From: Opitutia bacterium
Lineage (GTDB): Bacteria > Verrucomicrobiota > Verrucomicrobiia > Opitutales > Seribacteraceae
Assembly: GCA_002694035.1 (NCBI GenBank)
Contig: NZKY01000028.1
Span: 659-64,658 of the forward strand
Reading direction: 5' to 3'
Length of the DNA stretch: 64,000 bases
In this document: one piece after another, positions 1 to 64,000 of the stretch
Layout: every line of letters begins with the position of its first letter
How positions within the stretch are numbered: the first letter of the stretch is position 1
Program-made: the position numbers and the translations under genes
The notes under the pieces: generated by a model
Database searches by the model: none
Seen by the model: the letters and a program-made list of their open reading frames with translations, nothing else
Told to the model about the DNA's origin: nothing

Positions 1-1
1 T

Positions 2-1207
2 GATTTTAGTAAATCCGAATGCCCCACAATCATTTGCAATTAAGATGCCCCCGTCAGCAGTCACACATAGATCTTCACCAGCCCAATCCATTCCTTTCTG
101 ACCGTAAAGCCCCTCCCATTCAGACTTCCCATTTGAATCGACTTTGATAAGATAAATTTTCCATTCCCCCGATGGCCCCGTAGGGTGACCCTTTTTTTCA
201 TATCTCCTTGTCTCATCCCCGGTACCGGCAACTGCCAACCATCCACCATCCGGGGTCGCATATACTCCCCACACTTCATCATGTATCCATCTACCATCAT
301 ACCCTCGAGGCTGTCCAAAAAAACGGGTCCAAATCAGATCTCCATTTTCATTAACCGAGCTCAATTCGATATCCCAGTTATTACTCAGGGTACTTTTACG
401 AGTATGACCCGCAAGGACACTGATTCCGTTCGATAATGAGTCCAGTCCCCAGTAAATCGTATTCAAAGACTTTGACCAGAGAATTTTTCCGTTGGGTTCA
501 ATTTTGAGTAAATTATGATCGAGCGACTCTTCGTTTCTTGGATGACATAACAACAGATAATTCTTTGCTGTTTTTTTAATCCGGTATCCTGATGATGTAT
601 ATGCAGATATATCTTTTTTCCACTTTTCCTGTCCATCTGGATCTATTTTTAAAAGTATACCCTTACCCCAATTCAGAAAGGTCCCTTCCGCTAATCCGTC
701 TTTATATCCGGTTGCCAAAATATCTTCATCCTCGGATTGAATAATACTTTCAAATGCGTCCTCCGTGCCAAAATTCCATGTGCGGGTCCAAATAATTTTA
801 CCCGAGTTTGCATCTACCTTAATTAATGCTGCATTAAAGTTTATACTACCTGCAACCAAGTAATTTCCATCCCTCAACTCCAAAACACAATTTCCTAAAT
901 TATAACCCGGCTTTCCAAACTCCTTTTGCCATAACAAATGACCATTTTTATCAGTTTTAACTAAAAAAATGCGGGCATTTCTTTCTTCGACAAATCCAGT
1001 TTCCCCCACCATCAAAAATCCTAGATCGTTTGTTTGAATAACATAATGCGGATGACTCTCTTCTCCACTTCCACTATATGCCCTATGCCAGACTAATGAT
1101 GGCGGAACCAACTGATTTTCAACCTTATTATATTCAGATTCGGAAAAAACAGGCTGAATAAAAATTATCTTGAGTAGTAAAGAAATAACAAAAGTAAAAG
1201 AATTCAT
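2..1207 (-). CDS. Secreted beta-propeller-like repeat protein, partial (runs off left edge; absent from the ORF track)
   Basis: Manual translation from ATG at 1207 is open for 402 codons to the window edge: MNSFTFVISLLLKIIFIQPVFSESE (signal-peptide-like). It has recurring [KS]x[DE]xxGxxxW units (LVKTDKNGHLLWQKEFG, LLKIDPDGQEKW, LLKIEPNGKILW, SSVNENGDLIWTRFFG, LIKVDSNGKSEW). Confidence 0.8.
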   Translation of the reverse strand, partial: MNSFTFVISLLLKIIFIQPVFSESEYNKVENQLVPPSLVWHRAYSGSGEESHPHYVIQTNDLGFLMVGETGFVEERNARIFLVKTDKNGHLLWQKEFGKPGYNLGNCVLELRDGNYLVAGSINFNAALIKVDANSGKIIWTRTWNFGTEDAFESIIQSEDEDILATGYKDGLAEGTFLNWGKGILLKIDPDGQEKWKKDISAYTSSGYRIKKTAKNYLLLCHPRNEESLDHNLLKIEPNGKILWSKSLNTIYWGLDSLSNGISVLAGHTRKSTLSNNWDIELSSVNENGDLIWTRFFGQPRGYDGRWIHDEVWGVYATPDGGWLAVAGTGDETRRYEKKGHPTGPSGEWKIYLIKVDSNGKSEWEGLYGQKGMDWAGEDLCVTADGGILIANDCGAFGFTKI

Positions 1208-1229
1208 CGGAAATCAAATAGCCCATGAA

Positions 1230-2093
1230 TTACTCAACAAGAGCTTTTTTCAATAAAAACTTCAGTCGTTCGGTTTCAGTAGTTGAAGTCTTGGCAATGA
1301 ATCCTCGTGCATGTGCAAAATGCACATCGAGCTCTGAATCAATTTTGCTAAAGTCGATTGTTTGATTGTCATTGTATCTTCTCATTCCATAACCTGGCCC
1401 CCGACTGTCAGGGGATATTACTGCAATAATTTCCTCCTCCAACCCAAGTTCTTTTACCTGATATCCTAAAACGCCTGATGCATCTTCGGGCAAATCGTCA
1501 ACTCTAGGCAGAAAAAGAACCTTAAATGTTTCGTCTCTATTTTTTTCTTCCCATACTTCAGTGTATTGCGAAACCAAATTAAGCCGCGACCTGAGACTGG
1601 TGATAAAATCGACCAAATCCGTTCCGATCATTTTCATGACTTCCCAGATCGGCTCTCCCGGATGATGCTCACTTCGATCTGCGAAACTTTTTAATATAGT
1701 TATGTCCAATGGAGAATTTAATTTACCTAATGTTTCCCTATCTATGTTCAGCCATTCAGCAGTATCATTCGGCCCACGGCAATCGAACCACTCCGCAACT
1801 TCCAGCCATGGACAGAATTCACGAGCGTCTTCATAGATTCCCAGATGCTTTAGCACCAAAGATAAGGAACAAACGGGTTCGTGCTCTCTTGGAAATTGAT
1901 GATGATCAAAGTTTAAGCTTTTATAGTCATACTCTCCACCTACATCCAACACTGCGATCTTATGATTCTGAAGATCTTCGATGGAAGGCTCTCGCCTGAA
2001 AATTGAAACAGGATTATTTTTTAATAATACAGCACAAGCAAGAAAATCGTCCTTATGAGCTCCTCCAGGATGAGTAATAATAGATGAAATCAT
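1230..2093 (-). CDS. MYG1 (UPF0160) family metal-dependent hydrolase/exonuclease
   Basis: N-terminal THPGGAHKDD and DVGGEYD...FDHHQ motifs, plus C-terminal HFAHARGFIA, match the MYG1 pattern. Confidence 0.75.
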   Translation of the reverse strand: MISSIITHPGGAHKDDFLACAVLLKNNPVSIFRREPSIEDLQNHKIAVLDVGGEYDYKSLNFDHHQFPREHEPVCSLSLVLKHLGIYEDAREFCPWLEVAEWFDCRGPNDTAEWLNIDRETLGKLNSPLDITILKSFADRSEHHPGEPIWEVMKMIGTDLVDFITSLRSRLNLVSQYTEVWEEKNRDETFKVLFLPRVDDLPEDASGVLGYQVKELGLEEEIIAVISPDSRGPGYGMRRYNDNQTIDFSKIDSELDVHFAHARGFIAKTSTTETERLKFLLKKALVE

Positions 2094-2185
2094 TGAGATA
2101 TCAACGTGCCCACGAATGACTGAATGTCGAATGGAAAATACAAATTAATATGATCCATTTCTAAAATAAAAAGATCTGCTTGTGA

Positions 2186-3189
2186 CATTCAATCATATCG
2201 TCTAGGATTCTACTTTGGTCAAATTTGGATACCCTAGTGGTTCGTGATATGGCATCAATTGGCGGTGAACTACCGAGTCTTGTATCCTTCACAATTCCCT
2301 TAAATTGGGATACGCTGACTTTCATTTTACCGTTTGCATGTATCCTTGCTGCAGTAGGTCTAATTGAGTCTTTAATGACTCTCACTTTAATTGATGAACT
2401 TACCGAGACTCGTGGAAACAGTACAAGAGAATGTCTGGGTCAAGGAACAGCCAATGTAATTACCGGATTTTTTGGCGGTATGGGTGGTTGTGCAATGATT
2501 GGACAGAGTATCATTAATATAAGATCAGGTGGTCGAGGAAGACTCTCGGGGATCGCCGCAGGAACTTTTTTACTATGCTTTATTTTGTTTGCTAGCCCTT
2601 TAATTGAGAGGATACCACTAGCTGCACTAACAGGAGTTATGTTTATGGTAGTCGTTGGAACTTTTGAATGGTCAAGTCTTCGAATACTAAAAAAATTCCC
2701 AAAACGGATGCATTCGTAATTATAATGGTTTCTGGAGTAACTGTAATTACTCATAATCTTGCTCTTGCAGTCATTAGCGGAGTAATTGTTTCGGCTCTTG
2801 GATTTGCATGGAAATCAGCTCAGCATATTCACAGAAATTCAGAAATTAAAAAGGACGGAACTAAGGTTTACTATCTGCACGGTCCTTTATTTTTTGGTTC
2901 AATTACGGACTTTAATCAGGGATTCAATCCTTCAGAAGATCCAAATGAAGTGATAGTCGATATGATGGATTCACGTGTATGGGACCATTCCGGTCTGGAA
3001 GCAATCCACAAATTGGGAGCCCGTTATCAGGCAGTTGGAAAAACTGTTAAGTTACAACATATAAGTAAAAACTGTCGAAATTTACTTAAAAAAGCGGGAA
3101 GTATGGTAGACATAATGATACTGCCTGACGACCCAAGCTATCATGTTGCTAATCTAATTAAGTCAGAGCGTATTCCGTCTGCTCGATGA
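2186..3189 (+). pseudogene. SulP-family anion permease remnant (N-terminal part missing; frameshift at A7 run 2689-2695; STAS domain intact)
   Basis: ORFs 2225-2719 and 2668-3189 carry consecutive SulP motifs ([32 protein letters not shown], then LHGPLFFGS and VDMMDSRVWDHSGLEAI of STAS). Adding one A to the run joins them as [13 protein letters not shown]. In-frame TGA at 2183-2185 leaves no room for the N-terminal helices. Confidence 0.8.
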
Positions 3190-3194
3190 TTAAT

Positions 3195-4754
3195 TTAGTC
3201 TCTGCTGGGAGCACTTCTGCCAGAACTTACCAACTTATCAAGAATAGTATTTAACTCTTTTCGAATATTTTCTTCCTTAAAATAAAGATTCTTGGTTTCT
3301 CTTGGGTCATTTTTTAAATTGTAGAGTTGACCATCAGCATCGGGCTCATTCTCAGTAAGAGCATATTGCTTTAAACCCCACTCTCCATCTCGGTTGTAAT
3401 TACTTCCTCCCGATCCCTTGTGATTCAAAAACTTCCAATTCCCCTTACGGATAGCAAGAGAAAGATTAATCGTTTGATGCAAAATAAAAGGTCGAACTGG
3501 AGATTTTTCATTCCTCAAGAGCACAGAGGAGAAATCGAAGCTATCTTCTCCTTCATTATTTTTAAGCTTATAACCTGTAAGATTTGCAAAAGTAGCGATT
3601 AAATCCGTCTGGCAAATAATCTGTTCGGAAACACTGCCTGCCTTTACTCGTTTTGGCCAACGAACAAAAAATGGAACCCGGTGACCCCCTTCCCAGTTAT
3701 CACGCTTCACTCCGCGCCAAGGATGGGCACCATCATGATTATATGTTTTCCTCATGTTGATCACAGTAGGTACTTCGGGACCATTATCACTCGTGACAAT
3801 GACAAGTGTGTTATCCGCAATCTTTAATTCATCCAACTTGGCAAGCAAGGCACCGACCACATGATCGAATTGAAAAATAAAGTCGCCGTGCGGACCAGCA
3901 TGTGTCTTACCCTTAAAATCCTTTCCCGGAAAAGAGGGCAAATGAACGGCCTGCAGGGAGTGAAAAAGAAAAAAGGGGGTTTCTGGTTTTTGTCTTTGGT
4001 GGCGATCAAGAAATTCGAGGCTCTTTTCAAGAAACACCATATCCACCTCCTCAACATCAAAATTCGGAGCAATCATTCCCGGGCGATTATCACGGGAATA
4101 TGGGTGCTTAGGCAAGGGTCCGCGGTCGATGATTTGAGTGGGTGGTACCGGTATACGATCGCCATCGACATAAGCATAAAGCCAGTCTGTAGTTGGACAG
4201 GAAATGGTACCAAAGAAATGATCAAATCCATGGTCAATTGGGCCTCCATGCAAAGATCGTGAATAATCGATCCTTTTAACTGCCTCTAATCCGTTCTTAT
4301 GTATCGGTTTTCCCGCCTTATCGTAAGCAGTTATCCCAATGTGCCATTTTCCAAACATCGCGGTTTTATATCCTTTTTGCCGAAGCATTTCAGATAAAGT
4401 CAATCGACCGGGAGTAATTAAACATGGTCCACCAACACCAGTAAATACTCCTTTATAATTTAAACGAAAAGCCATCCTGCCGGTCAGAATACTGTAACGG
4501 GTGGGAGTACATACCGTAGATGGACTATGGGCATCGGTAAAAAGCATTCCTTCTTTGGCCAAACGGTTACAATGTGGAGTGGGTATATTCGACTCTGGGT
4601 TATAGCACTGGACATCACCATATCCTAAATCATCCGCAAGAATTAAAAGGATGTTGGGTTTATTTTGATCATTTCCTAAAAGAGGAAACCAAAGAGAGAA
4701 AAATATATAAAAATCTGGAAAATTTAACTTTCTAGAAAATAAGCCATCTTTCAT
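3195..4754 (-). CDS. Arylsulfatase, S1 (formylglycine-dependent) family
   Basis: KPNILLILADDLGYGD, CTPTRYSILTGR (CxPxR), GKWHIG, SDNG, WEGGHRVPF; N-terminal hydrophobic signal. Confidence 0.95.
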   Translation of the reverse strand: MKDGLFSRKLNFPDFYIFFSLWFPLLGNDQNKPNILLILADDLGYGDVQCYNPESNIPTPHCNRLAKEGMLFTDAHSPSTVCTPTRYSILTGRMAFRLNYKGVFTGVGGPCLITPGRLTLSEMLRQKGYKTAMFGKWHIGITAYDKAGKPIHKNGLEAVKRIDYSRSLHGGPIDHGFDHFFGTISCPTTDWLYAYVDGDRIPVPPTQIIDRGPLPKHPYSRDNRPGMIAPNFDVEEVDMVFLEKSLEFLDRHQRQKPETPFFLFHSLQAVHLPSFPGKDFKGKTHAGPHGDFIFQFDHVVGALLAKLDELKIADNTLVIVTSDNGPEVPTVINMRKTYNHDGAHPWRGVKRDNWEGGHRVPFFVRWPKRVKAGSVSEQIICQTDLIATFANLTGYKLKNNEGEDSFDFSSVLLRNEKSPVRPFILHQTINLSLAIRKGNWKFLNHKGSGGSNYNRDGEWGLKQYALTENEPDADGQLYNLKNDPRETKNLYFKEENIRKELNTILDKLVSSGRSAPSRD

Positions 4755-4789
4755 AATAAATTAATAGTTTATCAAAAATAATTTTATCT

Positions 4790-6211
4790 TTATTTCCAGA
4801 CATGGGAATCATTCACCAACTCTCGGTATTGTAATTCGATGGTATTTTTTAGCTCTTTAAATTTGGATGGTTTGGTTTCCGTAAGATTATTGCTCTCATC
4901 AATATCCTGTGAGAGGTCAAACATCTGAAAATCAGACAAAGTGGCTCCTTTGGCTTGTAGCACATTTTTCTGGTTGATTGTTTTGGTCTTTGGAAAATTC
5001 ATCTTGGCTAGGACCTTCCACTTGCCATCTCGCATAGCTACACGGCGTTCATTTAGAGCACTATAATAAACCCACAACAAAGGCTTCTCTCGTTTCACTC
5101 CCCCACCCTCCAGTGCGGGGAGAAAATTGGTTCCGTCCAATTTCAAAGTCACAGGAACTTTTGCATCTGCCAAATCACAAAATGTTGGAAGAAAGTCCAA
5201 TGCCGAGATTGTTTCACCACTAATTTGGCCTGGCTTTATCCGTGTAGGCCAATGCATTATGCCTGCCACTCGAAAGCCGGCCTCCGTCGTCCAGAGTTTC
5301 ATTCCCCGAAGAGGATCGGCTACCCCGAAGGATCTACCCGAGCGAGGTCCATATCGTAGCAAAGTCTCAGGTCCATTATCCGATGTAAAAACAACCAATG
5401 TGTTTTGGTCCAATTTCATTTCTTTTAGAGTCTTCAGCAATTTACCTACCGCCGCGTCCAAGTTTGTGACATTGGCAAAGTACTGGGCTTCATCATGATT
5501 TCTCGCAACCCCATCATATTGATCCACCATATTTTTGGGAGAAGCCACCGGCTCGTGCGGCTCATGAAAAGCAATGAACATAAAAAAGGGTTGTTCCTTG
5601 TTTTTTTTCTGTCGCTCTCCCAGCCAATTCAGAGCTTCATCTATCACCAGTTGACAACTATACCCTTTTAATTCTCCTAGAGGCTTACCATTTCGTACAA
5701 AATTTTGGGGATTCTCATGGGATGGACTTGCATTGTTCTGAGTTCCAAACCAATGATCAAAACCGGCATCACTTGGTTGAGGTTGCCATTGTGAATTAAA
5801 CTTACCGTTGCAGTGCCACTTCCCGCTCATACAGGTTGAATATCCGGCTTTTTTCAAAAGTTGAGGAATGGTCACCTCTGATTTACGCATGTGAACATCT
5901 CTTCCACTAGGGATCCAGTCGTAAACACCTGCACGATTTGGACTCCTACCCGTTAAAAGACCTACGCGGGATGGCGAACAAACAGGAGCCGTGGAATAAA
6001 AATCGGTAAACCGGATACCATCTTTTGCCATTTTATCTAGGTAGGGTGTTTTTATCTTGGGATGTCCATAACAGGCTAAATCGCCATAGCCTAAATCGTC
6101 ACAAAGAATAACCACTATATTGGGCCTTTCATCTTCTTTTGAATCCGTATTCAGAATGAAGCCAAACAAAGAGAGCCAAATAAAAAGAACTTTTAGTACC
6201 TTGTAATTCAT
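4790..6211 (-). CDS. Sulfatase, S1 family
   Basis: RPNIVVILCDDLGYGD, CSPSRVGLLTGR (CxPxR), GKWH, SDNG; signal peptide. Confidence 0.95.
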   Translation of the reverse strand: MNYKVLKVLFIWLSLFGFILNTDSKEDERPNIVVILCDDLGYGDLACYGHPKIKTPYLDKMAKDGIRFTDFYSTAPVCSPSRVGLLTGRSPNRAGVYDWIPSGRDVHMRKSEVTIPQLLKKAGYSTCMSGKWHCNGKFNSQWQPQPSDAGFDHWFGTQNNASPSHENPQNFVRNGKPLGELKGYSCQLVIDEALNWLGERQKKNKEQPFFMFIAFHEPHEPVASPKNMVDQYDGVARNHDEAQYFANVTNLDAAVGKLLKTLKEMKLDQNTLVVFTSDNGPETLLRYGPRSGRSFGVADPLRGMKLWTTEAGFRVAGIMHWPTRIKPGQISGETISALDFLPTFCDLADAKVPVTLKLDGTNFLPALEGGGVKREKPLLWVYYSALNERRVAMRDGKWKVLAKMNFPKTKTINQKNVLQAKGATLSDFQMFDLSQDIDESNNLTETKPSKFKELKNTIELQYRELVNDSHVWK

Positions 6212-6336
6212 TTAAAAAATGAAAGACAAAGAGAAATAAAAGTCGCCACTAAATTTCACTTTCAGACAATTTACTTGATTATCTAATAAAATTCTAAATG
6301 AATCATATTTCTATTTAACTTACATCCCATTTTACC

Positions 6337-7350
6337 ATGGCAATCCATATTAAGAATAAATCTAGAGTAGAAATCGGTGTCGTTCCCACCCACCTAATGT
6401 TTGTTGGTGCTCTTGCTCCCAACGAATCAGGGAAATTACCGCGTACAAATTCTGGTGATTTGAAAATCGTGTCCGGCATGCGCCTGCTCTGCCGTACTTC
6501 GCCGGTAAAGTTAAACAATGTTCAGGTGACACTTTTTCCCGGGACGGACAGTAAGGATTTGGATGATATGTTTAAAGGTTTACGGGCATTAAAACTTCAA
6601 GTTCACCTGATCATGATGGTAGGTGGAGCCAACCCTTTGAACCCTAAGGATGAGGATGCGGTTGTGGAAATGCTTAATTCAGGTCTTGCTGTCGCTAAAA
6701 AGTATAAAGTTAAACATGTGTCATCCACTTCATTCGAAGAATGGTTATCCGGGAAAAAACTCAAGGGTAAAGCTTTTGAGAATGCAGTTAAACAGGTGAT
6801 CAATGTCCACGCCCGTTGCTATAAGGAGTCAGGATTGGAAAAAAGCTCGGTTGTTGCTTGGCATCTTGAATTTTTGCGAGGTGTAGAATTCCAAAATTTC
6901 ACAAATGCAGCCAAGGCAGCCAAGGTTGTAATTGGAATAAATAAAAAGATTAAACAGAAATTTTTTAAATTGATGATCGATGCAGCACACTGTGGGGATT
7001 CTGACCTGTCGGTGACTGAAAACGAAAAAGTAATCAAAGAATTGGCAAAAGCAGACGCCTTAGGAATCTTCCATGCTTCCGCCAAAACGACCCGTGGTTG
7101 TCTATCCACCGATGACGGATGGATTGGTGCCTTACTTGCTGCCTATGCTCCCACAGGTAAATTAAAGCATGTCTTCGTAGAACTTTTTCATCATCAAGAC
7201 CCAGCACTTGCACCACTTCGTAAAGCCGTCAAAGGACATGGTGTTGATACCACTGACGGCAGAACTTACAATAAATGTGTAACAGATGGCGTAATTGAAG
7301 TTGCTCACCGACTTAATAATTTAGCAGCCCGTAAACTCATAAAGTTTTAG
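6337..7350 (+). CDS. Xylose-isomerase-like TIM barrel, D-tagatose/D-psicose 3-epimerase-like
   Basis: Ordered candidate metal ligands WHLEFLRGVEF, MIDAAH, IFHASA and VFVELF resemble the E / DxxH / H / E set of ketose 3-epimerases. Confidence 0.6.
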   Translation: MAIHIKNKSRVEIGVVPTHLMFVGALAPNESGKLPRTNSGDLKIVSGMRLLCRTSPVKLNNVQVTLFPGTDSKDLDDMFKGLRALKLQVHLIMMVGGANPLNPKDEDAVVEMLNSGLAVAKKYKVKHVSSTSFEEWLSGKKLKGKAFENAVKQVINVHARCYKESGLEKSSVVAWHLEFLRGVEFQNFTNAAKAAKVVIGINKKIKQKFFKLMIDAAHCGDSDLSVTENEKVIKELAKADALGIFHASAKTTRGCLSTDDGWIGALLAAYAPTGKLKHVFVELFHHQDPALAPLRKAVKGHGVDTTDGRTYNKCVTDGVIEVAHRLNNLAARKLIKF

Positions 7351-7526
7351 TTCTATTTCACTCATTTAGACATCACAAAAATTAAGCAAAAAATTTTGGT
7401 CAGTTTATGTTAAACCTCATTGATTAGGTCAAACATGAATTGATTTAGCAACAGAGAAACGACGAAGTTTCTAAGCGGTATGTCGTTTTGGTATGAACCA
7501 AAGAAATTTGTCCCAATCTTTTAGCT

Positions 7527-7560
7527 TTTTGATATTTGAATTATAGTTTATATATCAAAA
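7527..7560 (+). promoter_or_regulatory. Inverted repeat TTTTGATAT-N16-ATATCAAAA abutting the IclR start codon (candidate operator)
   Basis: Perfect 9-bp arms at 7527-7535 and 7552-7560, directly before ATG 7561. AT-rich, so chance is not excluded. Confidence 0.35.
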
Positions 7561-8352
7561 ATGATTTCGTCAGATGATCCTAAATATAATGTGCCAGGGT
7601 TAGACAGGGCACTTTCTATAATTGAGTTATTGAACCGGCAACCAGAGGGATTATCGGTAAATGAAATTTCAAACCAGTTGAAATATCCAATTAACAGTGT
7701 TTATCGGATTATGATGACATTGGAACGGAGAAGTTTTGTTAGAAAACAGTCAGGAGGATCCGTCTTTGTACTGTCTGAAAAATTTCTCACATTATCAACT
7801 CCTGTTGCCGGAGAACCAGCATTTATTGAAACTGCCCTACCCTTTATGAGAGACCTACGTGATGATACTCAAGAAACTGTGCTTGCCGGGGTACTGGTAG
7901 GGAATGAAGGAGTGGTACTCGAGCAATGCGAGGGATTGCATCCATTTAGCTTCAGAATATCCACTGGGCTGCGTTTTTCTCTCCATACAGCAGCACCTGG
8001 TAAAGTTTTTCTTGCTCATCTTGAACCAAAGAAAAGATCAAATATAATTAATTCATTGAATTTAAAAAGACTGACTGCCAATACAATCGTTACGAAAGAA
8101 AATTTAGAAAAGGAAGTGTTATTCGCAGTGCAAAACGGATTTGCTGTCGATTACGAGGAGGAATTTAAGGGTCAAGTCTGCGTCGGGGCACCAGTACTTG
8201 GTAAAAATGCCTCCCTTATAGGTTCCGTCTGGTTAGTCGCACCCACGAGCCGGTTGCCCAAAAAAAATCTTTCAGAAACAGCTCAAAAGGTAATGACGGC
8301 TACAGATAAAATTTCCCAAGCTTTAGGAAATCAATTCCGTAAGGTTGCCTAA
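7561..8352 (+). CDS. IclR family transcriptional regulator
   Basis: YNVPGLDRALSIIELL wHTH, followed by LHTAAPGKVFLA and DYEEEFKGQVCVGAPV effector-domain motifs. Confidence 0.95.
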   Translation: MISSDDPKYNVPGLDRALSIIELLNRQPEGLSVNEISNQLKYPINSVYRIMMTLERRSFVRKQSGGSVFVLSEKFLTLSTPVAGEPAFIETALPFMRDLRDDTQETVLAGVLVGNEGVVLEQCEGLHPFSFRISTGLRFSLHTAAPGKVFLAHLEPKKRSNIINSLNLKRLTANTIVTKENLEKEVLFAVQNGFAVDYEEEFKGQVCVGAPVLGKNASLIGSVWLVAPTSRLPKKNLSETAQKVMTATDKISQALGNQFRKVA

Positions 8353-8392
8353 CTTGCAAATTGAAAGCCCAATACTAAAATAATTTAGATAA

Positions 8393-11314
8393 ATGAACGC
8401 CCTCATTAACAGACTTCTTCGCATAGGCATATTGATTTTTTCTATGTATGAAGTTTGTTCATTGCAGGCAGATATTGGATTTTGGAAAGCTGAAATTAAA
8501 CCATTATTGGAACAAAACTGCTGGAAATGTCACGGAGCGGACAAGGTGCGTGCAGAGTTAGTTCTTACGACCCGGGAAGGGGTACTTAAGGGGGGAGAAG
8601 TTGGTCCGGCGGTTAATTTAGAAGATCCGACAGCCAGCCTTTTGCTTCAGATGGTTTCGTACAAAGATGATGATCATCAGATGCCCCCGATCGGAAAATT
8701 ACCTCAGGAAAAAATTGATACATTGGCCAAATGGATCGAAATTGGTCTACCTTTTCCAAAAGAAGATGAGATTGAGCCTAAAGATGATCATAGCCATGCA
8801 AGTACCACGAAGGTCAATGAAGTAACAAAATCACATTGGGCATTCAAACCGCCTGTGGATCATGATGTTCCCAACGGTACACATGGTGAGCATCCGATTG
8901 ATCGCTTTATTCGCCAAAAACTGGACAAAGAAAATCTACCGCTAAACCCCCTTGCTACAGACTATGAAATCCTGCGTCGGGCTAGTTATGACCTTGTTGG
9001 CTTGCCTCCCCCTGTTGAATTAGTCGAGGAATACTTGAACGACAACTCTCCCAATAAATTTGATAAACTTGTAGAATCGTTATTAGCGTCCCCGCACTAC
9101 GGAGAGAAGTGGGGTAGGCATTGGCTTGATTTGGTCAGGTATGCGGAGACCAATGGTTATGAACGGGACGGTGATAAACCACAGGCGTGGAGATACCGGG
9201 ATTATGTGATTAAATCTTTTAATGAGAACAAGCCCTACGATCTTTTTGTTACCGAACAACTAGCCGGCGATGAAATCCTTAATGCAAGTGCGGATGCAAT
9301 CACTGCTACCGGATTTCACAGGCTTGGAATTTGGGATGATGAACCGGCCGACCGAGTACTCGCCCGCTACGATTATTTGGATGATATTGTTCGTACCACG
9401 ACGGAGGTCTTTCTTGGCATGACCGTGGGGTGTGCCCGATGTCACGACCATAAAATCGATCCCATCCCGACTAAAGACTACTATTCCATGCTGGCTTTTT
9501 TCGCCAATATCACTCCTCACGGGAAGGGCGACTCCAATCTTATTGAAGTGAAGGATTCTATAGGAAACATCACTTATCAAAAAGAAATTGCTACCTGGAC
9601 TGGGAGAAAGAACGAACTACAGAGAAACATTGTAGACTTTGAAAATACATTTCTAGCGAATTACGAGAAAGATAAATCCATTACTAAGACCAATAAAGTC
9701 AGGGCAAAACCTGTCATTATACTCCAAGATGCCAGAAATAAGGGAAGCCAATGGAGATATCTGGAAAGAAAACCAAGCTTAGACTGGATTGAGGTTGGAT
9801 ATAATGATCAGGATTGGAAAAGTGGTTATGGCGGTTTCGGTACCAAGGGAACCCCAGGCTCTCATGTCCGAACGGTTTGGAAGGGTAAAGATCTTTGGTT
9901 AAGAACTACATTTCGACTGGCAGCAATACCCAAAACCTTACGCATGACTCTCCATCACGATGAAGATGTGGAGGTTTATCTAAACGGAAAGCTTGTCTTA
10001 CAGAAAGCGGGACATGTATCCAAATACCAGACTCATGATATCACCCGCGAAAGTGCCGATGTGCTTCAAACGGGTAAAAATGTCATTGCCGTAAGTTGTC
10101 GTCAAACAGCAGGCGGACAGTACATTGATTTAGGGCTCGAATGCTTTGAGGAAGCAGTTGATTTGGCGGGTTTGATACGCAAATACGCAAATCAGGGCAT
10201 GGGAGAAGGGCCTTACAAAAATTACAAGAACAGAGTGCGTGATCTCGAACGGCATTTTAATCAGAAACCAAAATCCGACTATTATAAAGTTCTGGCAGTA
10301 GATGAGCGTGGCCAACAAATAACTAAAATTCTACGTCGAGGAAATCCAGTCCTCGAGGGTGAAGAAGTTTCACCAGCTTTTCCATCAATACTAAGCCCCC
10401 CTAATCCGAACATCGAAAAACTTGGTGATTCTTCCGGAAGAAGAACGGCATTGGCAAAGTGGATTACATCCAAAGATAACCCAATTACAGCCCGGGTGAT
10501 GATAAATCGAATCTGGCAGTATCACTTTGGACGTGGCATTGTGCGTTCCTCGAGTGATTTTGGATATCAGGGAGACTTGCCCACGCATCCAAAACTGCTT
10601 GATTGGCTAGCCATTAGGTTCATGAAGTCAGGTTGGGACATAAAAGCGATGCACAAGTTAATCATGACATCTGATGCATATCGTCGTTCATCCGCCCCCA
10701 ATGATGACTGCATCAACCAAGACCCACTTAACAATTTCTTTTGGCGCTTTGATATGCGTAGATTGGGTTCTGAAGAAGTTCGTGACTCCGTACTTGCCGC
10801 AAAAGGAACCATCAACCTAAAAATCGGTGGCCCAAGTGTGACGCCTCCTCTACCCGAGATTATTTTAGCAACAGCTTCGCAAAAAGGTAAAGGTTGGGGG
10901 CCTAGCTCTCCTGAGCAAGCAAACCGTAGAAGCGTTTATGTAAAAGTGAAGAGGTCGATGCATATGCCTCTTCTTATCAACCATGACATGGCTGATACCG
11001 ATTCTACTTGTCCAGTGAGATTTACAACCACTGTACCAACACAAGCTCTTAATATGCTGAACGGCCAGTTTATGAATGACTCCGCCAAAGAATTCGCAGA
11101 AAGACTGCAAAAGGAAGCGGGTGAAGATATCCGCAAGCAAATCAAAAGGGCTTTGCAAATTGTATACTCCCGACCTGTTCAAGAAGTAGAAATAGATCAA
11201 TGTTTAGCCGCAGTAGATGATTTGATGACTAAACATAATTTAAAAGAGAAAGAAGCAATGACTCGCTTTTCGCTACTTGCCCTTAATTTAAATGAATTTT
11301 TATACCTAGATTGA
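8393..11314 (+). CDS. Planctomycete cytochrome c (PSCyt1) - DUF1549 - sugar-binding-like insert - DUF1553 (PSD1) protein
   Basis: CWKCHG heme motif, HWAFKPP, PHYGEKWGRHWLDLVRYAET, CARCHDHKIDPI, RVMINRIWQYHFGRG, PTQALNMLNG. Confidence 0.9.
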   Translation: MNALINRLLRIGILIFSMYEVCSLQADIGFWKAEIKPLLEQNCWKCHGADKVRAELVLTTREGVLKGGEVGPAVNLEDPTASLLLQMVSYKDDDHQMPPIGKLPQEKIDTLAKWIEIGLPFPKEDEIEPKDDHSHASTTKVNEVTKSHWAFKPPVDHDVPNGTHGEHPIDRFIRQKLDKENLPLNPLATDYEILRRASYDLVGLPPPVELVEEYLNDNSPNKFDKLVESLLASPHYGEKWGRHWLDLVRYAETNGYERDGDKPQAWRYRDYVIKSFNENKPYDLFVTEQLAGDEILNASADAITATGFHRLGIWDDEPADRVLARYDYLDDIVRTTTEVFLGMTVGCARCHDHKIDPIPTKDYYSMLAFFANITPHGKGDSNLIEVKDSIGNITYQKEIATWTGRKNELQRNIVDFENTFLANYEKDKSITKTNKVRAKPVIILQDARNKGSQWRYLERKPSLDWIEVGYNDQDWKSGYGGFGTKGTPGSHVRTVWKGKDLWLRTTFRLAAIPKTLRMTLHHDEDVEVYLNGKLVLQKAGHVSKYQTHDITRESADVLQTGKNVIAVSCRQTAGGQYIDLGLECFEEAVDLAGLIRKYANQGMGEGPYKNYKNRVRDLERHFNQKPKSDYYKVLAVDERGQQITKILRRGNPVLEGEEVSPAFPSILSPPNPNIEKLGDSSGRRTALAKWITSKDNPITARVMINRIWQYHFGRGIVRSSSDFGYQGDLPTHPKLLDWLAIRFMKSGWDIKAMHKLIMTSDAYRRSSAPNDDCINQDPLNNFFWRFDMRRLGSEEVRDSVLAAKGTINLKIGGPSVTPPLPEIILATASQKGKGWGPSSPEQANRRSVYVKVKRSMHMPLLINHDMADTDSTCPVRFTTTVPTQALNMLNGQFMNDSAKEFAERLQKEAGEDIRKQIKRALQIVYSRPVQEVEIDQCLAAVDDLMTKHNLKEKEAMTRFSLLALNLNEFLYLD

Positions 11315-12789
11315 TTATGAATATGGAAAGACCTACAAATACATTCTGCAACCGCACACACAGGAGAGAATTTATCAAGGATATTGGAGGAGGATTTGCC
11401 GCTCTTGGACTTACAGGAATGCTCGCACAAGACGGATTCTTTTCAAGCAAAGCGATGGCTAAAACGGCACCACAATTCATAAATCCACTTGCTCCAAAAA
11501 ATCCCCCTCTTCCCGGCAAAGCGAAATCGGTTATCTTTTTATTTATGTATGGCGGTCCAAGTCATGTGGATACCTTTGATTACAAACCGGAACTCTATCC
11601 ACTGGATGGTAAAACAATAAAAGTAAGAACTTTTGGCCGGGGTGGTAAAAGGAATGAAAGCCGAGTAGTGGGTCCAAAATGGAAATTCAAACCATATGGA
11701 GACTGTGGAAAATATGTATCCGACCTTTTCCCTCACATCGGTTCATGTGTGGACGATATTGCCTTCCTGCATTCCATGAAAGCAGAGTCTCCTATACACG
11801 GGTCTGCTATGTTGATGATGAATGCTGGCAACTTGCTTTCGGGACACCCCTCACTTGGCTCTTGGGTAAATTATGGTCTAGGCAGCGTTAATGAAAATTT
11901 ACCAGGTTATGTGGTCATGCTCGACAAAACTGGTGGCCCCATAAGTGGAGCAAAAAATTGGTCCAGTGGATATATGCCTGCAAGCTTTCAGGGTACAGTT
12001 TTGCGATCGCAAGGCTCTCCAATTTTAGACTTGGAAAATTCCCATGGTATACCTCGTTCACAACAACGAACCATGCTCGATCATCTTAGAACAATTAATG
12101 AAGGTCATCTGTCTGAACGGTATGATAATACAAATCTAACAGCCCGGGTTGCTTCATATGAACTTGCTTACAAAATGCAGGCATCCGCACCCGAAGCAGT
12201 GGATGTGGACAGTGAGCCAGAATATGTAAAGAACCTATACGGCATGGATGGTACAAATACCGAAGATTTCGGCCGAAAATGCTTACTTGCTCGCCGCTTG
12301 GTAGAGCGGGGTGTACGATTCATCCAAATTTATTCAGGAGGTCATCACAATGATAACAATTGGGATGCACATGGCGACTTAGTTAAGAACCACTCTTACC
12401 ATGCGGGTAATACTGACAAACCAATAGCTGGCCTTCTAAAGGATTTAAAACAGCGCGGTTTACTTGATGAAACACTAGTCGTATGGGGTGGAGAATTCGG
12501 TCGTCAACCAACTGCCGAATACAAAGAAGGGACTGGTCGAGACCATAACTCCTATGGATTTACCATGTGGATGGCGGGTGGAGGCATCAAGGGAGGTATC
12601 AGTGTCGGTGAGACGGATGAACTTGGTAGCCAGGCTGAAACAGATCGCTTTCATGTAAAGCGACTACATGCAACAATCCTGAATCAATTGGGATTGGATC
12701 CAAACAATCTAACCTACTTTCACGGAGGCCTTGATAAGAGCCTTGTCGGAGTTGAGGGTGCAGAACCAATTCATCAAGTTATCGCTTAG
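11311..12789 (+). CDS. DUF1501 domain protein with Tat signal
   Basis: HRREFIKDIGGGFAALGL twin-arginine signal; KSVIFLFMYGGPSHVDTFDYKP, LARRLVERGVRF, WGGEFGRQP, GRDHN. Overlaps the previous stop by 4 nt. Confidence 0.92.
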   Translation: MIMNMERPTNTFCNRTHRREFIKDIGGGFAALGLTGMLAQDGFFSSKAMAKTAPQFINPLAPKNPPLPGKAKSVIFLFMYGGPSHVDTFDYKPELYPLDGKTIKVRTFGRGGKRNESRVVGPKWKFKPYGDCGKYVSDLFPHIGSCVDDIAFLHSMKAESPIHGSAMLMMNAGNLLSGHPSLGSWVNYGLGSVNENLPGYVVMLDKTGGPISGAKNWSSGYMPASFQGTVLRSQGSPILDLENSHGIPRSQQRTMLDHLRTINEGHLSERYDNTNLTARVASYELAYKMQASAPEAVDVDSEPEYVKNLYGMDGTNTEDFGRKCLLARRLVERGVRFIQIYSGGHHNDNNWDAHGDLVKNHSYHAGNTDKPIAGLLKDLKQRGLLDETLVVWGGEFGRQPTAEYKEGTGRDHNSYGFTMWMAGGGIKGGISVGETDELGSQAETDRFHVKRLHATILNQLGLDPNNLTYFHGGLDKSLVGVEGAEPIHQVIA

Positions 12790-12864
12790 GTAAATAATCG
12801 CTAGCTTTCTTAGGAACACTAATCCCGCGTTGCACAAAGGGATTTAAGAAGTTAGTTGTAATTT

Positions 12865-13923
12865 GTGGTAATCTTTCATAAGCCATTGCTTTTGGATTTT
12901 CCCTTTGAAAAATGGGAATGGGATAATGTACCTAAATATCGAAGAGAACAAATAAGAAACTGGGTTTTCGAAAAAGGCTTTCTTGATTGGGATAAAATGT
13001 CCAACCTACCCAAGGGCTTAAAAAAAAACCTTTCTGAAAAAGTAGACTTATTACCAATGGAACCGGTTAAAGTACAAGGTTCAACGGACACGACGCAGAA
13101 AATACTCTGGAAATTACGTGACAATCAGTTTATTGAAAGTGTACTCATTCGTGCCACAGAAGGAACGAAAGGGATACGAGCATCAAGACTAACTCTCTGC
13201 GTATCCACACAAGTTGGTTGTGCACTGGGTTGTAAGTTTTGTGCCAGTGGGCTAGATGGGTTAAAAAGAAACCTCTCGACCGGAGAAATTGTCGGGCAAG
13301 TTTTGATGGCCAAGATTGAAGCAGAAAGAAGGATTGATAATTTGGTCTTCATGGGAATGGGAGAGCCACTGGCTAATCTACCTGCCCTACTCCCGGCACT
13401 GGACATTATTCTTTCGCCGCAAGGGCTGGGAATTGGAGCAAGACATATTACCCTGTCTACCAGTGGAATTGTGCCCAAAATATTGGAATTAGCCAATTAT
13501 CCAGCTCAGATAAGATTGGCAGTTTCTTTACACGGGGGAGACGATGAGACCCGCACCAAAATTATGCCGATTAATCAATATTATCCAATTGCGGAACTCC
13601 TTGAAGCTTGTGAGAAATTTATCGAGCGTAGAAAAAAAATGATCACGCTCGAATATATTTTAATCAAAGGCATTAATGATGATGTTAAGCAGGCAAGGCT
13701 TCTAGCAAAACATGCCCAAAGACTGAATGCCAAAGTAAATTTAATTCCCTACAATCGTGTTGACAGTTTGGACTGGGAAAGACCAGACAATGAAAAAATC
13801 AATGCTTTCTATAGAACTGTTGAAAAAGAAAAGGCTCCTCGGGTCACATTGCGTATGGAAAAAGGACACGATATTGACGCAGCTTGCGGACAGTTAAGAC
13901 TAAAAGAATCTAAATCGATTTAA
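12865..13923 (+). CDS. rlmN: Dual-specificity 23S rRNA m2A2503 / tRNA m2A37 radical SAM methyltransferase
   Basis: CVSTQVGCALGCKFC (CxxxCxxC), MGMGEP, and C-terminal DIDAACGQL. Confidence 0.95.
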   Translation: MVIFHKPLLLDFPFEKWEWDNVPKYRREQIRNWVFEKGFLDWDKMSNLPKGLKKNLSEKVDLLPMEPVKVQGSTDTTQKILWKLRDNQFIESVLIRATEGTKGIRASRLTLCVSTQVGCALGCKFCASGLDGLKRNLSTGEIVGQVLMAKIEAERRIDNLVFMGMGEPLANLPALLPALDIILSPQGLGIGARHITLSTSGIVPKILELANYPAQIRLAVSLHGGDDETRTKIMPINQYYPIAELLEACEKFIERRKKMITLEYILIKGINDDVKQARLLAKHAQRLNAKVNLIPYNRVDSLDWERPDNEKINAFYRTVEKEKAPRVTLRMEKGHDIDAACGQLRLKESKSI

Positions 13924-13934
13924 AAGATTACACC

Positions 13935-14576
13935 CTAGAGTCGTTTAAGTATAACATCCCGAAGAACACCAGTTGTGGCAAATGTTGTTATACCCAGAGG
14001 TACTGACATTTCAATTTCTCCAAAGCGCATTCCCACCTTTCTTCCTTCTACTTCAACATCGATTACCTGTTCATCATCTATCCAAACAAAAATTTCACCT
14101 GAAGTAACCTTAAGTCGGATATCATACCATCGGTTATCCTCAAATATGTAGGCATCTCCTGTCTCATTTTCAGATGCATCAAAATCATCTATACTGGATA
14201 TTCCGATTAGAGATCCACCCCAACCTCCCAAAATCAAAGTCGCATGAGTATCATTATAGGGAAAGGTAAGACCACAAAAAAAATCGCTACCCATTGCTCT
14301 CTTTGCTTTTAGACAAATTTCATAATCTTTGACAGGCAAAGGTGGTCCAACCCAGTGAAGTCCAGATAATTCGGCTCCCATCTCTAATACAAGGCTTCCA
14401 TTTTCATCTATGAAAATTTCGCCTTTACCCGCATAGTCTGTTTTTTTCCAATTTTCTAAACTATAACCATTGAACAACATTTCGTTACTTGAGATTTGTG
14501 GTTCCCGTAAATTTTTCTCAGGCATACACCCATAAAACAAAAAGGATAAAATCAAAAAGATCGTAAGATTTTTCAT
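13935..14576 (-). CDS. DUF1080 (3-keto-disaccharide hydrolase-like) lipoprotein
   Basis: LFNGYSLENW, GSDFFCGLTFP, LILGGWGGSLIGISSID. Start moved to ATG 14576 (MKNLTIFLILSFLFYGC lipobox), since the longer ORF overlaps the VOC gene. Confidence 0.8.
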   Translation of the reverse strand: MKNLTIFLILSFLFYGCMPEKNLREPQISSNEMLFNGYSLENWKKTDYAGKGEIFIDENGSLVLEMGAELSGLHWVGPPLPVKDYEICLKAKRAMGSDFFCGLTFPYNDTHATLILGGWGGSLIGISSIDDFDASENETGDAYIFEDNRWYDIRLKVTSGEIFVWIDDEQVIDVEVEGRKVGMRFGEIEMSVPLGITTFATTGVLRDVILKRL

Positions 14577-14598
14577 CGTTAGAAAAAAGCGAGGCAAA

Positions 14599-14991
14599 TC
14601 AGATTTTAGGTCGTTCAATGACTTCAATCTCATATCCATCAGGAGCATCCACAAACGCAAAAACAGAACCAGATGAACTTTCTGTGGGACCTTCACTAAA
14701 GGACTGTCCAATTGATTCAAGATGAATTTGAAAATCACTCATACTTTCCACCTGAAATGCAAGATGCATCAAGTCTTCCTGAACCTCCACAGCTCCAGAA
14801 CCAGGAAAATATGTTAATTCTATCTCCTCTTCGCTATTTGGAACAGAAAGAAAAACCAACTTTGATCCGCGTGGAGACTCATGACTTCTCGACACTTCCA
14901 AACCAAAGGTTTCTTTGTAGAAGTTGACCGATTTTTCCAAATCGCTAACCCTCATTCTAGTATGTAAGAACTTACAGACAACAGGGGACAT
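14599..14991 (-). CDS. gloA: VOC family protein, lactoylglutathione lyase-like
   Basis: FLHTRMRVSDLEKSVNFY, IELTY, HLAFQV, FVDAPDGYEIEVIE. Confidence 0.75.
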   Translation of the reverse strand: MSPVVCKFLHTRMRVSDLEKSVNFYKETFGLEVSRSHESPRGSKLVFLSVPNSEEEIELTYFPGSGAVEVQEDLMHLAFQVESMSDFQIHLESIGQSFSEGPTESSSGSVFAFVDAPDGYEIEVIERPKI

Positions 14992-15003
14992 AATGTAGAG
15001 ATT

Positions 15004-15459
15004 TCAAAAAGAAAATGTGACTTTTTCAACTCCAGCCTCAGAACAAGCATTCAGGACACTAATAGCTGATTGATGCTCAGCGATTCCAGAACTTTCAATT
15101 TGAACTTTAAGTTCTGCTTCCGCTTTTGTTTTAGCTCCAGAACTTATTAATTGATCACGCATTCCCTTTTGAACTTTTAAATTGGATACTAAATCAGGCA
15201 TTTCAAAGTCCAAACCATCTTCAATTTCAGAACCATTCAGATAAACTTCTCCTTGATCCCCAATTTTTACATTCAGCATATCCATTGGAGTAATGTCACT
15301 ACTTTGAGGTTTGCCTGGCAATTGAATAGATAACTCAGCCTCTGGTTGTTTCAGCATGGTAGTCACCATAAAATATATCAACAGAAGAAATGTAACATCG
15401 ATCATCGGAGTAAGATCGACATCATCTTCCTCATTTAAAATATTTTTTGCTGAATCCAT
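15004..15459 (-). CDS. exbD: Biopolymer transport protein ExbD/TolR
   Basis: DLTPMIDVTFLLLIYFMV single TM segment with conserved Asp; C-terminal NACSEAGVEKVTF. Confidence 0.9.
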   Translation of the reverse strand: MDSAKNILNEEDDVDLTPMIDVTFLLLIYFMVTTMLKQPEAELSIQLPGKPQSSDITPMDMLNVKIGDQGEVYLNGSEIEDGLDFEMPDLVSNLKVQKGMRDQLISSGAKTKAEAELKVQIESSGIAEHQSAISVLNACSEAGVEKVTFSF

Positions 15460-15462
15460 AAC

Positions 15463-15882
15463 TTAAGACGCACCTCCAGCAACTTGCCATGTTCCAAAAA
15501 TTATATCCGCTTGCCCAGCATTTCCGATTACTTTCATCACATCCTGAACAACAGCATGAGTAACCTTAGGATGAACTCTTAAGAAAACCTTCCACTCAGG
15601 GTTTCTTTTGACTGCTGTACCAATCGCTTCCATATCGATCTCCTGTTCACCCCAGTAAAACTTTTGGCCAACAGGAGTTTCGTCAATGCTAATGATTGTA
15701 CGAGGGGGAGGTTGTTCTTTCACATTTGAATTACCCGCAACAGGTAAAGCTGCCAATTCAATATACTGTTCTGACATCCTCTGAGCAACCACCATAAAAA
15801 AGACTATAAGTAGAAATACCACATCGATCATCGGAGTAAGATCAGGAGAGTCATTCGACTCAGGTGGTGTATATCTGCTCAT
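15463..15882 (-). CDS. exbD: Biopolymer transport protein ExbD/TolR (second copy)
   Basis: DLTPMIDVVFLLIVFFMV; VFLRVHPKVTHAVVQDVM. Confidence 0.9.
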   Translation of the reverse strand: MSRYTPPESNDSPDLTPMIDVVFLLIVFFMVVAQRMSEQYIELAALPVAGNSNVKEQPPPRTIISIDETPVGQKFYWGEQEIDMEAIGTAVKRNPEWKVFLRVHPKVTHAVVQDVMKVIGNAGQADIIFGTWQVAGGAS

Positions 15883-15917
15883 TTATGGAAGGATAAAAGG
15901 TAACTTAAATGAAACCT

Positions 15918-16760
15918 CTACTGAGCAGGAGGAGGCATAGGAGGAGCCTCGGGTGCAGGTGCGGGTATTCCCGGGGCAACATTTGGATCTTCCTCTTCGT
16001 AATATTGTTCTTCTTCACCTCCGCCAAAGCCACCCCTTGCTGCTCGTACAAGAGTAAATACCATTTCGCCAGCAACTCTGTTTACTTCAGCCACAATGGT
16101 GCCAAATTTTGTTTTGTAGATGAAATAAGAAATAAGTGTCGGAATTGCGACTACAAGACCTGCGGCAGTTGTCCATAGAGCACTACCAATATTACCGGCC
16201 ATCTTCTGACTCGATTCACCCCCCATACCAGAAGCCTGTAAGACTTGGAACGCTCCAATCATACCCGTAACTGTACCAAGAAGACCAACCATCGGGGCAA
16301 TGGAGCCAACGGTATTAAGCAAGTTGATCCAAGTAAATGGCTTAGCCAACTCGAGGCTGGAACTTTCCTCCAATCCTTTTTCGATAGACTCAATATCCAA
16401 CTCATCATCCTTTATACGGGCGAGTCCCCCTTTTAAGACTGAGGTTACCGGCAATTTGTACTGCTCACACAATGCCAACGCACCATCCACATTTAAATTT
16501 TGTAACTCTTGCATTATCGGCTGAATCACATCCTCTTTAACAAAAGCTTTTTTTCGAATAGCTATGCCGTTATATATTATAAGAGTAAATCCAGCTAGTA
16601 TTAAAATAATAAATGGGACAAGAAAGGGGCCAAGGTTATCCACTAAGGCACTTCCAAAACCTTTTTGTTGGGCATGTGCCAAGTTTGCAAAGAAACTAGG
16701 TGATAAACTAGCAAAGATTATTCCCAGTATTCTTATTGATCGGTTCAATCTTAATTTCAT
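15918..16760 (-). CDS. exbB: MotA/TolQ/ExbB proton channel protein
   Basis: LNTVGSIAPMVGLLGTVTGMIGAF and IGSALWTTAAGLVVAIP. Start set at ATG 16760 (signal-like ...ANLAHA|QQ). Confidence 0.92.
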   Translation of the reverse strand: MKLRLNRSIRILGIIFASLSPSFFANLAHAQQKGFGSALVDNLGPFLVPFIILILAGFTLIIYNGIAIRKKAFVKEDVIQPIMQELQNLNVDGALALCEQYKLPVTSVLKGGLARIKDDELDIESIEKGLEESSSLELAKPFTWINLLNTVGSIAPMVGLLGTVTGMIGAFQVLQASGMGGESSQKMAGNIGSALWTTAAGLVVAIPTLISYFIYKTKFGTIVAEVNRVAGEMVFTLVRAARGGFGGGEEEQYYEEEDPNVAPGIPAPAPEAPPMPPPAQ

Positions 16761-16827
16761 AATATTTGTTGATTTTATTTTTCTAGAATTACTTGCGTGA
16801 GCAGAAAGGGTCAAGAACAGGTTTTGA

Positions 16828-18063
16828 TTATGTTGTGGGTAGATTAGCTAATCTTTTTTCGCTCTCAGCGGCCCATTTCGTACCATCATAAAAAATTTTA
16901 ACTTGTTTGTAGACATTTTTCGCAGCCTCATTGAGTTCCAATTTTTCATAGGCATCGCCGGCCATCATGAGGGACTCGGGTAACCAATCAAGACCAACTC
17001 TAGCACTAACAATTCCCTCGGTAACTTCGAGAACGGATTGTCTGTAAAATTCGGCTGCTTTTACACTGTCACCAGCTTGTTCAAATTGTCTCGCATATTG
17101 AACGCGCAACAGAGCTCGAATTAATTTATATAAAGAATATTCATTGGTTTGCCGAGCAGGAGGACTTTGATCTATTTTCTTAACTGTTTGAATAGCCGTG
17201 CTAAAAATCTTTCTTGCAGCTTCACCGTAGCGTGCATCCTTGGCAGCTGCCCTAGAGTAAGTTTCATATAATTTGATGTAACAATACACAGGCCAAATCT
17301 CGACAATTTTTGCGTATGGACTGCCAATCGATTTGTTTACAATAGGGCCAAGCCGTGCATATTCAGATATAGCTTCGTTATAAAGTCCTTTAATTCTCAA
17401 AGAATCAGCTAATTTTAAATAAGAGGCATGATCAGCACTGTTATTTCGAATAGTTACTTTTTGAAGAAGGGCTCTGGCGATCTTTGCAGATTTTGAATTT
17501 GCCTGAATCATTTTACTAGCAAGACCCAAAGAAGCTTCAGAAAAGTCCCTGTATCCGAAGCTGTCTAGTTTATTTAAATTCAGGCGAGATAAAATATAAA
17601 AGGCTTCATCAAATTGCTCCATTTCAATGAGGGCATTGACATAGATTAAACAGTTATCATGTACGGCAAAATATTTCTGGGGAATTTCCAAATACAAAAG
17701 TGCTTTGTAAATCATGGGGCGTAACGACGGTAAAAATTTAACATCATACTGTTCATTTGAAAATGATTTCAAAATTTTGATAGAATCTTCAGGCCAATTA
17801 AAAACAAATCCCTTAATATTTTGTTTTTCCAGTCCACGCAGTTCTAACTGCATTCTACCAGCACCGTCCATCTGTGCATATATGATTCCCCTCTGGCCAT
17901 CAACCCCAAGCAAACTTCCTGGCTTTCCTGCGTTACCCACATAAATTTTTACTGGAAGTGGACCGGAATGAATTTTAAAATAATCCTTGTTTGTTTGTCC
18001 ATAAAGGGAGCAGGAAAAACTCAAAAATAGACCGAAAAACAAATTTATCGTGTAATACCTCAT
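16828..18063 (-). CDS. Secreted TPR-like helical repeat protein
   Basis: Signal peptide; helical repeats (ADSLRIKGLYNEAISEY, LMMAGDAYEKLELNEAAKNVYKQVKIFY). Confidence 0.7.
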   Translation of the reverse strand: MRYYTINLFFGLFLSFSCSLYGQTNKDYFKIHSGPLPVKIYVGNAGKPGSLLGVDGQRGIIYAQMDGAGRMQLELRGLEKQNIKGFVFNWPEDSIKILKSFSNEQYDVKFLPSLRPMIYKALLYLEIPQKYFAVHDNCLIYVNALIEMEQFDEAFYILSRLNLNKLDSFGYRDFSEASLGLASKMIQANSKSAKIARALLQKVTIRNNSADHASYLKLADSLRIKGLYNEAISEYARLGPIVNKSIGSPYAKIVEIWPVYCYIKLYETYSRAAAKDARYGEAARKIFSTAIQTVKKIDQSPPARQTNEYSLYKLIRALLRVQYARQFEQAGDSVKAAEFYRQSVLEVTEGIVSARVGLDWLPESLMMAGDAYEKLELNEAAKNVYKQVKIFYDGTKWAAESEKRLANLPTT

Positions 18064-20228
18064 TATTTTAAGAATTTACGTTGCCAATCAACATACTGTT
18101 TTTCGACTTTTGTTATTTGATCAGACTGACCACTCTGTTCATAGCAACGGATTGCCTGCTCGTATGATTTAGAAGCCCATTTTGAGGCACTTGGAAAATT
18201 CAGTGTGGTATCCAAATAATAGTAAGCTGCTCCTGCATAGTCTCGAATTGCTCTTTTACACTCGCCCATCATGAAAGAAGACTGTGCACGTTGCTCCAGA
18301 GTAGCATCAGTATCACTCTTCACTTCAGTAAAAGAAGACACAGCACGGTCATAAAGACTACTATCCTTGGATGCCTGCCCCACTTCATACAAAGACTCGC
18401 CTAGCCTAATTCTTGCATCGTTTGCGCTGTCATGCCATGACGAATTTGCCAATGCGGATTCAAAGTAATCCACTGCCTGCTGGTAGCTTCTTTCCTGCTG
18501 CTTTGCCTGACCGAGAATATAATTTGCATCAAAAAGAAATTCACCCCCCGTTTCGCCAAAAAGATCTACTAGCCTTTCCATAGCCGCAATTGCATCCTCT
18601 GTAGAATTTTGAGCAAGAAGCTTATTGGCCATCCAAACCAAGACTCCCGGACTAGCCGCAGGAAAATCACTACGTTGCGGGTTATAGCTTCCACCCGCCT
18701 TTGATCCAACCCGATCCAGAGTTGCCCTCATTCTAAGTTCAAGTGTTTTACTACCCGAATTCTTTGCCTGATTAAGAAGATTTGCAAATGCTACCTGGGG
18801 AGACAAATCAGAGGGAAATCCATTCTGAAGATTTTTATATTTCTTTAGATATCCCTTAAACTTTTCCATATGAGACGGGCTGGAAAAAATAGCACCCCTT
18901 GATTTTACCACATCGCTGTAAATATCTTGATCCATTCCCTCGTAATTAGCAGACAAGAAAGGAAGCAGTTTTTTTCGATCCCCAATTATTTCCTCAACTG
19001 TTCCGGAAATGGTTTCCTCAATACCTTTTCGGTCTCGATATGTAAAAGTAACCGACTGACTTGGGTTCTGTAGTTTTTCTAGAAGATCAAGAGAGCGACC
19101 ATAAAGTTTATTATACTCATCATATTTTTCAGTATACTTATTTAAAATTCCATCTACCCCGACATTGTTTGGATCATTACCATATTTCTCAATATCCTTG
19201 TAATACAGATTGAGCATATCCGATGGTCTCCCAAGCATTTCACTAGCAAAACCAATTTTCTCAGTAGCTTCCGAAATACGGGCTTCATTACTTTCAGAAA
19301 ACTTCTCCGAATATGATTTGAACAAACTTTCCATATTCGAATAATAAACGAAAGAAGCTACATCATATAATTCACCATAATCGAGAGACTTATCTCCATT
19401 AAGATCGAATTCACTAAGGCTTTTATCTGCGTTTAAACCGATAGAGTTATATTCAGAAGACTGTAGCACTTCATCCTTATTTTTATCAAAGCTAAGGTAA
19501 TGGTCAACAACACCTTCCGGGTTATCGGCAACTCTTTCAAGAAGACCTCCTTCATTAAATGTTGCATCCGTTATCAATCTCATCTCCTGAGATTTTTCTC
19601 TTACAAAATTATAGTTTTTTTGGGCACTTTCAATCTGATCGAATGTTGGTTGTTCATCCGGTTTTACATCACTAATCGCAAGATCTCCTAAACTTAAATA
19701 AGCTTCCGCCACCATTTTATCATCCGGGAATTTAGTCACATATTCCTCAAAAAGACGAATGGCGTTTGGATTGTCTTGTGAACCCTGGTATGCAACTGCC
19801 AGTCTAAACATAGCATCCTTGTAATATTCTTCATCAGGGAAATGTCTCGCTTTCCCGCCGCCACTCCATTTTTCATTTATTGATTCCTGACCTGTCGAAA
19901 TAGTCTTACCTCCTCCCGCCTTATCAGTAATTTTCCATGTGGATCCGTTAAACCACATGAAAAAACCATCACCATTTGCATACACAGGCTTTCCATTTTT
20001 TTCTTCACCGGATGGAAGATAAACCCCATTGGGATCGGGTAATTCTTTAGGTTCAGGCTCAGGTTCAGGCTCAGGTTTTTCCTCAACAACTTTTTCAGGT
20101 TGCTCAACAGGTGTTTGAGTCTCCTTGTCGGCATTTGTTGTCTCACTGGTTGAAATTTCTTCTTCTCCTCCACATGAAAAGAAAAGAAAAACAGCAAGCT
20201 GTACGAGTGTAGAAAGAAAAATTCTCAT
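18063..20228 (-). CDS. TPR lipoprotein with Pro/Glu linker and EF-hand-like pair
   Basis: Start ATG 20228 behind a GGGGGAAG purine tract; LAVFLFFSC lipobox-like; KPEPEPEP linker; TPR-like units (AIRLFEEYVTKFPDDKMVAEAYLSLGD, ANYILGQAKQQERSYQQAVDYF, SSFMMGECKR). Confidence 0.75.
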   Translation of the reverse strand: MRIFLSTLVQLAVFLFFSCGGEEEISTSETTNADKETQTPVEQPEKVVEEKPEPEPEPEPKELPDPNGVYLPSGEEKNGKPVYANGDGFFMWFNGSTWKITDKAGGGKTISTGQESINEKWSGGGKARHFPDEEYYKDAMFRLAVAYQGSQDNPNAIRLFEEYVTKFPDDKMVAEAYLSLGDLAISDVKPDEQPTFDQIESAQKNYNFVREKSQEMRLITDATFNEGGLLERVADNPEGVVDHYLSFDKNKDEVLQSSEYNSIGLNADKSLSEFDLNGDKSLDYGELYDVASFVYYSNMESLFKSYSEKFSESNEARISEATEKIGFASEMLGRPSDMLNLYYKDIEKYGNDPNNVGVDGILNKYTEKYDEYNKLYGRSLDLLEKLQNPSQSVTFTYRDRKGIEETISGTVEEIIGDRKKLLPFLSANYEGMDQDIYSDVVKSRGAIFSSPSHMEKFKGYLKKYKNLQNGFPSDLSPQVAFANLLNQAKNSGSKTLELRMRATLDRVGSKAGGSYNPQRSDFPAASPGVLVWMANKLLAQNSTEDAIAAMERLVDLFGETGGEFLFDANYILGQAKQQERSYQQAVDYFESALANSSWHDSANDARIRLGESLYEVGQASKDSSLYDRAVSSFTEVKSDTDATLEQRAQSSFMMGECKRAIRDYAGAAYYYLDTTLNFPSASKWASKSYEQAIRCYEQSGQSDQITKVEKQYVDWQRKFLK
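20050..20077. repeat. In-frame 12-nt tandem repeat (GGTTCAGGCTCA)2 encoding a PEPEPEP linker
   Basis: Direct reading of 20050-20073, plus a partial third unit. Confidence 0.7.
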
Positions 20229-20232
20229 TTGA

Positions 20233-22005
20233 TTAATCTTCCCCCCTTTCCTGCAAATCACCTTCCTCAGGTACTCCACCTAGAGGCAAACCCTCAATAT
20301 TGACTCCAACAACAGCACCTAAAAGTGGCTTTGCCTCATCGAACTTACCAGTTGCGAGTAAAGCCAATCCGCTCATGTAATGTGCGGTCGGCATGGATGG
20401 ACTTTTAAAAAATGCTTTATTGTTAACATATCCATTGGCACGATTCATTACACCATTTTCAAAACCAGCAAATTTTTCCAAAAGACCATTAAAGTTTTTG
20501 CGCTTAAAATAAACGGATCCCATCATTCCGACGAAATCCTTAGCATACTTATGTTCAGGCATTACATTAATAAAATCATTACAAAGAGAAAAAAATCGTT
20601 CATAATACTCCGCAGACTTAGTTTTTGACTTTTCAGCACGATCCCGTTCAGTTGTTCCCAATTCATTTTGGAGGCTGACTGCAATTTGATTTAAAGTTTC
20701 AGCTTCCTGTCTGTAAGCATTAGCCATAATAAATGTGACATCAGCACGGAATTTAGTCCATTTTTTGTTTGCAAGATATTTTTCTCCGAGTTCGATCGAT
20801 TTCTCACGGTATTTAACTGTGTTAGCAGAAGCAAATGCTGCATAAATGAAATTCTCAACATTTTCATGCTTAGGAAAATCGTTATAAAGCCAGTAAAATC
20901 CCCAAAAAGATTCCCAGTCACGTTTGGTCAATTGAAAATTATCTGCTTTTCGCCATCTCAGAACGGTGGTAAATGGAGGCGTATCCATTGCCAATTTCAA
21001 CTGACCTTTTGAACTGGTTAACTTCATAGCAATTGTATTGGACTTTTCTTTTAAAATTTCCAACCGTCGCTTCGGCATAGTGCTACCCTGTAAGGCGATA
21101 ATTTGCTCGTATTGAGAAAGTTCAGTTTGCAACTGTTTTTGCCTCTCTTTGTAAAAAGCAACAATCTCCTCGGTCGTCATTGTTAAAGCGTAAAAAAGAG
21201 ACGCTTCCACATGCCTTCCCGCATCTTTTAGTTGTGCAGCTCCTTGCATGAGGTTAACATTTAATCTTAAATCATATCTAGCCGGTGTGTCACCGGAGAG
21301 CCTTGGTAATAAGGGAAAAACTTCATCAATTCTTTTGGTCTGAACAAACATTTCAGTTAGACATGATACAGCATAAGCAGAACGATCTTCATCTTTTGCT
21401 AGGTCTGCATACTTCAAAAGTTCACGGAATGAAGGTTCACCTTTTACCCAATCCTGCTCGATATGATAACATTGAGCCCGCCCAAAATACAAATTCATCA
21501 ACTCGGACCTCTTTAAAATTTGTTTTTTGTAAGGTTTGGCTGAATCAAGTAAAAGTTCAATAACTCTAGCCGCATCTTTCCATTCATGAAGGGCACGTAA
21601 GCAATCTGTTCTCTTTTGTAAAGCCATGACAGCTTTAGGGTCATTTGGAAATTTCTCAGCGAAAAAACCGAAGGCACTTGATGCCTTTCCTAAAAAATCT
21701 TGGTTTCCCGTTTTAGCAAAACTTTGCAAATATCCAACACCACGAACGAAACCGAATTGTTGGAGAATTTTTTCCACTTCGGGATCTTCTTCATCCTCAA
21801 AACGAACTTCTAACTCGTCAAGTAAAGGGGAAGCTCCGGCAAAATCTCCCTTACCAATCAAAGCCTGAGCTTCCGAGATTACCTGCCTCAACGGCATGTC
21901 GGCAGGACTCTGTCCATGGCAAATTGTTGAGGAGAGAAATAAACTTAAAAAAAGCACCAAAACAGGTACCAACGAATATGATTTAAAAGGGTTTCTTCGG
22001 GGCAT
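20233..22005 (-). CDS. Secreted TPR-like helical repeat protein
   Basis: Signal peptide; EAQALIGKGDFAGA, FAEKFPNDPKA, YFGRAQCYHIEQDW, HYMSGLALLATGKFDEAK repeats. Confidence 0.72.
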   Translation of the reverse strand: MPRRNPFKSYSLVPVLVLFLSLFLSSTICHGQSPADMPLRQVISEAQALIGKGDFAGASPLLDELEVRFEDEEDPEVEKILQQFGFVRGVGYLQSFAKTGNQDFLGKASSAFGFFAEKFPNDPKAVMALQKRTDCLRALHEWKDAARVIELLLDSAKPYKKQILKRSELMNLYFGRAQCYHIEQDWVKGEPSFRELLKYADLAKDEDRSAYAVSCLTEMFVQTKRIDEVFPLLPRLSGDTPARYDLRLNVNLMQGAAQLKDAGRHVEASLFYALTMTTEEIVAFYKERQKQLQTELSQYEQIIALQGSTMPKRRLEILKEKSNTIAMKLTSSKGQLKLAMDTPPFTTVLRWRKADNFQLTKRDWESFWGFYWLYNDFPKHENVENFIYAAFASANTVKYREKSIELGEKYLANKKWTKFRADVTFIMANAYRQEAETLNQIAVSLQNELGTTERDRAEKSKTKSAEYYERFFSLCNDFINVMPEHKYAKDFVGMMGSVYFKRKNFNGLLEKFAGFENGVMNRANGYVNNKAFFKSPSMPTAHYMSGLALLATGKFDEAKPLLGAVVGVNIEGLPLGGVPEEGDLQERGED

Positions 22006-22081
22006 AAATGAGATAGTGAACTAATAAAAAAGACTGCAAGATTTCCCGCAAGCTTTTTCATCAAAACTGAGTCCCATGTGT

Positions 22082-23083
22082 TTAAAAATCAATACAGCAA
22101 GGACATTTGAGAACCCAATGATTTTTATTGAATTGTTCCCATTTAGGTTCACTCAATAAACTTTCCTCATATTTGTCAGCACAAACTCGATGGCCGTAAG
22201 CACAGCCCGCAGGTGGATTAATGGGAGATGGGATATCTCCTGGGATTATAATTTTCTCCCGATCAACACTCGGGTCAGGTATGGGAATCGCTGAAATTAA
22301 AGCCTTGGTATAAGCATGCAAAGGATTTACAAAAACTTCCTGAGCTGGGCCCATCTCGACAATCTTTCCAAGATACATTACGGCAATTACATCAGACACA
22401 TGTCGAACCACTGCCAAGTCATGAGCAATCAACAAATAGGAAAGCCCAAGAATTTCTTGTAATTCCATCAGAAGATTAAGGACCTGACTTTGTACAGACA
22501 CATCAAGTGCAGATACCGGTTCATCCAAAACGAGTAGTTCAGGCTCAAGAGCGAGGGCACGGGCAATTCCGATTCGCTGACGCTGCCCTCCTGAAAACTC
22601 AAAAGGATATCTTTTAACTGAACTTTCAGGAAGACCCACTTTTTCAAGTAGTTCTTCTACCTTAATATGCCTTTCATTCTTGGCGCCAATATTATGAATA
22701 TCTAAAGGCTCCCGCACAATCGAACCAACCGTCATCCTCGTATTGAGAGACTCAGCGGGGTCCTGAAAAACCATTTGTACGGATTTACAAAAATCTTTTT
22801 TTCCATGTGGGTCGTCCGAAGCATATTCCTTGAAAATAATCTTTCCACTTGTCGGTTTGACCAAACGGACGATTGACTTTGCCAATGTGGATTTGCCACA
22901 GCCTGACTCACCTACCAAACCAAGTGTCTCTCCCTTTTTGAGAGAAAAACTTACTCCATCGACTGCCTTACAAGCACCAATTGCTTTTCTAAAAACACCT
23001 CCACGTACCGGAAAATGCACCTTTACATCTGTTAATCGTAAAAACTCTTTATCTTTGTTCATCAACAAGTACACACAGGACAT
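22082..23083 (-). CDS. oppF: Oligopeptide ABC transporter ATP-binding protein (OppF/AppF-like)
   Basis: [33 protein letters not shown], and oligo_HPY tail NPLHAYTKALISAIP. Confidence 0.9.
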   Translation of the reverse strand: MSCVYLLMNKDKEFLRLTDVKVHFPVRGGVFRKAIGACKAVDGVSFSLKKGETLGLVGESGCGKSTLAKSIVRLVKPTSGKIIFKEYASDDPHGKKDFCKSVQMVFQDPAESLNTRMTVGSIVREPLDIHNIGAKNERHIKVEELLEKVGLPESSVKRYPFEFSGGQRQRIGIARALALEPELLVLDEPVSALDVSVQSQVLNLLMELQEILGLSYLLIAHDLAVVRHVSDVIAVMYLGKIVEMGPAQEVFVNPLHAYTKALISAIPIPDPSVDREKIIIPGDIPSPINPPAGCAYGHRVCADKYEESLLSEPKWEQFNKNHWVLKCPCCIDF

Positions 23084-24057
23084 GCCTCAACCCAATGACC
23101 ACTTGAAAGTTCCTTAAAGTCGGGTCGAATAGATAACTGTTCTTGGGTATGATCGCGCCCGCTTCTAGGTCCATAACGGCAACCTTGATTCAGATCCAAC
23201 AGACTGGGAACAATTCCTTCTATTGTTTTGAGTTTCGCTTTTGGGCTCCCCTTAAGCTTAGGTATCGAATCCAATAAGTCTTGGGTGTATGCATGGTGAG
23301 GTGATGCAAATATCTTCTCTGTAGATCCCCTCTCCACCACCCTGCCTGCATACATTACACAAACCTCATCACAATTTTCAGCGATAACGCCCAAATCATG
23401 AGTTATAAGCAAAATAGAGCATCCATTTTCCTTCTGCAAATTATGAAGCAAATCTAAAATCTGTGCTTGGACCGTAACATCCAATGCAGTTGTAGGTTCA
23501 TCAGCTATGATTATTTTTGGCTTACAGGCTAAGGCCATCGCTATAACTACTCTTTGTCTCATCCCTCCAGACAACTGATGTGGGTATTCATGCATACGAT
23601 TCTCGGGGGAAGGAATCCCAACAGACTCGAGCATCCCAACGGATTCAGACCATGCTTGATGGTCGTCCATTTCCTGATGTAAATGAAATACCTCAGTCAA
23701 CTGATTACCAATTTTTTGTACCGGATTTAGGGCGTTCATAGGCTCCTGAAAAATCATTCCGATCTCATTGCCTCTTATCCCCTGCATTTCCTCTGTACCT
23801 AAATCAAGAAGGTTTTTACCCTGAAAAATAATACTACCGTTTGTAATCATACTCATCGGTTGAGGTAAAAGTCTCATTATGGAATAAGCAGTAACACTCT
23901 TTCCACATCCAGATTCACCAACTACACCAACCGTTTGTCCGCGATTTATTCCAAAGCTTACTTTATCCAGTGCCTCCACTTCACCATCATCAGTTGAAAA
24001 TCGAACCGAAAGATCCGTGATCTCAAGTAATGGAGCGATCTGGTCTTTTTCGTTCAT
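23062..24057 (-). CDS. oppD: Oligopeptide ABC transporter ATP-binding protein (OppD/AppD-like)
   Basis: [34 protein letters not shown]. Confidence 0.9.
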   Translation of the reverse strand: MNEKDQIAPLLEITDLSVRFSTDDGEVEALDKVSFGINRGQTVGVVGESGCGKSVTAYSIMRLLPQPMSMITNGSIIFQGKNLLDLGTEEMQGIRGNEIGMIFQEPMNALNPVQKIGNQLTEVFHLHQEMDDHQAWSESVGMLESVGIPSPENRMHEYPHQLSGGMRQRVVIAMALACKPKIIIADEPTTALDVTVQAQILDLLHNLQKENGCSILLITHDLGVIAENCDEVCVMYAGRVVERGSTEKIFASPHHAYTQDLLDSIPKLKGSPKAKLKTIEGIVPSLLDLNQGCRYGPRSGRDHTQEQLSIRPDFKELSSGHWVEACPVCTC

Positions 24058-24073
24058 TTACACAAGTTACAAT

Positions 24074-26275
24074 TTAATTGTCTTTGTACTTTTCATAAAT
24101 CCGAATTGTAGGATTATCTTTAAGCACTTCACCCTTTTCCATAGCTTGTAAGATCTTATCTTTCTCAGTCTCATCGATCCAGAAAACCTGAAATTCTTCG
24201 TAATCCCGAGTTTCCTTGGGACCCCAGTCTTCAGGAAATTTAATCCAGTTCCAATGACCTATCCTAAGCCATGGCTTCTTCCATGCAGGAACCCAAACTG
24301 CATGATCATGAATCATTTGACTTAATTGATGGGCCATTTCAGTAATTTTGCCCAAATCTTCCTCGTCCCTATATTTATTAATCAGATGATCAATCTCACG
24401 AACGGCAGTTTGAGTAAAATTATTGGTACTTACCTTTGTTGTCAGATTAGACTTTAGCGAACCATCTTCATTAAACTTTGAATCTCCAATCTCCTGATAA
24501 GCATTATCAGAATGGTAAGGCTCCCAAAACCTTGGAAAAAGCTCAACAAATGAATTAAATGCAGAAAAAATTACTTGATGATTTTTTTCATTTGCCGCTT
24601 TCCATGCAGCTGTCGGTTCCAAAACTTTTAGCTTTAACTCCAAACCGGCTTTTTTCGCCTGTTCTTTAAGAACCACAAGGACATCCTCAAAATGCCTGTA
24701 ACCTGTGAGTAGTTCAATAGAAAGTCTCTGCCCTTTAGAATTTACCAATATACCATCTCCTCCTCTTTCGCTGAAACCGCCTTTTGCAAAATATGCAACA
24801 GCTTTTTCAATTGAGAACTCTCTTGCTTTTATTGTTGGATGGGAACGTCCACCGTAACCGTCAGCCACCGTGTTCATACGAACAAAATCACCTCGAAAAA
24901 TTTTCTCGAGAACCAAGTCAAAATTCATTGCATGATGAAACCCCTTGCGAAGATTCAAATCATTAAGGGGTGGCTTTTGTGAGTTGATTCTTAATGCGTA
25001 TGATGGTGGTGGCGTTTGATTAAAAAATGTAACTTTTGAAAGATAACCATTTTGAACCAGCTTGTGATTATCTGGTAGTTTATCATACCAAAATTCTGTC
25101 TTTGCCAAGCCGAACATATCGACACCACCTTTAAGAAATACCTCAAAGGCTTTGTTGTAGTCCCTAACAACACTTACTCTTATTTTTTCAGGATTGAAGC
25201 GATAACGGAAAAATCTTTTTTGATCCGCCCACCAATCTTTTTGTCTTATTAAAGTCACTGACTTACCTTTATCCACATTTTCAGCCAATGCCACATAAGC
25301 TCCTGTGGTAGGCTCTGGATTCCATTGGTACTTACTCAGAAATTCACCATCCAATTCTTTATAAAAATGCTCAGGTTTTGCTCTTATAGCTACCCTTTCA
25401 ACGACATCCGGCTTTGCTTTGTAAAAGGTAATTGAAAAGGTTTCTTGATCATAAAGGGTTACCTTCTGAAATTTGTCTTTTCCGTAAAAATCATTGTACC
25501 AAGGCGCTTGAATATGCTTACTCCTCATGAAATAAAAAAAGAAAAAGAAATCCGATACTTTTACTTTTTTGCCGTCACTGTATTGTGCATCAGGATCGAG
25601 CCGGAAATAAACCGTTCTGCCATCTTTTCCTACAGCCCAAGAGTTCGCAAGGCCTGGATAATATCCATCCGAATTCGGGTGAGGATGAACCAAACTTATC
25701 ACATTATAATCGAGAAGATAACTACGAAAAGCTCCATTTGCATCCGGACCAATCGTCCTTAGTGTGCGGGGAAAATCTCGCATGTAGACTTCCCAGGTTC
25801 CACCTCTTCTTGCGTTCTGAGATGCAAATTCCTGTTCCCCACTCCCATCCTGCCATTTCAAATCCTCAGGAAGACTATCTGCAGATAAAATCGAAAAACA
25901 ATCAGGATGCTTTTGATAAAATTCCAAAACATCCTCCGAACAATGAGTAAGTAAAGGATGCACTTTCCCTTCTTTAACAATGTGACCTTCAATCGACTGG
26001 GTATTGTTTGAATCTTTTGAAAAATCAAAATTAACCGGGTTATTGGACCCTTTTAATTGACGGGCAAATTCGATGGCGAATTCCCTGCCAAATTCTCTAG
26101 CCAACTCCCGAGCAAACTCACGATCGATTCCATCAACTCCTGCCTGTTCCTTGTTGTCCTGATTAACATTTTCACGGGGTGGTTTGAGTTTGGGATTCTC
26201 ACAACTGGAAAAGAAAATAACTGCAGTGATAACGATAAAAGTATTCAAGTGCTTTAATTTTTTCATTTTATTCAT
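24074..26275 (-). CDS. ABC substrate-binding lipoprotein, family 5 (YejA-like)
   Basis: Start ATG 26275 or 26266 (MNKMKKLKHLNTFIVITAVIFFSSC lipobox); ARRGGT...FPRTLRTIGP, YPGLANSW, DWWADQKRFFRYRFN, LRKGFHHAMNFD. Confidence 0.85.
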   Translation of the reverse strand: MNKMKKLKHLNTFIVITAVIFFSSCENPKLKPPRENVNQDNKEQAGVDGIDREFARELAREFGREFAIEFARQLKGSNNPVNFDFSKDSNNTQSIEGHIVKEGKVHPLLTHCSEDVLEFYQKHPDCFSILSADSLPEDLKWQDGSGEQEFASQNARRGGTWEVYMRDFPRTLRTIGPDANGAFRSYLLDYNVISLVHPHPNSDGYYPGLANSWAVGKDGRTVYFRLDPDAQYSDGKKVKVSDFFFFFYFMRSKHIQAPWYNDFYGKDKFQKVTLYDQETFSITFYKAKPDVVERVAIRAKPEHFYKELDGEFLSKYQWNPEPTTGAYVALAENVDKGKSVTLIRQKDWWADQKRFFRYRFNPEKIRVSVVRDYNKAFEVFLKGGVDMFGLAKTEFWYDKLPDNHKLVQNGYLSKVTFFNQTPPPSYALRINSQKPPLNDLNLRKGFHHAMNFDLVLEKIFRGDFVRMNTVADGYGGRSHPTIKAREFSIEKAVAYFAKGGFSERGGDGILVNSKGQRLSIELLTGYRHFEDVLVVLKEQAKKAGLELKLKVLEPTAAWKAANEKNHQVIFSAFNSFVELFPRFWEPYHSDNAYQEIGDSKFNEDGSLKSNLTTKVSTNNFTQTAVREIDHLINKYRDEEDLGKITEMAHQLSQMIHDHAVWVPAWKKPWLRIGHWNWIKFPEDWGPKETRDYEEFQVFWIDETEKDKILQAMEKGEVLKDNPTIRIYEKYKDN

Positions 26276-27338
26276 AAGTTGAAAATTTTTTGGGATCGAA
26301 AGCCTCACGAACAGCTTCCCCAATAAAAGTGACAAGGGTGAGAGTAAAAACCAATGCAGTAACCGTGGAAATAACAATCCATGGAGCGGTCCTTAGATTG
26401 CTTACCCCTTGCTTTAAAAGTTCTCCCCAACTAGGTGTTGGAGGCGGTAATCCATAGCCCAAAAAATCCAGTGCCGTAATCGAAGAAATTGCCGCAGCTA
26501 TGGTAAACGGGGCGAAAGTCACAAGGGTTGAAACAACATTGGGAAGTAAATGCTTAAATATAATCCTCACAGGACTGGCACCAATCACTCTCGCAGCTGC
26601 GATGTAATCCCTCGATTTTTCCTTATACACAGAAGCACGAATATAATAAGTCATTCCGGTCCAAGAAAACATAACCATTATTATTAAAAGAGAAGAAACC
26701 TGCCAACCAACTCCCCACCCCCCGGGCATTACTGAAACTAAAATAATGACCATATAAAGGAATGGAACATTTGCCCAGATTTCGACGAATCGCAGGCCAA
26801 GCATATCACTTTTTCCACCTAAATACCCCATCAAACTACCCGCAGCGATAGCGATCAAATAAGTTAATATAAGATAGCCAATAGCGAAAGTCATTGCTAT
26901 GCGAAAGCCATAAAGCAATCGTGCCAACACATCTCTTTCCGTTTTATCTGTTCCACAAAAATGACCTTTATTCAAATTAGGTGGAGAAAAACCTGTCGCT
27001 TCCTCATCACTGTAATCCATTTCGTAAGGTCCGAAAGGAACCATTGGCATTATAACCCAGTTGCCTGAACCATCATGATCAAATTTCCTTTTGAGCTCTC
27101 GGTAATCGACTTCGTATTCATAGTCCAAACCAAAATCTTTACCACTCATCTGTTCACCATATATGGGGAAAAAAATTTCATTATTGTATGAAACTAGTAG
27201 TGCCCTGTTGTTAACGAAGAGTTCACCAGCCAAACTTAAAAGGTAAAGGGAAACCAAAATCAAAAACGACCAATAACCCCTCTTGATCGAACGAAAGCGG
27301 GCAAGCTTCTTACGGGTAAGTGGATTGATTTGAAACAT
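26268..27338 (-). CDS. ABC transporter permease (YejE/OppC-like)
   Basis: KKLARFRSIKRGYWSF, GTDKTERDVLARLLYGFR, YIAAARVIGAS (EAA loop), GLPPPTPSWGELL. Confidence 0.9.
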   Translation of the reverse strand: MFQINPLTRKKLARFRSIKRGYWSFLILVSLYLLSLAGELFVNNRALLVSYNNEIFFPIYGEQMSGKDFGLDYEYEVDYRELKRKFDHDGSGNWVIMPMVPFGPYEMDYSDEEATGFSPPNLNKGHFCGTDKTERDVLARLLYGFRIAMTFAIGYLILTYLIAIAAGSLMGYLGGKSDMLGLRFVEIWANVPFLYMVIILVSVMPGGWGVGWQVSSLLIIMVMFSWTGMTYYIRASVYKEKSRDYIAAARVIGASPVRIIFKHLLPNVVSTLVTFAPFTIAAAISSITALDFLGYGLPPPTPSWGELLKQGVSNLRTAPWIVISTVTALVFTLTLVTFIGEAVREAFDPKKFSTYE

Positions 27339-27344
27339 TCTCAA

Positions 27345-28769
27345 TTACTCAAATCTCACTCGTGGATCAACCAAAGCGACTAACGCATCCGAAAGAATAT
27401 TACCCAAAAGCATAAGGGTAGCTGATAGTGTGAGGATTCCCATTACTACAGGATAATCTCGGTCTATTACAGAATTAAAGCCAAGCAAGCCGAATCCATC
27501 GATATCAAAAATCGTTTCGATTAGAAAAGAACCGGTCACAAATAGCGTAATTTGATGACCCACATTTGTGGCAATTGGCACGAGTGAATTTCTTAAGGCA
27601 TGCTTGCGAACCGCAATTTTAAATGAAACTCCTTTGGCCATAGCTGTACGGACATAATCTGCCGATAAGTTATCCATCAAATGATTTTTCATAAGCATGG
27701 TAACAAAAGCAAAACCACCAATTAAATAACAGCACAAAGGCTGAAATGTATGAAGTATGAGGTCTGCAAATTTTCCCCAAGCAGTCAATTGATCAAAGTC
27801 CTCACTGACTAATCCCCCCATTGGTAAAAGGTCCAAACTCACAGATAAAAACAGAAGCAGAAGAGAACCAAGAGCGTACCCCGGCACGGCATAACCAACA
27901 AAAATTAAAATTGATGTCAGATCATCCGAAAGTTGATTATGACGAACCGCTTTAAACACGCCCAGCGGGATACAAATTATGTAGGTTATAATAAAGGTAA
28001 GAATACCAAAATAAGTGGAGACAGGCAGACGTTCAGAAATAACCTGCAAAACAGACTCACCATATCTTGTTGACTGACCAAAATTTCCCTGAAGGACTCC
28101 TTCATAACGGGTCATAAAAAGTTCGGCTATAGGTGCCGATTTTTGAACTTCATTACCTTCTTCTCTCATTCTAACTGTCCAATTTCCAAGAAGTTCAGCA
28201 TCGTTAAGAAGTTTCACTTCACCTTGATCATTCCTACGCAAGTGAATTCTTTCTCTTGCACCCTCAACTAAAGAATCGATTTGACCGGCCTCAAGGGCAT
28301 CGATCTCTCCATCCTGATTTCGATCAATTTTATCAAATTTCACATATCTCGATATTTTTTTAGGTATCTCGCCTCGCTGAACATATCCATCTCCATTCCA
28401 ATCTAGTTCAGCGAGTTGAAAATCTGGAATTCTTACCCTCTCTGAAATTTCGAACTCAAAATTTGAAAAGCGGATTTGCCGAAATTCGGTTTCCCTAGGC
28501 ATAACGCCAAGCCAAATTAAGTATGCCTCCCAATGTGGCTTATCAAATCCATATAATCGCTTCATTTGCTCCATTTGATCCTGTGAAAGCGATTGGTCTG
28601 AGCCCATTCCTTGACCTCCTCCTCCATCCTGCGAAACTTGCTGCATTTGCATCATCGCCTGCTCCAAAGGACCTCCGGGAGCCAACCTGGTAATAGCGAA
28701 AACCAAGACACTAATACCAAAAAGGGTTGGAGGAATTAAAAGCAGGCGTCGAAGAAAGTAATCTCGCAT
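27345..28769 (-). CDS. ABC transporter permease (YejB/OppB-like) with inserted EF-hand pair
   Basis: YFLRRLLLIPPTLFGI, LAPGGPLEQA, YVRTAMAKGVS, DRDYPVVMG...DPRVRFE. The enlarged first loop contains DWNGDGYVQRGE and DRNQDGEIDALE. Confidence 0.92.
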   Translation of the reverse strand: MRDYFLRRLLLIPPTLFGISVLVFAITRLAPGGPLEQAMMQMQQVSQDGGGGQGMGSDQSLSQDQMEQMKRLYGFDKPHWEAYLIWLGVMPRETEFRQIRFSNFEFEISERVRIPDFQLAELDWNGDGYVQRGEIPKKISRYVKFDKIDRNQDGEIDALEAGQIDSLVEGARERIHLRRNDQGEVKLLNDAELLGNWTVRMREEGNEVQKSAPIAELFMTRYEGVLQGNFGQSTRYGESVLQVISERLPVSTYFGILTFIITYIICIPLGVFKAVRHNQLSDDLTSILIFVGYAVPGYALGSLLLLFLSVSLDLLPMGGLVSEDFDQLTAWGKFADLILHTFQPLCCYLIGGFAFVTMLMKNHLMDNLSADYVRTAMAKGVSFKIAVRKHALRNSLVPIATNVGHQITLFVTGSFLIETIFDIDGFGLLGFNSVIDRDYPVVMGILTLSATLMLLGNILSDALVALVDPRVRFE

Positions 28770-28914
28770 GTCAAAAGAGAATTTTTATACACCTTATCGA
28801 AAACGAGCAAACGCAAAGAATCATGATTATTTTTTGATCTAATGCAATCGATACAGTTTTGCTTGCCAAGTTATAAGCTGTTGGCACTTTTCATATTATT
28901 AAATCATTTCTTAC

Positions 28915-30559
28915 ATGGATTAAATCGAAGAGAAACTTCTTCAATCTTTGTTTAACTGGACCGTGCTTTGTTTTCTTTGGCTCATGCTCCAGCCCCAGCA
29001 ATGTGGAAAAAGCAATAGACGAAAAAATTCTCCATTTTGGATTGGGTTCAGAGCCCCAATACCTAGATCCCCATCTTGCAAACAGCGTTTCGGCTCACAA
29101 TGTGATCATTGCCCTTATAGAAGGGCTCGTTAGCGAAGACCCAGAAACCCTCAAACCCATCCCAGGAGTTGCTGAAAAATGGGAAGTTTCAGAAGATGGA
29201 TTGGTTTACACATTTCATCTACGAAAAAATGCCAAATGGAGTAACGGTGATCCTGTTACTGCTCAGGATTTCGTGTTCTCTTATAAAAGAATTTTAAACC
29301 CAGAACTCGCATCTCAATATGCGAGCATGCTCCACGGGCTCAAAAATGCCAGAAAATATCATGAAGAAGGGATCCCTTGGGACGAAGCCAAAGTGGGAGC
29401 TATTGCAATTGACAAACATACACTCCAATTGACTCTTGAAAATCCCACGCCTTATTTCCTTGAACTCCTAAATCACTACAGTTGGTTTCCAGCTCACCCT
29501 CCAACCATTAAGAAATTCGATGCTTTTGGAAAACAGGGGACGGCTTGGACCCGCCCAGGAAATTATATTGGAAATGGGCCTTTCGTTCTCTCTGATCATA
29601 AAGTGAATTCAGTGATCGAAGTGAAAAAAAATCCTCTCTACTGGGATTCAAATACCGTCTCATTAGAAGGAATTCGTTTCTATCCGATTGAAAGTGCGGA
29701 CACTGAAGAACGAGCTTTTCGTTCAGGTTTTCTTCACCTTACTCAAACCGTCTCTCCTGATCGTATAGATTTCCTTAAAACAAATCATCCAAATTTAATT
29801 CATTTTGAATCGTATTTGGGAACCTACTTCTACCGATTTAATGTTGAGGAACCGCCCTTTGATGATGTGCGAGTTCGCCTAGCTTTCAATTTGGCAACCG
29901 ATCGTCAAGCCATCGTTGAAAAAGTGACCAAAGGCGGTCAGCTACCAGCCCTTTGTTTTACGCCACCTGGTACAGGTGGTTTTTCTCCTACGTCAAGATT
30001 CCGATTTGATCCTCAAAAAGCGCAATCTTTGATTCAGGAATATCTGGAAGAAAAAGGTTTGAAATCTCTCCCAAAAATTGAATTGAAGTATAACACTTCA
30101 GAAGGACATAAAAAAGTTGCTGAAGCTCTTCAAGGAATGTGGAAGAGCCATTTGGGAGCTGAGATTCAACTTCTAAATATGGAGTGGAAAGTTTTTCTTT
30201 CCACCATCGCCAAACGAGACTTTTCCCTCGCCCGTGCCGGATGGATTGGGGACTATGTTGACGCAAACACTTTTCTCCATATGTGGAGAACAGGCGACGG
30301 CCACAATAACACTGGATGGTCAAACAGCCGATATGATGAACTCCTTGAACTTGCAGCTCAGGAATCTGATACCAAAAAAAGATTTTCTTATTTTGAAGAG
30401 TGCGAAAAATTAATAGCTGAAAATGCACCTATCCTTCCCATCTATTTTTATGTCCATGTGACTCTAAGAAGCCCTACTGTTAAAGGATGGTACCCCACCC
30501 TTTTAGACCACCATCCTTATAAATATGTCCGCCTTGAAAAATCGGAAGAGAATAACTGA
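28915..30559 (+). CDS. oppA: Peptide ABC transporter substrate-binding lipoprotein; 5' end anomalous (ATG 28915 is one base out of frame with the signal peptide)
   Basis: GSEPQYLDPH, PGVAEKWEVSEDGLVYTFHLR, WSNGDPVTAQDF, GNGPF, RAGWIGDY. Upstream of GTG 29003 the frame reads IKSKRNFFNLCLTGPCFVFFGSC with no in-frame ATG/GTG/TTG. Confidence 0.88.
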
Positions 30560-31476
30560 TGGTTAAATTTATTCTTGTCCGAATTCTCCAAGCTATTCCA
30601 ACGCTTTTCCTGATTGCAACGCTTACTTTTTTCATGACTAGAATGGCACCTGGTGGACCGTTTGACTCCGAAAAAAATATCCCTGACGAAATCAAGGAGA
30701 AGCTTGAAGCACACTTCGGACTGGACAAACCACTACATGAACAATTCATCCTGTACATAAATAATTTATTGCAAGGAGATTTAGGTCCATCCTTTAAGTA
30801 CATGGGATGGGATGTTTCGGAACTTATCGCAAAGGCATTTCCCGTTTCTGCTCAACTTGGTATTCTTTCCTTATGCATTGCTCTACTAATGGGACTCCCA
30901 GCAGGTATCATTGCAGCGCTTCGTAAAAATTCGTCTTATGATTATTTTCTGATGATTTCAGCAATGCTTGGAATCTGTCTTCCCACTTTTGTCCTTGGCC
31001 CTCTATTGATTTTAATTTTTTCATCTTGGCTAGGCTGGCTTCCCCCACTCGGATGGTATTCCTTTTCAGACATGATCTTGCCCTCATTGACTCTTGGCCT
31101 TTTCTATGCTGCCTACATTGCTAGGCTTACCAGGGCTGGCATGCTTGAAACTCTTAATCAAGACTACATTCGTACAGCACGAGCAAAAGGAGCTTCACCC
31201 ATACGGGTCGTTCTATGCCATGCTCTTAAGGGTGGTCTTCTTCCTGTGGTTACTTTTCTTGGGCCTGCCTTTGCCGGATTAATTAGCGGTTCTTTTATTA
31301 TAGAAAGTATTTTTTTTATACCAGGCTTGGGAAGGTTTTTTGTAACCGCTGCCTTCAATCGTGATTATACAATGGTTCTGGGTACTGTACTTTTTTATGC
31401 CTGTCTAATCATAATTCTAAATCTTGTGGTCGATATTATCCAGGCCAGCCTTGACCCAAAATCAAGAGGGAGATGA
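30559..31476 (+). CDS. oppB: Oligopeptide ABC permease
   Basis: MAPGGPFDSEK, GDLGPSFKY, YIRTARAKGA, NRDYTMVLG. Confidence 0.93.
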   Translation: MVKFILVRILQAIPTLFLIATLTFFMTRMAPGGPFDSEKNIPDEIKEKLEAHFGLDKPLHEQFILYINNLLQGDLGPSFKYMGWDVSELIAKAFPVSAQLGILSLCIALLMGLPAGIIAALRKNSSYDYFLMISAMLGICLPTFVLGPLLILIFSSWLGWLPPLGWYSFSDMILPSLTLGLFYAAYIARLTRAGMLETLNQDYIRTARAKGASPIRVVLCHALKGGLLPVVTFLGPAFAGLISGSFIIESIFFIPGLGRFFVTAAFNRDYTMVLGTVLFYACLIIILNLVVDIIQASLDPKSRGR

Positions 31477-32369
31477 GTATCGAAAACACCAAAGTTCAAA
31501 ATTTGATTTCATCATCTACTAAAAGCTCATCACTTTGGCGAGATGCATGGATTAGACTTCGGGCAAATCGCCTCGCCGCCCTTAGTCTTTTCTTTTTTGT
31601 CCTTGTCTCAATTCTTACAATTATTGGTCCTGAAATTATCTCTACCAGTTACGATGAACAGGATCTCAACAATACTTTTGCAGCACCTGGATCGACTCAT
31701 CTTTTTGGAACAGATAATTTAGGAAGAGATCTGTTCGCCCGCGTGCTTCACGGCGGAAGAATTTCTCTAGCAGTTGGATTTCTGGCAACTGCAGTTTCTT
31801 TGATCATTGGAGTAGCCTATGGGATGACCTCTGGATATCTTGGAGGCAAAATGGATGCCTTAATGATGAGGATTGTAGATATTCTTTATTCGTTACCCTT
31901 TACTATTTTTGTGATTCTTTTGATGGTCCTTTTTGGTCGAAATTTTGTTCTGCTCTTTATTGCTATTGGTGCAGTGGAATGGCTTACCATGGCACGAATT
32001 ACCCGAGGGCAAACCCTGAGTCTCAAACAGGCAGAATTTATAGAGTCGGCTCGGGCACTTGGATATTCCCACAAACGTATACTCTTTCGTCATATTCTCC
32101 CAAACTTGATCGGACCGGTTATTGTTTATGCAACACTAACCGTTCCTGCGGTGATGCTACTTGAAGCGGTTCTAAGCTTTTTAGGGCTGGGAGTACAAGC
32201 ACCTATGAGCTCATGGGGTAGTCTGATTAAGGAAGGATCCGAAAAAATGGATATTGCACCCTGGCTGATATTCTTCCCTGGTCTTTTCTTTTCCCTAACT
32301 CTACTCGCACTTAATTTTCTCGGAGATGGGTTGCGGGATGCACTTGATCCAAAATCTGCAAAAGATTAA
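31473..32369 (+). CDS. oppC: Oligopeptide ABC permease
   Basis: LWRDAWIRLRANR, FGTDNLGRD, FIESARALG, NFLGDGLRDALDPK. Confidence 0.93.
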   Translation: MSIENTKVQNLISSSTKSSSLWRDAWIRLRANRLAALSLFFFVLVSILTIIGPEIISTSYDEQDLNNTFAAPGSTHLFGTDNLGRDLFARVLHGGRISLAVGFLATAVSLIIGVAYGMTSGYLGGKMDALMMRIVDILYSLPFTIFVILLMVLFGRNFVLLFIAIGAVEWLTMARITRGQTLSLKQAEFIESARALGYSHKRILFRHILPNLIGPVIVYATLTVPAVMLLEAVLSFLGLGVQAPMSSWGSLIKEGSEKMDIAPWLIFFPGLFFSLTLLALNFLGDGLRDALDPKSAKD

Positions 32370-34108
32370 TGAACTTTCTAGAGATCAAAAATCTTAAGAC
32401 TTTTTTCCATACCCGCTCGGGGACAGTACGGGCGGTTGACGACATCTCGCTAACCATTCGAAAAGGTGAAATTGTAGGTATTGTTGGAGAATCAGGATCT
32501 GGTAAGTCAGTTACTTGTCATACTATGCTAGGACTTCTTCCCCAGCCTCCAGCCCGGATCGAAGGAGGAAGTATACACTTTCATGGAGATGACCTTGTGA
32601 ACTTACCCCATTCTGCTCTAAGGGCTATACGAGGAAAGCGAATTTCTATGGTCTTTCAGGATCCTATGAGCTGCCTCAATCCATTCATGACAATTCTCGA
32701 GCAGGTAGCGGAACCGCTCATTATTCATGACAACTTATCTCTTGAAGAGGCGGAGAAACAGGCTATTGAAATGATGGAAAAAGTGGGGATTCGAGACGCA
32801 GAGAAAAGAGCTCGTTCCTATCCCCATGAATTTTCCGGAGGTATGCGCCAGCGCGTTATGATTGCCATGGCTTTGGTCACCAAACCAGATCTCTTGCTGG
32901 CAGATGAACCAACCACCGCACTAGATGTAACCGTTCAGGCAAGAATCCTGAAAATTTTAAGATCCCTCCGTGAGGAATTGGATGTTTCCGTTCTTTTTAT
33001 CACTCACGATTTAGGGGTAGTTGCAGAGATTGCGGATCGTATTGTGGTTATGTATCGAGGAAAAGTCGTTGAGCAGGGAGAAGTTAAAGAAATTTTTTCC
33101 AATCCAAAACATCCTTATGTGAAAGGGCTTCTTGCATGCAGGCCCACACTGGACTGCAAATATGGGACTCTTCCCACAGTTGATGACTTCTTGGAAACAA
33201 TTGAGCATGAGAACGGTGCTATTGAAATTCGTGAAAAGAAAAATATTGAAAACACCCTTCAAAAATTAGTTGAAACGAAAAAAAACTCTGAAAAAGAACA
33301 ATCTGATCCTTTAGTTGAAGTACAAAATCTCACCGTTCGTTTTCGTTCCTCTAAAGGATTCATAGGGGAAAAAACAGAGGATGTACTTGCCGTGGATGGT
33401 ATTGATTTAACCATTCAGAAAGGAAAGACGCTCGGCCTTGTGGGCGAATCAGGTTGTGGTAAAACTTCTACAGGACGAGCCATTCTCCACTTGATCAGAC
33501 CGACAAGTGGAGAAATTTTATATGAGGGAAAATCACTTGGGAAACTCCCTGCGGAAAACCTAATTGAATATCGGAAAAAGATGCAAATTATCTTTCAGGA
33601 TCCATATGCTTCTCTTAATCCGAGACTTACAATTGAGCAAACACTGACTGAGCCCATGCAGGTACATAATATCGACAATAATAATTCAAGTCGACGAGAA
33701 CGGGTTGTAAGCATTCTTGAAGAAGTTGGGCTTTCCTCAGATCATCTTCTACGATACCCACATGAATTTTCCGGAGGGCAAAGACAGCGTATCTGCGTAG
33801 CCAGAGCACTTGCGGTTGAGCCTGAATTTATCGTTTGCGATGAATGTGTTTCAGCAATGGATGTGTCCATTCAAGCACAAGTCCTCAATCTCTTACAAGA
33901 ACTGCAAAGAAAAAGGCAGCTCACATATTTATTTATTTCTCATGACCTCTCAGTGGTAAAATTTATTTCAGATGATGTGGCCGTGATGCAAGCTGGAAAG
34001 ATTATCGAATTTGGAAAAGCTTCAGATGTCTATACTCATCCAAAAGAAAACTACACCAGAGACTTAATTGATGCAATTCCATCCCCTTACAACTTAGTTA
34101 AGGATTAG
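32369..34108 (+). CDS. Peptide ABC transporter fused double ATPase (YejF/GsiA-like)
   Basis: Two NBDs: GESGSGKS...FSGGMRQR and GESGCGKT...FSGGQRQR. Confidence 0.93.
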
Positions 34109-34959
34109 GAATCAAGTCGTTTCACCTGTACATCCACCTTCATACTTTCCGGTAACCTCCCAAAATAAGTTCCGGTTACTGGAGAAACATCTCTGTAATC
34201 ACGACCTGAACCAATTATTACATAATTGTCATCAACAACACGATTATTTGTCGGATCAAGTCCGAACCAACCACTCCCATTAACTAAAACTTCCAACCAA
34301 GCATGGGAAGCTCCGGAACCTCTCATACTTTGATCACGAGTTGGATCATAAAAATAACCACTTACATACCTGGCAGGAATACCAAGGCAACGGCACAATG
34401 CGATTCCAGCATGTGCAAAATCCTGACAAACGCCTTTTTTTCTTTCAAGCACCTCATTCGCATGCGTATTTACGCTGGTGGTAGAAACACAATACTCAAA
34501 ATTTAAATAGATATATTCCATAATTTGATATGCAGTCTGGAAAACATCCTTTGAATTCTCCTGTATGTCTACCGCCATTCGCCATATTCCCGGACTGATA
34601 TCTATGAAATTTGAGCTTTGCAAATACGGTCGACAATTTGGATTTCCCTCCACTTCGTGCAATGATTTCATCGTCGCCCCATAGGGAAGGTTATCAAAAT
34701 CAACCCGCTTTTGTGTGCCCACCGTAGAACGACTCTCTATTAACAGTTTTGAATGATCATTCGGTATTTCAAAATGATGAACAAGATTTCCGTTTAAATC
34801 CAGATACTGACGAACTTGAGTAGTTGGTAGAACGCTTACAAAGCATGACTCACAGCTTTGCCAATCATTTGTAAGGGGATGAAGGCGAAGCTCATTGAAA
34901 CTTTCGCAAACTGGAGATGGATATCGGTAGTGTGTCTTATGTAATATATAGAGACGCAT
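34105..34959 (-). CDS. Transglutaminase family protein (bacterial N-terminal domain + catalytic core)
   Basis: HKTHYRY N-terminus; GVCQDFAH (catalytic Cys), SHAWLE, DPTN, GRDYRDVSP. Confidence 0.92.
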   Translation of the reverse strand: MRLYILHKTHYRYPSPVCESFNELRLHPLTNDWQSCESCFVSVLPTTQVRQYLDLNGNLVHHFEIPNDHSKLLIESRSTVGTQKRVDFDNLPYGATMKSLHEVEGNPNCRPYLQSSNFIDISPGIWRMAVDIQENSKDVFQTAYQIMEYIYLNFEYCVSTTSVNTHANEVLERKKGVCQDFAHAGIALCRCLGIPARYVSGYFYDPTRDQSMRGSGASHAWLEVLVNGSGWFGLDPTNNRVVDDNYVIIGSGRDYRDVSPVTGTYFGRLPESMKVDVQVKRLDS

Positions 34960-34973
34960 AAGCCGCCACTTAT

Positions 34974-35948
34974 CTATTGCTGTTGCATTTGTCGTTGAGC
35001 CATTGGTGCAACTCCAGCGTTCTTTATTTCAAAAGGTAAAAGTACATAAGTCTCAAAAATACTTTGTCCAACTTCTATAAGTTTTCTTTGTAAATGATCG
35101 ATGGATTCATGCAAACCATCAGCGAGCAATGATTCAATTCCTGAGAAGTTGAGCTGGGCAAGAGCACTACCCGTTAACCTCTCCGCTTCGTTGGAAAAAT
35201 TCCCGGATGGAACCCCCGAAATTTCATGGAGTAAAGTGTCTATTCGGGAAACGGCAAACCTCAAGGATCTAGGAAAATCGCGGGAAAACAAAAGAAAATC
35301 TGCCACATTACGAAGAGACAGAGCACCTTGGTATTGACGACGATATGCTGACAAGGCACTGCAACTTCGCAAAGCTCCAATCAAGTCTAAGCGAGTCGGT
35401 TCTTCTCCAAGCATTGTAAGAGTATCTATGACTCGGCTTGTCTGATCCGATCTTTCAAGATATCTCCCAAGCGACATGAAACGCCATCCTTCATCATGAT
35501 GAATTGTAGCATCAGAAAGCCCTTGAAAAACCAGAGAAAAACGGATTGTCCGTCTAAAAAAATTTTCTGGATCTGATCGAAATTTTTCTGGAAATGTCGA
35601 AGAATTCAAGAAGAGATATAGATTATTCAATTCTACCCAAATTTCTTCAGATAATTGATCACGTACCATTCTAGCATTTTCACGAGCCATATTGATGCAG
35701 GTCAAAACTGAGCTCGACCATTTCTTGGAAAATAAAATGAATAACTCATGATCATCAATTTCATCATTTGCAAAATCATCAACCGCACACATCGCACAAA
35801 GTGCAGATTGCCAGTAATCACGCTTAATTTCACTTGCATAAAATTCAAGATCAGTATCACGATTTACTTCGACAAGACGTGTCACACCTTCGGCTCGCTC
35901 GACGTAACGGCTCATCCAGTAAAGATTATCTGCAACTCTTGAAAGCAT
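34974..35948 (-). CDS. Alpha-E domain protein (DUF403)
   Basis: MLSRVADNLYWMSRYVERAE, ARENARMVR, LGRYLERSDQTSR, FPRSLRF. Confidence 0.92.
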   Translation of the reverse strand: MLSRVADNLYWMSRYVERAEGVTRLVEVNRDTDLEFYASEIKRDYWQSALCAMCAVDDFANDEIDDHELFILFSKKWSSSVLTCINMARENARMVRDQLSEEIWVELNNLYLFLNSSTFPEKFRSDPENFFRRTIRFSLVFQGLSDATIHHDEGWRFMSLGRYLERSDQTSRVIDTLTMLGEEPTRLDLIGALRSCSALSAYRRQYQGALSLRNVADFLLFSRDFPRSLRFAVSRIDTLLHEISGVPSGNFSNEAERLTGSALAQLNFSGIESLLADGLHESIDHLQRKLIEVGQSIFETYVLLPFEIKNAGVAPMAQRQMQQQ

Positions 35949-35949
35949 C

Positions 35950-37398
35950 TTAATTACTTAGAACCCATGTATCTTTACTCCCGCCTCCCTGTGAAGAATT
36001 AACAACCAAGGAATTTTTTTCAAGAGCAACCCGCGTGAGCCCGCCAGGCACAATCTCAATATCTTCGCCATATAGTATAAAAGGTCTTAAGTCGATATGC
36101 CTACCTTCAACTCCATGAGGGCAAAAGGTAGGATGTCTCGAGAGCGAGATTATAGGTTGTGCAATATAATCTCGAGGGTTATCTTTTATTCGAGAAGCAA
36201 ACTCCTCTCTTTCTTTTTGAGTTGAAATATTTCCAATAAGCATCCCATAACCTCCCGACTCATTCGCCGACTTTACGACGAGCTCAGAAAGATTTTCCAA
36301 AACAAACTTTCTGTCTTTCTCACGCCAGCATAAATATGTGGGGACTTGCTCAATCATTGGATCCTGCCCCAAATAATAATGTATCATCTCTGGAACATAT
36401 GCATAAGTAACTTTATCATCAACCACGCCGGTTCCAATACCATTTGCAATGGCAACATTACCCTTGAGATAAGCATCCATTAATCCACTTACACCAAGTA
36501 AAGAATTTTTATTGAAAAAAAGTGGATCGAGAAATTCATCATCCAACCTTCGATAAATCACATCCACTTGAACCAATCCTTGAGTCGTCCGCATGTAGAC
36601 AAACCCGTCAATGGCAATCAAATCTTTACCTTCAACAATTTCAATACCCATTTGCCGAGCAAGAAAAGTATGCTCAAAGTACGCACTGTTGTAAACCCCT
36701 GGAGTTAAGAGTACACAAACAGGCTTTTGTAATTTTCGCGGGGTTAAGTTTTCAAGCGACCTAAGAAGAATTTCCGGATATTCTTCGACTGATCGGACTG
36801 ACATTTTTTGATAAGTGCGAGGAAATGTTTTTTTCATAATCTCTCGATTCTCCAAAAGATAGGACGCACCGGATGGACAACGAGCGTTGTCTTCTAAAAC
36901 TAAATATTTTCCTTTTTCGTCTCTTATCAGATCAGACCCACAAACATGAATATAAATATCTTGTGGTACATCAAATCCAACCATTTCTTTTCTGAAGTGT
37001 GCTGATGTCTTTACAACTTCCTCAGGAATCACGCCATCAGAGATAATCTTTCCTCCATGATAAACATCATTAAGAAAAAGATTGAGGGCAAGGATACGCT
37101 GTCGTAAGCCCTGCTCGACTTTTTGCCACTCCTTGTCGGGAATTACACGAGGGACCAAATCGAATGGAAATATTCGCTCAGTTCCAATGTCATCCCCATA
37201 AACAGTAAAAGTAACCCCATGTTCAAGAAATGATGAATCCGCTTGCTTTTTCTTTTGCTCAAACTCGCTCTCTGTCAAATCAGTTATACGATCATATATT
37301 GGTTTATAAAATTCGAAGATGTTCGAATCATTTGAATTGCCAAACATTTCATCGAAGAAATTTTCTGTTTGATAATTCTCAAAAGTATTGGGGTTCAT
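35950..37398 (-). CDS. Circularly permuted type 2 ATP-grasp protein (DUF404)
   Basis: ERIFPFDLVPR, VLEDNARCPSGASY, NSAYFEH, YRRLDD, GGYGMLIG, PGGLTRVAL, VVNSSQGGGSKDTWV. Confidence 0.95.
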   Translation of the reverse strand: MNPNTFENYQTENFFDEMFGNSNDSNIFEFYKPIYDRITDLTESEFEQKKKQADSSFLEHGVTFTVYGDDIGTERIFPFDLVPRVIPDKEWQKVEQGLRQRILALNLFLNDVYHGGKIISDGVIPEEVVKTSAHFRKEMVGFDVPQDIYIHVCGSDLIRDEKGKYLVLEDNARCPSGASYLLENREIMKKTFPRTYQKMSVRSVEEYPEILLRSLENLTPRKLQKPVCVLLTPGVYNSAYFEHTFLARQMGIEIVEGKDLIAIDGFVYMRTTQGLVQVDVIYRRLDDEFLDPLFFNKNSLLGVSGLMDAYLKGNVAIANGIGTGVVDDKVTYAYVPEMIHYYLGQDPMIEQVPTYLCWREKDRKFVLENLSELVVKSANESGGYGMLIGNISTQKEREEFASRIKDNPRDYIAQPIISLSRHPTFCPHGVEGRHIDLRPFILYGEDIEIVPGGLTRVALEKNSLVVNSSQGGGSKDTWVLSN

Positions 37399-37426
37399 GA
37401 CTCGAATTAATTTGCATTAATAATTG

Positions 37427-37442
37427 TGCAAATTTTGTGCCA
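37427..37442 (-). promoter_or_regulatory. Sigma54 (RpoN) -24/-12 promoter of the ATP-grasp operon
   Basis: Minus strand reads TGGCAC-AAAAT-TTGCA, a match to the TGGCAC-N5-TTGCW consensus with GG-N10-GC spacing; -12 element is 30 nt upstream of ATG 37398. Confidence 0.85.
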
Positions 37443-37491
37443 TTCATTTATCAGGCAATCAAAATTATCTGATTTTGTTCTTAATTCTTAA

Positions 37492-38355
37492 TTAATCTTT
37501 GAAAACTTTTAACCTTTCTGCAGAAAATAAAAACTGCTGGGCAAGACCGGCAAACTTTCCGAAATGCATAGAAGCAAAATGTAATTTCTGAGCCGTATTC
37601 CAGCCATTCAAATTGTATCTTTTCTCCATGCTTTTTTCAATCCAAGTATCGATTGGAAAAGCTTCCAAAAAATTGCCTCCGAAAAGCAAGGTGCAGTCTG
37701 CCACCTTTTCTCCTACACCAGGCAAACGAAGTAACTGTTTTTTTGCATCCGCATATTTAAGTTCCATGATAGATTCCAACCAATTTTGACGACTCGCAAT
37801 AAATCGAGCAGTTTGTGCAACATACTTAGCTCGGTAACCTAACTTTAACATACGTAGTTCTCTTTCTGGTATTTGAGCCAAACGATCCCAACCGGGAAAG
37901 CTATAAATATTTTCAAACAACTTTTTGCCATACTTTTGAAAGACCAGTTTACCGATTGCTTGAATTTGAGGGATACTCTTAGCAGAACTTAATAAAAAAT
38001 AAAAAAGAGTCTCGTCAATTGACTGCTTCAATATCCTGAGGCCAGGAAGTGCTTCAATACATTCTGCTAAAACTGAATCGCTTCTCCATGGTAATTCATT
38101 TATTGCATCATCATAGCTTTTTTCAACCCATAGATATTCAAGGATTTCTTCACTTGTTGCAGGATAAGTTAAGGATGTTCTCCAAAAAATTGTTCTATTT
38201 TCGAATCTCAACTCGACTACTTTTGTGCTAAATGAGCCGATCCAGGAATTGTCTGAGGTGGTGTTCCAACCAAAACATTGACCTCCGGTTAATGTTTCGT
38301 GAAATCCAAGTTTGGACAAATTTTTATATTCTATTAATTCTTTCCATGGCGACAT
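37492..38355 (-). CDS. 8-oxoguanine DNA glycosylase (OGG1/AlkA, HhH-GPD family)
   Basis: TLTGGQCFGW, LGYRAKY, LLRLPGVGEKVADC, FPIDTWI, AGLAQQFLF. Confidence 0.88.
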   Translation of the reverse strand: MSPWKELIEYKNLSKLGFHETLTGGQCFGWNTTSDNSWIGSFSTKVVELRFENRTIFWRTSLTYPATSEEILEYLWVEKSYDDAINELPWRSDSVLAECIEALPGLRILKQSIDETLFYFLLSSAKSIPQIQAIGKLVFQKYGKKLFENIYSFPGWDRLAQIPERELRMLKLGYRAKYVAQTARFIASRQNWLESIMELKYADAKKQLLRLPGVGEKVADCTLLFGGNFLEAFPIDTWIEKSMEKRYNLNGWNTAQKLHFASMHFGKFAGLAQQFLFSAERLKVFKD

Positions 38356-38372
38356 AAATTCAAGATATTTTA

Positions 38373-38840
38373 TTATTCATGGTCCCACAGAAAACTTTTT
38401 TTATAAAAAATCATCTTGTTATTAAGATCTTCAAAAACTAACTTCCAAGCAATCGGCTTTACATTTTTTGAATTCCAATCGTCACCAGTTATCCCAAGAA
38501 GAAGTTCTTTTTTAGTTTTGGAAATTTCTAAAATTTGAAATTCAAAATCTTCGACCTTTTTTTTCCCAGATCGGATAACGGAAAGTATAACTTTTACTTG
38601 ATCAGGAATTTCATCCACTTGAGCATTAAGTGGTATAAAGAAATATAAGCCTTCTTTCTTATTTGAAGTTCTATAGAATAATTGACTTCCAGTAAATTCC
38701 CGCCCTGTAAAAAATTCAGGTATTCTAGTCAGTTGTTCATTTGTTAGGAACCTGTAATAAACATTTGTTAGCTTGCTAGCAGAGATTAAATTACTAACCA
38801 AAAGTAACAACAGGATCGGGATAATAAGTTTCCCTGCCAT
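38373..38840 (-). CDS. Hypothetical secreted protein
   Basis: 155-aa ORF in operon-like spacing, with a hydrophobic signal (LIIPILLLLLVSNLISA). Confidence 0.65.
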   Translation of the reverse strand: MAGKLIIPILLLLLVSNLISASKLTNVYYRFLTNEQLTRIPEFFTGREFTGSQLFYRTSNKKEGLYFFIPLNAQVDEIPDQVKVILSVIRSGKKKVEDFEFQILEISKTKKELLLGITGDDWNSKNVKPIAWKLVFEDLNNKMIFYKKSFLWDHE

Positions 38841-38850
38841 CCCTTATAAA

Positions 38851-39168
38851 CTAGTCGCCAGAAGATTCTTTAGACTCGGAGTTGTCTCCTTCTTTGGAAG
38901 TAGTTTCCTCGGGAGTTTCAGCTTGTTTAGATTCATTATCGCCTAAAACATCAGTCGGATCTGCTTTCTCAGCAACAGGTTCAGGTTTTGATTCGACTAC
39001 TTTTTCCTTCTTAGTAGAAGTTTTCTTTGCTGGTTTTGCTTTGGCTGGTTTTGACTTTGTAGAAGCCTTTGGTTTGCTACTTACAAGTTCATTAATTGCC
39101 TCTTTACGCCTAGCAAGATATGCAACCCTGCGCCTGCGTTTCATTACTTTGTTATATTGCTTACCCAT
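38851..39168 (-). CDS. Small charge-segregated low-complexity protein (Arg-rich N-terminus, PAK-type middle, acidic tail)
   Basis: MGKQYNKVMKRRRRVAYLARRK; KPAKAKPAKK; co-oriented with its neighbours. Confidence 0.7.
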   Translation of the reverse strand: MGKQYNKVMKRRRRVAYLARRKEAINELVSSKPKASTKSKPAKAKPAKKTSTKKEKVVESKPEPVAEKADPTDVLGDNESKQAETPEETTSKEGDNSESKESSGD

Positions 39169-39239
39169 GATTTAGATTCTACATTCTGAATTATTTAAAC
39201 AAAGTAGGCAAGATTCAAAGCATAGTATAAACTATTGCT

Positions 39240-40325
39240 TTAAACGATTTCAACTGGTTTTCCTGTCTCTGCAGATTTATAGGTAGCGTCAATGATTTTC
39301 ATCAATGAAAGAGCTTGGTCAGGAGTATTTAGAGGAGCCTCTTCATCCTGGATAGAGCGGACAAAATTTTCGGCAGATCGAATTCTTCCCATATCCTCAT
39401 TCGTTTCGGTAATGACCGATCGGTTAACCGAACGCCCATATTCCTGAAAATAAAGTTCACAATCATCGATGGCTGTTTCATCTAAACCATCACTACCAAA
39501 TAGTCTTCGAATCATTCCCCCAGCCTTCTTACCTTGAAAAACGACTGAAACTTCTTCCCGCTTCACCATTTCTGCCCAAGAAACTTGGAAAGTGAGCACT
39601 TGTCCGGATTTAAATTTGATAAAGCCATGGGAAGCACTCTCTACATCAGTAACCCCATCAGCAACATCCGGAATACCCCAAGGTCCCTTAAAATTTTTAT
39701 CTTCAATAAAATCAGAAAATGTTTGTGCCAAAACATATTCAGGCTCGGGATAATCCATATAATAAAGTGCGAGATCAATCATATGCAGCAGATCAATTAG
39801 GGGGCCTCCACCCGATAAACTCTTATTCGTAAACCAACCTCCAAAACCTGGGATCCCAGTTCTTCTAATCCATTTTGCCTGAGCTGAGTTAATCGGACCA
39901 ATCTCACCCGCTTCGATGTATTCCCTTAATGCGTAAGATTCAGGGCGGGCCCGATTATTAAAATTAAACATAAGAGTTTTACCAACTTCATCAGATGCTA
40001 ATTTCATCTCGGCAACTTCATGAGCATTAAGAGCGGGTGGTTTTTCACAAAATACATGTTTGCCTGCCTTTAGAGCCTGCAAAGCCAAAGGAGCGTGTGT
40101 TCGATTAGGGGTAATTACACTCACTGCATCAAGGTCAGTAAGCCTTGAGAACATCTCCGTGGAATCTGAGAAAACATTTGAAACATCATATGTTTTAGCT
40201 GCCTTTTGAGCAGCCTCTTGATTCATATCACAAATAGCAACTATTTCGGCACCAGCTGCCCTAAATCCAGCTGCATGATATTGCAACATGCCACCTGCTC
40301 CGATTACTCCAATTTTCATATTCAT
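39240..40325 (-). CDS. Gfo/Idh/MocA family oxidoreductase
   Basis: IGVIGAGGM, HVFCEKP, GGGPLIDLLHMID. Confidence 0.93.
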   Translation of the reverse strand: MNMKIGVIGAGGMLQYHAAGFRAAGAEIVAICDMNQEAAQKAAKTYDVSNVFSDSTEMFSRLTDLDAVSVITPNRTHAPLALQALKAGKHVFCEKPPALNAHEVAEMKLASDEVGKTLMFNFNNRARPESYALREYIEAGEIGPINSAQAKWIRRTGIPGFGGWFTNKSLSGGGPLIDLLHMIDLALYYMDYPEPEYVLAQTFSDFIEDKNFKGPWGIPDVADGVTDVESASHGFIKFKSGQVLTFQVSWAEMVKREEVSVVFQGKKAGGMIRRLFGSDGLDETAIDDCELYFQEYGRSVNRSVITETNEDMGRIRSAENFVRSIQDEEAPLNTPDQALSLMKIIDATYKSAETGKPVEIV

Positions 40326-40347
40326 TTTAAAAATTTATAATAATTCT

Positions 40348-41514
40348 TCACTTTGGAATGGATGGAAACTTTATCCATTTATCCTTAGCCTTTGAGCTCT
40401 TAACCACAGTTTCAATAAAGGCCATTCCTATAATTCCATCCCGAATATCCGGAAAATCATAACCTGACTTTCGAGGGTATTTGCCAGAAATTTCGTCTTT
40501 AACCGCTACCATAGCCGAATTGTAAACATTTGCAAAAGCCTCTATAAACCCCTCGGGGTGACCAAAGGGAATACGCGTACAATCCGCAGCAGCACCTGTA
40601 ATATAATCATTCCCCCTCCGATAAATTTCTCTGGGAGCACGTGCATCTTTTACAATAAGTTCATTTGGATGTTCTTGATGCCACTCGATTGATTTTTTGG
40701 TGCCGTAAACTCGTATATTCAAATTATTTTCATCTCCGTTAGAAATTTGGGAGGCATAAATAATTCCACGAGCACCACCTTTAAAACGGACCAAGACATT
40801 ACCATCATCATCAAGAGTCCGTCCGGGAATATTTACAGATAGATCAGCACATAATGAATCAATTTCTAAGCCGGAAATATAATGAACCAAATTTTCAGCA
40901 TGTGTTCCAATATCGCCCATGCAATTTGACGCTCCGGCTATTTTCGGGTCAGCCCGCCAGTTTGAAATCGCTTTTGTTTCACCAGTGAGTGCTGTAATCG
41001 CGTATCCCTGAGGATACTCGCATACAACTTTTATAATTTTTCCCAACTTTCCCTTCTTTACCATTTCTCTGGCTTGTTTAACCATTGGGTAACCGGTGTA
41101 ATTGTGAGTTAAGGCGAAAACTTTTTTGGACTTGGTTATTATCTTCTTCAGTTCTCTTGCCTGAGCAAGATCCAAGGTAACAGGCTTGTCACAAACAACA
41201 TTAAATCCGGCCTTTAAAAATGTTTTAGCAACATCAAAATGTAGGTAGTTCTGAACAACAATACTTACAAAATCAATCCTTTCTCCGGGAGGTAATAGAG
41301 CCTCTTTTTCCGCCATCTCTTGGTATGAGCCATAAACTCTGGAAGGAGTAAGAAAGAAATCCTTTCCTGAAAGCTTTGATTTTTTCGGATCAGAAGAAAA
41401 GGCCCCCGCGACCAACTCAATCTGACCATCCAGATTGGCTGCCCTCCGATGAACCCCGCCAATAAAAGCACCGCGTCCTCCGCCCACCATTCCCATTTTT
41501 AATTTTCTATTCAT
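40348..41514 (-). CDS. Gfo/Idh/MocA family oxidoreductase
   Basis: MGMVGGGRGAFIG, VVCDKP, THNYTGYP, MGDIGTH, GHPEGFIEAFAN. Confidence 0.93.
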   Translation of the reverse strand: MNRKLKMGMVGGGRGAFIGGVHRRAANLDGQIELVAGAFSSDPKKSKLSGKDFFLTPSRVYGSYQEMAEKEALLPPGERIDFVSIVVQNYLHFDVAKTFLKAGFNVVCDKPVTLDLAQARELKKIITKSKKVFALTHNYTGYPMVKQAREMVKKGKLGKIIKVVCEYPQGYAITALTGETKAISNWRADPKIAGASNCMGDIGTHAENLVHYISGLEIDSLCADLSVNIPGRTLDDDGNVLVRFKGGARGIIYASQISNGDENNLNIRVYGTKKSIEWHQEHPNELIVKDARAPREIYRRGNDYITGAAADCTRIPFGHPEGFIEAFANVYNSAMVAVKDEISGKYPRKSGYDFPDIRDGIIGMAFIETVVKSSKAKDKWIKFPSIPK

Positions 41515-41541
41515 AAGTAGGTTATTTGGCGTTTTCTAGAA

Positions 41542-42585
41542 CTATTGATTTTCTTTATCAAATGCAGAATCAAATGCCATGGCATTCGGTTTAAAATCAA
41601 GAGATTTTACAAATTCACAAGATTCAGTTGCTCCGTGAAAACGATCCATTCGCCCATCTTCCCATTCAACGGATAGTGGACCACTGTACTGGATGTCATT
41701 CAGTGCAACTATAATCTCCTCAAAATCGACATCACCGCGTCCAACAGAACGGAAATCCCATTGTCTGCGAGGATCACCAAATGTGGTATGTCCCCCGAAT
41801 ACGCCAACAGAACCATCACCATGGCCCCACCATGCATCCTTCATGTGTGCGTGATAGATGCGATCTGAAAAAGTACGAATAAATTTTACATAATCTACAC
41901 CTTGATAACCAAGATGAGATGGATCGTAATTAAAACCAAATCGCTTATGGTTTTTAACCGCAGACAAAGCCCTTTGTGCACTAGCAATATCAAAAGCTAT
42001 TTCTGTAGGATGAACCTCTAAGGCAAAATTAACTTTTTGTTTTTCAAACTCCTGAAGGATCGGGCCAAACCGTTTTGCAAAATCTTCGAACCCCTTATCC
42101 CAGTAACTTTGATCAGTAGGAGGAAAAGCGTATATAGAATGCCATATGCTTGAGCCTGTAAATCCATTCACGACAGCAGGGAAATCGTCTTTTTTAGAAC
42201 GACCGGGTTTAGCATTTATAAAATTTCTACAGGCTTTGGCAGTTTTAGCCATTTTCTTTGCAGCTCTTTTACGAACTTTTTCTGGCTCGCCATCCCCCCA
42301 TACATCGGCGGGTAGAATAGACTTGTGCCTATCATCAATGTGATCACAGATCGCTTGCCCTACCAGATGGCTGGAAATCGCAAATGCGGTTAAATTATAA
42401 TCCGATAAAATTTCCCACCTTTCTTTACAATATTTTTGAGAAACAGCAGCCTTATCAACATCAAAATGGTCACCCCAACAAGCCAGTTCAAGACCATCAT
42501 AACCCATTTCGGCAGCCTTTTGAGCAAGGGTGGTCAGGGGAAGATCGGCCCATTGGCCAGTAAAAAGAGTAACAGGTCTTGTCAT
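41542..42585 (-). CDS. Sugar phosphate isomerase/epimerase-family TIM barrel
   Basis: [46 protein letters not shown]. Confidence 0.9.
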
Positions 42586-42718
42586 AAGGTAATAGAGTTG
42601 GAATTAAATAATTATAAGCTCCTAAAAGGTTGAAAGCTTTTATAATTTGTTAGAAAATTATGGTGGTGCAACGATTTTTTAGGAAAAACAAATAAATTGA
42701 TTGTTTTCAGAATTGAAT

Positions 42719-43378
42719 TTAGCCGGATACCATAATCTTATCAGCTGAGTTGAAACCCAAAGAAAACTTTGGCTTTTTTTCTACTTGTACCTCAACAGTG
42801 TCAGCAATCTTTTGATACTTCAATATTTTGATGATATTCCCAGGCATTAAGCTTTTATTCTTTGCAAAATTTAAAAATTCAGTCCGCTGATCTAATATGG
42901 ATTCAATTTTCATTTTTTTTCCAACCTTACAATCAAGTAAACTTTTTTGAGAAAGCCTACGAATCACACCACTTTTTGATGGTATTGGATGTCCATGAGG
43001 GTCAAATTGTGGATTTCCTAAAAAAACATCTAGTTTTTCTAAAACTTTGTCGGAGATTGAATGCTCTAGCTCTTCCGCTTCTTCATGAATTTCACTCCAA
43101 TCCAGCCCAAGTGTTTCAACTAAAAATGTTTCGATGAGTCTGTGTCTACGGATCATCCTCATTCCAATTTTCTTACCTGACCCTGTAAGGGTTACTCCTT
43201 TCCTTGCTTTATAATTCAGCCATTTTTCTTTTTGAAGGTTCTTAACCATAGAAGTTGCTGTGCCAGGTGTAACCTTTAGTGATTCAGCAATCATGCCCAT
43301 TGGTACTTCGACACAATTTTTGTTAATTGAAATCATAAGAATCGACTTAAGATAATTTTCAACCGTTCGGCTTGGCAT
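42719..43378 (-). CDS. DtxR/MntR family metal-dependent repressor with FeoA-like C-terminal domain
   Basis: TVENYLKSI, VTPGTATSMVK, RRHRLIETFL, EEAEELEHSIS, DPHGHPIP. Confidence 0.93.
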   Translation of the reverse strand: MPSRTVENYLKSILMISINKNCVEVPMGMIAESLKVTPGTATSMVKNLQKEKWLNYKARKGVTLTGSGKKIGMRMIRRHRLIETFLVETLGLDWSEIHEEAEELEHSISDKVLEKLDVFLGNPQFDPHGHPIPSKSGVIRRLSQKSLLDCKVGKKMKIESILDQRTEFLNFAKNKSLMPGNIIKILKYQKIADTVEVQVEKKPKFSLGFNSADKIMVSG

Positions 43379-43434
43379 AATAATCTAACCATGGGCAGAT
43401 TCCTTAATTGACTCAACTCAATAAATTTATAGAC

Positions 43435-43448
43435 TTTGATTAATCAAA
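43435..43448. promoter_or_regulatory. Perfect 14-bp palindrome TTTGATTAATCAAA between the divergent repressor and troA-like genes
   Basis: Exact palindrome. A related imperfect copy (TTTGATAATCATA) lies at about 43458-43470 and a 10-bp palindrome ATAAATTTAT at 43421-43430. Confidence 0.45.
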
Positions 43449-43481
43449 ATTAAAATTTTTGATAATCATAATAATTAAAAT

Positions 43482-44438
43482 ATGTTCATAAAAATAATTT
43501 GTGCGTTCTGCATCCTAACTTTTACTTTGATTTCAAGTTCATGTGGATCAAAAGAAAGTGATGTGCTGAATGAAGAAAAATCCACCATAGTAGTTACAAC
43601 AACACAACTAAAGGACCTGGTATCGAAGATCACAAAGAGTCGTTTTAATATTGTTTCGCTTATGAAACCCGGTATTGATCCGCACACCTATAAACCAACC
43701 TCGAGAGATATTCTTGCCCTGACAAAGGCTGATCTCGTTATATATCATGGAATGATGCTTGAGGGCAGACTTTCTGAACTGCTAGAAAAAGCCGAACAGC
43801 AGGGAATTCAAACATACAATGCAACTTCATCCTTGAAAAGTGCGCGAATTATTTTTCATGGAGACATCAAAAAAAATCCCCAACCTGATCCACATGTCTG
43901 GTTCGATCCAGAAATTTGGACCACTGTTGCGGAAAACTTTACTAAGATGATCTGCCTATTTGATCCGAAAGGAAAGTCTGGCTACATAAATAATCTATTG
44001 TCATTTACCAGAGAGATTGAAGAGGTCCAAAAGTGGACAATAAAAAAAATAAGTACTATACCGACCAATAAAAGAACCTTGGTAACCAGTCATGACGCCT
44101 ACAGTTATTTTGGAAGGTCTTTTGGATTGGAAGTTGTAGCCTTACAAGGTATATCAACCCTGCTCGAGTCTGGTTTGGGCGATCGTGCCAAAGTAGTGGA
44201 TTTAATCAAAGAACAAAACATACCTGCAGTCTTTATCGAAAGTAGCGTAAACCCTAAGGCACTAAATGAAATTGCAAAAGAATGCGGGGTTTCCGTTGGA
44301 GGGGAATTATTCTCTGATGCACTGGGAACAGAAGCAACCTTATCTGTAGGCCCAGAAGGAAATTCTTATTCAGCCAACACATGGACAGGTATGATGGTAC
44401 ATAATGTTAACACTATTGTTAATTCACTTGGCAAATGA
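43482..44438 (+). CDS. troA: Mn/Zn/Fe ABC transporter substrate-binding lipoprotein (TroA/MntA cluster A-I)
   Basis: ISSSC lipobox; GIDPHTY, DPHVWFDP, TSHDAYSYF, GELFSDALG. Confidence 0.88.
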   Translation: MFIKIICAFCILTFTLISSSCGSKESDVLNEEKSTIVVTTTQLKDLVSKITKSRFNIVSLMKPGIDPHTYKPTSRDILALTKADLVIYHGMMLEGRLSELLEKAEQQGIQTYNATSSLKSARIIFHGDIKKNPQPDPHVWFDPEIWTTVAENFTKMICLFDPKGKSGYINNLLSFTREIEEVQKWTIKKISTIPTNKRTLVTSHDAYSYFGRSFGLEVVALQGISTLLESGLGDRAKVVDLIKEQNIPAVFIESSVNPKALNEIAKECGVSVGGELFSDALGTEATLSVGPEGNSYSANTWTGMMVHNVNTIVNSLGK

Positions 44439-45199
44439 AACATAAATCCCCATTACCTTTGGAAATTCATGACTTGACGATTTCATATGAAGATAAGCCG
44501 GTTCTCTACGGTATAGACCTAAAAATATCTGATGGAGTTTTGGTTGGAATAATAGGACCGAACGGTGCTGGTAAATCAACCTTGATTCAAGCAATTATGG
44601 GTATGGTAAAACCTTTGGGTGGTTGGGTTAAAATTTTCGGCCAAAAGGAGAAAAAAGCTTACTTAAGAGTCGGATATATTCCACAAAAGGAATCTGTAGA
44701 CTGGAGTTTCCCAGTATCTGTTTTGGATGTGGTACTGATGGGTAGGTACGGCCATGCTGGTTGGTTGAGAAGAATAAGTAAAAAAGATCGATCAATTGCA
44801 TACGAGTGCCTTGAAAAGGTCAATATGCACTCCTTTGCAGACAGACAAATTGGCAAACTCTCAGGCGGTCAGCAACAAAGGGTCTTTCTAGCCAGGGCAC
44901 TTGCCCAGGAGAGTGATTTATATTTGATGGATGAACCGTTTGCCGGAGTGGATGCAGTCACAGAGAATGCGACCATTGAACTTCTCAGGGAATTAAAAAA
45001 CAAAGGAAAAACTCTGATTGTTGTTCATCATGATCTTTCAAATGCGAAGGAATATTTTGATGAAATAATTTTATTGAACATGCGCTTGATTGCTCATGGA
45101 CCTGTAAAAGAAGTTTACACAAAGGAACTCCTTCAGAAGACTTATGGAGGGAGACTAACAGTATTTACCGAAATCGCAGATCAATCTACAAAAAGATAG
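44435..45199 (+). CDS. troB: Metal ABC transporter ATP-binding protein
   Basis: GPNGAGKST, LSGGQQQR, MDEPFAGVD, VVHHDL. Confidence 0.88.
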   Translation: MKHKSPLPLEIHDLTISYEDKPVLYGIDLKISDGVLVGIIGPNGAGKSTLIQAIMGMVKPLGGWVKIFGQKEKKAYLRVGYIPQKESVDWSFPVSVLDVVLMGRYGHAGWLRRISKKDRSIAYECLEKVNMHSFADRQIGKLSGGQQQRVFLARALAQESDLYLMDEPFAGVDAVTENATIELLRELKNKGKTLIVVHHDLSNAKEYFDEIILLNMRLIAHGPVKEVYTKELLQKTYGGRLTVFTEIADQSTKR

Positions 45200-45225
45200 T
45201 TAAGCATAGATTAAACCTATTTCTA

Positions 45226-46659
45226 TTGAATGCTACTAAAACATTTTCTCTGACTTTAATTTTTCTTCCAATTTCCCAACTCTTGGCAAGCACGAAGGAT
45301 TTAGATTTTTTTGACCGGACACTTAGGTTTTTTTCTTTCAATGATTATTCAGTTCAAGTTGTTGTGCTCGGAGTTATTTTTATGGGTATTGGTTGTGGAT
45401 TAATGGGAGGACTTGTGGTGACAAGAAGATTATCTTTATTCAGTGATACGCTTTCGCATGCTGTTCTTCCCGGAATTGTGATTGGCTTTATTTTAGGAGG
45501 TTTTAAGAGTTCTTTTGTAGTAATAATAGGTGCAATGGTTGCAGGTTTTCTTGGCGTGACCTTAATTTCGTCAATTACTAAGTATACAAAAATAAGACTT
45601 GATAGTGCACTTGGCTTAGTTCTTTCCGGATTCTACGCAATGGGTGTTTGCTTTTTAACAAGGATTCAGAAGTTAGAATTTGGAAATCAGTCTGGAATTG
45701 ATCGTTATATTTTTGGTCAGATTGCAGGAATTTCATCTACAGATTTATACACTATTGTAATTTCTGGGGTTTTGATTTTAGCGATCATAATTTTATTCTA
45801 CAAAGAGTTGCTTGTAACTGGATTTGATTCCAATTTTGCACATTCCATTGGGTTGCCCGTAGAATTTATTCAATATATTTTTTGGATGCTATTAGCATTT
45901 ACTGTGATTACCTCACTACAGATTGTGGGGGTTATCCTTGTTTCTGCCTTACTAATAATTCCTGCAGCTACTGCTTCGATTATTACCCAAAATATGAAGA
46001 CCCTTCTTCTATGGTCATCTTTATTCGCAGTTGTCTCAGGAATAATCGGTGCATACCTATCCTTTTTGGGAAACAGCTTACCAACAGGACCCATTATTGT
46101 TTTATGCTCGTGCTGTATTTTCATAATAATTTTATTTTTGCATTGGAAAAATGGTCTACTTTTAAAATGGTACCGCTTGCGCGGAAAAGAAAAAAAAATA
46201 GCTGTAGAAAATACATTAAAAGCAGTTTATCAGGAACTGGAAGTACAGAGATTTTCAAAAGATTTGATCCTCATTTCCGATTTGGCAAAAAGAAGACGGG
46301 TCAGCGTTCCCGAGGTTTGCCAGGAAATTATTCCTTTAATTGAACAAGAATTAGCCTTTGTAAAAGAAAGTAGTAATCCAAAACTTCGGGGAGAAAATAA
46401 AATAGCCTTATCCCCAAAAGGTTGGAGTGAGGCATGTCGAATTATTAGAAACCATAGACTTTGGGAATTGTATCTGACCAACGAGGTACAATATCAAGCA
46501 GATCATGTTCATGATGATGCTGAAAAAATTGAACACATTCTCGGAGATGAGTTGGTAAGGAAACTTGAAAAAATTCTATCCAACCCAACTAAAGATCCAC
46601 ATGGCAAACTTATCCCAAGCCAACAAGATATAAAAAGAGGTTACATGCATATTCAATGA
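45226..46659 (+). CDS. Metal ABC permease fused to a C-terminal DtxR-like domain (YtgC/YtgR-like)
   Basis: LFSDTLSHAVLPG (ABC-3 permease), then RIIRNHRLWELYL...HDDAEKIEHIL...DPHGKLIP. Confidence 0.9.
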   Translation: MNATKTFSLTLIFLPISQLLASTKDLDFFDRTLRFFSFNDYSVQVVVLGVIFMGIGCGLMGGLVVTRRLSLFSDTLSHAVLPGIVIGFILGGFKSSFVVIIGAMVAGFLGVTLISSITKYTKIRLDSALGLVLSGFYAMGVCFLTRIQKLEFGNQSGIDRYIFGQIAGISSTDLYTIVISGVLILAIIILFYKELLVTGFDSNFAHSIGLPVEFIQYIFWMLLAFTVITSLQIVGVILVSALLIIPAATASIITQNMKTLLLWSSLFAVVSGIIGAYLSFLGNSLPTGPIIVLCSCCIFIIILFLHWKNGLLLKWYRLRGKEKKIAVENTLKAVYQELEVQRFSKDLILISDLAKRRRVSVPEVCQEIIPLIEQELAFVKESSNPKLRGENKIALSPKGWSEACRIIRNHRLWELYLTNEVQYQADHVHDDAEKIEHILGDELVRKLEKILSNPTKDPHGKLIPSQQDIKRGYMHIQ

Positions 46660-47612
46660 GTGATTTCTTCCCAATCTTTGATTTTATCGATATTTTTTGG
46701 ACTCCATGGTCCACACCCCAAGATTATATTTGGAATGGAAAAATAGTTTTAATGGGGTTTTTTGTTTCTGCTTCTTGCGGAATGATTGGATCTTTTATCG
46801 TTGTAAGGAGGCTGGCCCTTATGGGAGACGCAATCAGTCATGGTATACTTCCTGGTTTGGTACTAGCATTTATTGTTTCCCAATCGAAAGCTCTTCTTCC
46901 TATGTTCATTGGTGCGTGTGCTGCTGGCATGCTATGCAACTTTTGCATCGAATGGTTAAATAAAAAAACTCCAATCAAATTGGATTCAGCAATGGGGCTC
47001 ACTTTTACCAGTTTTTTTGCTCTCGGAATTATCCTCATTGCACAGTTTGCGAATAATGCTCACATAGATGCAGAGTGTTTACTATACGGTGAAATCGGAT
47101 ATATTCCTTTAGAAAAACATATTTTTATTGGCGACTTTCATCTTGGTCCTCGTCCATTAGTTTTCATGGGGGTGGTTCTGATATCCATAACTGTTTTGAT
47201 TATTTTGTTTTACAAGCAATTAATGGTCACAAGTTTTGACCTGACTTTATCTGTTACTCTAGGGCTCCCTGTAAAAATATTTCATTACGGTCTGATGCTA
47301 TGTTTAGCATTCACTATAGTATCTTCATTTGAATCAGTAGGAGTTATATTGGTTATCGCAATGATCATTTTCCCATCCATCACTGCCTCATTTTTCGTTA
47401 CGAGAATGCCAAATATCTTATTCTCCACAATACCCTTATCAGCATTTTATTCAATTGGAGGATTTTGCTTTGCTAGATGGTTTGATTGTTCTATTGCATC
47501 AGCAATGGTAGTAGTTGCGATGTTGTGTTTTTTTGTTGCTTGGCTGGTCGGTAAAGAAAATGGAATTCTACTTAATTTTACTAAACCTAAAACATTTTCG
47601 AAAATAAAATAG
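46656..47612 (+). CDS. Metal ABC permease (TroD/YtgD-like)
   Basis: LMGDAISHGILPG, HIDAECLLYGEI, FESVGVILVIAM. Confidence 0.9.
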   Translation: MSDFFPIFDFIDIFWTPWSTPQDYIWNGKIVLMGFFVSASCGMIGSFIVVRRLALMGDAISHGILPGLVLAFIVSQSKALLPMFIGACAAGMLCNFCIEWLNKKTPIKLDSAMGLTFTSFFALGIILIAQFANNAHIDAECLLYGEIGYIPLEKHIFIGDFHLGPRPLVFMGVVLISITVLIILFYKQLMVTSFDLTLSVTLGLPVKIFHYGLMLCLAFTIVSSFESVGVILVIAMIIFPSITASFFVTRMPNILFSTIPLSAFYSIGGFCFARWFDCSIASAMVVVAMLCFFVAWLVGKENGILLNFTKPKTFSKIK

Positions 47613-47619
47613 GACCAAA

Positions 47620-47647
47620 AAAAAGCTCCCAAGATCGGGAGCTTTTT
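47620..47647. terminator. Bidirectional rho-independent terminator
   Basis: AAAAAGCTCCC-aagatc-GGGAGCTTTTT, an 11-bp stem with A/T tracts on both sides, between convergent genes. Confidence 0.88.
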
Positions 47648-47669
47648 AAATTAATTCCTAAAAAGGTGA

Positions 47670-47978
47670 TTAACCCTTCTTCTCTTTCTTTCCTTTTCCT
47701 TTTGCTAATGCAATTTTAGAAGCGGTTGAGTTCTTGCAGTTGCATCCGTCGATGGCAACGCGAGCCCCTTTTTTCAACTTTGATGGGCAATCAATGCCAA
47801 CCATTTGAGTCTTACTTCCAATCTGTACCTTTTTTTCTTTCTTTCCCTGTGCAACTGTAAGAGTTTTGGACTCTTCGTCAAAACCAACAACCTTTCCATG
47901 GATAGGTTTGGATGGGCAACCAGCGAAAACGGATCCAGCAAAAGCTATGGAGGCGAGGATAATGAATAATTTTTTCAT
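47670..47978 (-). CDS. Small exported Lys-rich protein with 4 Cys (possible OB fold)
   Basis: MKKLFIILASIAFAGSVFAGC signal/lipobox-like; HGKVVGFDEESKTLTV beta-pattern. Confidence 0.7.
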   Translation of the reverse strand: MKKLFIILASIAFAGSVFAGCPSKPIHGKVVGFDEESKTLTVAQGKKEKKVQIGSKTQMVGIDCPSKLKKGARVAIDGCNCKNSTASKIALAKGKGKKEKKG

Positions 47979-48125
47979 AATGGGTATTGTTGAAGTTAAT
48001 GTTTATTTAAAGAATCACATTGAATATGCTAATTCAAGATAGACAAGTTTGAATTCAATAATAATTGTATTTTATTTCTAGGGGCTCTTACTAGTACATC
48101 ATATCTAAAATCAATAAATTTTTTT

Positions 48126-49301
48126 TTGAAGACATCATATAAATTTTTTATTCCATTATTAATTTTTGTTCATTGCTTAGTTGGCCATCCGATTCCTGAC
48201 ATTCCAATAGTTGGGAAGTTTAATTCAGACGGGAACTGCTCGATTTTGGTAGAAATCGACACACGAAGTTTCGCAGAAGATCCTGAAGCAGTCCCTTTTT
48301 TAACAAAATCTGAATTTGAAAAACTATCCGATTCAAACAAATCCGCTTTGATTTTCCAAGCGAACAACATGATTGAGGATGCACTTCTGCTTCGCTTTGG
48401 AGATACTGAATGGTATTTACCTGCTTTTGATTTAAATTTTACTGAAAAAGAGGCAGCAGATTTTAGCGACGAGAACATTGTTGTGGTGGTTGGTCGGCAC
48501 GACACTTTTCTGGACCCTAACGCTAGCTTTTATCAAATCCGCTCGAAAGCAGAAGCTCCCTACGATCTAATTTTTACTAATCAAATAAACGGAAAACCAC
48601 AACGACGGGTAAATGTACTCTTTCCGGATGAGGAAAGTTTTCAACTAGATCTTTCCTTTATTGACGGAAAACCGATCGCTAAACCTAAAGTCGAGAAACT
48701 GATTTCCAGAAACGAAAAGAGTGCGGAAGAACGAAGAGAAGATGCAAGAAGCACTTTTTACTCATTTACAAGGCAGGGCTTTGTTCATGTGCTCCCCCTT
48801 GGCCTTGATCACATACTATTTGTCCTAGGGTTATTCTTTCTTTCCAGAAAATGGAAACCCATATTATACCAGGTCTCGGTATTTACAGTCGCACACACAA
48901 TAACACTTGGACTTGCTACTTTAGAGTTAATATCAGCACCATCTCACATAGTTGAGCCGATAATAGCTGCAAGTATTGCAGTGGTTGCACTAGAAAATAT
49001 TTTCTTTCCCAACTATCGTCATTCAAGGCTATTCATTGTCTTTTTCTTTGGTTTAATTCACGGACTTGGCTTTGCTGGTGCCCTATCGGCTTTTGACTTG
49101 GATCCTGCCTCGCTGGTAATAGGTCTATTTGGCTTTAACATAGGAGTTGAATTCGGACAGTTAGCTGTAATTACAATCGTCTTTTTTCTAACTTTTTGGA
49201 TTAAAGAAGAAATACAATATCGAAAACTTATAGTCATCCCATGCTCAATCCTTATTGCACTAATGGGAATTTATTGGACGATCGAACGTGTTTTCTTTTA
49301 A
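48126..49301 (+). CDS. HupE/UreJ family (Ni/Co-type) membrane protein with large N-terminal periplasmic domain
   Basis: GFVHVLPLGLDHILF, FTVAHTITL, FGLIHGLGFA, FNIGVEFGQ. Confidence 0.85.
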   Translation: MKTSYKFFIPLLIFVHCLVGHPIPDIPIVGKFNSDGNCSILVEIDTRSFAEDPEAVPFLTKSEFEKLSDSNKSALIFQANNMIEDALLLRFGDTEWYLPAFDLNFTEKEAADFSDENIVVVVGRHDTFLDPNASFYQIRSKAEAPYDLIFTNQINGKPQRRVNVLFPDEESFQLDLSFIDGKPIAKPKVEKLISRNEKSAEERREDARSTFYSFTRQGFVHVLPLGLDHILFVLGLFFLSRKWKPILYQVSVFTVAHTITLGLATLELISAPSHIVEPIIAASIAVVALENIFFPNYRHSRLFIVFFFGLIHGLGFAGALSAFDLDPASLVIGLFGFNIGVEFGQLAVITIVFFLTFWIKEEIQYRKLIVIPCSILIALMGIYWTIERVFF

Positions 49302-49311
49302 ATAATTAATA

Positions 49312-49707
49312 ATGTGTGAATCAGCCCGTAAAAGAGTTTTGTCGAAAATTGCTCTACTGGTAATTTTTTCAACAACCAGTATTCCACTTGCATTGCTGCA
49401 GGTAGGAATATGGGCAAATATGTTTGATGAATTCTATGAAGAAACCCGATCTATTACTCTATCTGCAGAATGGACCTTTGATGGATTACATCGTTGCTCA
49501 GGTTGTGAATTGGTGGATGAGCTTGGCTCAAGCTCAAATGAATCCATCAGTATGCTGAGAACATTTTCATTTGAAACCAAACTCGTACACGAGCCCGGTT
49601 TTCTGGTTGTTATTCCTAAAAACCAGTTAATCGGCAAAAATTATTTCCCTACAAATCAAGTTGTTTCGAGAATCGATAAAGTCGAGACCCCCCCTCCGCG
49701 AGCCTAA
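49312..49707 (+). CDS. DUF2946-like CxxC protein / putative regulatory upstream ORF
   Basis: N-terminal hydrophobic segment, TFDGLHRCSGC (CxxC at 49495-49506) and C-terminal ETPPPRA-stop. Confidence 0.65.
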   Translation: MCESARKRVLSKIALLVIFSTTSIPLALLQVGIWANMFDEFYEETRSITLSAEWTFDGLHRCSGCELVDELGSSSNESISMLRTFSFETKLVHEPGFLVVIPKNQLIGKNYFPTNQVVSRIDKVETPPPRA

Positions 49708-49725
49708 AAAGTCTTCATTTAGCTC

Positions 49726-49787
49726 ACCAAACTAAAGTTTGGTAAATTTTTAACTCGAAGAAAAATTCTTCGAAGAACTTTTTTATT
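49726..49787 (+). promoter_or_regulatory. Tandem hairpins in the 83-nt leader of the Met-rich barrel gene
   Basis: ACCAAACT-aa-AGTTTGGT (49726-49743); TCGAAGAA-aaa-TTCTTCGA (49755-49773), overlapping the palindrome TTCTTCGAAGAA (49766-49777); T-tract from 49779. Confidence 0.5.
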
Positions 49788-49790
49788 ACA

Positions 49791-50789
49791 ATGAAACTTT
49801 TTGCTGCAATTACACTTATTTTTATTTCACCTTTTTATTTTTCATCTGCCCACGAAGGGCCCTGGACTGCTGCACGCCCTGACGGTCATGCCCCAATCTC
49901 AGTTATGGGAGATCATATGCACAAAATGGGCGAATGGATGGTATCATACCGCTACATGACTATGGATATGGAAGGTTTACTCAAAGAATCTAATTCTGTG
50001 ACCGCATCCTCACAATTAACAGGAATGACTTCTATGGTTCCAACTAAGATGACAATGGATATGCATATGTTTGGAACAATGTATGCAATTTCAAACAAAT
50101 GGACATTGATGGGCATGCTTAATTATTTAAATAATGATATGGACATGATCATGCCGATGAATATGAGCATGAGTATGGAAAGCTCTGGCATTGGTGATTT
50201 GAAAGTTGCAGGTCTATATGATCTTGCGCAATGGGATGACGGACGAAGAATGCATTTAAAATTGGGATTAAATCTTCCAACTGGGTCGATCGACGAGAAG
50301 CACACGAATGGCAATACGCTAGGTTATGGAATGCAACTTGGTTCTGGAACTTATGATTTTGAACCTGCAATTACTTACCTAGGTCAGACCGAAAATTATT
50401 CCTATGGTGCACAACTTGGTGGAATTCTTCGTCTGGGTGAGAATGATCAAGACTATACACTTGGAAATAAATTTGAAGCAAAACTGTGGGGTGCCCGTAA
50501 AATTACAGACTCACTCAGTGCTTCTGCTAAATTTGATTACTCAAGCCAAAAGGAAGTTGATGGTGAGGATAAAAGAATGATGAAAATGATGTCTCCCGCT
50601 CTTTCCACTACTTCTCAAGGTCGAGAAATTAGTACTTTTGGTCTTGGTTTGAATTACTATTTTCAAAATGGTGACTTAAGCGGACATCGCCTTGCAGCAG
50701 AGTGGGAAAAACCTATCGACCAAAAAGTTAATGGAGTCCAACTGGAAATCGATTCGGTTTGGACATTGGGTTGGCAATATGCCTGGTAA
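49791..50789 (+). CDS. Met/His-rich outer-membrane beta-barrel (Phenol_MetA_deg/'transporter'-like), putative copper uptake
   Basis: Signal peptide then HEGPWTAARPDGHAPISVMGDHMHKMGEWMVSYRYM; Met clusters; PTGS, QLGSGTYD; C-terminal WTLGWQYAW typical of a beta-signal. Confidence 0.7.
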   Translation: MKLFAAITLIFISPFYFSSAHEGPWTAARPDGHAPISVMGDHMHKMGEWMVSYRYMTMDMEGLLKESNSVTASSQLTGMTSMVPTKMTMDMHMFGTMYAISNKWTLMGMLNYLNNDMDMIMPMNMSMSMESSGIGDLKVAGLYDLAQWDDGRRMHLKLGLNLPTGSIDEKHTNGNTLGYGMQLGSGTYDFEPAITYLGQTENYSYGAQLGGILRLGENDQDYTLGNKFEAKLWGARKITDSLSASAKFDYSSQKEVDGEDKRMMKMMSPALSTTSQGREISTFGLGLNYYFQNGDLSGHRLAAEWEKPIDQKVNGVQLEIDSVWTLGWQYAW

Positions 50790-50881
50790 TCAAGAATTAT
50801 TGAATACTTGATTACTTTGCTTGATAAAATTTAAGATTGTCGATGAGTTTTTAGATATTTTAAGAGATCAAAAAGGTAGTA

Positions 50882-52102
50882 ATGAATGGCGAAACCAAAA
50901 ATCATCGAAATGGTATCGCAATAAATACTCAAAAGTTCGATCTCTTTCGAAATACTTTTAATGGCATTGTGGAGGCTAGCTTTGCCTCCACATGCCTACT
51001 CGTTGCCATTCGATATTTCGAAGCATCTGATACTCTCAAATCACTCTTAGCCGGTGGGGGTTCGATCGGTTTTCTAATAACTCCATTGTTTCTTCTTTTA
51101 ATTGGAAGAAGCAAGCTGCCTGTGAGCATTCTCTGTTCAATCCTTATGTTTTGTGCAGCTTTTGGCATCCTTATATCCGCTTCTGCAACAACATCCTGGT
51201 TTTATGCGGGTTCTGTATTAATAGCCTGTGTTCTAGCAGTCCAAGTACCATCCTTAATGGTTCATATTTACTCAAATAATTATAATTCAAATGAAAGAGG
51301 TAGAAAAATATCTAGTAATCTTATGCTATCCGCTATTGTTGGTTGTTTCACAGCTCTTCTTATTGGTTATCTTCTCGATAAGGATCTTAATCATTTCAGA
51401 GCCATCGCAATAGTCACATTCTTTCTCTGTGTAGCTACGGGATACTTTCATCTCAAAATTCCCTCAAAACCACTTAAATCAACCTCAGAGGGCTTATTTA
51501 AAGACCTGATTCGTGCAATTAAAGACAGGCTTTTCTTTTGGATGCTTACCGGCTGGATGCTTATGGGCATTGGTAATTTAATAACCATTCCCCTACGTGT
51601 CGAATATCTGGCTAACCCGGTTCACGGGCTCAACTTAAGTAACACAATGATACTTATTATTACTATGGTCGTACCCCTTATTTGTCGCGTTTTAAGTACA
51701 CCATTTTGGGGGTGGGCTTTTGATAATTTTAACTTAGCATTTGTGAGAATATACATAAATCTGTTTTTTCTACTTGGTCTCTTTTGCTACTTTCAAACTC
51801 ACAATCTTTTATTATTAATTATTTCATCCGCCATGATAGGAACAGCAACAGGTGGTGGCACAATGGCTTGGGCGCTATGGGTAACAAAAGTCGCACCGAA
51901 GGGAAGAGAATCTACTTACATGAGCATACATTCTTTTTTTACTGGTATCAGAGGTCTTCCTGCTCCATTCATTGGCTACTGGATTCTAACAAACCACGGC
52001 CCAGGCCAAGTTTCTTGGACTTCAGCCATTTTAATCTCTCTCAGTTGTCTTGTATTTTTGAAACTGTCACCGAATAAGAGGTTGAAACAAAAGAGTCATT
52101 GA
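50882..52102 (+). CDS. MFS transporter
   Basis: About 12 hydrophobic segments over 406 aa; YSNNYNSNERGRKIS and KVAPKGRESTYMS loop motifs. Confidence 0.8.
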   Translation: MNGETKNHRNGIAINTQKFDLFRNTFNGIVEASFASTCLLVAIRYFEASDTLKSLLAGGGSIGFLITPLFLLLIGRSKLPVSILCSILMFCAAFGILISASATTSWFYAGSVLIACVLAVQVPSLMVHIYSNNYNSNERGRKISSNLMLSAIVGCFTALLIGYLLDKDLNHFRAIAIVTFFLCVATGYFHLKIPSKPLKSTSEGLFKDLIRAIKDRLFFWMLTGWMLMGIGNLITIPLRVEYLANPVHGLNLSNTMILIITMVVPLICRVLSTPFWGWAFDNFNLAFVRIYINLFFLLGLFCYFQTHNLLLLIISSAMIGTATGGGTMAWALWVTKVAPKGRESTYMSIHSFFTGIRGLPAPFIGYWILTNHGPGQVSWTSAILISLSCLVFLKLSPNKRLKQKSH

Positions 52103-52165
52103 AATAAAATACCATAACAATTTATTGCTCAAAAAGCATCTTTTGTTTTCTAGGTCACCCACTCA

Positions 52166-54322
52166 ATGAATTTTCGGTTTATTCATGCTTTTACTGCTCT
52201 GACACTTTACTCTTGCGAACTTTGTTGCATCGTATTGGGTGAAACTCAACCAGAAGATATAGATAATTTAAATCCTCTAGTGGTTACTCCTGAAGGTGGA
52301 TTTTCTAAACCTTTAGTGACTTCGGCTTGGACGATTTCTTATTCTGAAACAGATTCAAAGAAGTTAATGTCTCGATCATTAGCGGAATCATTGTCAGGAA
52401 TCCCCTCGGTAATGATTCAGAAAACTGCACTTGGACAGTCTTCTCCATACATTCGCGGATTGACGGGTTATCATAATCTTCTATTGGTGGACGGAATTCG
52501 ATTAAACCATTCCGCCATGCGTTCAGGACCAAATCAATACTGGAGCACGGTTGAACTTTTCAGCTCGGATCGTGTGGAGACACTTAGGGGAACACATGGC
52601 GTATTGTTTGGGGCAGAAACGGTCGGAGGTGTGGTTAATTCACTTTCTAATATTCCTTATTATTCTGAATCAAATACCAATCAGTCCACGCAAATTCTGG
52701 CAAGGCTTTCCTCTGCAGAAAATTCATGGAGTGGCGGAATCTCTTCTAAGATTTCCTCCCCTGATTGGTTTGCTGAAATTTCTCACATAGAGCGCTCATT
52801 TGGAGATCTGGAAGGTGGAAAAATGATAGGGAAACAAAAAAAAACTGGCTACAATTCAAGAGGATCACAAGCTCGGTTGTCCAAAAAACTCTCGGAAGAT
52901 TCTAATTTAATTTTTGGTTTTCAACAAACCTTCATGGATGATGTTCCCAGAACCCATAAAACTATTGATGCCTTAAACTGGGAAGGGCTTTCTGCAGGAA
53001 GTGAAATATGGAGACGGCTCGATCAAAAACGTAATCTCTACTACGGAAGAGTTAACTGGGAAGATATTGACGGAATTGCTAACTCAGGTCAGGTAACTTT
53101 GAGCCTACATACTCACGACCAGGAGAGAAATCGAATGAAAGGGAGTTCAGGAATAGCACAAGGTGGTGATTTTCAATATTTTAACCTTAATGATTTTGGT
53201 CTCACCGCACGATTTGAAAAAAAAGATTTCATAGAGGGAAATCTCTTCTATGGAACTGAATGCCACAATGAAAACTTAGATTCAGGAGGTTACAAGTTTG
53301 ATACAAATACAAATAAAACAAGCGATCTAGTACAAGGTCCGCTTGCTGCGGACGCAAGCTATAATCGTATTGCTACTTATATATACTCTATTCAGGAATT
53401 TGATTCAGGATGGACAATACAACCGGGTATTCGGTATGCAAAAATCAGTGCAAACTTAAAAAGGTTTTACGAAAAGAATAGCGACGCTTCTTCTTTGTTT
53501 GATCCTGAAGAAAAAAGTTATGAGGAAGTTATTGGAAGTTTTCGAGTAACTAAATCAATAAATGATGACACTTTTATTTTTGGTGGATTTTCTCAAGGAT
53601 TTAGACCACCTAGCCTATATGACTTAACTTCGACCGATGAGACAAGTGCTGTCGAAAGGCCGAACACAAAATTGGAATCCGAACAATTTTTGCAATCCGA
53701 AGTGGGCATGAGAGGAGTGTCTGACTCATTGAGTTGGCAGACCTCCTTCTATCACACATGGATAAAAGATATGATTGTTCGATCACCTATCGAAAGAGGT
53801 AAATCTGAGGTTTTAAAATCAAACGGAGACGGTTTTATTCAAGGGTTAGAACTCGAACTTGCTTACAGGTGGTCACCATCATGGAAATCCGATTTTTCAT
53901 TTTCTTGGATGAAAGGAAAAGTTGAGCAATTACTTGATAATAATTCAACCGGCTCAATTCCAATTGACGGGCGAAATTATTCAATAATCGAACGAGCAAC
54001 CACCCGGTTGATGCCAACTCAGGTAAATCTTAGAACTCAATTCGAACCAGTAGGTTCAAATTGGTCCTCCGTATTTTCACTACTTGCAGTTGGCAAGGCG
54101 GATCGTCTTTCCCTGAAAGATGAAAGTGATATTACTAGAATTCCAGGTAATGGAACGCCAAATTACTTCCTGGCAAATATTTACACTAATTACAACATTT
54201 CCGATTTTAGTACCATATCTCTGGCTATTGAAAATATTGGCGATGTTGATTATCGGGTTCATGGATCCGGAATTAACGGAGCTGGAAGAAATTTTGTTTT
54301 TTCCTGCTCTTTACATTTTTAG
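52166..54322 (+). CDS. TonB-dependent receptor
   Basis: Plug motif SPYIRGLTGYHNLLLVDGIRLN, ETLRGTHGVLFG; C-terminal ENIGDVDYRVHGSG...CSLHF. Confidence 0.9.
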   Translation: MNFRFIHAFTALTLYSCELCCIVLGETQPEDIDNLNPLVVTPEGGFSKPLVTSAWTISYSETDSKKLMSRSLAESLSGIPSVMIQKTALGQSSPYIRGLTGYHNLLLVDGIRLNHSAMRSGPNQYWSTVELFSSDRVETLRGTHGVLFGAETVGGVVNSLSNIPYYSESNTNQSTQILARLSSAENSWSGGISSKISSPDWFAEISHIERSFGDLEGGKMIGKQKKTGYNSRGSQARLSKKLSEDSNLIFGFQQTFMDDVPRTHKTIDALNWEGLSAGSEIWRRLDQKRNLYYGRVNWEDIDGIANSGQVTLSLHTHDQERNRMKGSSGIAQGGDFQYFNLNDFGLTARFEKKDFIEGNLFYGTECHNENLDSGGYKFDTNTNKTSDLVQGPLAADASYNRIATYIYSIQEFDSGWTIQPGIRYAKISANLKRFYEKNSDASSLFDPEEKSYEEVIGSFRVTKSINDDTFIFGGFSQGFRPPSLYDLTSTDETSAVERPNTKLESEQFLQSEVGMRGVSDSLSWQTSFYHTWIKDMIVRSPIERGKSEVLKSNGDGFIQGLELELAYRWSPSWKSDFSFSWMKGKVEQLLDNNSTGSIPIDGRNYSIIERATTRLMPTQVNLRTQFEPVGSNWSSVFSLLAVGKADRLSLKDESDITRIPGNGTPNYFLANIYTNYNISDFSTISLAIENIGDVDYRVHGSGINGAGRNFVFSCSLHF

Positions 54323-54417
54323 CGAAAGCAAAACCAAGCTAAACCCCTTATTAAAAAAAATAACAATTACTAATATTTTTCTGTAACTTTATGATATAAG
54401 TAATAGTTTAGATATAT

Positions 54418-56571
54418 ATGAAATTTCGAGTTCTATTGCCCATTGTATTTACCCCTTTCATTTTTGCTATTGGAGATAAACTTTCAAAGAATGAAACTCG
54501 TTACGAAGTGGAAGCGATCAACAATATTTTAAACGGTACTTACGAAAAACATGATGTCAAAATACCAAAAAAGTTAGACGATGCACTCTTTGCCAGAAGG
54601 CTTTACTTAAAAGTTGCCGGCCGCATACCCACCCATGAAGAGTTAACATCCTATCTTGCAAGCTCATCTGATGGCAGAAAGGGTGAACTGATCGACCAAC
54701 TTGTTGAATCATCCGCTTTTGAAAGTCAAATGTTCAACTGGTGGGCCGATCTGTTAAGACTTCAAACACGTATGCGAGGGGGAAACCAAATTGGTGCCGG
54801 TCAACTTTATGTGCAATGGGTTAAGGAGCAGATAAAAAACAATGTTCCCTTTGACAAGATGGCATATAATTTGATCACTGCAGAGGGCTATCCTTGGGAG
54901 AATGGTGCCGTAGGATATTATCTTCGTGATGCTGGTATGCCACTCGACAACATGTCGAATACGACACAGATTTTCCTTGGTACACAAATGGTTTGTGCAC
55001 AGTGCCACAATCATCCTTTTGACCGTTGGACACAAATGGAGTATTACCAAATGGCCTCCTATACTTACGGTATTACATCTTCACAGGGAGGAGAAATTCA
55101 AAGTAAAATTAAAAAATATTTTAACGACAAAACCAAGGGCTTGTCCTACAAAGACAAGAAGAAAAAGATTCAGTCAAAGGAAGCACAGGCCTTGCGCAGA
55201 TCTGTTCAGGAAATGCTTCGACCACTCCGCTATGGTGCAACCCACACAAATCGTAAACTTTCCCTTCCTCATGACTATCAGTATGAAGATGGCAAACCCA
55301 AATCAGTAGTTACGCCATCCCCGATATTTGACAATGCCATCTCAGAAACCGATGGCATTCCAAAAGTTCACGCTTATGGTGAATGGTTAACCAGCGTAGA
55401 TAACCCTAGATTTACCAAGGTTATCGTTAATCGCATGTGGAAAAAAGTTTTTGGCAGAGGCTTGGTTGAGCCCGCTGATGACTGGCGGGATGATACAGTT
55501 GCTTCCATCCCTGAACTTATGGACCATTTGGAAAGTTTAATGGTACGTGTTAATTTCGACTTGAAGGAATTCCAACGTATTTTGTTCAGGGTCAAAGCTT
55601 TCGAAAATGAAACGCCGGCTTTTATACCAAATATAGAAACTCCTTATTATTTCGAAGCTCCAATCTTGGAAAGAATGTCTGCTGAACAAATATGGGATTC
55701 TCTTGTTGCCCTATCCATACCCGATTCAGACGAAAGAAAACAAAATTCAAAAATAATCGATCAAAGACTTGAACGATTTAATGAATATCAGCTGGAGGTT
55801 GAATCTCTAGATGGTGAGAAACTCGCAAAGCTCGCCAAAAAAGGTGCAAAAGCTAGTAAGGAAATCAATAATCTAATGGAAGATATTCAAAAAGATTTAC
55901 GCGAAGCACAAGAAGCTGATGACAGGGAAGCCGTAAATCGTCTTAGAAAAGAATATGGTAAAGCTAGAAATCAGCAACGAACTGTTTTTGCAGAGTTGGT
56001 TATGGGACCAGAATTTGAAGTAAAATCTCTTTATGGAACGGGAGGGAATCTTTACAGTAAAAATGATCGATGGAAAGGCTACAGTAGCCAAATATACCGA
56101 GCATCTGAACTACAAACTCCAGCCCAACCCGGCCATTTCTTACAAGAGTTTGGGCAGTCTGACCGAGAAATTGCTGATAATGCAAACCGGGATGCCTCGG
56201 TCACACAAGCTCTCACTTTACTAAACGGAACATTCTACGCTGCATTATTCAATAAGGAATCACCACTGATGAAAAAGCTAAACGAAGCTACCAATGCGAA
56301 GGAAAAAATTGATGTCCTATTCCTTTCAATTTTAAATCGTCTGCCGACTCCTGAAGAATCAAAATTATGTATGTCTGAACTTTCTCCCGATATTTTAAAG
56401 CCAATAACTATTAACCAAAAGATTCCTGATCATTTGCCTAAGGAAAAAAAGAAAGCCTATAAAAAACAATTAGAAAAAAAGCTTGCGTGGGCTACTTTCA
56501 ATCGGAATCGCGAATATTTCTTAATTGCCTGGTCATTGATTAACACCCGTCAATTTTCTTTCGTTCAATAA
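54418..56571 (+). CDS. DUF1549 / DUF1553 domain protein (no N-terminal cytochrome domain)
   Basis: ARRLYLKVAGRIPT, WWADLLR, CAQCHNHPFDRW, VNRMWKKVFGRGLVEP, FGQSDRE, SVTQALTLLNG. Confidence 0.9.
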   Translation: MKFRVLLPIVFTPFIFAIGDKLSKNETRYEVEAINNILNGTYEKHDVKIPKKLDDALFARRLYLKVAGRIPTHEELTSYLASSSDGRKGELIDQLVESSAFESQMFNWWADLLRLQTRMRGGNQIGAGQLYVQWVKEQIKNNVPFDKMAYNLITAEGYPWENGAVGYYLRDAGMPLDNMSNTTQIFLGTQMVCAQCHNHPFDRWTQMEYYQMASYTYGITSSQGGEIQSKIKKYFNDKTKGLSYKDKKKKIQSKEAQALRRSVQEMLRPLRYGATHTNRKLSLPHDYQYEDGKPKSVVTPSPIFDNAISETDGIPKVHAYGEWLTSVDNPRFTKVIVNRMWKKVFGRGLVEPADDWRDDTVASIPELMDHLESLMVRVNFDLKEFQRILFRVKAFENETPAFIPNIETPYYFEAPILERMSAEQIWDSLVALSIPDSDERKQNSKIIDQRLERFNEYQLEVESLDGEKLAKLAKKGAKASKEINNLMEDIQKDLREAQEADDREAVNRLRKEYGKARNQQRTVFAELVMGPEFEVKSLYGTGGNLYSKNDRWKGYSSQIYRASELQTPAQPGHFLQEFGQSDREIADNANRDASVTQALTLLNGTFYAALFNKESPLMKKLNEATNAKEKIDVLFLSILNRLPTPEESKLCMSELSPDILKPITINQKIPDHLPKEKKKAYKKQLEKKLAWATFNRNREYFLIAWSLINTRQFSFVQ

Positions 56572-56588
56572 TCCCAAAGACTTTTAAC

Positions 56589-57893
56589 ATGAATATGAAC
56601 ACCTCTCTTTTTTCTGATGAATTAAAACGAAGAAGATTTATCTCCCTGGCTGCCAAGAGTTTTCTAGGTGTCAGTATTCTTCCATGGGCTCAGAGTAACC
56701 AACTAAATGCCGCGGGATTAGGTCTTAACCGACCTCTAAATCATGCACCCAAGGCTAAGAATGTCATTTATCTATATATGTCAGGAGGAATGACGCATAT
56801 GGATACATTCGATCCAAAACCTGGCACAGAAACGGGTGGACCCACCCAATCAATTAAGACTAATGCCGACGGAGTTCAACTCGCTGAAAACCTACCATTG
56901 CTCGCCAATCACGCAGATAAAATTGCAGTTATTCGTGGAATGACATCAACCAAAGGTGCTCATCAACAAGGTAATTATTTTATGCACACTAGCTACGCTC
57001 AAAGGTCTACCATTGTTCATCCTAGCATGGGTGCATGGATGACGCGTCTAGATGGCCGTTTTAATCCTACCCTACCAGGTGCCGTTGTGGTTAGTGGTGG
57101 AAGCAGACATCCATTATCTGGCTTTCTTTCAACAACACATCAGCCACTTGCTATTGGGAATCCGAATGAAGGCCTTAAAAATATTCGTAGGCTCTGGGGT
57201 ATGACAGAAGAAAAATTTGAAAAAGGACTCAGCCTTTCGCAAAAACTAGATAATACTTTCACCCAAAAATATAATTTGGATAAAGTAAATTCATACAGCG
57301 ATATGTATGATGATGCAGTTCGGTTGATGAAAAGCAAAGACTTGAAAGCATTTGATTTGAAAGAAGAGTCCCAGTCTACCCGCGAATCTTATGGTTCTGA
57401 TAATTTTGGCCAAGGTGTACTTCTTGCAAGACGATTGGTTGAAAGGCAGGTTCGTTTTGTTGAGGTTCAATTGGGTGGTTGGGATACACATCAAAATAAT
57501 TTTACTAGGGTTCCAGAAAGGTGTTCTATTTTAGACCAAGCTCTATCCGCCCTCTTGGATGATCTTTCCAAACGTGGTTTACTGGAAGAAACATTGGTTG
57601 TTTTAGCCACCGAATTTGGAAGAACACCAAATATCAATGTCAATGAAGGACGTGATCATTATCCTAAAGCTTTTTCTTGTATGCTTGCGGGCGGTGGAAT
57701 TCGTGGGGGACAAGTTTGGGGTGCCACAGATGAGGAAGGGCGTGAAGTAATTGAAAACAAAGTAGAAATTCCAGATTTTAATGCAACTATAGCCTACACA
57801 CTTGGCCTGCCTCTCGATGAAATTGTATTTTCTCCAACCCGTCGTCCATTTACACTTTCTGACAAAGGCAATCCCATCACCAGATTAATGTAA
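56589..57893 (+). CDS. DUF1501 domain protein with Tat signal
   Basis: KRRRFISLAAKSFLG; NVIYLYMSGGMTHMDTFDPKP, GGWDTH, ATEFGRTP, GRDHYP. Confidence 0.92.
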   Translation: MNMNTSLFSDELKRRRFISLAAKSFLGVSILPWAQSNQLNAAGLGLNRPLNHAPKAKNVIYLYMSGGMTHMDTFDPKPGTETGGPTQSIKTNADGVQLAENLPLLANHADKIAVIRGMTSTKGAHQQGNYFMHTSYAQRSTIVHPSMGAWMTRLDGRFNPTLPGAVVVSGGSRHPLSGFLSTTHQPLAIGNPNEGLKNIRRLWGMTEEKFEKGLSLSQKLDNTFTQKYNLDKVNSYSDMYDDAVRLMKSKDLKAFDLKEESQSTRESYGSDNFGQGVLLARRLVERQVRFVEVQLGGWDTHQNNFTRVPERCSILDQALSALLDDLSKRGLLEETLVVLATEFGRTPNINVNEGRDHYPKAFSCMLAGGGIRGGQVWGATDEEGREVIENKVEIPDFNATIAYTLGLPLDEIVFSPTRRPFTLSDKGNPITRLM

Positions 57894-58010
57894 GCAGTTT
57901 TACATTTAAGAATCTGTGTAAAAATCCTAAAAGGAATTATCTTTACCAAAGTTTATAAATAAGTTGGAATAAACTTTCACCCCAAAATATTCAACCCACC
58001 TATTAGTACT

Positions 58011-58613
58011 ATGAAGAAGTATTTCGCGTTAATCGTGTTCCTGCTTCCTGTTATCATGTCTGAAGCAAAAACAGAAAAACTAGATCCTGAAAACACCTTG
58101 ATCATTGAATTAAAAGACGGAAAAGTCATCATCGAACTCTTTGCCAAAGATGCACCTAAGCATGTTGAAAGAATTAAAACCTTGGCTAAAGCAGGTAAGT
58201 ATGACGGTGTAGTGTTTCATCGAGTCATCGAGGGTTTTATGGCCCAGACTGGAGATGTTGAATTTGGAAATTCTAAAGATTTCAACAAAAGAAGAGTAGG
58301 AACTGGTGGTTCTGACCAACCAGATTTAAAAGAGGAATTTAATAATAGAAAACACATTAAAGGCACCTGTTCTATGGCTCGTTCTTCTGATCCTAACAGT
58401 GCAAACAGCCAGTTCTTTATATGTTTTGACGATGCATCATTTCTAGACAAACAATACACTGTATGGGGTCAGGTTGTTGAGGGAATGGAGTATGTCGATA
58501 AAATTAAGTTAGGATCTAAATTAGATAATGGCTCAGTGGATGATCCTGATAAAATGATTAAAGTCTCGGTCGGTAAGGCAGATTTGAAAAAACTAGCAGC
58601 TGAAGAAAAATAA
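58011..58613 (+). CDS. Cyclophilin-type peptidyl-prolyl cis-trans isomerase (exported)
   Basis: FHRVIEGFMAQTGD, GTCSMARSSDPNSANSQFFI, YTVWGQVVEG. Confidence 0.95.
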   Translation: MKKYFALIVFLLPVIMSEAKTEKLDPENTLIIELKDGKVIIELFAKDAPKHVERIKTLAKAGKYDGVVFHRVIEGFMAQTGDVEFGNSKDFNKRRVGTGGSDQPDLKEEFNNRKHIKGTCSMARSSDPNSANSQFFICFDDASFLDKQYTVWGQVVEGMEYVDKIKLGSKLDNGSVDDPDKMIKVSVGKADLKKLAAEEK

Positions 58614-58630
58614 GATTTGGAGTTTTAAGC

Positions 58631-59383
58631 TTACAAAGAGGGACCAACAATTTCATCGCAGTTTAGATGATATAATCCGACGAAAAACTCTTCGTCCCAT
58701 CTTTCTTCAATAGTAATTTGCCCAATTACTCGAATAACTTCATCCATTAAAACTTCGACTCCCTCTTGAGATGATACCACTACCCAGCCATTAGGCTCCG
58801 GTGTTTGCCCAAAGCAACAACTCATTTGGTCAGGTAATAAAAGAAATTCCTTCACCAGATTATTTTCATTCACTATAGTTGGAATCATAAATCCTTCTAC
58901 GGCGACAAATTTACCGGTCTTTTCCCTGACTTCCTTTGGTACACGCTTAGCATAGGAAGCAAAATCAAATACTTTGCCGTCTGATTCCCAATTTACTTCG
59001 TATTTAAAATCCGTGAGATCTCGAAAAAGAATTTGGTTAAATTCACTACCCTCTTCAATTGGGGGCAACCTGCTGGGTATAATCTCTTGAGAAGAATTTT
59101 CTTCAAGATTTATAGGCACCCCATTAACCACTATGCCTTCCTCAATAATCCTTTCATTCGAAACCCTAGTTGCATTTTTATCAATGCTTTTCGCTTGTTC
59201 TTTAGCTAAATTAGTGCTCATTTCCTCCGTTGTATTTTTCTCTATAAATTGAGGAATAATCGGCTCTCCTATTGGCTCGCCAACAATAAAGGATTTTTGT
59301 TTTTGTTCTACTCTTTCATCTTCTGAACAACTTCCAAAAAAGAAAACCGAAGATAGCAAAAAAAGTATGATTAGAACAGGCAT
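58631..59383 (-). CDS. DUF3299 family lipoprotein
   Basis: FFFGSC lipobox; VAVEGFMIP, EFLLLPDQMSCCFGQTPEPNGWVVV. Confidence 0.75.
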   Translation of the reverse strand: MPVLIILFLLSSVFFFGSCSEDERVEQKQKSFIVGEPIGEPIIPQFIEKNTTEEMSTNLAKEQAKSIDKNATRVSNERIIEEGIVVNGVPINLEENSSQEIIPSRLPPIEEGSEFNQILFRDLTDFKYEVNWESDGKVFDFASYAKRVPKEVREKTGKFVAVEGFMIPTIVNENNLVKEFLLLPDQMSCCFGQTPEPNGWVVVSSQEGVEVLMDEVIRVIGQITIEERWDEEFFVGLYHLNCDEIVGPSL

Positions 59384-59464
59384 GGATTCATTAAGTTAAC
59401 TATAAGATCTAATCTCGCAAGTGATTAAGATAAGTCTTAAGAGAACAAAAGCCACTTAAAAAAT

Positions 59465-60682
59465 TCAGGAGGCGTGTTGTAAATTCTTGTTTATATCAAC
59501 CCGGTAAACTGAAAAAGAAGGTAGAATAGCACTTATCAGACCGAGAAGAATAATGGAAAGAAAAACAAAAACATAAGTGATATCAATATGAAAAGGCTCA
59601 AGTAATACACCCGTCTCTTCCCTGATATAATAAGATGACAAAGAGCTTGTTGTGAAATAGATGATTAATGAACCCAATCCACCCAACATGGAAATAATTA
59701 TGGATTGGGACATTACTACTTGGACTAAAAAAGATCTACTTGCACCCAAACAACGTAAAATGGCAAATTCGCGTTTTCTTTCATTGATTGAATTTTGTAA
59801 GATAGCTAACACCAGCATGCATGACATTAAACCGATCATATAAGCAACCCATTGTAAAATTTTCTCAAACCAGGTTAATCTTTTGAAAAAGTCTGCAATG
59901 GTTTTGTTAATTGGCCAGACCAAAGTAGCTTCATTACTTCGACGATTGTATTTAGAATATAAATCCATGGGTTCCCTAATTCCTTTTAAATTTAAAAGTA
60001 CGGCACTTACCGAATTTAAATATTCCTGAGCATGGCCCTCCATATGTTGAATCCCTTTAATTGGCACCCAAATCACCTTGTCTGCTGGAGTTCCTGTTGC
60101 CTCTAATATTCCAACTACAACATAAATATCATCATGCTTACTGGACTCTCTGAAGGTTAATCCATGATAAGGATGAAATTTATCCCCAATTTTCAGGCCT
60201 AATTTTGACGCCACAAATTTACCTACGAGAGCCTCTTTAGCGGAGTCTGAAAAAATACGGCCCTTCTCAATTTTATATTTATTACCAATCTTCCATTCGT
60301 GTTCCAAAAAAAGTTCGGATAATGTTCCTACTAGGCGATATCCCATGTAATTATCACCGACAGCAATTGGATAAGCTTCGCTTACTCCACGAGTTGATTT
60401 GATCAATTCGTACTCCTCCCAATCTAAATTACCGGGAGAAGCTTCCAGATGAAAAATCGAATTCAATACAAGTTGTAAACTTGAGCCTCTAGCTCCTAAA
60501 ACGGCATTAAATCCCCCAGATGAGTGAGTAAATGAATTTTCTGCTCCCTCTTTAACCTTCAAGGTACTCAAGAACAGACCTCCAGCAATAGCAATAGAAA
60601 AGGAAGCGACCAAAGAAGAACTCTTAAACTGTTTAAATCCGCGATAAGAAAGAAGGAACAAATTTCCAAAATGATTATTCAT
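59465..60682 (-). CDS. MacB/FtsX-like ABC permease (PA4065/ZrgC-like)
   Basis: VLGARGSSLQLVLNSIFHL, ERKREFAILRCLGASR. Confidence 0.85.
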   Translation of the reverse strand: MNNHFGNLFLLSYRGFKQFKSSSLVASFSIAIAGGLFLSTLKVKEGAENSFTHSSGGFNAVLGARGSSLQLVLNSIFHLEASPGNLDWEEYELIKSTRGVSEAYPIAVGDNYMGYRLVGTLSELFLEHEWKIGNKYKIEKGRIFSDSAKEALVGKFVASKLGLKIGDKFHPYHGLTFRESSKHDDIYVVVGILEATGTPADKVIWVPIKGIQHMEGHAQEYLNSVSAVLLNLKGIREPMDLYSKYNRRSNEATLVWPINKTIADFFKRLTWFEKILQWVAYMIGLMSCMLVLAILQNSINERKREFAILRCLGASRSFLVQVVMSQSIIISMLGGLGSLIIYFTTSSLSSYYIREETGVLLEPFHIDITYVFVFLSIILLGLISAILPSFSVYRVDINKNLQHAS

Positions 60683-60688
60683 TAAATA

Positions 60689-61354
60689 CTAATCTTGGTG
60701 ATTTATGTCCTGAAAATTGATCTTTTGATCAAAATTTTCGATGACCCTTTCGTCGTGAGTTACAGCTAATAAAGCGGTTTTAGTTTCTCTACAAAGTTCG
60801 CAAAGTAAATCAATTGCCTTGGTGGCATTATTTGCGTCTAAATTCCCAGTTGGCTCATCTGCAAGAACCAGTTTGGGTTTGCTTACTAAAGCTCTTGCCA
60901 GAGCAACTCTTTGTTGTTGACCGATTGAAAGCTGACTTGGCCTGTAAGAAATTCTATCTTCCAATCCTACCCGAACGAGTAATTCCTCTGCATATTCTTC
61001 ATCAAATTTTGAGGAAAAATACATAGGTAGTTTCAGATTTTCCAAACATGTTAAACCTTGAAGTAAATTGAATGACTGAAAGATGTATCCTATTGATGAT
61101 GTTCTAAAGTAATCCCTTTTTACAACATTCAACTTCGTTAAATCCTGCCCATCTAGTTTAATAGAGCCCGTGTCTGGTGTTAAAATGCCAGCAAGAAGAT
61201 GTAGAAAGGTTGTTTTACCGGAACCACTCTCTCCCATCATTCCACAAAATTCCGAATGGTTGAGCAAAAAACTGTCAACGGATACCACCTTAAAATTTTC
61301 ACCTTCTGGAGACAAAAAAGATTTTTCCAAACGATTTACCTCAAGCAATGACAT
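60689..61354 (-). CDS. ABC ATP-binding protein (LolD/MacB-type)
   Basis: GESGSGKTT, QLSIGQQQRVALARAL, ADEPTGNLD, VTHD. Confidence 0.92.
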   Translation of the reverse strand: MSLLEVNRLEKSFLSPEGENFKVVSVDSFLLNHSEFCGMMGESGSGKTTFLHLLAGILTPDTGSIKLDGQDLTKLNVVKRDYFRTSSIGYIFQSFNLLQGLTCLENLKLPMYFSSKFDEEYAEELLVRVGLEDRISYRPSQLSIGQQQRVALARALVSKPKLVLADEPTGNLDANNATKAIDLLCELCRETKTALLAVTHDERVIENFDQKINFQDINHQD

Positions 61355-61424
61355 TAAACACTTTTCAAGAAAAGCAATAGATTAGGCAAGCAGGATGATC
61401 AGTCTGTTTAATTTAAAAAGTTTA

Positions 61425-62795
61425 CTATGCCCACTGTATACCAAGTGACTTCGTAAGATCCAAAGCAAATTGAAATACTCGGAGACGCGATTTAATAGAT
61501 TTTCGGTTTGAATCTAAAAACTGTCTTTCGTCTTCTAGAAGTTCCAATTGAGACACTAACCCGGCTTCCAGTTTTGCTTTAGTTACTGCAAGTATGCTAC
61601 TGCTCTGTTGAGAACTTCTTAAGGCAATGGATAGTTCATTTTTACTCATGAGAAAAGATCTTGTAGCTGATTCAATTTCTTCTATGGCTAAATTGATCGA
61701 TGCTCTCCATTCTTCTTTAAAAACCTCGTTTTGAGCTGAAACCACGCTGAGTTCCGATTTTTTTCTCGGATTCCAAATGGGTAAATTGAGAACTGGACCA
61801 ATAGATGCTTTCCATTGCTCAAAAGGTTCAGACAAGTTAGAACTAAGAATAAAGCCAGAAGTCTGGAAGGATAAAGACGGGTAAAGATCATATTTCATGC
61901 TCTTTTCCAAGTATAAGTTTTCTCTAATCTTTGCTTCTTTCGCTTTTAGATCAGGTCGACTTTTTAAAGCGTTTGTAGGGAAAACTTTTGGCAATATAGG
62001 GAGTTTTATTTCAGAAAGTTTAGCAATTTTGGGAATATCGGAATTTAACTTATTGGATGTTAAATAATGTAAACGAAGTTTTGTAATTTCATAACGACGT
62101 AACAAACTAGCTTCTTCTAAAAGTAATTGATCAAATGCGACTTTCTGCCTCGAGAGGGTCGCATTATTTTCTTCTCCAACTTGAACTTTTTTTTCATAGA
62201 AATTTATACTTTTCTGATGGCTATTAATGGATTTTTTTAAAATATCGAGCTCCTCTTTTTGAGCAGCTAAAAGAATCCATGCATTTGCAATTTCATTTAC
62301 AAAGACTATCCTCGATGATTCCTTGATATATTCAGCCTCAATCAGGTGCATTTTTGCAGACTCCTTGAGCAACTTCCATTTTCCCCAAACATCAATTTCC
62401 CAGTTAAAAGAAGCACCCCCTTTCCAGCTTGGAATTGTTTTTTCTATAAAACCTGATTCTCTTGTTTTTTCCCTGCCTTCGCTCCAAGAAATTGTGCCTT
62501 CAATACTTGGCTTTGAACCTGAGATAGTTAAACCTAGCTCAGTTCTTACCACATTTACCTTTGCGAGCTGCACTTTCCAGCTATTGTTTTTTTGAAATCC
62601 GTTATGTACCAAACTTTCCAATCCCTCAATTTGAATAATCTTTTGAAAGGATGGAGGGGTAGATATGTTTGAATCTCCTTCTAAAGTTAAGGATTCTATT
62701 TTATCAGCCTGGTAAACATTATTAAGGGGTGAAATTTTTTTAGATGAGCAACCAAAAAGAATGCATCCAGATAAGAGTAATAACGACTTATTCAT
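61425..62795 (-). CDS. TolC/NodT family outer membrane efflux lipoprotein
   Basis: ILFGC lipobox; FNWEIDVWGK, RPDLKAKE, YDLYPSLS, LEAGLVSQLELL. Confidence 0.88.
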   Translation of the reverse strand: MNKSLLLLSGCILFGCSSKKISPLNNVYQADKIESLTLEGDSNISTPPSFQKIIQIEGLESLVHNGFQKNNSWKVQLAKVNVVRTELGLTISGSKPSIEGTISWSEGREKTRESGFIEKTIPSWKGGASFNWEIDVWGKWKLLKESAKMHLIEAEYIKESSRIVFVNEIANAWILLAAQKEELDILKKSINSHQKSINFYEKKVQVGEENNATLSRQKVAFDQLLLEEASLLRRYEITKLRLHYLTSNKLNSDIPKIAKLSEIKLPILPKVFPTNALKSRPDLKAKEAKIRENLYLEKSMKYDLYPSLSFQTSGFILSSNLSEPFEQWKASIGPVLNLPIWNPRKKSELSVVSAQNEVFKEEWRASINLAIEEIESATRSFLMSKNELSIALRSSQQSSSILAVTKAKLEAGLVSQLELLEDERQFLDSNRKSIKSRLRVFQFALDLTKSLGIQWA

Positions 62796-62812
62796 GATGC
62801 TAGATTGTCTTA

Positions 62813-63349
62813 TTAAATATTCAGAATTTGAATAGCTTCTGCATTCAAAATGATCGCCTCAGCTGTCGATTTCGTATTTAACTTTCCTCTAACCTTGATC
62901 TTTTTCCCAGAATCTATTCCAGAGACACCTTTTAGGCTTCCTTTAATTATCGAACCATCTACATCAAGAACTTGAACAGATATAGTCGAAGATAAAATCT
63001 TCTTTCGGTCTTCACAGCAGACATCCCATGGAGTGGGACAACTATCAACAGATTTTTCATCACATGTTTCCAAAGTATTATCACCAAGTATGAAAATTGC
63101 TCTATTCTCTGCGAATGGATTTTTTCTTCCTCCAATGAAACCTTCTACTATATAATCCTTCGTTGTGTCATTTGTGTCGCGAAATTCGCATACTGATATT
63201 GATGCTCCAAGGTCCTCAGAAAATTTAAAGCTATCTGGTATTTCGGCCAGAATAACTTTATTCTGGCTATTCTGATCGTTAGTACAACTACTCAAGTAAA
63301 ATGCTAAAATTACTTTTAAGACAAAGTTAGGAACTAATTTATTTTTCAT
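62813..63349 (-). CDS. Hypothetical lipoprotein with C-x7-CPTPWDxCC motif
   Basis: YLSSC lipobox; TCDEKSVDSCPTPWDVCCED; OB-like VEGFIGG ... IKVRG strands. Confidence 0.75.
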   Translation of the reverse strand: MKNKLVPNFVLKVILAFYLSSCTNDQNSQNKVILAEIPDSFKFSEDLGASISVCEFRDTNDTTKDYIVEGFIGGRKNPFAENRAIFILGDNTLETCDEKSVDSCPTPWDVCCEDRKKILSSTISVQVLDVDGSIIKGSLKGVSGIDSGKKIKVRGKLNTKSTAEAIILNAEAIQILNI

Positions 63350-63367
63350 AATTATAAGATGTAAAAA

Positions 63368-64000
63368 TTAAGATGATCGTAAAGTTTGTGGAAGGCTTGG
63401 CCGAAGAGATTTCCATGCAGGTGGGATAATTCCAATAATCCCTAGAATGATTCCAACGAGAAGCCCGATAGAAGAAACTGTATTGTTAATGTCTAGGGTA
63501 AACACACCAATAGAAAAAGGAAATGTATAACCCTGGATAAAAAGTAATCCGAATGTAATTGAAACTATTGAGGCAAAAATACCAATCGAAATGCCCTCCT
63601 GAAATAAACTAAAAAGTATTGCTTTTCTGGAAAAACCAATAGCCTGAAGAGTACCAAATTCTCTAATTCTTGCAGCCAAAGCTGCATAAAGCGTGTTAAG
63701 TCCACCAAAAAAAGCACCTGATGATATAAGAATCGCAGAAATCCAAGCCATCCATCTAATAGGAGAATAAAATGTAGACAGCTTTTGATAGTAATCGGAT
63801 TCTTTAAGAGCAACAAGTTCCAGATCCAAGCGTGTCTTAACAAAAGCCTCGGCATCATCAAATGATTCACTTGATTCGACAGCAAGAACAACACAAGAAA
63901 GAGAGTCACGTTGTGTAAAAGTCATTAAATCTTGAAGCGGCATCCAAATTTCTGCTTCCATGACCGTACCGATGGCATCAAAAATACCAACCACTTTTAA
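63368..64000 (-). CDS. FtsX/MacB-like ABC permease, partial (5' end beyond the window)
   Basis: Frame open to 64000 (...LKVVGIFDA); ARIREFGTLQAIGFSR. Confidence 0.85.
   Translation of the reverse strand, partial: LKVVGIFDAIGTVMEAEIWMPLQDLMTFTQRDSLSCVVLAVESSESFDDAEAFVKTRLDLELVALKESDYYQKLSTFYSPIRWMAWISAILISSGAFFGGLNTLYAALAARIREFGTLQAIGFSRKAILFSLFQEGISIGIFASIVSITFGLLFIQGYTFPFSIGVFTLDINNTVSSIGLLVGIILGIIGIIPPAWKSLRPSLPQTLRSS

Follow-up and report, generated by a model that had tools for sequence, protein, structure and literature searches.

Motors of the ExbBD/TolQR type are thought to require a TonB- or TolA-like arm. We asked what plays this part at a locus of a planktonic marine genus of Opitutales (Verrucomicrobiota), in which genes for one ExbB/TolQ-like and two distinct ExbD/TolR-like proteins follow three genes for exported TPR proteins. 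The locus lies in a 64,000-nucleotide stretch of DNA (the window), which is contig C6 of a 2.88-Mb assembly that is 93% complete. An earlier note, read from the window alone, had called the operon TonB-less and proposed that the TPR proteins themselves act as the transducer.

Three exported TPR proteins are encoded with one ExbB-like and two ExbD-like subunits

Six tightly coupled genes, three for the exported TPR proteins and three for the ExbB- and ExbD-like subunits, occupy positions 22005 to 15004 of the minus strand. The features of the locus, with its two downstream neighbours, are:

20233..22005, minus strand: T590, an exported helical/TPR protein with a signal peptide and weak TPR matches (Pfam)
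18063..20228, minus strand: T721, a TPR lipoprotein (lipobox LFFSC)
20025..20228, minus strand, in T721: signal peptide, lipobox LFFSC (20172-20186) and acidic disordered tether with a (PE)4 run (20049-20075); pLDDT <50
19884..20024, minus strand, in T721: five-strand small beta domain, lineage-specific and strongly conserved across the genus
19371..19487, minus strand, in T721: EF-hand-like loop pair, DKNKDEVLQSSE and DLNGDKSLDYGE, in an insert absent from fused homologues
16828..18063, minus strand: T411, exported, with a small N-terminal beta domain and a TPR-like solenoid; directly upstream of ExbB
15918..16760, minus strand: ExbB, 280 aa, ExbB/TolQ-like proton-channel subunit (PF01618, 3.2e-27)
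15463..15882, minus strand: ExbDa, 139 aa, ExbD/TolR-like paralogue 1 (PF02472, 2.1e-16)
15004..15459, minus strand: ExbDb, 151 aa, ExbD/TolR-like paralogue 2 (PF02472, 1.1e-20)
14599..14991, minus strand: glyoxalase/VOC-family gene (PF00903, 2.6e-18)
13935..14576, minus strand: DUF1080 (3-keto-disaccharide hydrolase fold) lipoprotein (PF06439, 2.6e-08; lipobox LFYGC)

The T721 ATG lies 4 nt past the T590 stop, the T411 start and the T721 stop share 1 nt (TAATG), and 3 nt separate ExbDa from ExbDb. The glyoxalase gene follows ExbDb after 12 nt and is probably co-transcribed with the operon. The ATG start of ExbB is backed by its orthologues; scans for promoters and terminators returned nothing above background. 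Pfam TPR families matched all three large proteins, weakly in T411 and T590. Gene spacing, export signals, Pfam matches and the AlphaFold2 solenoids of T411 and T721 together bear out the earlier description of three large exported TPR proteins tightly coupled to ExbB and two distinct ExbD proteins.

The transmembrane Asp is kept in both ExbD paralogues (TPMIDV, aligned to TPFIDV of solved ExbD structures), and the ExbB pore residues P156, T163, T197/T198 and P207 were invariant among the 16 orthologues aligned. By alignment, ExbB, ExbDa and ExbDb were shown to carry the residues of a proton-driven 5:2-type stator, in which an ExbB pentamer would surround an ExbDa/ExbDb heterodimer. Among solved structures, a profile search placed TolQ nearest to ExbB (6.8e-16) and ExbB next; the local profile alignments stop short of TM1 and so do not place it on the ExbB Ser34/Trp38 contact site. 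The subunits stayed far under the NCBIfam equivalog cut-offs for both Tol (TIGR02796, 71.8 against 221 bits; TIGR02801, 50.6 and 37.6 against 127 bits) and Ton (TIGR02797, 38.8 against 206 bits; TIGR02803, 28.5 and 23.8 against 153 bits). The ExbB N-terminus is signal-peptide-like, and a cytoplasmic tail of (E/G)EYYEE followed by a Pro-rich stretch is found in genus orthologues only. By eye, a site in the genus ExbB that lies four residues ahead of a near-invariant Tyr is occupied by Thr and not, as in other families, by Gly or Ala; we offer this as a lead only.

The operon is conserved throughout the genus and has orthologues with a fused TPR protein

An identical gene order in 47 named species-level records of the genus, including "Ca. 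Seribacter sulfatis", argues that the cluster is not a chance arrangement. Beyond the genus, 16 orthologous clusters in 15 genomes, from Opitutales and other Verrucomicrobiota, encode a fused TPR protein of ~1000 aa, a T411-like protein, ExbB, ExbDa and ExbDb. The same order with reciprocal assignment of the paralogues was found in genomes G294, G054, G309, G204, G198, G021, G246, G433, G435 and others, and ExbDa and ExbDb form separate orthologous series in every cluster whose ExbB-ExbD-ExbD set is full-length. T411 orthologues take the same position in every examined cluster with such a set; two loci with a disturbed order (L060 and L061) gave no T411 match. The near-universal presence of the cluster in its lineage suggests a housekeeping role.

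The fused protein accounts for two of the three TPR genes. T590 aligns over its residues 11-514 with 15-463 of TPR1008, the fused protein of G433, with similar ranges in other fused homologues, and T721 residues 129-232 and 298-713 align to fused-TPR residues 504-598 and 604-987. On these alignments, T590 is the N-terminal half of a ~1000-aa TPR protein that other families encode as a single gene, and T721 is the C-terminal half of the ancestral giant with genus-specific additions. Neither misassembly nor a frameshift explains the split: 23 of 24 genus genomes encode T721, at 56-84% identity, and the protein has a conserved lipobox of its own. We thus regard T590 with T721, and T411, as shown to be exported TPR solenoids, with orthologues in the two TPR proteins encoded ahead of the motor genes throughout Opitutales.

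Downstream of the motor, the glyoxalase gene was found after ExbDb in the whole genus, in G433, where a vWA gene comes next after it, and in G001 (64% identity); as gene order and homology have it, this is the conserved seventh gene of a sub-clade. The DUF1080 gene was present downstream in 36 of 47 scored loci and also in a set of nine genus loci. It is a constant downstream neighbour in the genus, and any link to the system is putative.

T721 carries a lipid anchor, a lineage-specific beta domain and an EF-hand-like insert

The AlphaFold2 model of T721 (pLDDT 82.4) is disordered over residues 1-68, forms the beta domain at 69-115 and continues as a solenoid from 133 to 720; in Foldseek it retrieved generic TPR scaffolds. 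The sequence SCGG(D/E)(E/D) at the lipobox is kept in all ten of the genus orthologues aligned. The disordered tether that follows is 40-65 aa long, varies in length and sequence among genus orthologues and does not conserve the PE run. When searched against 1.84 billion representative proteins, the beta domain gave 46 matches in all. The strong ones look like T721-type proteins or fragments, judged on identity and position, and the weak ones scanned include WD40 and FG-GAP propeller-repeat proteins; the domain matched no Pfam family. The EF-hand-like loops sit in an insert of ~65 residues that is present in genus orthologues only, and the pair is a probable Ca2+ site.

T411 was modelled with pLDDT 89.7 (strands at 36-87, helices at 92-407), and its best Foldseek match was BamD (E 1.5e-4, low TM-score), followed by generic TPR proteins.

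Relatives encode a predicted vWA transducer that is missing from the genus operon

A search of the whole 2.88-Mb assembly for TonB_C found no match in the window. The only match lies at C49:6457-6681, with a sub-threshold one on contig C42. The C49 gene belongs to a cluster with two ExbB-like genes, two ExbD genes and, at its end, one TPR gene, and we therefore rejected it as a hidden TonB/TolA gene for our locus. The genome has at least 12 matches to TonB-dependent receptors (TBDTs), and no TBDT gene was found in or beside the operon in the 47 scored loci or the nine genus loci.

The (PE)n linker does not supply the missing arm either. Contig C115 of this genome encodes an NMT1-type ABC binding lipoprotein that likewise has LFSCGG and a (PE)n tether. 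What looked like an N-terminal module common to T721 and this protein comes down to a signal peptide and tether, the remainder of the latter being an NMT1-type binding protein. A run that varies among genus orthologues and is shared with an ABC binding lipoprotein is no mark of a TonB-like transducer, and we rejected the linker as TonB-like. Pro/Glu-rich linkers should not be taken as a sign of TonB-like function.

Orthologous clusters revealed a different candidate arm. A vWA-type protein is encoded next to the cluster, directly after ExbDb, in 12 clusters (11 of the 15 non-genus genomes), and the remaining four genomes encode one elsewhere (E 1e-98 to 1e-188). These proteins have TonB topology, with an N-terminal transmembrane helix, a Pro/Glu-rich linker and a vWA-like head; 11 of 12 inspected have S-x3-H in the helix, and in the Opitutales transducers the MIDAS motif of the head is degenerate (DANRH / DVGTY). 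Williams-Jones et al. (2025, Mol Biol Evol; PMC12204202) predicted in silico a 'vWA force transducer' system of PVC bacteria, with loci of the type TPR - tolQ-like - two heterologous tolR-like - vWA, as in Tichowtungia aerotolerans.

In the genus itself, none of 41 genomes yielded a canonical vWA transducer (best match E 1.7e-10, 22% identity). Where the genus loci reach beyond ExbDb, they continue with the glyoxalase and DUF1080 genes and hold no vWA gene, and the split TPR with no vWA gene at the locus is common to nine genus loci and the 47 named records. A crude regular-expression scan of the genome found no bitopic protein with S-x3-H in its transmembrane helix; the same scan also misses the C49 TonB, which has no transmembrane His. 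Paralogues of ~360 aa on C31 and C97 are without the motif.

One candidate emerged on contig C10 (85350-86768), unlinked to the operon. The C10-type protein combines a cytoplasmic domain of ~70 aa with a vWA-like domain in the periplasm; its transmembrane helix (LSLLINLGLIVFG) has S-x3-N, Asn standing at the usual His position, and Pro is not enriched in its linker. Compared with canonical vWA transducers by hhalign, it matched over 288 columns, the whole head domain (probability 97.8%, E 7e-13), and its best match in G433, G435 and G246 is their cluster vWA transducer. The protein is present in all 12 high-quality genus genomes, and in a tree it forms a very long branch outside all canonical transducers. 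It thus appears to be a very divergent relative of the vWA transducers. Its gene lies between RsmE and a DsbD_N/thioredoxin gene, a context with nothing motor-related; since contexts differ, we rejected positional orthology with the unlinked vWA genes of other genera.

These results support the earlier note in part. 'TonB-less' is right for the window, the sole TonB_C gene lying on C49, and it stays of interest for the genus, whose 41 genomes yielded no canonical vWA transducer. The proposal that the TPR proteins, chiefly the (PE)n lipoprotein, are the transducer fared badly, as T721 is lipid-anchored with no transmembrane helix and its PE run is variable and found on an ABC lipoprotein. The note had named a TonB/TolA gene normally present in orthologous clusters as a finding that would refute it, and this is essentially what the clusters show: they normally come with a TonB-topology vWA protein, whose gene adjoins the cluster in 11 of the 15 genomes and is unlinked in the other four. 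The claim of an uncharacterised PVC envelope machine is supported, with an ExbB/TolQ-like protein, two heterologous ExbD/TolR-like proteins and TPR proteins as their tightest-linked partners; this kind of system was predicted in 2025 (PMC12204202).

Comparison with known motors

The genus locus shares its motor make-up and upstream TPR genes with the published PVC vWA loci and is orthologous to the vWA-bearing Opitutales clusters. It differs in having no vWA gene at the locus, a giant TPR protein split in two with a lipoprotein second half that bears a beta domain and an EF-hand-like insert, and a new cytoplasmic tail on ExbB. The published description has one TPR gene (PMC12204202), whereas two are conserved in the Opitutales clusters.

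Likeness to Tol-Pal lies in the TolQ/TolR-like stator and in the TPR modules, those of T721 resembling YbgF/CpoB (TIGR02795, 5.3e-18; 65.7 bits, short of the cut-off of 90) and one of the fused homologues resembling BamD/YfiO. However, the locus has no TolA-like gene, the genome has no TolB_N match, two different TolR-like genes are present, and the TPR proteins exceed CpoB in size by a factor of 3 to 8. Two Pal/OmpA-like genes in the genome, both on contig C19, are below cut-off. TolB_N was matched in 14 of 401 genomes of the phylum. With Ton, the locus has in common a proton-channel subunit of the pentamer type and Asp-bearing ExbD-type subunits, and the arm of its relatives has TonB topology, S-x3-H and a Pro-rich linker; unlike Ton, it lacks a TonB_C domain and has no gene for a TonB-dependent receptor linked to it.

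The PflA/PflB scaffold around the Campylobacter MotAB stators (PDB 9hmf) offers a precedent in which 5:2 stators are held in place by large TPR proteins of the periplasm. The T721 model matches chain 9hmf_K at rank 13 with a TM-score of about 0.18, a generic TPR likeness that is not evidence of homology. In contrast to PflA/PflB, the cluster described here is not flagellar; the genus has flagellar genes, with MotAB on contig C18.

Discussion

We consider it probable, with some reserve, that the locus encodes a version, remodelled in this genus, of the PVC system of TPR proteins, a TolQ-like protein, two TolR-like proteins and a vWA force transducer. What is new is the genus-wide split of the TPR protein, a lipoprotein second half with new domains and the lack of a canonical vWA arm; the kind of system was already known as a prediction. 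In other genera the arm would be an inner-membrane-anchored protein with a vWA head, and the TPR proteins would form a periplasmic scaffold or target of the motor and not its TonB-like arm. In this genus, the vWA gene would have left the operon, and the second half of the TPR protein would have become membrane-tethered by a lipid anchor and gained a beta domain and a probable Ca2+ site. Tentatively, the arm may have diverged past easy recognition into the unlinked C10-type protein; that it was lost in the genus is a rather unlikely, if serious, prospect.

Other readings give the force a different outlet. T721, together with T590 and T411, might have taken over as transducer once the vWA arm was lost, with the ExbD periplasmic domains acting directly on a tethered TPR scaffold and no transmembrane helix involved. 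The genus that has no canonical vWA protein is also the one with the TPR split, the lipobox, the tether and the conserved beta domain; the linkage of TPR genes to the motor is steadier than that of the vWA gene, and the crude scan revealed no bitopic S-x3-H protein. Yet T721 has no transmembrane helix to sit on ExbB as the helices of TonB and TolA do (PMC12215075), its PE run varies within the genus and recurs with the same tether on the ABC binding lipoprotein, and a divergent vWA-family member is a core gene of the genus, so we hold a takeover to be unlikely. A stricter form, in which the motor works with no transmembrane-helix transducer and both ExbD periplasmic domains engage a lipid-anchored, Ca2+-binding T721 through its tether and beta domain, is decidedly unlikely; if true, it would be a previously unknown route of force out of this motor family. 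It would also be a natural experiment in which the TPR-motor core, and not a TonB-like arm, proved essential to the PVC machine.

Nor does an established outlet fit well. As an extra energiser for TonB-dependent uptake, the motor would serve the C49 TonB with the TPR proteins as accessories, as in TonB2-type clusters. The single TonB_C protein set against at least 12 TBDT matches speaks for such sharing, as does the TPR protein at the end of the C49 cluster, and TonB and TolA, if deprived of their own motor, are reported to work with that of the other (PMC12204202). On the other hand, the C49 TonB has two ExbB-like and two ExbD genes of its own, the linked arms of orthologous motors are always vWA-headed and never TonB_C, ExbB and ExbD fall far short of the Ton equivalog cut-offs (38.8 against 206 bits for ExbB), and none of the scored or genus loci has a TBDT gene within or next to the operon, which leaves this explanation very improbable. 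The Agl-Glt gliding machinery of Myxococcus xanthus combines AglR with AglQ/AglS and the TPR proteins GltD/GltE. Its make-up of one TolQ-like subunit, two distinct TolR-like subunits and large TPR proteins is the same as here, a likeness drawn on subunit composition only. An engine of this type for surface motility or adhesion, driving the large TPR proteins and an adhesin-type vWA head, would accord with gliding having been raised as a possibility for vWA transducers (PMC12204202). Against it, the organisms are planktonic, marine and carry flagellar genes, no TonB-like GltG/GltJ or outer-membrane Glt component was noticed beside the locus, and the Opitutales heads have a degenerate MIDAS, so that its chances appear slimmest of all.

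Returning to a remodelled vWA-type system, our best guess at its role, itself tentative and drawn by analogy, is envelope maintenance, in which it may, like Tol-Pal/CpoB, coordinate the outer membrane with the wall and the inner membrane. Such a role fits a phylum that is largely without TolB. The evidence for a Tol-Pal-like role consists of the sub-threshold TPR similarities and the absence of TolB, which is equally true of many genomes of the phylum in which a T411-based search detected no cluster.

In an abundant marine genus of sulfated-glycan degraders, the motor and its TPR partners thus remain strongly conserved, with the usual arm either lost or changed almost beyond recognition, which suggests that the indispensable part is the TPR-motor core. 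The candidate couplers to the motor would then be the S-x3-N protein of the C10 type, the tethered T721 lipoprotein and the new cytoplasmic tail of ExbB.

A six-gene operon couples exported TPR proteins to a motor with two ExbD paralogues

The earlier note had described three exported TPR proteins tightly coupled to ExbB and two ExbD proteins, and annotation bore this out. Six minus-strand genes lie within 22005-15004 with intergenic gaps of -1 to 67 nt, and Pfam searches confirmed TPR repeats, MotA_ExbB and two ExbD domains in their products. We name the TPR proteins by length in amino acids (T590, T721 and T411) and the ExbD/TolR-like paralogues ExbDa and ExbDb.

Genes of the TPR-motor operon and the two genes that follow it (window coordinates)
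20233-22005, minus: T590; cleavable signal peptide
18063-20228, minus: T721; start 4 nt past the T590 stop; lipobox LFFSC-GG
16828-18063, minus: T411; 1-nt overlap with the T721 stop (TAATG)
15918-16760, minus: ExbB; Pfam MotA_ExbB
15463-15882, minus: ExbDa; Pfam ExbD domain
15004-15459, minus: ExbDb; Pfam ExbD domain
14599-14991, minus: glyoxalase/VOC gene; 12 nt after ExbDb
13935-14576, minus: DUF1080 lipoprotein gene; after the glyoxalase gene

The pore Thr and Pro residues are kept in ExbB, as is the transmembrane (TM) Asp in both ExbD paralogues. By NCBIfam, the motor proteins are closer to TolQ/TolR than to ExbB/ExbD, yet they fall far under every equivalog cut-off. Downstream of the OppF stop (22082) and ahead of the T590 start (22005), a terminator-like hairpin with a T-run (22034-22051) suggests that the operon has its own promoter, although the hairpin scan overall was not above shuffled background. 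The glyoxalase/VOC gene, which encodes a cytoplasmic enzyme yet is conserved within an envelope operon, lies directly 3' of ExbDb in three families (L053, G001:C8, 7205-7582; L088, G433, 7825-8217; window, 14599-14991; 50-64% identical).

A domain search found no TonB_C in the window, in agreement with the earlier note. The only one in the whole source assembly (G000; 2.88 Mb, 93% complete) is on contig C49, within a separate ExbB/ExbD cluster (L011, 5081-10710) that encodes a coiled-coil protein (255 aa), an ExbB-like protein (468 aa), ExbB (200 aa), two ExbD proteins, TonB (227 aa) and a TPR protein (455 aa). This cluster resembles the TonB2/Ttp type; its TonB, the sole canonical one in the genome, has a TM helix without His. 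Two more MotA/ExbB-like genes, on contigs C141 (L014, 5584-8786) and C124 (L015, 2489-5503), are each followed by two differing proteins whose N-terminal TM segment bears an Asp (…SLDSLLDT… / …SLDMLLDT…). These proteins also have coiled coils, and one of them carries an SHD1 domain. Both sets have the look of further non-flagellar 5:2 motors and may belong to the 'transpore-helix' class named in PMC12204202.

Most orthologous clusters outside the genus encode a predicted vWA force transducer

When T411 was searched against 401 Verrucomicrobiota genomes, it matched mainly in one Opitutales family (21/26 genomes). Outside the window's genus, 16 neighbourhoods (15 genomes) shared the order fused TPR (a single gene product of ~1000-1110 aa, equivalent to T590 plus T721), T411-like protein, ExbB, ExbDa and ExbDb. 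Encoded next in 12 of these clusters (in G433, after the glyoxalase/VOC gene, which there separates it from ExbDb) is a bitopic protein of 430-465 aa. Its cytoplasmic N-terminus is short and is followed by a TM helix, a Pro/Glu-rich linker and a vWA-like C-terminal domain, to which the Pfam VWA match is weak or absent. The helix carries an S-x3-H motif, with S22 and H26 invariant in 11 aligned sequences; the His is not absolute, since the G001 copy has Val there. The four genomes without a cluster-linked vWA protein have a strong full-length orthologue elsewhere (E 1e-98 to 1e-188). Tandem duplicates of the gene occur in some Opitutales (L089, G435:C1, 6082-8740; L104, G312:C2, 4471-7433). A second cluster in G138 (L055) is reduced: it has just one ExbD, and its vWA protein is 380 aa long.

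Such proteins were described as 'vWA force transducers' by Williams-Jones et al. (Mol Biol Evol 2025, PMC12204202), who worked from gene neighbourhoods and AF3 models: an SHLS helix is followed by a disordered linker, which contains a motor box, and by a vWA domain at the C-terminus. Their function was given as unknown, and no mutant phenotypes were reported. Hence, this kind of system is already known, in silico only. The earlier proposal of an uncharacterised PVC envelope machine with two ExbD proteins is supported. The locus studied here is a genus-wide variant: its TPR protein is split and lipidated, and the canonical arm is either absent or has undergone drastic divergence.

The genus has a split, lipidated TPR protein

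The 47 species-level relatives appear from their records to be marine Opitutales/Opitutia MAGs and single-cell genomes, including "Candidatus Seribacter sulfatis"; the Seribacter genus is reportedly a degrader of sulfated glycans. All nine loci inspected in detail and 47 named records showed the gene order OppD-OppF, T590-T721-T411-ExbB-ExbDa-ExbDb-glyoxalase-DUF1080, downstream genes being judged where the record reaches that far (DUF1080 was seen in 36/47 scored loci). Since 23 of the 24 genomes examined from the genus encode T721 (56-84% identity), the TPR gene split is both real and old. In alignments, residues 11-514 of T590 correspond to 15-463 of the fused TPR, and residues 129-232 and 298-713 of T721 to 504-598 and 604-987, respectively. 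Unlike T721, none of the fused homologues is a lipoprotein; their signal peptides are of the ordinary type. Five features of T721 are specific to the genus. Its lipobox reads SCGG(D/E)(E/D), and its tether, 40-65 aa long, is acidic and disordered. Residues 69-115 form a beta domain of five strands that is strongly conserved, residues 392-410 form a beta hairpin, and an insert carries two EF-hand-like loops, at 248-259 and at 275-286 (window 19371-19487). In the genus, ExbB gained a cytoplasmic tail in which (E/G)EYYEE precedes a Pro-rich stretch.

The earlier note had called the (PE)n linker of T721 TonB-like and had proposed the TPR proteins, this lipoprotein above all, as transducer or scaffold. 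Several genus orthologues have other acidic sequence instead of the PE run, and in the source genome an ABC substrate-binding lipoprotein of NMT1 type starts with the same LFSCGG plus (PE)n. The run is therefore a tether of lipoproteins and no sign of a TonB. The reading of T721 as a TonB substitute found no support.

AlphaFold2 models built with family alignments were of high confidence. That of T411 (pLDDT 89.7) has a small beta domain and then a TPR-like solenoid; in that of T721 (pLDDT 82.4), the tether is disordered and is followed by a beta domain and by a solenoid of ~590 aa. Foldseek returned generic TPR scaffolds only: T411 best matched BamD, at a low TM-score, and T721 matched Ctr9, Ski3, IFT-A, APC/C and OGT, while a flagellar periplasmic scaffold from Campylobacter ranked 13th. 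For T721 and the fused homologues, YbgF/CpoB matches were sub-threshold and a YfiO/BamD-type match was above threshold. The T721 beta domain had 46 matches among 1.84 billion representative proteins, and seems confined to T721-type proteins. Together, these results are compatible with the TPR proteins being a scaffold or a target, and they point to no particular function.

A divergent candidate for the motor's partner

Whereas 12 of the 16 non-genus clusters carry the vWA bitopic protein, no vWA gene was found within 7 kb in the nine genus loci or the 47 records. With the closest canonical protein, that of G433, as query, no canonical vWA transducer was found in 41 genomes of the genus, 12 of them high-quality; all matches were weak (best: E 1.7e-10, 22% identity). 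When the source genome was translated in six frames and searched with an HMM, the same three weak vWA relatives were returned, on contigs C31, C97 and C10. The products of C31:13291-14358 and C97:5899-6990, each ~360 aa and encoded directly 3' of a DUF1501 gene, do not have the S-x3-H motif in their TM helix. They are paralogues whose vWA domain has an intact DxSxS motif, distantly related to vWA transducers; the gene upstream of the C97 copy encodes a 1242-aa protein.

The third relative, the C10-type protein (472 aa; C10:85350-86768; L063, 937-2355), is the product of a genus core gene (12/12 high-quality genomes) and has a cytoplasmic domain of ~70 aa that is conserved. Its TM helix, LSLLINLGLIVFG, is similar to the canonical LSLILHLLALLVFGG, with Asn replacing His. 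In E. coli, TonB His20 is replaceable by Asn. Cryo-EM placed TonB Ser16 and His20 in contact with ExbB Ser34 and Trp38 (PMC12215075). Profile-profile comparison aligned the periplasmic domain with the whole canonical head (probability 97.8%, E 7e-13, 288 columns). In G433, G435 and G246 the best match is their cluster vWA transducer, and no separate C10-type gene was found in these three genomes. In the tree, the C10-type protein branches outside all canonical vWA sequences, and its branch is very long. Its linker is not Pro-rich, and its neighbours throughout the genus (RsmE on one side, a DsbD_N/thioredoxin protein on the other) are unrelated to the motor. We regard it as a possible, if somewhat doubtful, partner of the motor. 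The protein starts with a conserved ~50-aa cytoplasmic segment (FSGEQKLRIVLESIIRN…W.DHL…NGGKIF), which by eye resembles a transposase-type helix-turn-helix and has no Pfam match.

A possible role in envelope maintenance

TolB_N was not found in the source genome, which has two Pal/OmpA-like genes elsewhere, and is rare in the phylum (14/401 genomes). The cluster is near-universal within the lineage, and FtsW/RodA adjoins it in one distant relative. Given the absence of TolB_N, the near-universal cluster and the FtsW/RodA neighbour, we lean, tentatively, towards a role in envelope maintenance: on this genomic context, the system might act analogously to Tol-Pal/CpoB.

Follow-up and report, generated by a model that had tools for sequence, protein, structure and literature searches.

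The permease gene analyzed here (P0001), from a marine bacterium of the Opitutales, lies at 27345–28769 on the minus strand of a window of 64,000 nucleotides, the whole stretch of DNA that was studied. The open reading frame and its translation give a YejB-like ABC importer permease of 474 aa with a BPD_transp_1 domain (PF00528; aa 267–472, 8.6e-32 in Pfam). The same strand carries a YejE-like second permease of 358 aa (26268–27344; BPD_transp_1, 1.2e-27; PRK15021, microcin C ABC permease, 7.3e-80), a family-5 substrate-binding lipoprotein of ~733 aa counted from the ATG at 26275 (24074–26275; SBP_bac_5, 7.9e-44) and two ABC ATPase genes of 331 and 333 aa (22082–24057), recognized by motifs and Pfam, with which the operon is complete. 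The 331-aa ATPase matched ABC_tran (3.3e-29) and oligo_HPY (4.1e-15) in Pfam, and the 333-aa protein was assigned by motif alone, on its Walker A and its signature. The binding protein has a lipobox-like FFSSC with Cys25, and the relatives keep this Cys; its listed ORF begins at TTG 26377 and overlaps yejE. The five genes, encoding the YejB-like and YejE-like permeases, the lipoprotein binding protein and the two ATPases, form a peptide-type ABC importer.

The best NCBIfam family of the permease was YejB PRK15133, with 250.6 bits; since this is below the curated cut-off of 445, the protein is named YejB-like only. Positions 94–362 of the PRK15133 profile corresponded to permease aa 209–474 (the best of two stretches), and the N-terminal ~90 aa, upstream of the insert described below, aligned to DppB. 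Sequence matches in the PDB were found with DppB (8z1v) and OppB (8z21), and the Foldseek comparison with DppB 8z1y_A gave 3.5e-14 and a TM-score of 0.80 on the target. The EAA coupling loop, DYVRTAMAKG (aa 371–380), is located at the site of the 'RTA' coupling helix of DppB. The six-helix core, the BPD_transp_1 domain and the EAA loop are thus held in common with YejB of E. coli YejABEF and with DppB/OppB (8z1v, 8z1y, 8z21, 8j5q, 8wd9), and the operon partners also match those of the Opp/Dpp/Yej systems: a second permease, a family-5 binding protein and ATPases, the scanned one with oligo_HPY. By its fold and its operon, the permease is a type I ABC importer permease of the Opp/Dpp/Yej group. 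JGI's label 'microcin C transport system permease' was assigned automatically.

Directly after TM1, a scoop-motif-like segment (aa 34–72; 28554–28670, minus strand) was delimited from the AF2 model and the alignment to DppB, in which it corresponds to DppB residues 2–73. The model shows a helix at 34–47, a disordered Gly-rich loop with pLDDT <50 at 47–60 and a second helix at 63–72, and a scoop-like helix-loop-helix after TM1 is also present in DppB/OppB. The scoop motif of DppB (residues 32–62) binds the cleft of DppA and influences the ATPase activity of DppBCDF (PMC12136057). The TM1-TM2 loop then holds a beta-rich periplasmic insert (aa 88–222; 28104–28508, minus strand), defined by the gap in the YejB profile and by the AF2 strands at 92–100, 107–113, 172–179, 185–187, 197–201 and 214–221, with block-mean pLDDT values of ~78–86. 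This insert is absent from E. coli YejB, DppB and OppB, from which the permease differs by ~120–135 extra residues after helix alpha-3, beta-rich and bearing the EF pair. By homology to the TM1-TM2 region of DppB/OppB, the insert is predicted to face the periplasm. It follows the scoop-like segment, and the scoop motif contacts the binding protein in DppABCDF (PMC12136057); the EAA coupling loop lies three helices off. In this YejB-like clade the TM1-TM2 loop is a hot spot into which many unrelated modules have been taken up, among them beta domains, EF pairs, tandem repeats of the Ca type and a lipoyl-like barrel.

The beta-rich insert in turn holds, between its second and third strands, a nested EF-hand pair cassette of 57 aa (aa 114–170, IPDFQLAEL...SLVEG; 28260–28430, minus strand), a clean indel of ~50 aa relative to the scaffold-only inserts of two relatives, G023 and G058, which have the beta domain without the cassette. 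Loop 1, DWNGDGYVQRGE, occupies aa 123–134 (28368–28403, minus strand) and loop 2, DRNQDGEIDALE, aa 149–160 (28290–28325, minus strand); their starts are 26 aa apart and the spacer is of 14 residues. A previous sequence-only reading had reported two Ca2+-type loops with this spacing, in an enlarged first loop of a 474-aa permease of the YejB/OppB type. The ORF and its translation confirm the loops, their positions and the length of the protein, and the loop that houses them is indeed the enlarged first one and extracytoplasmic by the homology given above. The nesting of the pair in a beta-rich insert, as well as the co-occurring helix of the binding protein described below, had been overlooked. 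In the AF2 models both loops are flanked by short helices of 4–6 residues, under the canonical length, and the loops are joined by a short bridge with two residues in each, at aa 130–131 in loop 1 and aa 155–156 in loop 2, which would fit paired EF-hands.

Each of the two loops has D1, N3, D5, G6 and E12, with a hydrophobic residue at position 8. Both fit the definition of an EF-hand loop of 12 residues, which places oxygen ligands at 1, 3, 5 and 9, a bidentate Glu at 12, Gly at 6 and a hydrophobic side chain at 8. The profile scores stayed below the curated thresholds: EF-hand_5 gave 20.7 bits for the whole permease and 25.2 bits for the isolated insert against a gathering cut-off of 25.9, the permease did not reach the threshold of any of the Pfam models EF-hand_1, 5, 6 and 7, and the Pfam EF-hand models matched loop 2 only (EF-hand_5 at aa 145–160). 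PROSITE PS00018, in the form of the pattern used here, fails in both loops, at the Trp in position 2 of loop 1 and at Ala13 of loop 2, so that the earlier word 'textbook' suits the ligand positions though not each position of the consensus. Across the family, EF-hand_5/6/1 were matched by 12 of the 12 aligned insert members in Pfam, and the insert profile matched lanmodulin 6mi5, the best PDB sequence match (2.9e-6), together with other EF-hand proteins. The literature searched contained no account of an EF-hand in an ABC permease or in the Opp/Dpp/Yej systems, in agreement with the earlier statement that none were known there; the combination is nevertheless on record in databases, since the precomputed Pfam annotation gives PF00528+PF13202 for two relatives.

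A chance origin of the pair was excluded by genome-wide shuffles. Over all 2.88 Mb of the genome, 6 ORFs together held 10 occurrences of the pattern D.[DN].DG.h...E, where the shuffles predicted 0.4, and pairs of the pattern at most 45 aa apart were present in 4 ORFs against 0.0 expected. Conservation was analyzed in 72 distinct relatives. In loop 1, D1 and W2 were present in all 72, D/N3 in 67, D5 in 68, and G6 and E12 in 66 each. In loop 2, the counts were 67/72 for D1, 66/72 for N3, 65/72 for D5 and 67/72 for both D9 and E12; G6 was found in just 51/72, with K, N and D as alternatives, and position 2 varied among H, Q, T and R. Both loops are therefore near-invariant at positions 1, 3, 5 and 12, as is loop 2 at position 9, while positions 4, 10 and 11 are free to vary, and the conservation of the ligands extends to relatives with 56% overall identity. 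Loss of the ligand residues in orthologues, which had been named as the observation that would overturn the earlier claim, is not what these relatives display. The conservation, the shuffles and the profile matches together mark the EF-type pair as genuine and under selection. Position 2 of an EF loop is not a metal ligand, so the invariant Trp2 of loop 1 suggests a contact surface.

A second conserved element was located in the lipoprotein partner. The N-terminal tether of the binding protein contains a conserved amphipathic helix, DREFARELAREFGREFAIEFARQL (26054–26125, minus strand), identified from the translation and the alignment (A5), in which residues D27, L34, A35, R36, F38, E41 and E45 do not vary. 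Variable, indel-rich linkers on either side make the helix an island of conservation, a pattern that fits the expectation for a binding motif. Because hydrophobic residues recur at every fourth position, the hydrophobic moment at 100 degrees is modest (0.48–1.45); the helix is for this reason described as a hydrophobic stripe and not as a classical amphipathic moment.

The distribution of both elements was compared in 301 Opitutales genomes. The full insert with the cassette was present in 14 of them, and these same 14 are exactly the genomes whose binding protein matches positions 1–144 of the tether profile; in the other 56 genomes with a profile match, the core alone was matched, from position 63 onward. 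Agreement between cassette and helix was thus 14/14, with 0 discordant cases among the 301 genomes, and both features were also found in five further metagenome genomes. In G023 and G058, the close relatives lacking the cassette, the tether helix is absent too. A single clade of the two was rejected (AU p = 0.0016, for a group that was chosen after viewing the tree), which implies that the cassette/helix state changed at least two times. The number of independent contrasts for the coupling is one when well-supported branches are counted and two with all branches, numbers with which a sign test is incapable of reaching significance. A second family (f28), limited to 5 genomes, pairs the helix AREMGREMGREMAQEL with the EF loops DWDQDGWLTRQE and DADKDGFVTADE. 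More generally, across the family the sequence type of the binding protein and the type of the permease vary together: other insert types accompany other binding-protein extensions, and permeases without an insert go with binding proteins without an extension. As the permease and the binding protein share an operon, joint inheritance alone could explain the cassette-helix pattern.

The reading preferred here, held tentatively and with somewhat less than even confidence, is that the EF pair may act as a Ca2+-loaded docking module that holds the tether helix of the binding protein. Seawater Ca2+ is ~10 mM and nearly constant, orders of magnitude over typical EF-hand dissociation constants. Both permease loops would bind Ca2+ and would be permanently occupied in seawater; the pair, rigidified in this way, could serve as the docking site for the helix in the flexible tether, much as calmodulin grips a target helix or as a dockerin binds, and the membrane-anchored binding protein would thereby be kept beside its translocator. 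With permanent occupancy, a structural or docking role fits better than Ca2+-sensitive transport. The proposed logic is that of calmodulin with its target helix and of dockerin with cohesin, in which a Ca2+-loaded EF-type pair offers a surface to a partner. The helices of calmodulin are much longer than those predicted for the cassette. The insert fold (128 aa) retrieved nothing below E = 0.29 from the PDB with Foldseek, with no significant match for the cassette, and its weak local matches had lanmodulins on top and also included calmodulin; given the short helices and this result, a calmodulin-like open cleft is only conjectural. An identity as dockerin type I was discarded, because Dockerin_1 (PF00404) scored 13.7 bits for the permease against a threshold of 22.9, with weak matches in 4/12 members, and a cohesin-like partner is absent.

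The docking reading has to be weighed against a simpler one, in which Ca2+ only rigidifies the periplasmic beta domain or protects it from proteases, there is no partner, and the helix co-occurs because it is encoded in the same operon. We consider this rather unlikely, although several observations agree with it: a presumably periplasmic site in a high-Ca2+ habitat, EF-hand loops that are common on exported proteins of the genome (6 ORFs), and a coupling that is backed by just one or two independent contrasts. A precedent exists in the galactose-binding protein of E. coli (2gbp), whose EF-like Ca2+ site has an accepted role in stabilisation and not in signalling (PMC2233790). Like the permease, for which Ca2+ is predicted, it has a periplasmic site of EF geometry and belongs to an ABC importer; that site consists of one non-canonical loop on a soluble binding protein, whereas a canonical-looking pair is placed here on a membrane subunit. 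The purely structural role is opposed by the perfect co-occurrence with the helix in the 301 genomes and by the invariant Trp2, with the contact surface that it suggests. Moreover, the scaffold-only relatives persist and presumably fold without the cassette, so the beta domain would be stable without the EF pair.

A role as a Ca2+ sensor, in which external Ca2+ would alter the occupancy of the EF-hands and so gate docking or ATPase coupling, making import Ca2+-dependent, was judged improbable. Periplasm-facing EF-hand proteins can sense Ca2+, as EfhP of P. aeruginosa does (PMC9132961, PMC11559002), and the pair adjoins the scoop motif, which affects the ATPase of DppBCDF. EfhP (PA4107) is a membrane-anchored protein with two EF-hands and reported specific Ca2+ binding (PMC9132961, PMC4053335); it resembles the permease in being a membrane protein with two EF-hands, but is a stand-alone signalling protein of an organism living at variable Ca2+, outside any transporter. 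The relatives of the permease are of marine metagenomic origin, as their Tara and marine MAG names show; in seawater Ca2+ is high and almost constant at ~10 mM and leaves little signal to sense, and the operon is without a coupled regulator or Ca2+-related gene. The Ca2+-sensitive import put forward in the earlier reading is for these reasons unlikely, since a periplasmic module in ~10 mM Ca2+ would be expected to be permanently filled. The identity of the metal was also considered. A lanmodulin-like pair for lanthanides or another hard cation, sensing or passing metal-peptide or opine-type substrates to the transporter, would agree with lanmodulin 6mi5 as the best PDB sequence match, with the lanmodulins heading the weak Foldseek matches, with the conservation of Asp9 in loop 2, with nickel/opine-type Opp relatives among the weaker NCBIfam matches of the permease, and with a 14-residue spacer that is nearer to the 12–13 of LanM than to the usual ~25 (PMC10232371). 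The hallmarks of LanM are four EF-hands, spacers of 12–13 residues and, in one hand or more, a Pro at position 2 (PMC10232371). Here there are two hands, the spacing is approximated and neither loop has Pro at position 2 (Trp2 in loop 1, a non-Pro residue in loop 2); a lanmodulin identity was accordingly rejected, and this use of another metal is very improbable. The loop consensus and the spacing drive the lanmodulin match, and EF pairs with short spacing are frequent among unrelated proteins secreted by Opitutales. Like lanmodulin, secreted pairs of the EF-hand_5 type share with the cassette the 12-residue DxNxDG...E loops with ~12–14 residues between them, and secreted Opitutales proteins such as DADGDGKISESEAPQQMVNQFARVDQNSDGFLDEAE also share the 'E-x-P' that follows loop 1 and, four positions ahead of loop 2, an aromatic residue; the cassette differs from all of them in being nested in a domain of a polytopic permease and not in a free protein or a terminal tail.

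A pattern search also detected an EF-like pair, DKNKDEVLQSSE and DLNGDKSLDYGE, 27 aa apart, in a TPR lipoprotein of the window (18063–20279, minus strand). The pair noted there previously is real, similarly spaced and conserved; its coupling to the permease pair did not hold, as it is kept in G316 and G318, whose permease has no EF pair, and the two pairs are not parts of a single coupled Ca2+ system. This independence from permease type also speaks against the sensor role discussed above. The idea of a 'Ca2+ envelope system' shared with the TPR/ExbBD cluster was likewise rejected: across the family, the cluster keeps its synteny with the yej-like operon whatever the permease type, and there is no specific link.

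In the usual picture of Gram-negative ABC importers, the periplasmic binding proteins diffuse freely. To our knowledge, the matching of a binding protein to its translocator has been explained only by the docking surfaces of the lobes and by the scoop motif. Unlike in the YejABEF, Dpp and Opp systems compared, the binding protein is here a lipoprotein with a long N-terminal tether, and co-varying extra parts are carried by both partners, the EF cassette by the permease and the helix by the lipoprotein tether. If the Ca2+-loaded docking module proposed above captures the helix of a lipid-anchored protein, it would be the first non-covalent, metal-dependent device known to us for assigning a binding protein to its own translocator, and the variable TM1-TM2 inserts of the clade might be receptors matched to lineage-specific N-terminal extensions; this wider proposal is made with considerable reserve, as a possibility that we do not expect to be the more probable outcome.

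If the cassette and the helix touch, a new assembly principle for ABC importers would be at hand, a third solution beside diffusing binding proteins and permease-fused binding domains. The case would also illustrate clearly how an extracytoplasmic EF-hand can serve as a permanent Ca2+-dependent connector and not as a switch. Marine Opitutales carry the permease family in abundance, Tara and other ocean metagenomes contain many near-identical matches, and this abundance gives the arrangement relevance to the uptake of peptides or muropeptides by common marine heterotrophs.

The permease gene (27345–28769, minus strand), which encodes 474 residues, is the first of an operon that continues on the same strand with a YejE-like permease (26268–27344; Pfam/NCBIfam), a family-5 substrate-binding protein (24074–26275; Pfam) and two ATPase genes (23062–24057 and 22082–23083); the domain scan of the ATPases, which covers the 331-aa protein, gave ABC_tran and oligo_HPY. 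The permease core matched BPD_transp_1 at residues 267–472 (Pfam, 8.6e-32), and the best-scoring NCBIfam family was the YejB "microcin C" permease subfamily, at 250.6 bits, below the cut-off of 445. The nearest solved structures, by sequence and by fold, were the permeases DppB/OppB of E. coli and Opp/Dpp of M. tuberculosis, and the AlphaFold model matched 8z1y_A with E = 3.5e-14. The assembly has 2.88 Mb and a G+C content of 38.6%, and many of the database matches to the permease came from Tara and other ocean assemblies. An ordinary Opp-type importer, divergent from the yej-like operon (29003–34108, plus strand), comprises a 518-aa binding protein, permeases of 305 and 298 aa that lack inserts and a 579-aa protein in which two ATPases are fused, and offers a natural internal comparison.

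Translation of the permease frame placed EF loop 1, DWNGDGYVQRGE (residues 123–134; 28368–28403, minus strand), and EF loop 2, DRNQDGEIDALE (residues 149–160; 28290–28325, minus strand), exactly where the sequence-only reading had put them, 26 residues apart and each with D1, N3, D5, G6, a hydrophobic residue 8 and E12. Genome-wide, the pattern D.[DN].DG.h...E had 10 matches, spread over 6 ORFs, against 0.4 in shuffled proteins, and pairs of it no more than 45 residues apart occurred in 4 ORFs, against 0.0 in the shuffles, a comparison that ruled out chance as the origin of the pair. Curated profiles were marginal: the Pfam EF-hand models matched loop 2 only and just below threshold (20.7–25.2 versus 25.9 bits), and the PROSITE pattern was broken by Trp2 in loop 1 and by Ala13 in loop 2. 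All 12 aligned members matched Pfam EF-hand families.

Conservation was analyzed in 15 relatives at 75–88% identity and in a wider set reaching down to 56% overall and about 36–38% within the insert. In both, the ligand positions were invariant or nearly so and the adjacent positions variable. Over 72 distinct 38-residue segments, loop 1 retained D1 in 72, D/N3 in 67, D5 in 68 and E12 in 66, and loop 2 retained D1 in 67, N3 in 66, D5 in 65, D9 in 67 and E12 in 67; positions 4, 10 and 11 were unconstrained, Trp2 of loop 1 was present in 72/72 and Gly6 of loop 2 was substituted in about 30%. The ligands, whose loss in orthologs had been considered as an objection, were near-invariant. Judged from these alignments, the pattern is that of a working metal site, and sequence and conservation make it likely that the pair binds Ca2+.

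The first loop of the permease is indeed enlarged: the main match of the YejB profile resumes at residue 209 and the first ~90 residues can be aligned with DppB, which leaves about 120–135 extra residues. In the AlphaFold model (mean pLDDT 81.8; block means within the insert about 78–86), TM1 (residues 2–29) is followed by a helix, a disordered Gly-rich loop and a helix (34–72), which correspond to the DppB "scoop motif", by a helix corresponding to DppB alpha-3 (79–87) and by two strands (92–100 and 107–113). The EF region then contributes short helices (119–122, 137–142, 145–148 and 158–161) and one two-residue bridge per loop (130–131 and 155–156), and four further strands (172–221) precede TM2, which starts at residue 240. 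The insert modelled alone gave the same elements. The beta scaffold was also seen without the EF region, in relatives of the same and a neighbouring family, and in alignments of these with the EF type a clean indel, some 50 residues long, covered residues 114–170; the EF pair is thus a cassette set into the strand 2–strand 3 hairpin of a beta-rich domain, and this domain is an insert in its own right. A PDB fold search with the insert gave no significant match, the best being weak local ones to lanmodulin and calmodulin-type EF-hands, and its sequence profile matched lanmodulin (2.9e-6), CaBPs of Entamoeba and further EF-hand proteins in the PDB, the loop pair being the matched part each time. 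Pairs that closely resemble it, also at short spacing, occur in unrelated secreted proteins of other Opitutales, where loop 1 is followed by E-x-P and an aromatic residue stands four positions ahead of loop 2; the cassette therefore looks like a reused module.

The full insert was present in 14 of the 301 genomes sampled across the order: 10 of the 11 genomes from the organism's own genus, one from a different genus of its family and three from a further family, f28, whose permeases carry DWDSDGFVKADE/DTNKDGRIDGWE and similar loops at the same 26-residue spacing. Within the organism's own family, each genome with a match (E <= 1e-40) has one YejB-like gene, in syntenic position and in one of four forms: with EF cassette (18 full-length matches in 41 genomes), with scaffold only, with another insert of similar size, or without insert (340–354 aa). 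A search of 1.84 billion representative proteins gave homologues of about 320 to 790 aa, a range due to variation of the TM1–TM2 loop; among the best 150, the EF pair was confined to the present clade. This loop is an insertion hot spot; most of the other large inserts (up to about 450 aa) had no Pfam match. One homologue, P0127 (552 aa), carries there a Biotin_lipoyl-like barrel (PF00364, 3e-11, residues 211–286). A distant one, P0143 (617 aa; 48% core identity), has about eight tandem 14–15-residue EFxDxNxNxxWDxxE units (residues ~165–290) without a Pfam match, which would mean that a Ca-type repeat was gained independently at this position; P0156 contains two of the units. In P0123 (654 aa) and in L012, a 561-aa open frame of an f28 genome (G081, genus g57), the next periplasmic loop, between TM3 and TM4, bears a second insert, PVQSVSVQAGSDRWSAPDHKLQNGDEVWF..., which is about 80 residues long. 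Additionally, two f28 genomes (L013 in G102, L014 in G028) encode, upstream of the EF-type permease and on the opposite strand, a small secreted protein (145–179 aa) that combines three EF-hand loops of the DKDGDGKLNEQE type with a Gly/Lys-rich tail, and a homologue is found elsewhere in the organism's genome, on contig C73.

The insert occupies the loop between TM1 and TM2, three helices away from the EAA coupling loop DYVRTAMAKG (residues 371–380), which must face the ATPases. In the cryo-EM structure of DppBCDF, the TM1–TM2 region is periplasmic and bears the scoop motif, which enters the DppA cleft (PMC12136057). Its position, the three-helix separation and the homology to DppB together place the EF pair, by homology, in the periplasm, where it would adjoin the docking place of the binding protein.

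The binding protein is a lipoprotein (lipobox Cys25) in which a ~25-residue linker, the helix DREFARELAREFGREFAIEFARQL (26054–26125, minus strand, from translation) and a ~40-residue variable linker precede the family-5 core. Its mechanical ORF, with TTG 26377 as start, shares 110 nt (26268–26377) with the end of the YejE-like gene; the signal peptide and the relatives indicate ATG 26275, with an 8-nt overlap, as the real start. The lipid-modified Cys is followed by Asp/Glu in most EF-type binding proteins, and then by a conserved x-x-K-L-K-x-P motif; Asp at +2 retains lipoproteins in the inner membrane of E. coli, a rule that might extend to Verrucomicrobiota. The helix forms a conserved island (invariant D27, L34, A35, R36, F38, E41 and E45) between indel-rich linkers, with the variant forms ...LARVFAQELAAELARQ and ...IAREMGREMGREMAQEL in f28.

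A profile of this N-terminal tether was matched in full length in 14 of the 301 genomes, exactly the 14 with the EF cassette; 56 further genomes matched from position 63 onward only, that is, in the core. The helix was also present in five more metagenome-assembled genomes with the cassette, and absent from the binding proteins, of the same lineage, of the two scaffold-only genomes, G023 and G058. The transmembrane-core tree does not join these two as sisters (AU test p = 0.0016, for a group named after the tree was seen), so the state changed at least two times, each time in both genes. The other insert type is paired with a different helical N-terminal extension of the binding protein, and permeases without insert with binding proteins without extension. 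A second permease type of the same genus (L021/L045 in G101; L022/L048 in G056 and G206) has a different beta-rich insert without EF loops, and its binding protein a different ~100-aa helical N-terminal extension (FEEWYPQYNRY...KKLLERMQSR...) that co-varies with the insert type. The caveat of coupling is serious, as both genes travel together in one operon, and the independent contrasts number only one on well-supported branches and two on all branches, with which no sign test can reach significance.

The best-supported role, proposed tentatively, is that of a rigid Ca2+-dependent docking surface for the tether helix. The Ca2+-loaded pair would dock the helix, by the same logic as calmodulin with its target helix or dockerin, and would hold the binding protein, anchored in the membrane, close to the translocator it serves, which could matter because a second, ordinary Opp-type importer is encoded next door. 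A site that only stabilises the insert and has no partner, for which the EF-like loop of galactose-binding protein is the model (PMC2233790), appears rather unlikely. The Ca2+-sensitive import put forward by the sequence-only reading has a precedent in EfhP of Pseudomonas, a reported Ca2+ sensor (PMC9132961), and is ranked below both docking and stabilisation as improbable. With ~10 mM Ca2+ in seawater, and a periplasm that comes to equilibrium with it via porins, the pair would be permanently occupied in this habitat. A lanmodulin-like site for another metal is very improbable, since the pair shows neither the four hands nor the position-2 Pro that are hallmarks of lanmodulin, and only approximates its 12–13-residue spacing (PMC10232371).

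A linked Ca2+ envelope system had also been suggested from the EF-like pair of the TPR lipoprotein (18063–20279, minus strand). That pair, DKNKDEVLQSSE / DLNGDKSLDYGE, is real and 27 residues apart; 14 orthologues conserve its ligand positions, in the forms FDK[ND]x[DN]..L...E and D[LM]NxDK.[ILV]D[YF]GE, with Gly6 in neither loop. All family members examined have the TPR/ExbB/ExbD cluster beside the yej-like operon, including G316 and G318, in which the TPR protein retains its pair and the permease has none; the two pairs are therefore independent, which speaks against the linkage, and EF-type loops are simply a common feature of this organism's exported proteins.

In the literature search, EF-hands were found described neither for Opp/Dpp/Yej permeases nor for the permease of any other ABC importer, in line with the original claim of novelty, but databases already list the architecture, PF00528+PF13202 standing in the automatic annotation of two relatives. 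The permease is thus a known family combined with a known metal-binding module in an undescribed arrangement. Together, the EF cassette and the tether helix provide a specific, testable hypothesis of how the binding protein may be held at its translocator.

Follow-up and report, generated by a model that had tools for sequence, protein, structure and literature searches.

A candidate co-translational metal sensor of Verrucomicrobiota encoded upstream of a Met/His-rich outer-membrane barrel gene

What is the role of a small gene whose product combines a hydrophobic N-terminal segment, a CxxC motif, and a run of prolines just before the stop codon, and which is followed by a structured RNA and an outer-membrane barrel gene? 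We addressed this question in a 64,000-nt stretch of an Opitutia bacterium genome (hereafter the window), in which the small ORF is part of the following gene string:

48126..49301, + strand: gene for a HupE_UreJ_2-family inner-membrane metal permease (Pfam PF13795, E = 3.6e-44)
49312..49707, + strand: 131-aa leader protein of a Pfam-less Verrucomicrobiota family, candidate nascent-chain metal sensor/arrest peptide
49791..50789, + strand: gene for a Met/His-rich outer-membrane beta-barrel with a predicted COG4313 / Phenol_MetA_deg-like fold, the presumed target of control
50882..52102, + strand: MFS transporter gene (Pfam MFS_1, E = 5e-20)
52166..54322, + strand: TonB-dependent receptor gene (Plug and TonB_dep_Rec_b-barrel domains)

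Only 10 nt separate the end of the HupE_UreJ_2 gene from the small ORF, which is thus not operon-first here, and the two are probably co-transcribed. In most marine-clade loci, synteny comparison shows the same gene at this 5' position. In three loci (L011-L013) a HAD-like gene, which the small ORF overlaps in L011, takes its place, and we therefore dropped the idea that HupE is an obligate partner. Downstream, the MFS gene is syntenic in most loci and missing from some, while synteny of the TonB-dependent receptor gene is kept across loci. The genome also encodes EF-P.

The 131-aa ORF is a real gene under purifying selection, and the preliminary description of its membrane segment, CxxC motif, and terminal TPPPRA-stop holds. 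The protein begins with MCESARKRVLSKIALLVIFSTTSIPLALLQVGIW..., ends in ...VETPPPRA-TAA, and can be divided into four parts:

49336..49413, + strand: hydrophobic export/anchor segment (about aa 9-34) with a basic RKR before it, predicted by Kyte-Doolittle hydropathy and AF2
49474..49506, + strand: putative metal-site motif T-F-D-G-L-H-R-C-S-G-C (family consensus TFDGxHPCxxC)
49507..49689, + strand: linker of fixed length and poorly conserved sequence, 61 residues between Cys65 and Pro127 (offset 62)
49690..49707, + strand: candidate C-terminal arrest-type motif, PPP-R-A then TAA

Hydropathy reaches a 19-residue maximum of 2.06 at aa 13-31, and the hydrophobic segment continues into a conserved LQxG(I/V)WAxM, of which Q30, W34, and M37 are fully or almost fully conserved in both the close (A1) and the distant (A3) family alignments. 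The AF2 model contains helices at residues 3-21 and 27-47 and no folded domain beyond about residue 47, with the linker modelled as coil (pLDDT < 50). Within DGLHRCSGC, Cys62 is encoded at 49495-97 and Cys65 at 49504-06. Residues R61, C62, G64, C65, and P127-129 are invariant across 107 homologues with identities down to 40%; the close family keeps G58, R61, and G64 without exception, and 74 distant members keep both cysteines. Selection is strongest on the core (dN/dS 0.07) and the tail (0.11), the linker being the least constrained part (0.31).

Homologues sharing the hallmarks LQxxAWxxM, TFDGxHPCxxC, and a PPPR end were found in 70 of 301 Verrucomicrobiota genomes, with 107 close homologues of the window protein and 134 representative family clusters; a Prosthecobacter is among the carriers. 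The window protein had no meaningful match in Pfam or NCBIfam, and a PDB sequence search returned nothing for its family or for the barrel.

Two features of this family stand out, namely a fixed distance between the cysteines and the prolines, and the position of the prolines themselves. The Cys-to-PPP offset has a median of 62 residues with a standard deviation of 2.2 across 198 members and of 3.0 across 107 remote members. The PPP (49690-49698) is near-invariant and stands two residues short of the stop codon (49705-07), with P127-129 invariant in the A1 alignment and P128-129 in A3. Family tails read PPP[RKQ] plus one to seven residues, the consensus being PPPR plus one to three, and a single-cell genome (L009) has HPP where the others have PPP. 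Such ends are rare in this genome: of 2537 crude ORFs with 100 aa or more, only 9 have PPP within the final 10 residues.

The genes that follow the small ORF are also of a consistent kind. In every marine-clade locus whose contig extends far enough, the barrel comes next. Across 30 diverse genomes, the same-strand gene that follows encodes a barrel 13 times, a TonB-dependent receptor at least 4 times, and a Met-rich MQGGMxMPM protein 5 times. The co-occurrence with the barrel that the preliminary description suggested checking was seen in the marine clade and in these 13 genomes. The family's next genes encode exported or outer-membrane proteins of a metal type, an arrangement shared with CruR/CutF-like genes.

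The closest functional parallels are found in two proteobacterial systems. CruR (Bp2923 of Bordetella pertussis; DUF2946 / PF11162) belongs to a family with an RAPP motif about three residues before the end, copper-dependent release of arrest, and Rho-dependent termination, which for CruR takes place in a long intergenic region; its CXXC-to-arrest spacing of 45 residues is constant within 1-2 residues, and the addition of 5 residues breaks regulation (Roy et al., mBio 2022, PMC9426467). The preliminary description had called the window protein CruR-like and a relative of DUF2946, and only the former survives. Architecture, spacing, and neighbours support a CruR-like sensor. The PF11162 profile (cut-off 23.7 bits), by contrast to the family identity proposed, gave no match at E <= 1 for the window protein, none in the whole genome, and none at E <= 0.1 when the protein was searched together with 73 relatives. 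Aligning the family profile to six Verrucomicrobial DUF2946 proteins with hhalign joined 15 columns at the CxxC only, with a probability of 12%. By these profile comparisons the 131-aa protein is not a DUF2946 member and, since no homology was detected, our argument from CruR and CutF is one of analogy. True DUF2946 proteins occur in 8 of the 301 Verrucomicrobiota genomes, and six were recovered with RAPP or RGPP ends; those of the phylum end in RAPP, RGPP, or GPP plus a short tail, and are clearly distinct from the family described here.

The analogy to CruR includes an N-terminal export segment (predicted here), a CXXC, and a proline arrest-type motif near the stop codon. CruR family members precede TonB-dependent transporters; the gene string described here also includes a receptor gene, and the at least 4 of 30 loci with a receptor directly 3' of the small ORF have a CruR-like arrangement. 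There are differences as well. As already recognised in the preliminary description, the motif is not RAPP, the end reading ETPPPRA-stop with PPPR as its arrest-type element. The CxxC-to-arrest spacing is 62 rather than 45 residues, analogous in its constancy and different in its value, and the intergenic region measures 83 nt and is A/U-rich, with no plausible Rho site, compared to 162 nt in CruR. On a further trait of CruR-type genes, first place in an operon of copper-related genes with a long intergenic region behind, the locus gives a mixed picture: a conserved 83-nt leader stands ahead of the barrel, MFS, and TonB-dependent receptor genes, but the HupE_UreJ_2 gene (in L011, a HAD-like gene) ends just 5' of the small ORF.

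CutF of Rhodobacter capsulatus provides the closer match at the C-terminus, ending in P-EPEG-PPP-RL-stop, where stalling depends on copper and EF-P (bioRxiv 10.1101/2025.02.05.636593). PPP-type stalling, which the preliminary description had proposed as a variant, is therefore not new, as CutF already stalls at GPPPRL-stop. CutF is encoded in the cutFOG operon, and a rule-based "CutF-like" set (Ozturk et al., mBio 2023, PMC9973294) comprises proteins of <150 aa that have PP among their final 15 residues and are followed on the same strand by a gene <1000 nt away. With PPP at positions -5 to -3 and the barrel gene 83 nt away, the 131-aa ORF falls under this rule; Verrucomicrobia are mentioned neither in the text of that survey nor in four of its supplementary files. 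Both proteins are small, exported (predicted here), and carry a Cys-based metal motif, with near-identical ends (GPPPRL in CutF, TPPPRA here, PPPRL.. in some relatives) and a structured intergenic RNA before a same-strand gene of metal-homeostasis type. They differ in the metal motif (CxxC in a TFDGxHPC context versus CxxxC in CutF), the Cys-to-PPP distance (62 versus about 41 residues), the downstream gene (an uptake-type outer-membrane channel versus a multicopper oxidase), and, unlike CutF, the 131-aa ORF is not operon-first. The CutF system also uses a Shine-Dalgarno sequence, whereas the organism studied here lacks one at these genes and its stem-loops leave the start codon uncovered; the CutF readout therefore cannot hold literally. 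A broader likeness links the family to force-sensitive arrest peptides of the SecM, VemP, and MifM type, secreted leader peptides whose C-terminal arrest probably responds to translocon events and controls the next gene in cis, although these monitor the secretion machinery rather than periplasmic metal, the presumed input here, and open a Shine-Dalgarno stem-loop of which there is none at this locus.

We next consider the RNA that links the small ORF to the barrel gene. Its main elements are:

49708..49790, + strand: structured, conserved 83-nt leader from the small ORF to the barrel gene (fold z, p-distance)
49714..49718, + strand: UUCAU, candidate anti-start element, complementary to the AUGAA of the barrel start
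49726..49743, + strand: hairpin 1, 7 bp, ACCAAACT-AAAG..., then a U-rich stretch
49755..49773, + strand: hairpin 2, TCGAAGAA-AAA-TTCTTCGA, with the core TCGAAGA-N5-TCTTCGA
49779..49784, + strand: U6 tract, 5 nt past hairpin 2 and 6 nt before the barrel AUG

The spacer with two hairpins and a T-tract noted in the preliminary description was confirmed, with T6 at 49779-49784 and the barrel ATG at 49791, and the distance from the stop codon to the hairpins, given there as about 19 nt, is 18 nt. This leader is under purifying selection and consistently structured. Its folding z-score in the window is -2.8 to -3.6, and across 40 distinct leaders the mean is -2.62, with z < -2 in 29; at 29 more distant loci, the 80 nt past the stop codon are only mildly structured (mean z = -1.06). 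Leader p-distance (0.147) is below synonymous divergence in the adjacent ORF (pS 0.34-0.45), corresponding to a 2.5-3x slower divergence. An Rfam scan of 47500-51500 yielded no match for the leader and only weak, sub-threshold terminator-like hits at 47550-47680. Hairpin 1 is found in every clade with different stems (CCAAAC/GUUUGG, AGCC/GGCU, CCAACCA/UGGUUGG, GUUUGGCU/AGCCAAAC), and thus covaries between clades. Hairpin 2 stops 17 nt short of the barrel AUG, and its core pairs do not vary among 24 distinct leaders from three clades.

Long-range pairings are less certain. UUCAU and AUGAA are paired in 88% of cells across 24 leaders, and two A-to-G changes keep a G-U pair, but the pairing is broken in clade C, which leaves UUCAU a weak candidate for an anti-start element. 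A stop-proximal UAAAAAG may pair with the U-tract before the AUG (78% paired, 4 G-C compensations), in a register that crosses the first pairing, and on this comparative evidence both are modest candidates only. Two other structures were rejected. The 12-nt perfect palindrome TTCTTCGAAGAA, put forward in the preliminary description as part of a switch, would yield merely a 4-bp stem and requires G49775, which is A in the 99%-identical L022; the palindrome is missing from all other clade members, and it is therefore not a conserved alternative pairing. Similarly, a "hairpin 0" in the minimum-free-energy fold of the window sequence, over the Arg-Ala-stop codons (GAGCcUAAA/UUUAGCUC), is absent from other clade members.

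Taken together, architecture and genomic behaviour support placing the 131-aa protein in the CruR/CutF class of nascent metal-sensing leaders, and we estimate a probability of roughly 60% that it acts as a co-translational, CutF/CruR-like metal sensor controlling the barrel gene. Stalling, metal binding, topology, and the link to downstream expression are what we infer from this analogy, as follows. The hydrophobic segment would bring the nascent chain to the Sec translocon. With the ribosome at the PPP codons (49690-98), the His-x-Cys-x-x-Cys would stand 62 residues behind the peptidyl-transferase centre. This distance roughly spans the ribosomal tunnel and the translocon together and would place the metal site at the periplasmic mouth. 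Occupancy of this site, probably by Cu(I) and possibly by another thiophilic metal, may alter the pulling force on the chain or its folding, and thereby determine the duration of the pause at PPP in spite of EF-P. Dwell time, or ribosome flux to the stop codon, would then be read out via the structured leader, either through termination or attenuation at a hairpin and U-tract or through translational coupling by the stop-proximal and start-region pairings. The leader would in this way set how strongly the Met/His-rich channel gene is expressed, and probably the MFS and TonB-dependent receptor genes as well. Given neighbours that resemble uptake genes, we favour a polarity in which downstream expression is off when metal is replete.

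This reading is supported by the retention of CxxC and PPP, the CutF-like end, the fixed spacing, the AF2 model devoid of a folded domain past about residue 47, the exported neighbours, the selection and structure of the leader, the covariation of hairpin 1, and the EF-P gene. Counting against it are the lack of a stall-linked opening of the start region in our modelling, the missing Shine-Dalgarno sequence, the weakness of the terminators, the position of the ORF behind another gene, the mild structure at the more distant loci, the negative DUF2946 comparisons, and the HPP of L009. Specifically, there is no Shine-Dalgarno sequence ahead of the barrel gene or its neighbours, and the modelled accessibility of the barrel start region is 0.59 for the free RNA, 0.61 with a ribosome stalled at PPP, and 0.69 with a ribosome at the stop codon. 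A paused ribosome at PPP would protect the mRNA to about the stop codon only, and CutF-type unmasking of the start region by such a ribosome, having no effect in thermodynamic modelling, was set aside.

The same modelling would fit an explanation in which the small ORF encodes a stable periplasmic accessory protein that is anchored in the membrane, binds metal, and acts in trans (for example as metallochaperone or thiol partner of outer-membrane or periplasmic metal proteins), with the PPPR end as a structural or interaction motif and the hairpins tuning operon stoichiometry or mRNA stability. The low dN/dS of the TM-plus-core (0.07), a linker that at 0.31 is not neutral, and the conserved LQxxAWxxM within the hydrophobic segment, unusual for a throw-away signal peptide, all speak for this alternative, as does the tight packing of the gene (10 nt past hupE, overlapping the HAD gene in L011). 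Nevertheless, no folded domain is predicted past the two N-terminal helices, the linker is kept in length and not in sequence, and PPP[RKQ] always lies one to seven residues from the stop codon, as in CutF. In addition, the downstream partner varies (barrel, TonB-dependent receptor, or Met-rich protein) while the immediate upstream position of the small ORF is constant, a pattern more in keeping with an element acting in cis than with a protein dedicated to one partner. We therefore regard an accessory role in trans as unlikely.

Within the co-translational sensor reading, the readout could be transcriptional, as in CruR, with the hairpins and U-runs, or Rho, terminating transcription whenever no ribosome is retained where the ORF ends. 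CruR itself works by termination in its intergenic region, every leader of clades A-D has a hairpin with a U-rich run within 1-4 nt, and a loose terminator scan calls both window hairpins terminator-like. Yet each stem is short, AT-rich, and contains 3 G-C pairs, the U-runs begin 3-5 nt further on, and both hairpins are much weaker than a clear terminator elsewhere in the genome (47620-47647, z = -4.5); terminator-like sites in the region number 4, not above the 2.7 +/- 1.9 expected from shuffled sequence. The hairpins also begin outside the footprint of a ribosome positioned at PPP or at the stop codon, and the leader is A/U-rich and C-poor, and therefore a poor loading site for Rho. This form of readout thus appears doubtful.

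A last alternative, that hairpin 2 is the DNA operator of a dimeric regulator and the barrel has its own spacer promoter to which the small ORF is irrelevant, is suggested by the invariance of the core over 24 leaders while hairpin 1 covaries freely, as for sequence-specific recognition, and by a 7-5-7 spacing typical of helix-turn-helix dimers, but we consider it highly improbable, since TCGAAGA-N5-TCTTCGA occurs once in the 2.88-Mb genome, which speaks against the operator of a regulon, the + strand of the spacer contains no sigma-70-like promoter (a pattern that may not be this organism's consensus), and distant clades (the L011 and L016 groups) lack the repeat in leaders that are still structured.

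Returning to the co-translational sensor, a more specific proposal can be made, albeit tentatively. Verrucomicrobiota may have their own family of transmembrane nascent-chain sensors, independent of DUF2946 or diverged beyond recognition, with a 62-residue ruler, a leader readout that is neither that of CutF nor that of CruR, and, as its commonest target, a previously unrecognised, TonB-independent, Met/His-rich copper channel of COG4313 fold. In bacteria whose initiation is not led by Shine-Dalgarno sequences, coupling would have to differ both from CutF (Shine-Dalgarno unmasking) and from CruR (Rho). Regulation in which an exported chain, while still nascent, senses metal in the periplasm and controls gene expression has been known since 2022-2025, from two proteobacterial examples and one Pfam family. 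A second, sequence-unrelated family, if real, would make this principle general and evolved more than once. Its presence in about a quarter of the sampled Verrucomicrobiota genomes, with a different spacer length, would provide a natural comparison of spacer length with tunnel-plus-translocon geometry, as well as a handle on such control without Shine-Dalgarno sequences.

The same reading would connect trace-metal acquisition with Met/His-rich outer-membrane barrels that form a large, uncharacterised family in abundant marine bacteria. We infer copper as the ligand and, as in the copper porin of the preliminary description, "porin" as the function, the sole pointer to copper being the Met/His richness of the barrel. 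No metal role for COG4313 was reported in the literature found, and the window barrel has no direct Pfam match at E <= 1, while PF13557 is recorded on close homologues. The N-terminal segment of the barrel is rich in His/Met and its loops are rich in Met, features for which the hydrophobic-substrate COG4313 channels are not known. Its AF2 model (pLDDT 67, pTM 0.68) matches the barrel fold of COG4313 / PF13557 channels such as Pput2725 (PDB 4RL8), although sequence identity to the latter is about 11%; 4RL8 is the top Foldseek hit (E = 7.5e-12, TM 0.72), and FapF is also among the top hits.

We consider the small ORF upstream of the Met/His-rich barrel gene to be, with a probability of roughly 0.6, a co-translational, translocon-coupled metal sensor. 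Metal would be sensed during translation, in coupling to the translocon, the ribosome would pause at a C-terminal PPP, and a conserved leader would turn this pause into control of the barrel gene and, probably, of those that follow. This reading agrees in kind with the preliminary description, whose family assignment, novelty of PPP stalling and RNA switch did not hold. Its coordinates were all correct, and both the 131-aa ORF with a hydrophobic segment, HRCSGC and a terminal TPPPRA-stop and the 83-nt spacer with two hairpins and a T-tract are present as it described them:

49312..49707, forward strand: small ORF, 131 aa (sequence reading)
49708-49790, forward strand: leader or spacer, 83 nt, between small ORF and barrel gene
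49726-49743, forward strand: hairpin 1 (leader folding)
49755-49773, forward strand: hairpin 2 (leader folding)
49779-49784, forward strand: T6 run (sequence reading)
49791-50789, forward strand: Met/His-rich barrel gene, directly after the leader

The small-ORF protein starts with a basic RKR and a hydrophobic segment (Kyte-Doolittle 19-residue maximum of 2.06, residues 13-31), continues with a TFDGLHRCSGC motif holding Cys62 and Cys65, and ends ...VETPPPRA-TAA. A word-indexed search recovered 107 homologues with identities as low as 40%, each either without a name or labelled ‘hypothetical’; Opitutales is the single taxon named among them, and related genome loci come exclusively from Opitutales, Opitutia, Puniceicoccaceae or unclassified Verrucomicrobiota assemblies. 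Across 18 diverse aligned members, G32, W34, M37, F38, F41, Y42, R61, C62, G64, C65 and P127-P129 are invariant. Nei-Gojobori dN/dS, estimated from 91 pairs, is lowest in residues 20-80 (0.07), rises to 0.31 in the linker (80-124) and falls again to 0.11 in the tail, values indicating that the reading frame is translated and under selection, with linker constraint about fourfold below that of the core; by these signatures the small ORF is a real gene. Its AlphaFold2 model (mean pLDDT 53.5; helices 3-21 and 27-47, coil beyond) is consistent with a non-globular chain, though no proof of one because the 18-sequence input alignment is shallow. Among close relatives the sole PPP exception is that of single-cell genome AG-891-C06 (L009), ending HPPRA, which may be genuine or may stem from a sequencing error. 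Elsewhere (loci L008, 6380-6396, and L044; proteins P0092 and P0096) a Gln or Lys codon replaces the stop after PPPRA and adds five residues, QREFI or KREFV, up to the next in-frame stop, so the PPP-to-stop distance is flexible (2-7 residues); the nucleotides of this extension (..TTCATTTA..) are kept as non-coding sequence in the window's clade.

The small ORF had been assigned to DUF2946 (PF11162), the family of Bordetella CruR. Neither the small ORF, compared with Pfam and NCBIfam, nor any of 74 family members checked against Pfam had a meaningful match, to DUF2946 in particular, and no PF11162 match was found in this genome. A profile-profile comparison with Verrucomicrobial DUF2946 proteins aligned only 15 columns, around CxxC, with a probability of 12%. 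Membership is therefore unsupported, and the likeness is one of architecture. Run in full against 1.84 billion representative proteins, an HMM search with the family's profile matched 134 clusters; the distant ones (17-40% identity) align end to end and define a wider family with a common layout: a hydrophobic segment ending LQxxAWxxM, TFDGxHPCxxC, a variable linker, and PxxPPPR plus 1-3 residues and stop. The hits of a second profile search were exclusively hypothetical proteins without a Pfam family, the majority labelled Verrucomicrobiota. The family occurs in 70 of 301 sampled Verrucomicrobiota genomes (46 of 149 genera; 1-3 copies each), whereas genuine DUF2946 proteins are rare there (8 of the 301 genomes matched, 5 above cut-off), and the six examined differ in their H..C.LC motif and RAPP, RGPP or GPP ends.

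Cysteines and PPP are held at a fixed distance. The first Pro of PPP follows the second Cys at a median offset of 62 (sd 2.2) in 198 family members, with an sd of 3.0 among 107 remote members, and in 30 genomes spread over the phylum the last PPP comes 58-67 residues after the Cys, although the linker is the least conserved part. Some 62 residues would be roughly enough for an extended chain to span the ribosomal tunnel and translocon. EF-P is encoded in the genome, and PPP would therefore be no dead stop by default.

Two known copper-sensing leader proteins offer parallels. In CruR (Bp2923), the DUF2946 prototype, CXXC and a RAPP three residues from the end are 45 residues apart, a spacing kept to within 1-2 residues across its family; five added residues impair copper control, and copper relieves the arrest, upon which Rho terminates transcription ahead of a TonB-dependent transporter gene (PMC9426467). 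The fixed offset here parallels that spacing, with a PPPR end and 62 residues in place of RAPP and 45. CutF of Rhodobacter capsulatus has a Sec signal peptide, a CxxxC motif and the C-terminus P109-EPEG-PPP-RL-118; periplasmic copper binding stalls the ribosome on PPP against EF-P, opening a stem-loop that covers the cutO Shine-Dalgarno sequence (PMC9973294; bioRxiv 10.1101/2025.02.05.636593). Its GPPPRL-stop is nearly identical to TPPPRA-stop, while CxxC replaces CxxxC; PPP-type stalling, put forward as novel, is thus already known as the CutF type. The rule-based ‘CutF-like’ definition demands <150 aa, a signal peptide, PP among the C-terminal 15 residues and, no more than 1000 nt away, a neighbour on the same strand (PMC9973294), and the small ORF has the length, PP position and neighbour. 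As a candidate system of this known kind, it is set apart by belonging to a separate, unannotated family that is phylum-wide and has a spacer length of its own, by the lack of a Shine-Dalgarno sequence for unmasking, and by a new class of target gene.

The main rival, that the product is a stable accessory metal-binding membrane protein, seems less likely in view of its genomic partners. In 21 genome and 40 metagenome loci of the marine clade, the barrel gene follows on the same strand, 69-161 nt away, wherever the contig extends far enough. The conserved order, owed in part to shared ancestry, is ZnuA/ABC-3 transporter, small lipoprotein (opposite strand), HupE_UreJ_2, ORF, barrel, (MFS), TonB-dependent receptor, DUF1549/1553 and DUF1501; loci L011-L013 lack the transporter and HupE genes, yet retain ORF, barrel and receptor. 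Of 30 loci from diverse genomes, 13 have a barrel-family gene next downstream, at least 4 encode a TonB-dependent receptor there, and 5 a Met-rich exported MQGGMxMPM protein. That the partner changes while the ORF keeps its place directly upstream favours action in cis over the role of a dedicated subunit. The MQGGMxMPM proteins (L076, L092, L097, L099, L100; ~265-290 aa) start ...(V/I)PMQGGMxMPM; the two scanned (L076, L097) have no Pfam family, and that of L097 has a PEP-CTERM match just under cut-off (E = 5.9e-4).

The leader itself is clearly functional. Among members of the window's clade it differs by a p-distance of 0.147, compared with 0.34-0.45 at synonymous sites of the adjacent ORF. 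Folding of 40 distinct leaders is more stable than that of dinucleotide shuffles (mean z -2.62; 29/40 below -2), compared with -0.1 to -1.7 for other intergenic regions of the gene string, where only the terminator at 47620-47647 folds more strongly (z = -4.5). Hairpin 1 keeps its position while its sequence differs between clades (covariation); the 7-bp core of hairpin 2, TCGAAGA-N5-TCTTCGA, is unvaried in 24 leaders and occurs once in the genome. In 29 more distant loci, the 80 nt past the stop have only mild structure (mean z = -1.06).

One hypothesis for how the leader might be read builds on two possible long-range pairings, which cross each other and have modest support: stop-proximal UAAAAAG with the U-tract ahead of the AUG (paired in 78% of cells, with four G-C compensations), and UUCAU (49714-18) with AUGAA at the barrel start (88%). 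If both are real, barrel translation would depend on ribosomes reaching the stop, and a PPP stall would lower it. Termination at the hairpin and U-run elements is an alternative option, but the hairpins are weak beside the bona fide terminator, and a ribosome at the ORF end would not reach far enough to cover them. Literal CutF unmasking finds no support: at the starts of 11 window genes lying between 43482 and 56589 no Shine-Dalgarno sequence can be recognised (A/U-rich sequence lies upstream, suggesting that this organism initiates independently of SD), hairpin 2 stops 17 nt short of the barrel AUG, and the start region (-18 to +12), with a ribosome mimicked by masking of the first bases, has a mean probability of being unpaired of 0.61 for a ribosome on PPP and 0.69 for one on the stop codon, against 0.59 when free. 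The switch proposed earlier, through palindrome TTCTTCGAAGAA, fails because it requires G49775; L022, 99% identical, has A at this position, and other members of the clade lack the palindrome. The bidirectional, textbook terminator (AAAAAAAAGCUCCC-AAGAUC-GGGAGCUUUUU), between convergent ABC-3 permease and 102-aa lipoprotein genes, is a useful yardstick for terminator appearance in this genome.

The barrel family is large (3492 matches at E <= 1e-5), and some close homologues carry a precomputed PF13557 match. Its AlphaFold2 model (pLDDT 67, pTM 0.68) matches the COG4313 outer-membrane channel 4RL8 (E = 7.5e-12, TM 0.72) and also FapF. The proposed non-TonB copper porin is hence supported at fold level as a non-TonB outer-membrane channel; copper we infer from the barrel's His/Met-rich N-terminal segment and its Met-rich loops, from Met-rich partners at other loci and from the sensor's His/Cys site. 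The nearby ZnuA/ABC-3 transporter, HupE-like permease and TonB-dependent receptor look like metal uptake in general and point to no one metal. Barrel homologues from other Verrucomicrobiota (L071, L072, L079, L080, L082, L088 and L089) carry an extra (S/P)CC(P/A/S) just before the conserved RPDxHAPISVMGDHTH segment, a motif absent from the window's barrel.

Among neighbouring genes, 45226-46659 (forward strand) encodes a transporter-regulator fusion, an ABC-3 (TroC/ZnuB-type) permease with a C-terminal DtxR-family metal-binding and dimerisation domain (Fe_dep_repr_C, residues 397-464, E = 1.3e-23), conserved in related loci. The Cys-containing, Lys-rich 102-aa lipoprotein (47670-47978, reverse strand) adjoins the locus in nearly all relatives and weakly matches NCBIfam ExtJ, a selenite/tellurite reduction operon protein (E = 5e-6, under cut-off). 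The Pfam domain of the HupE_UreJ_2 protein is confined to residues 214-361, and the unannotated N-terminal ~210 aa (48126-48760) form a probably periplasmic extension.
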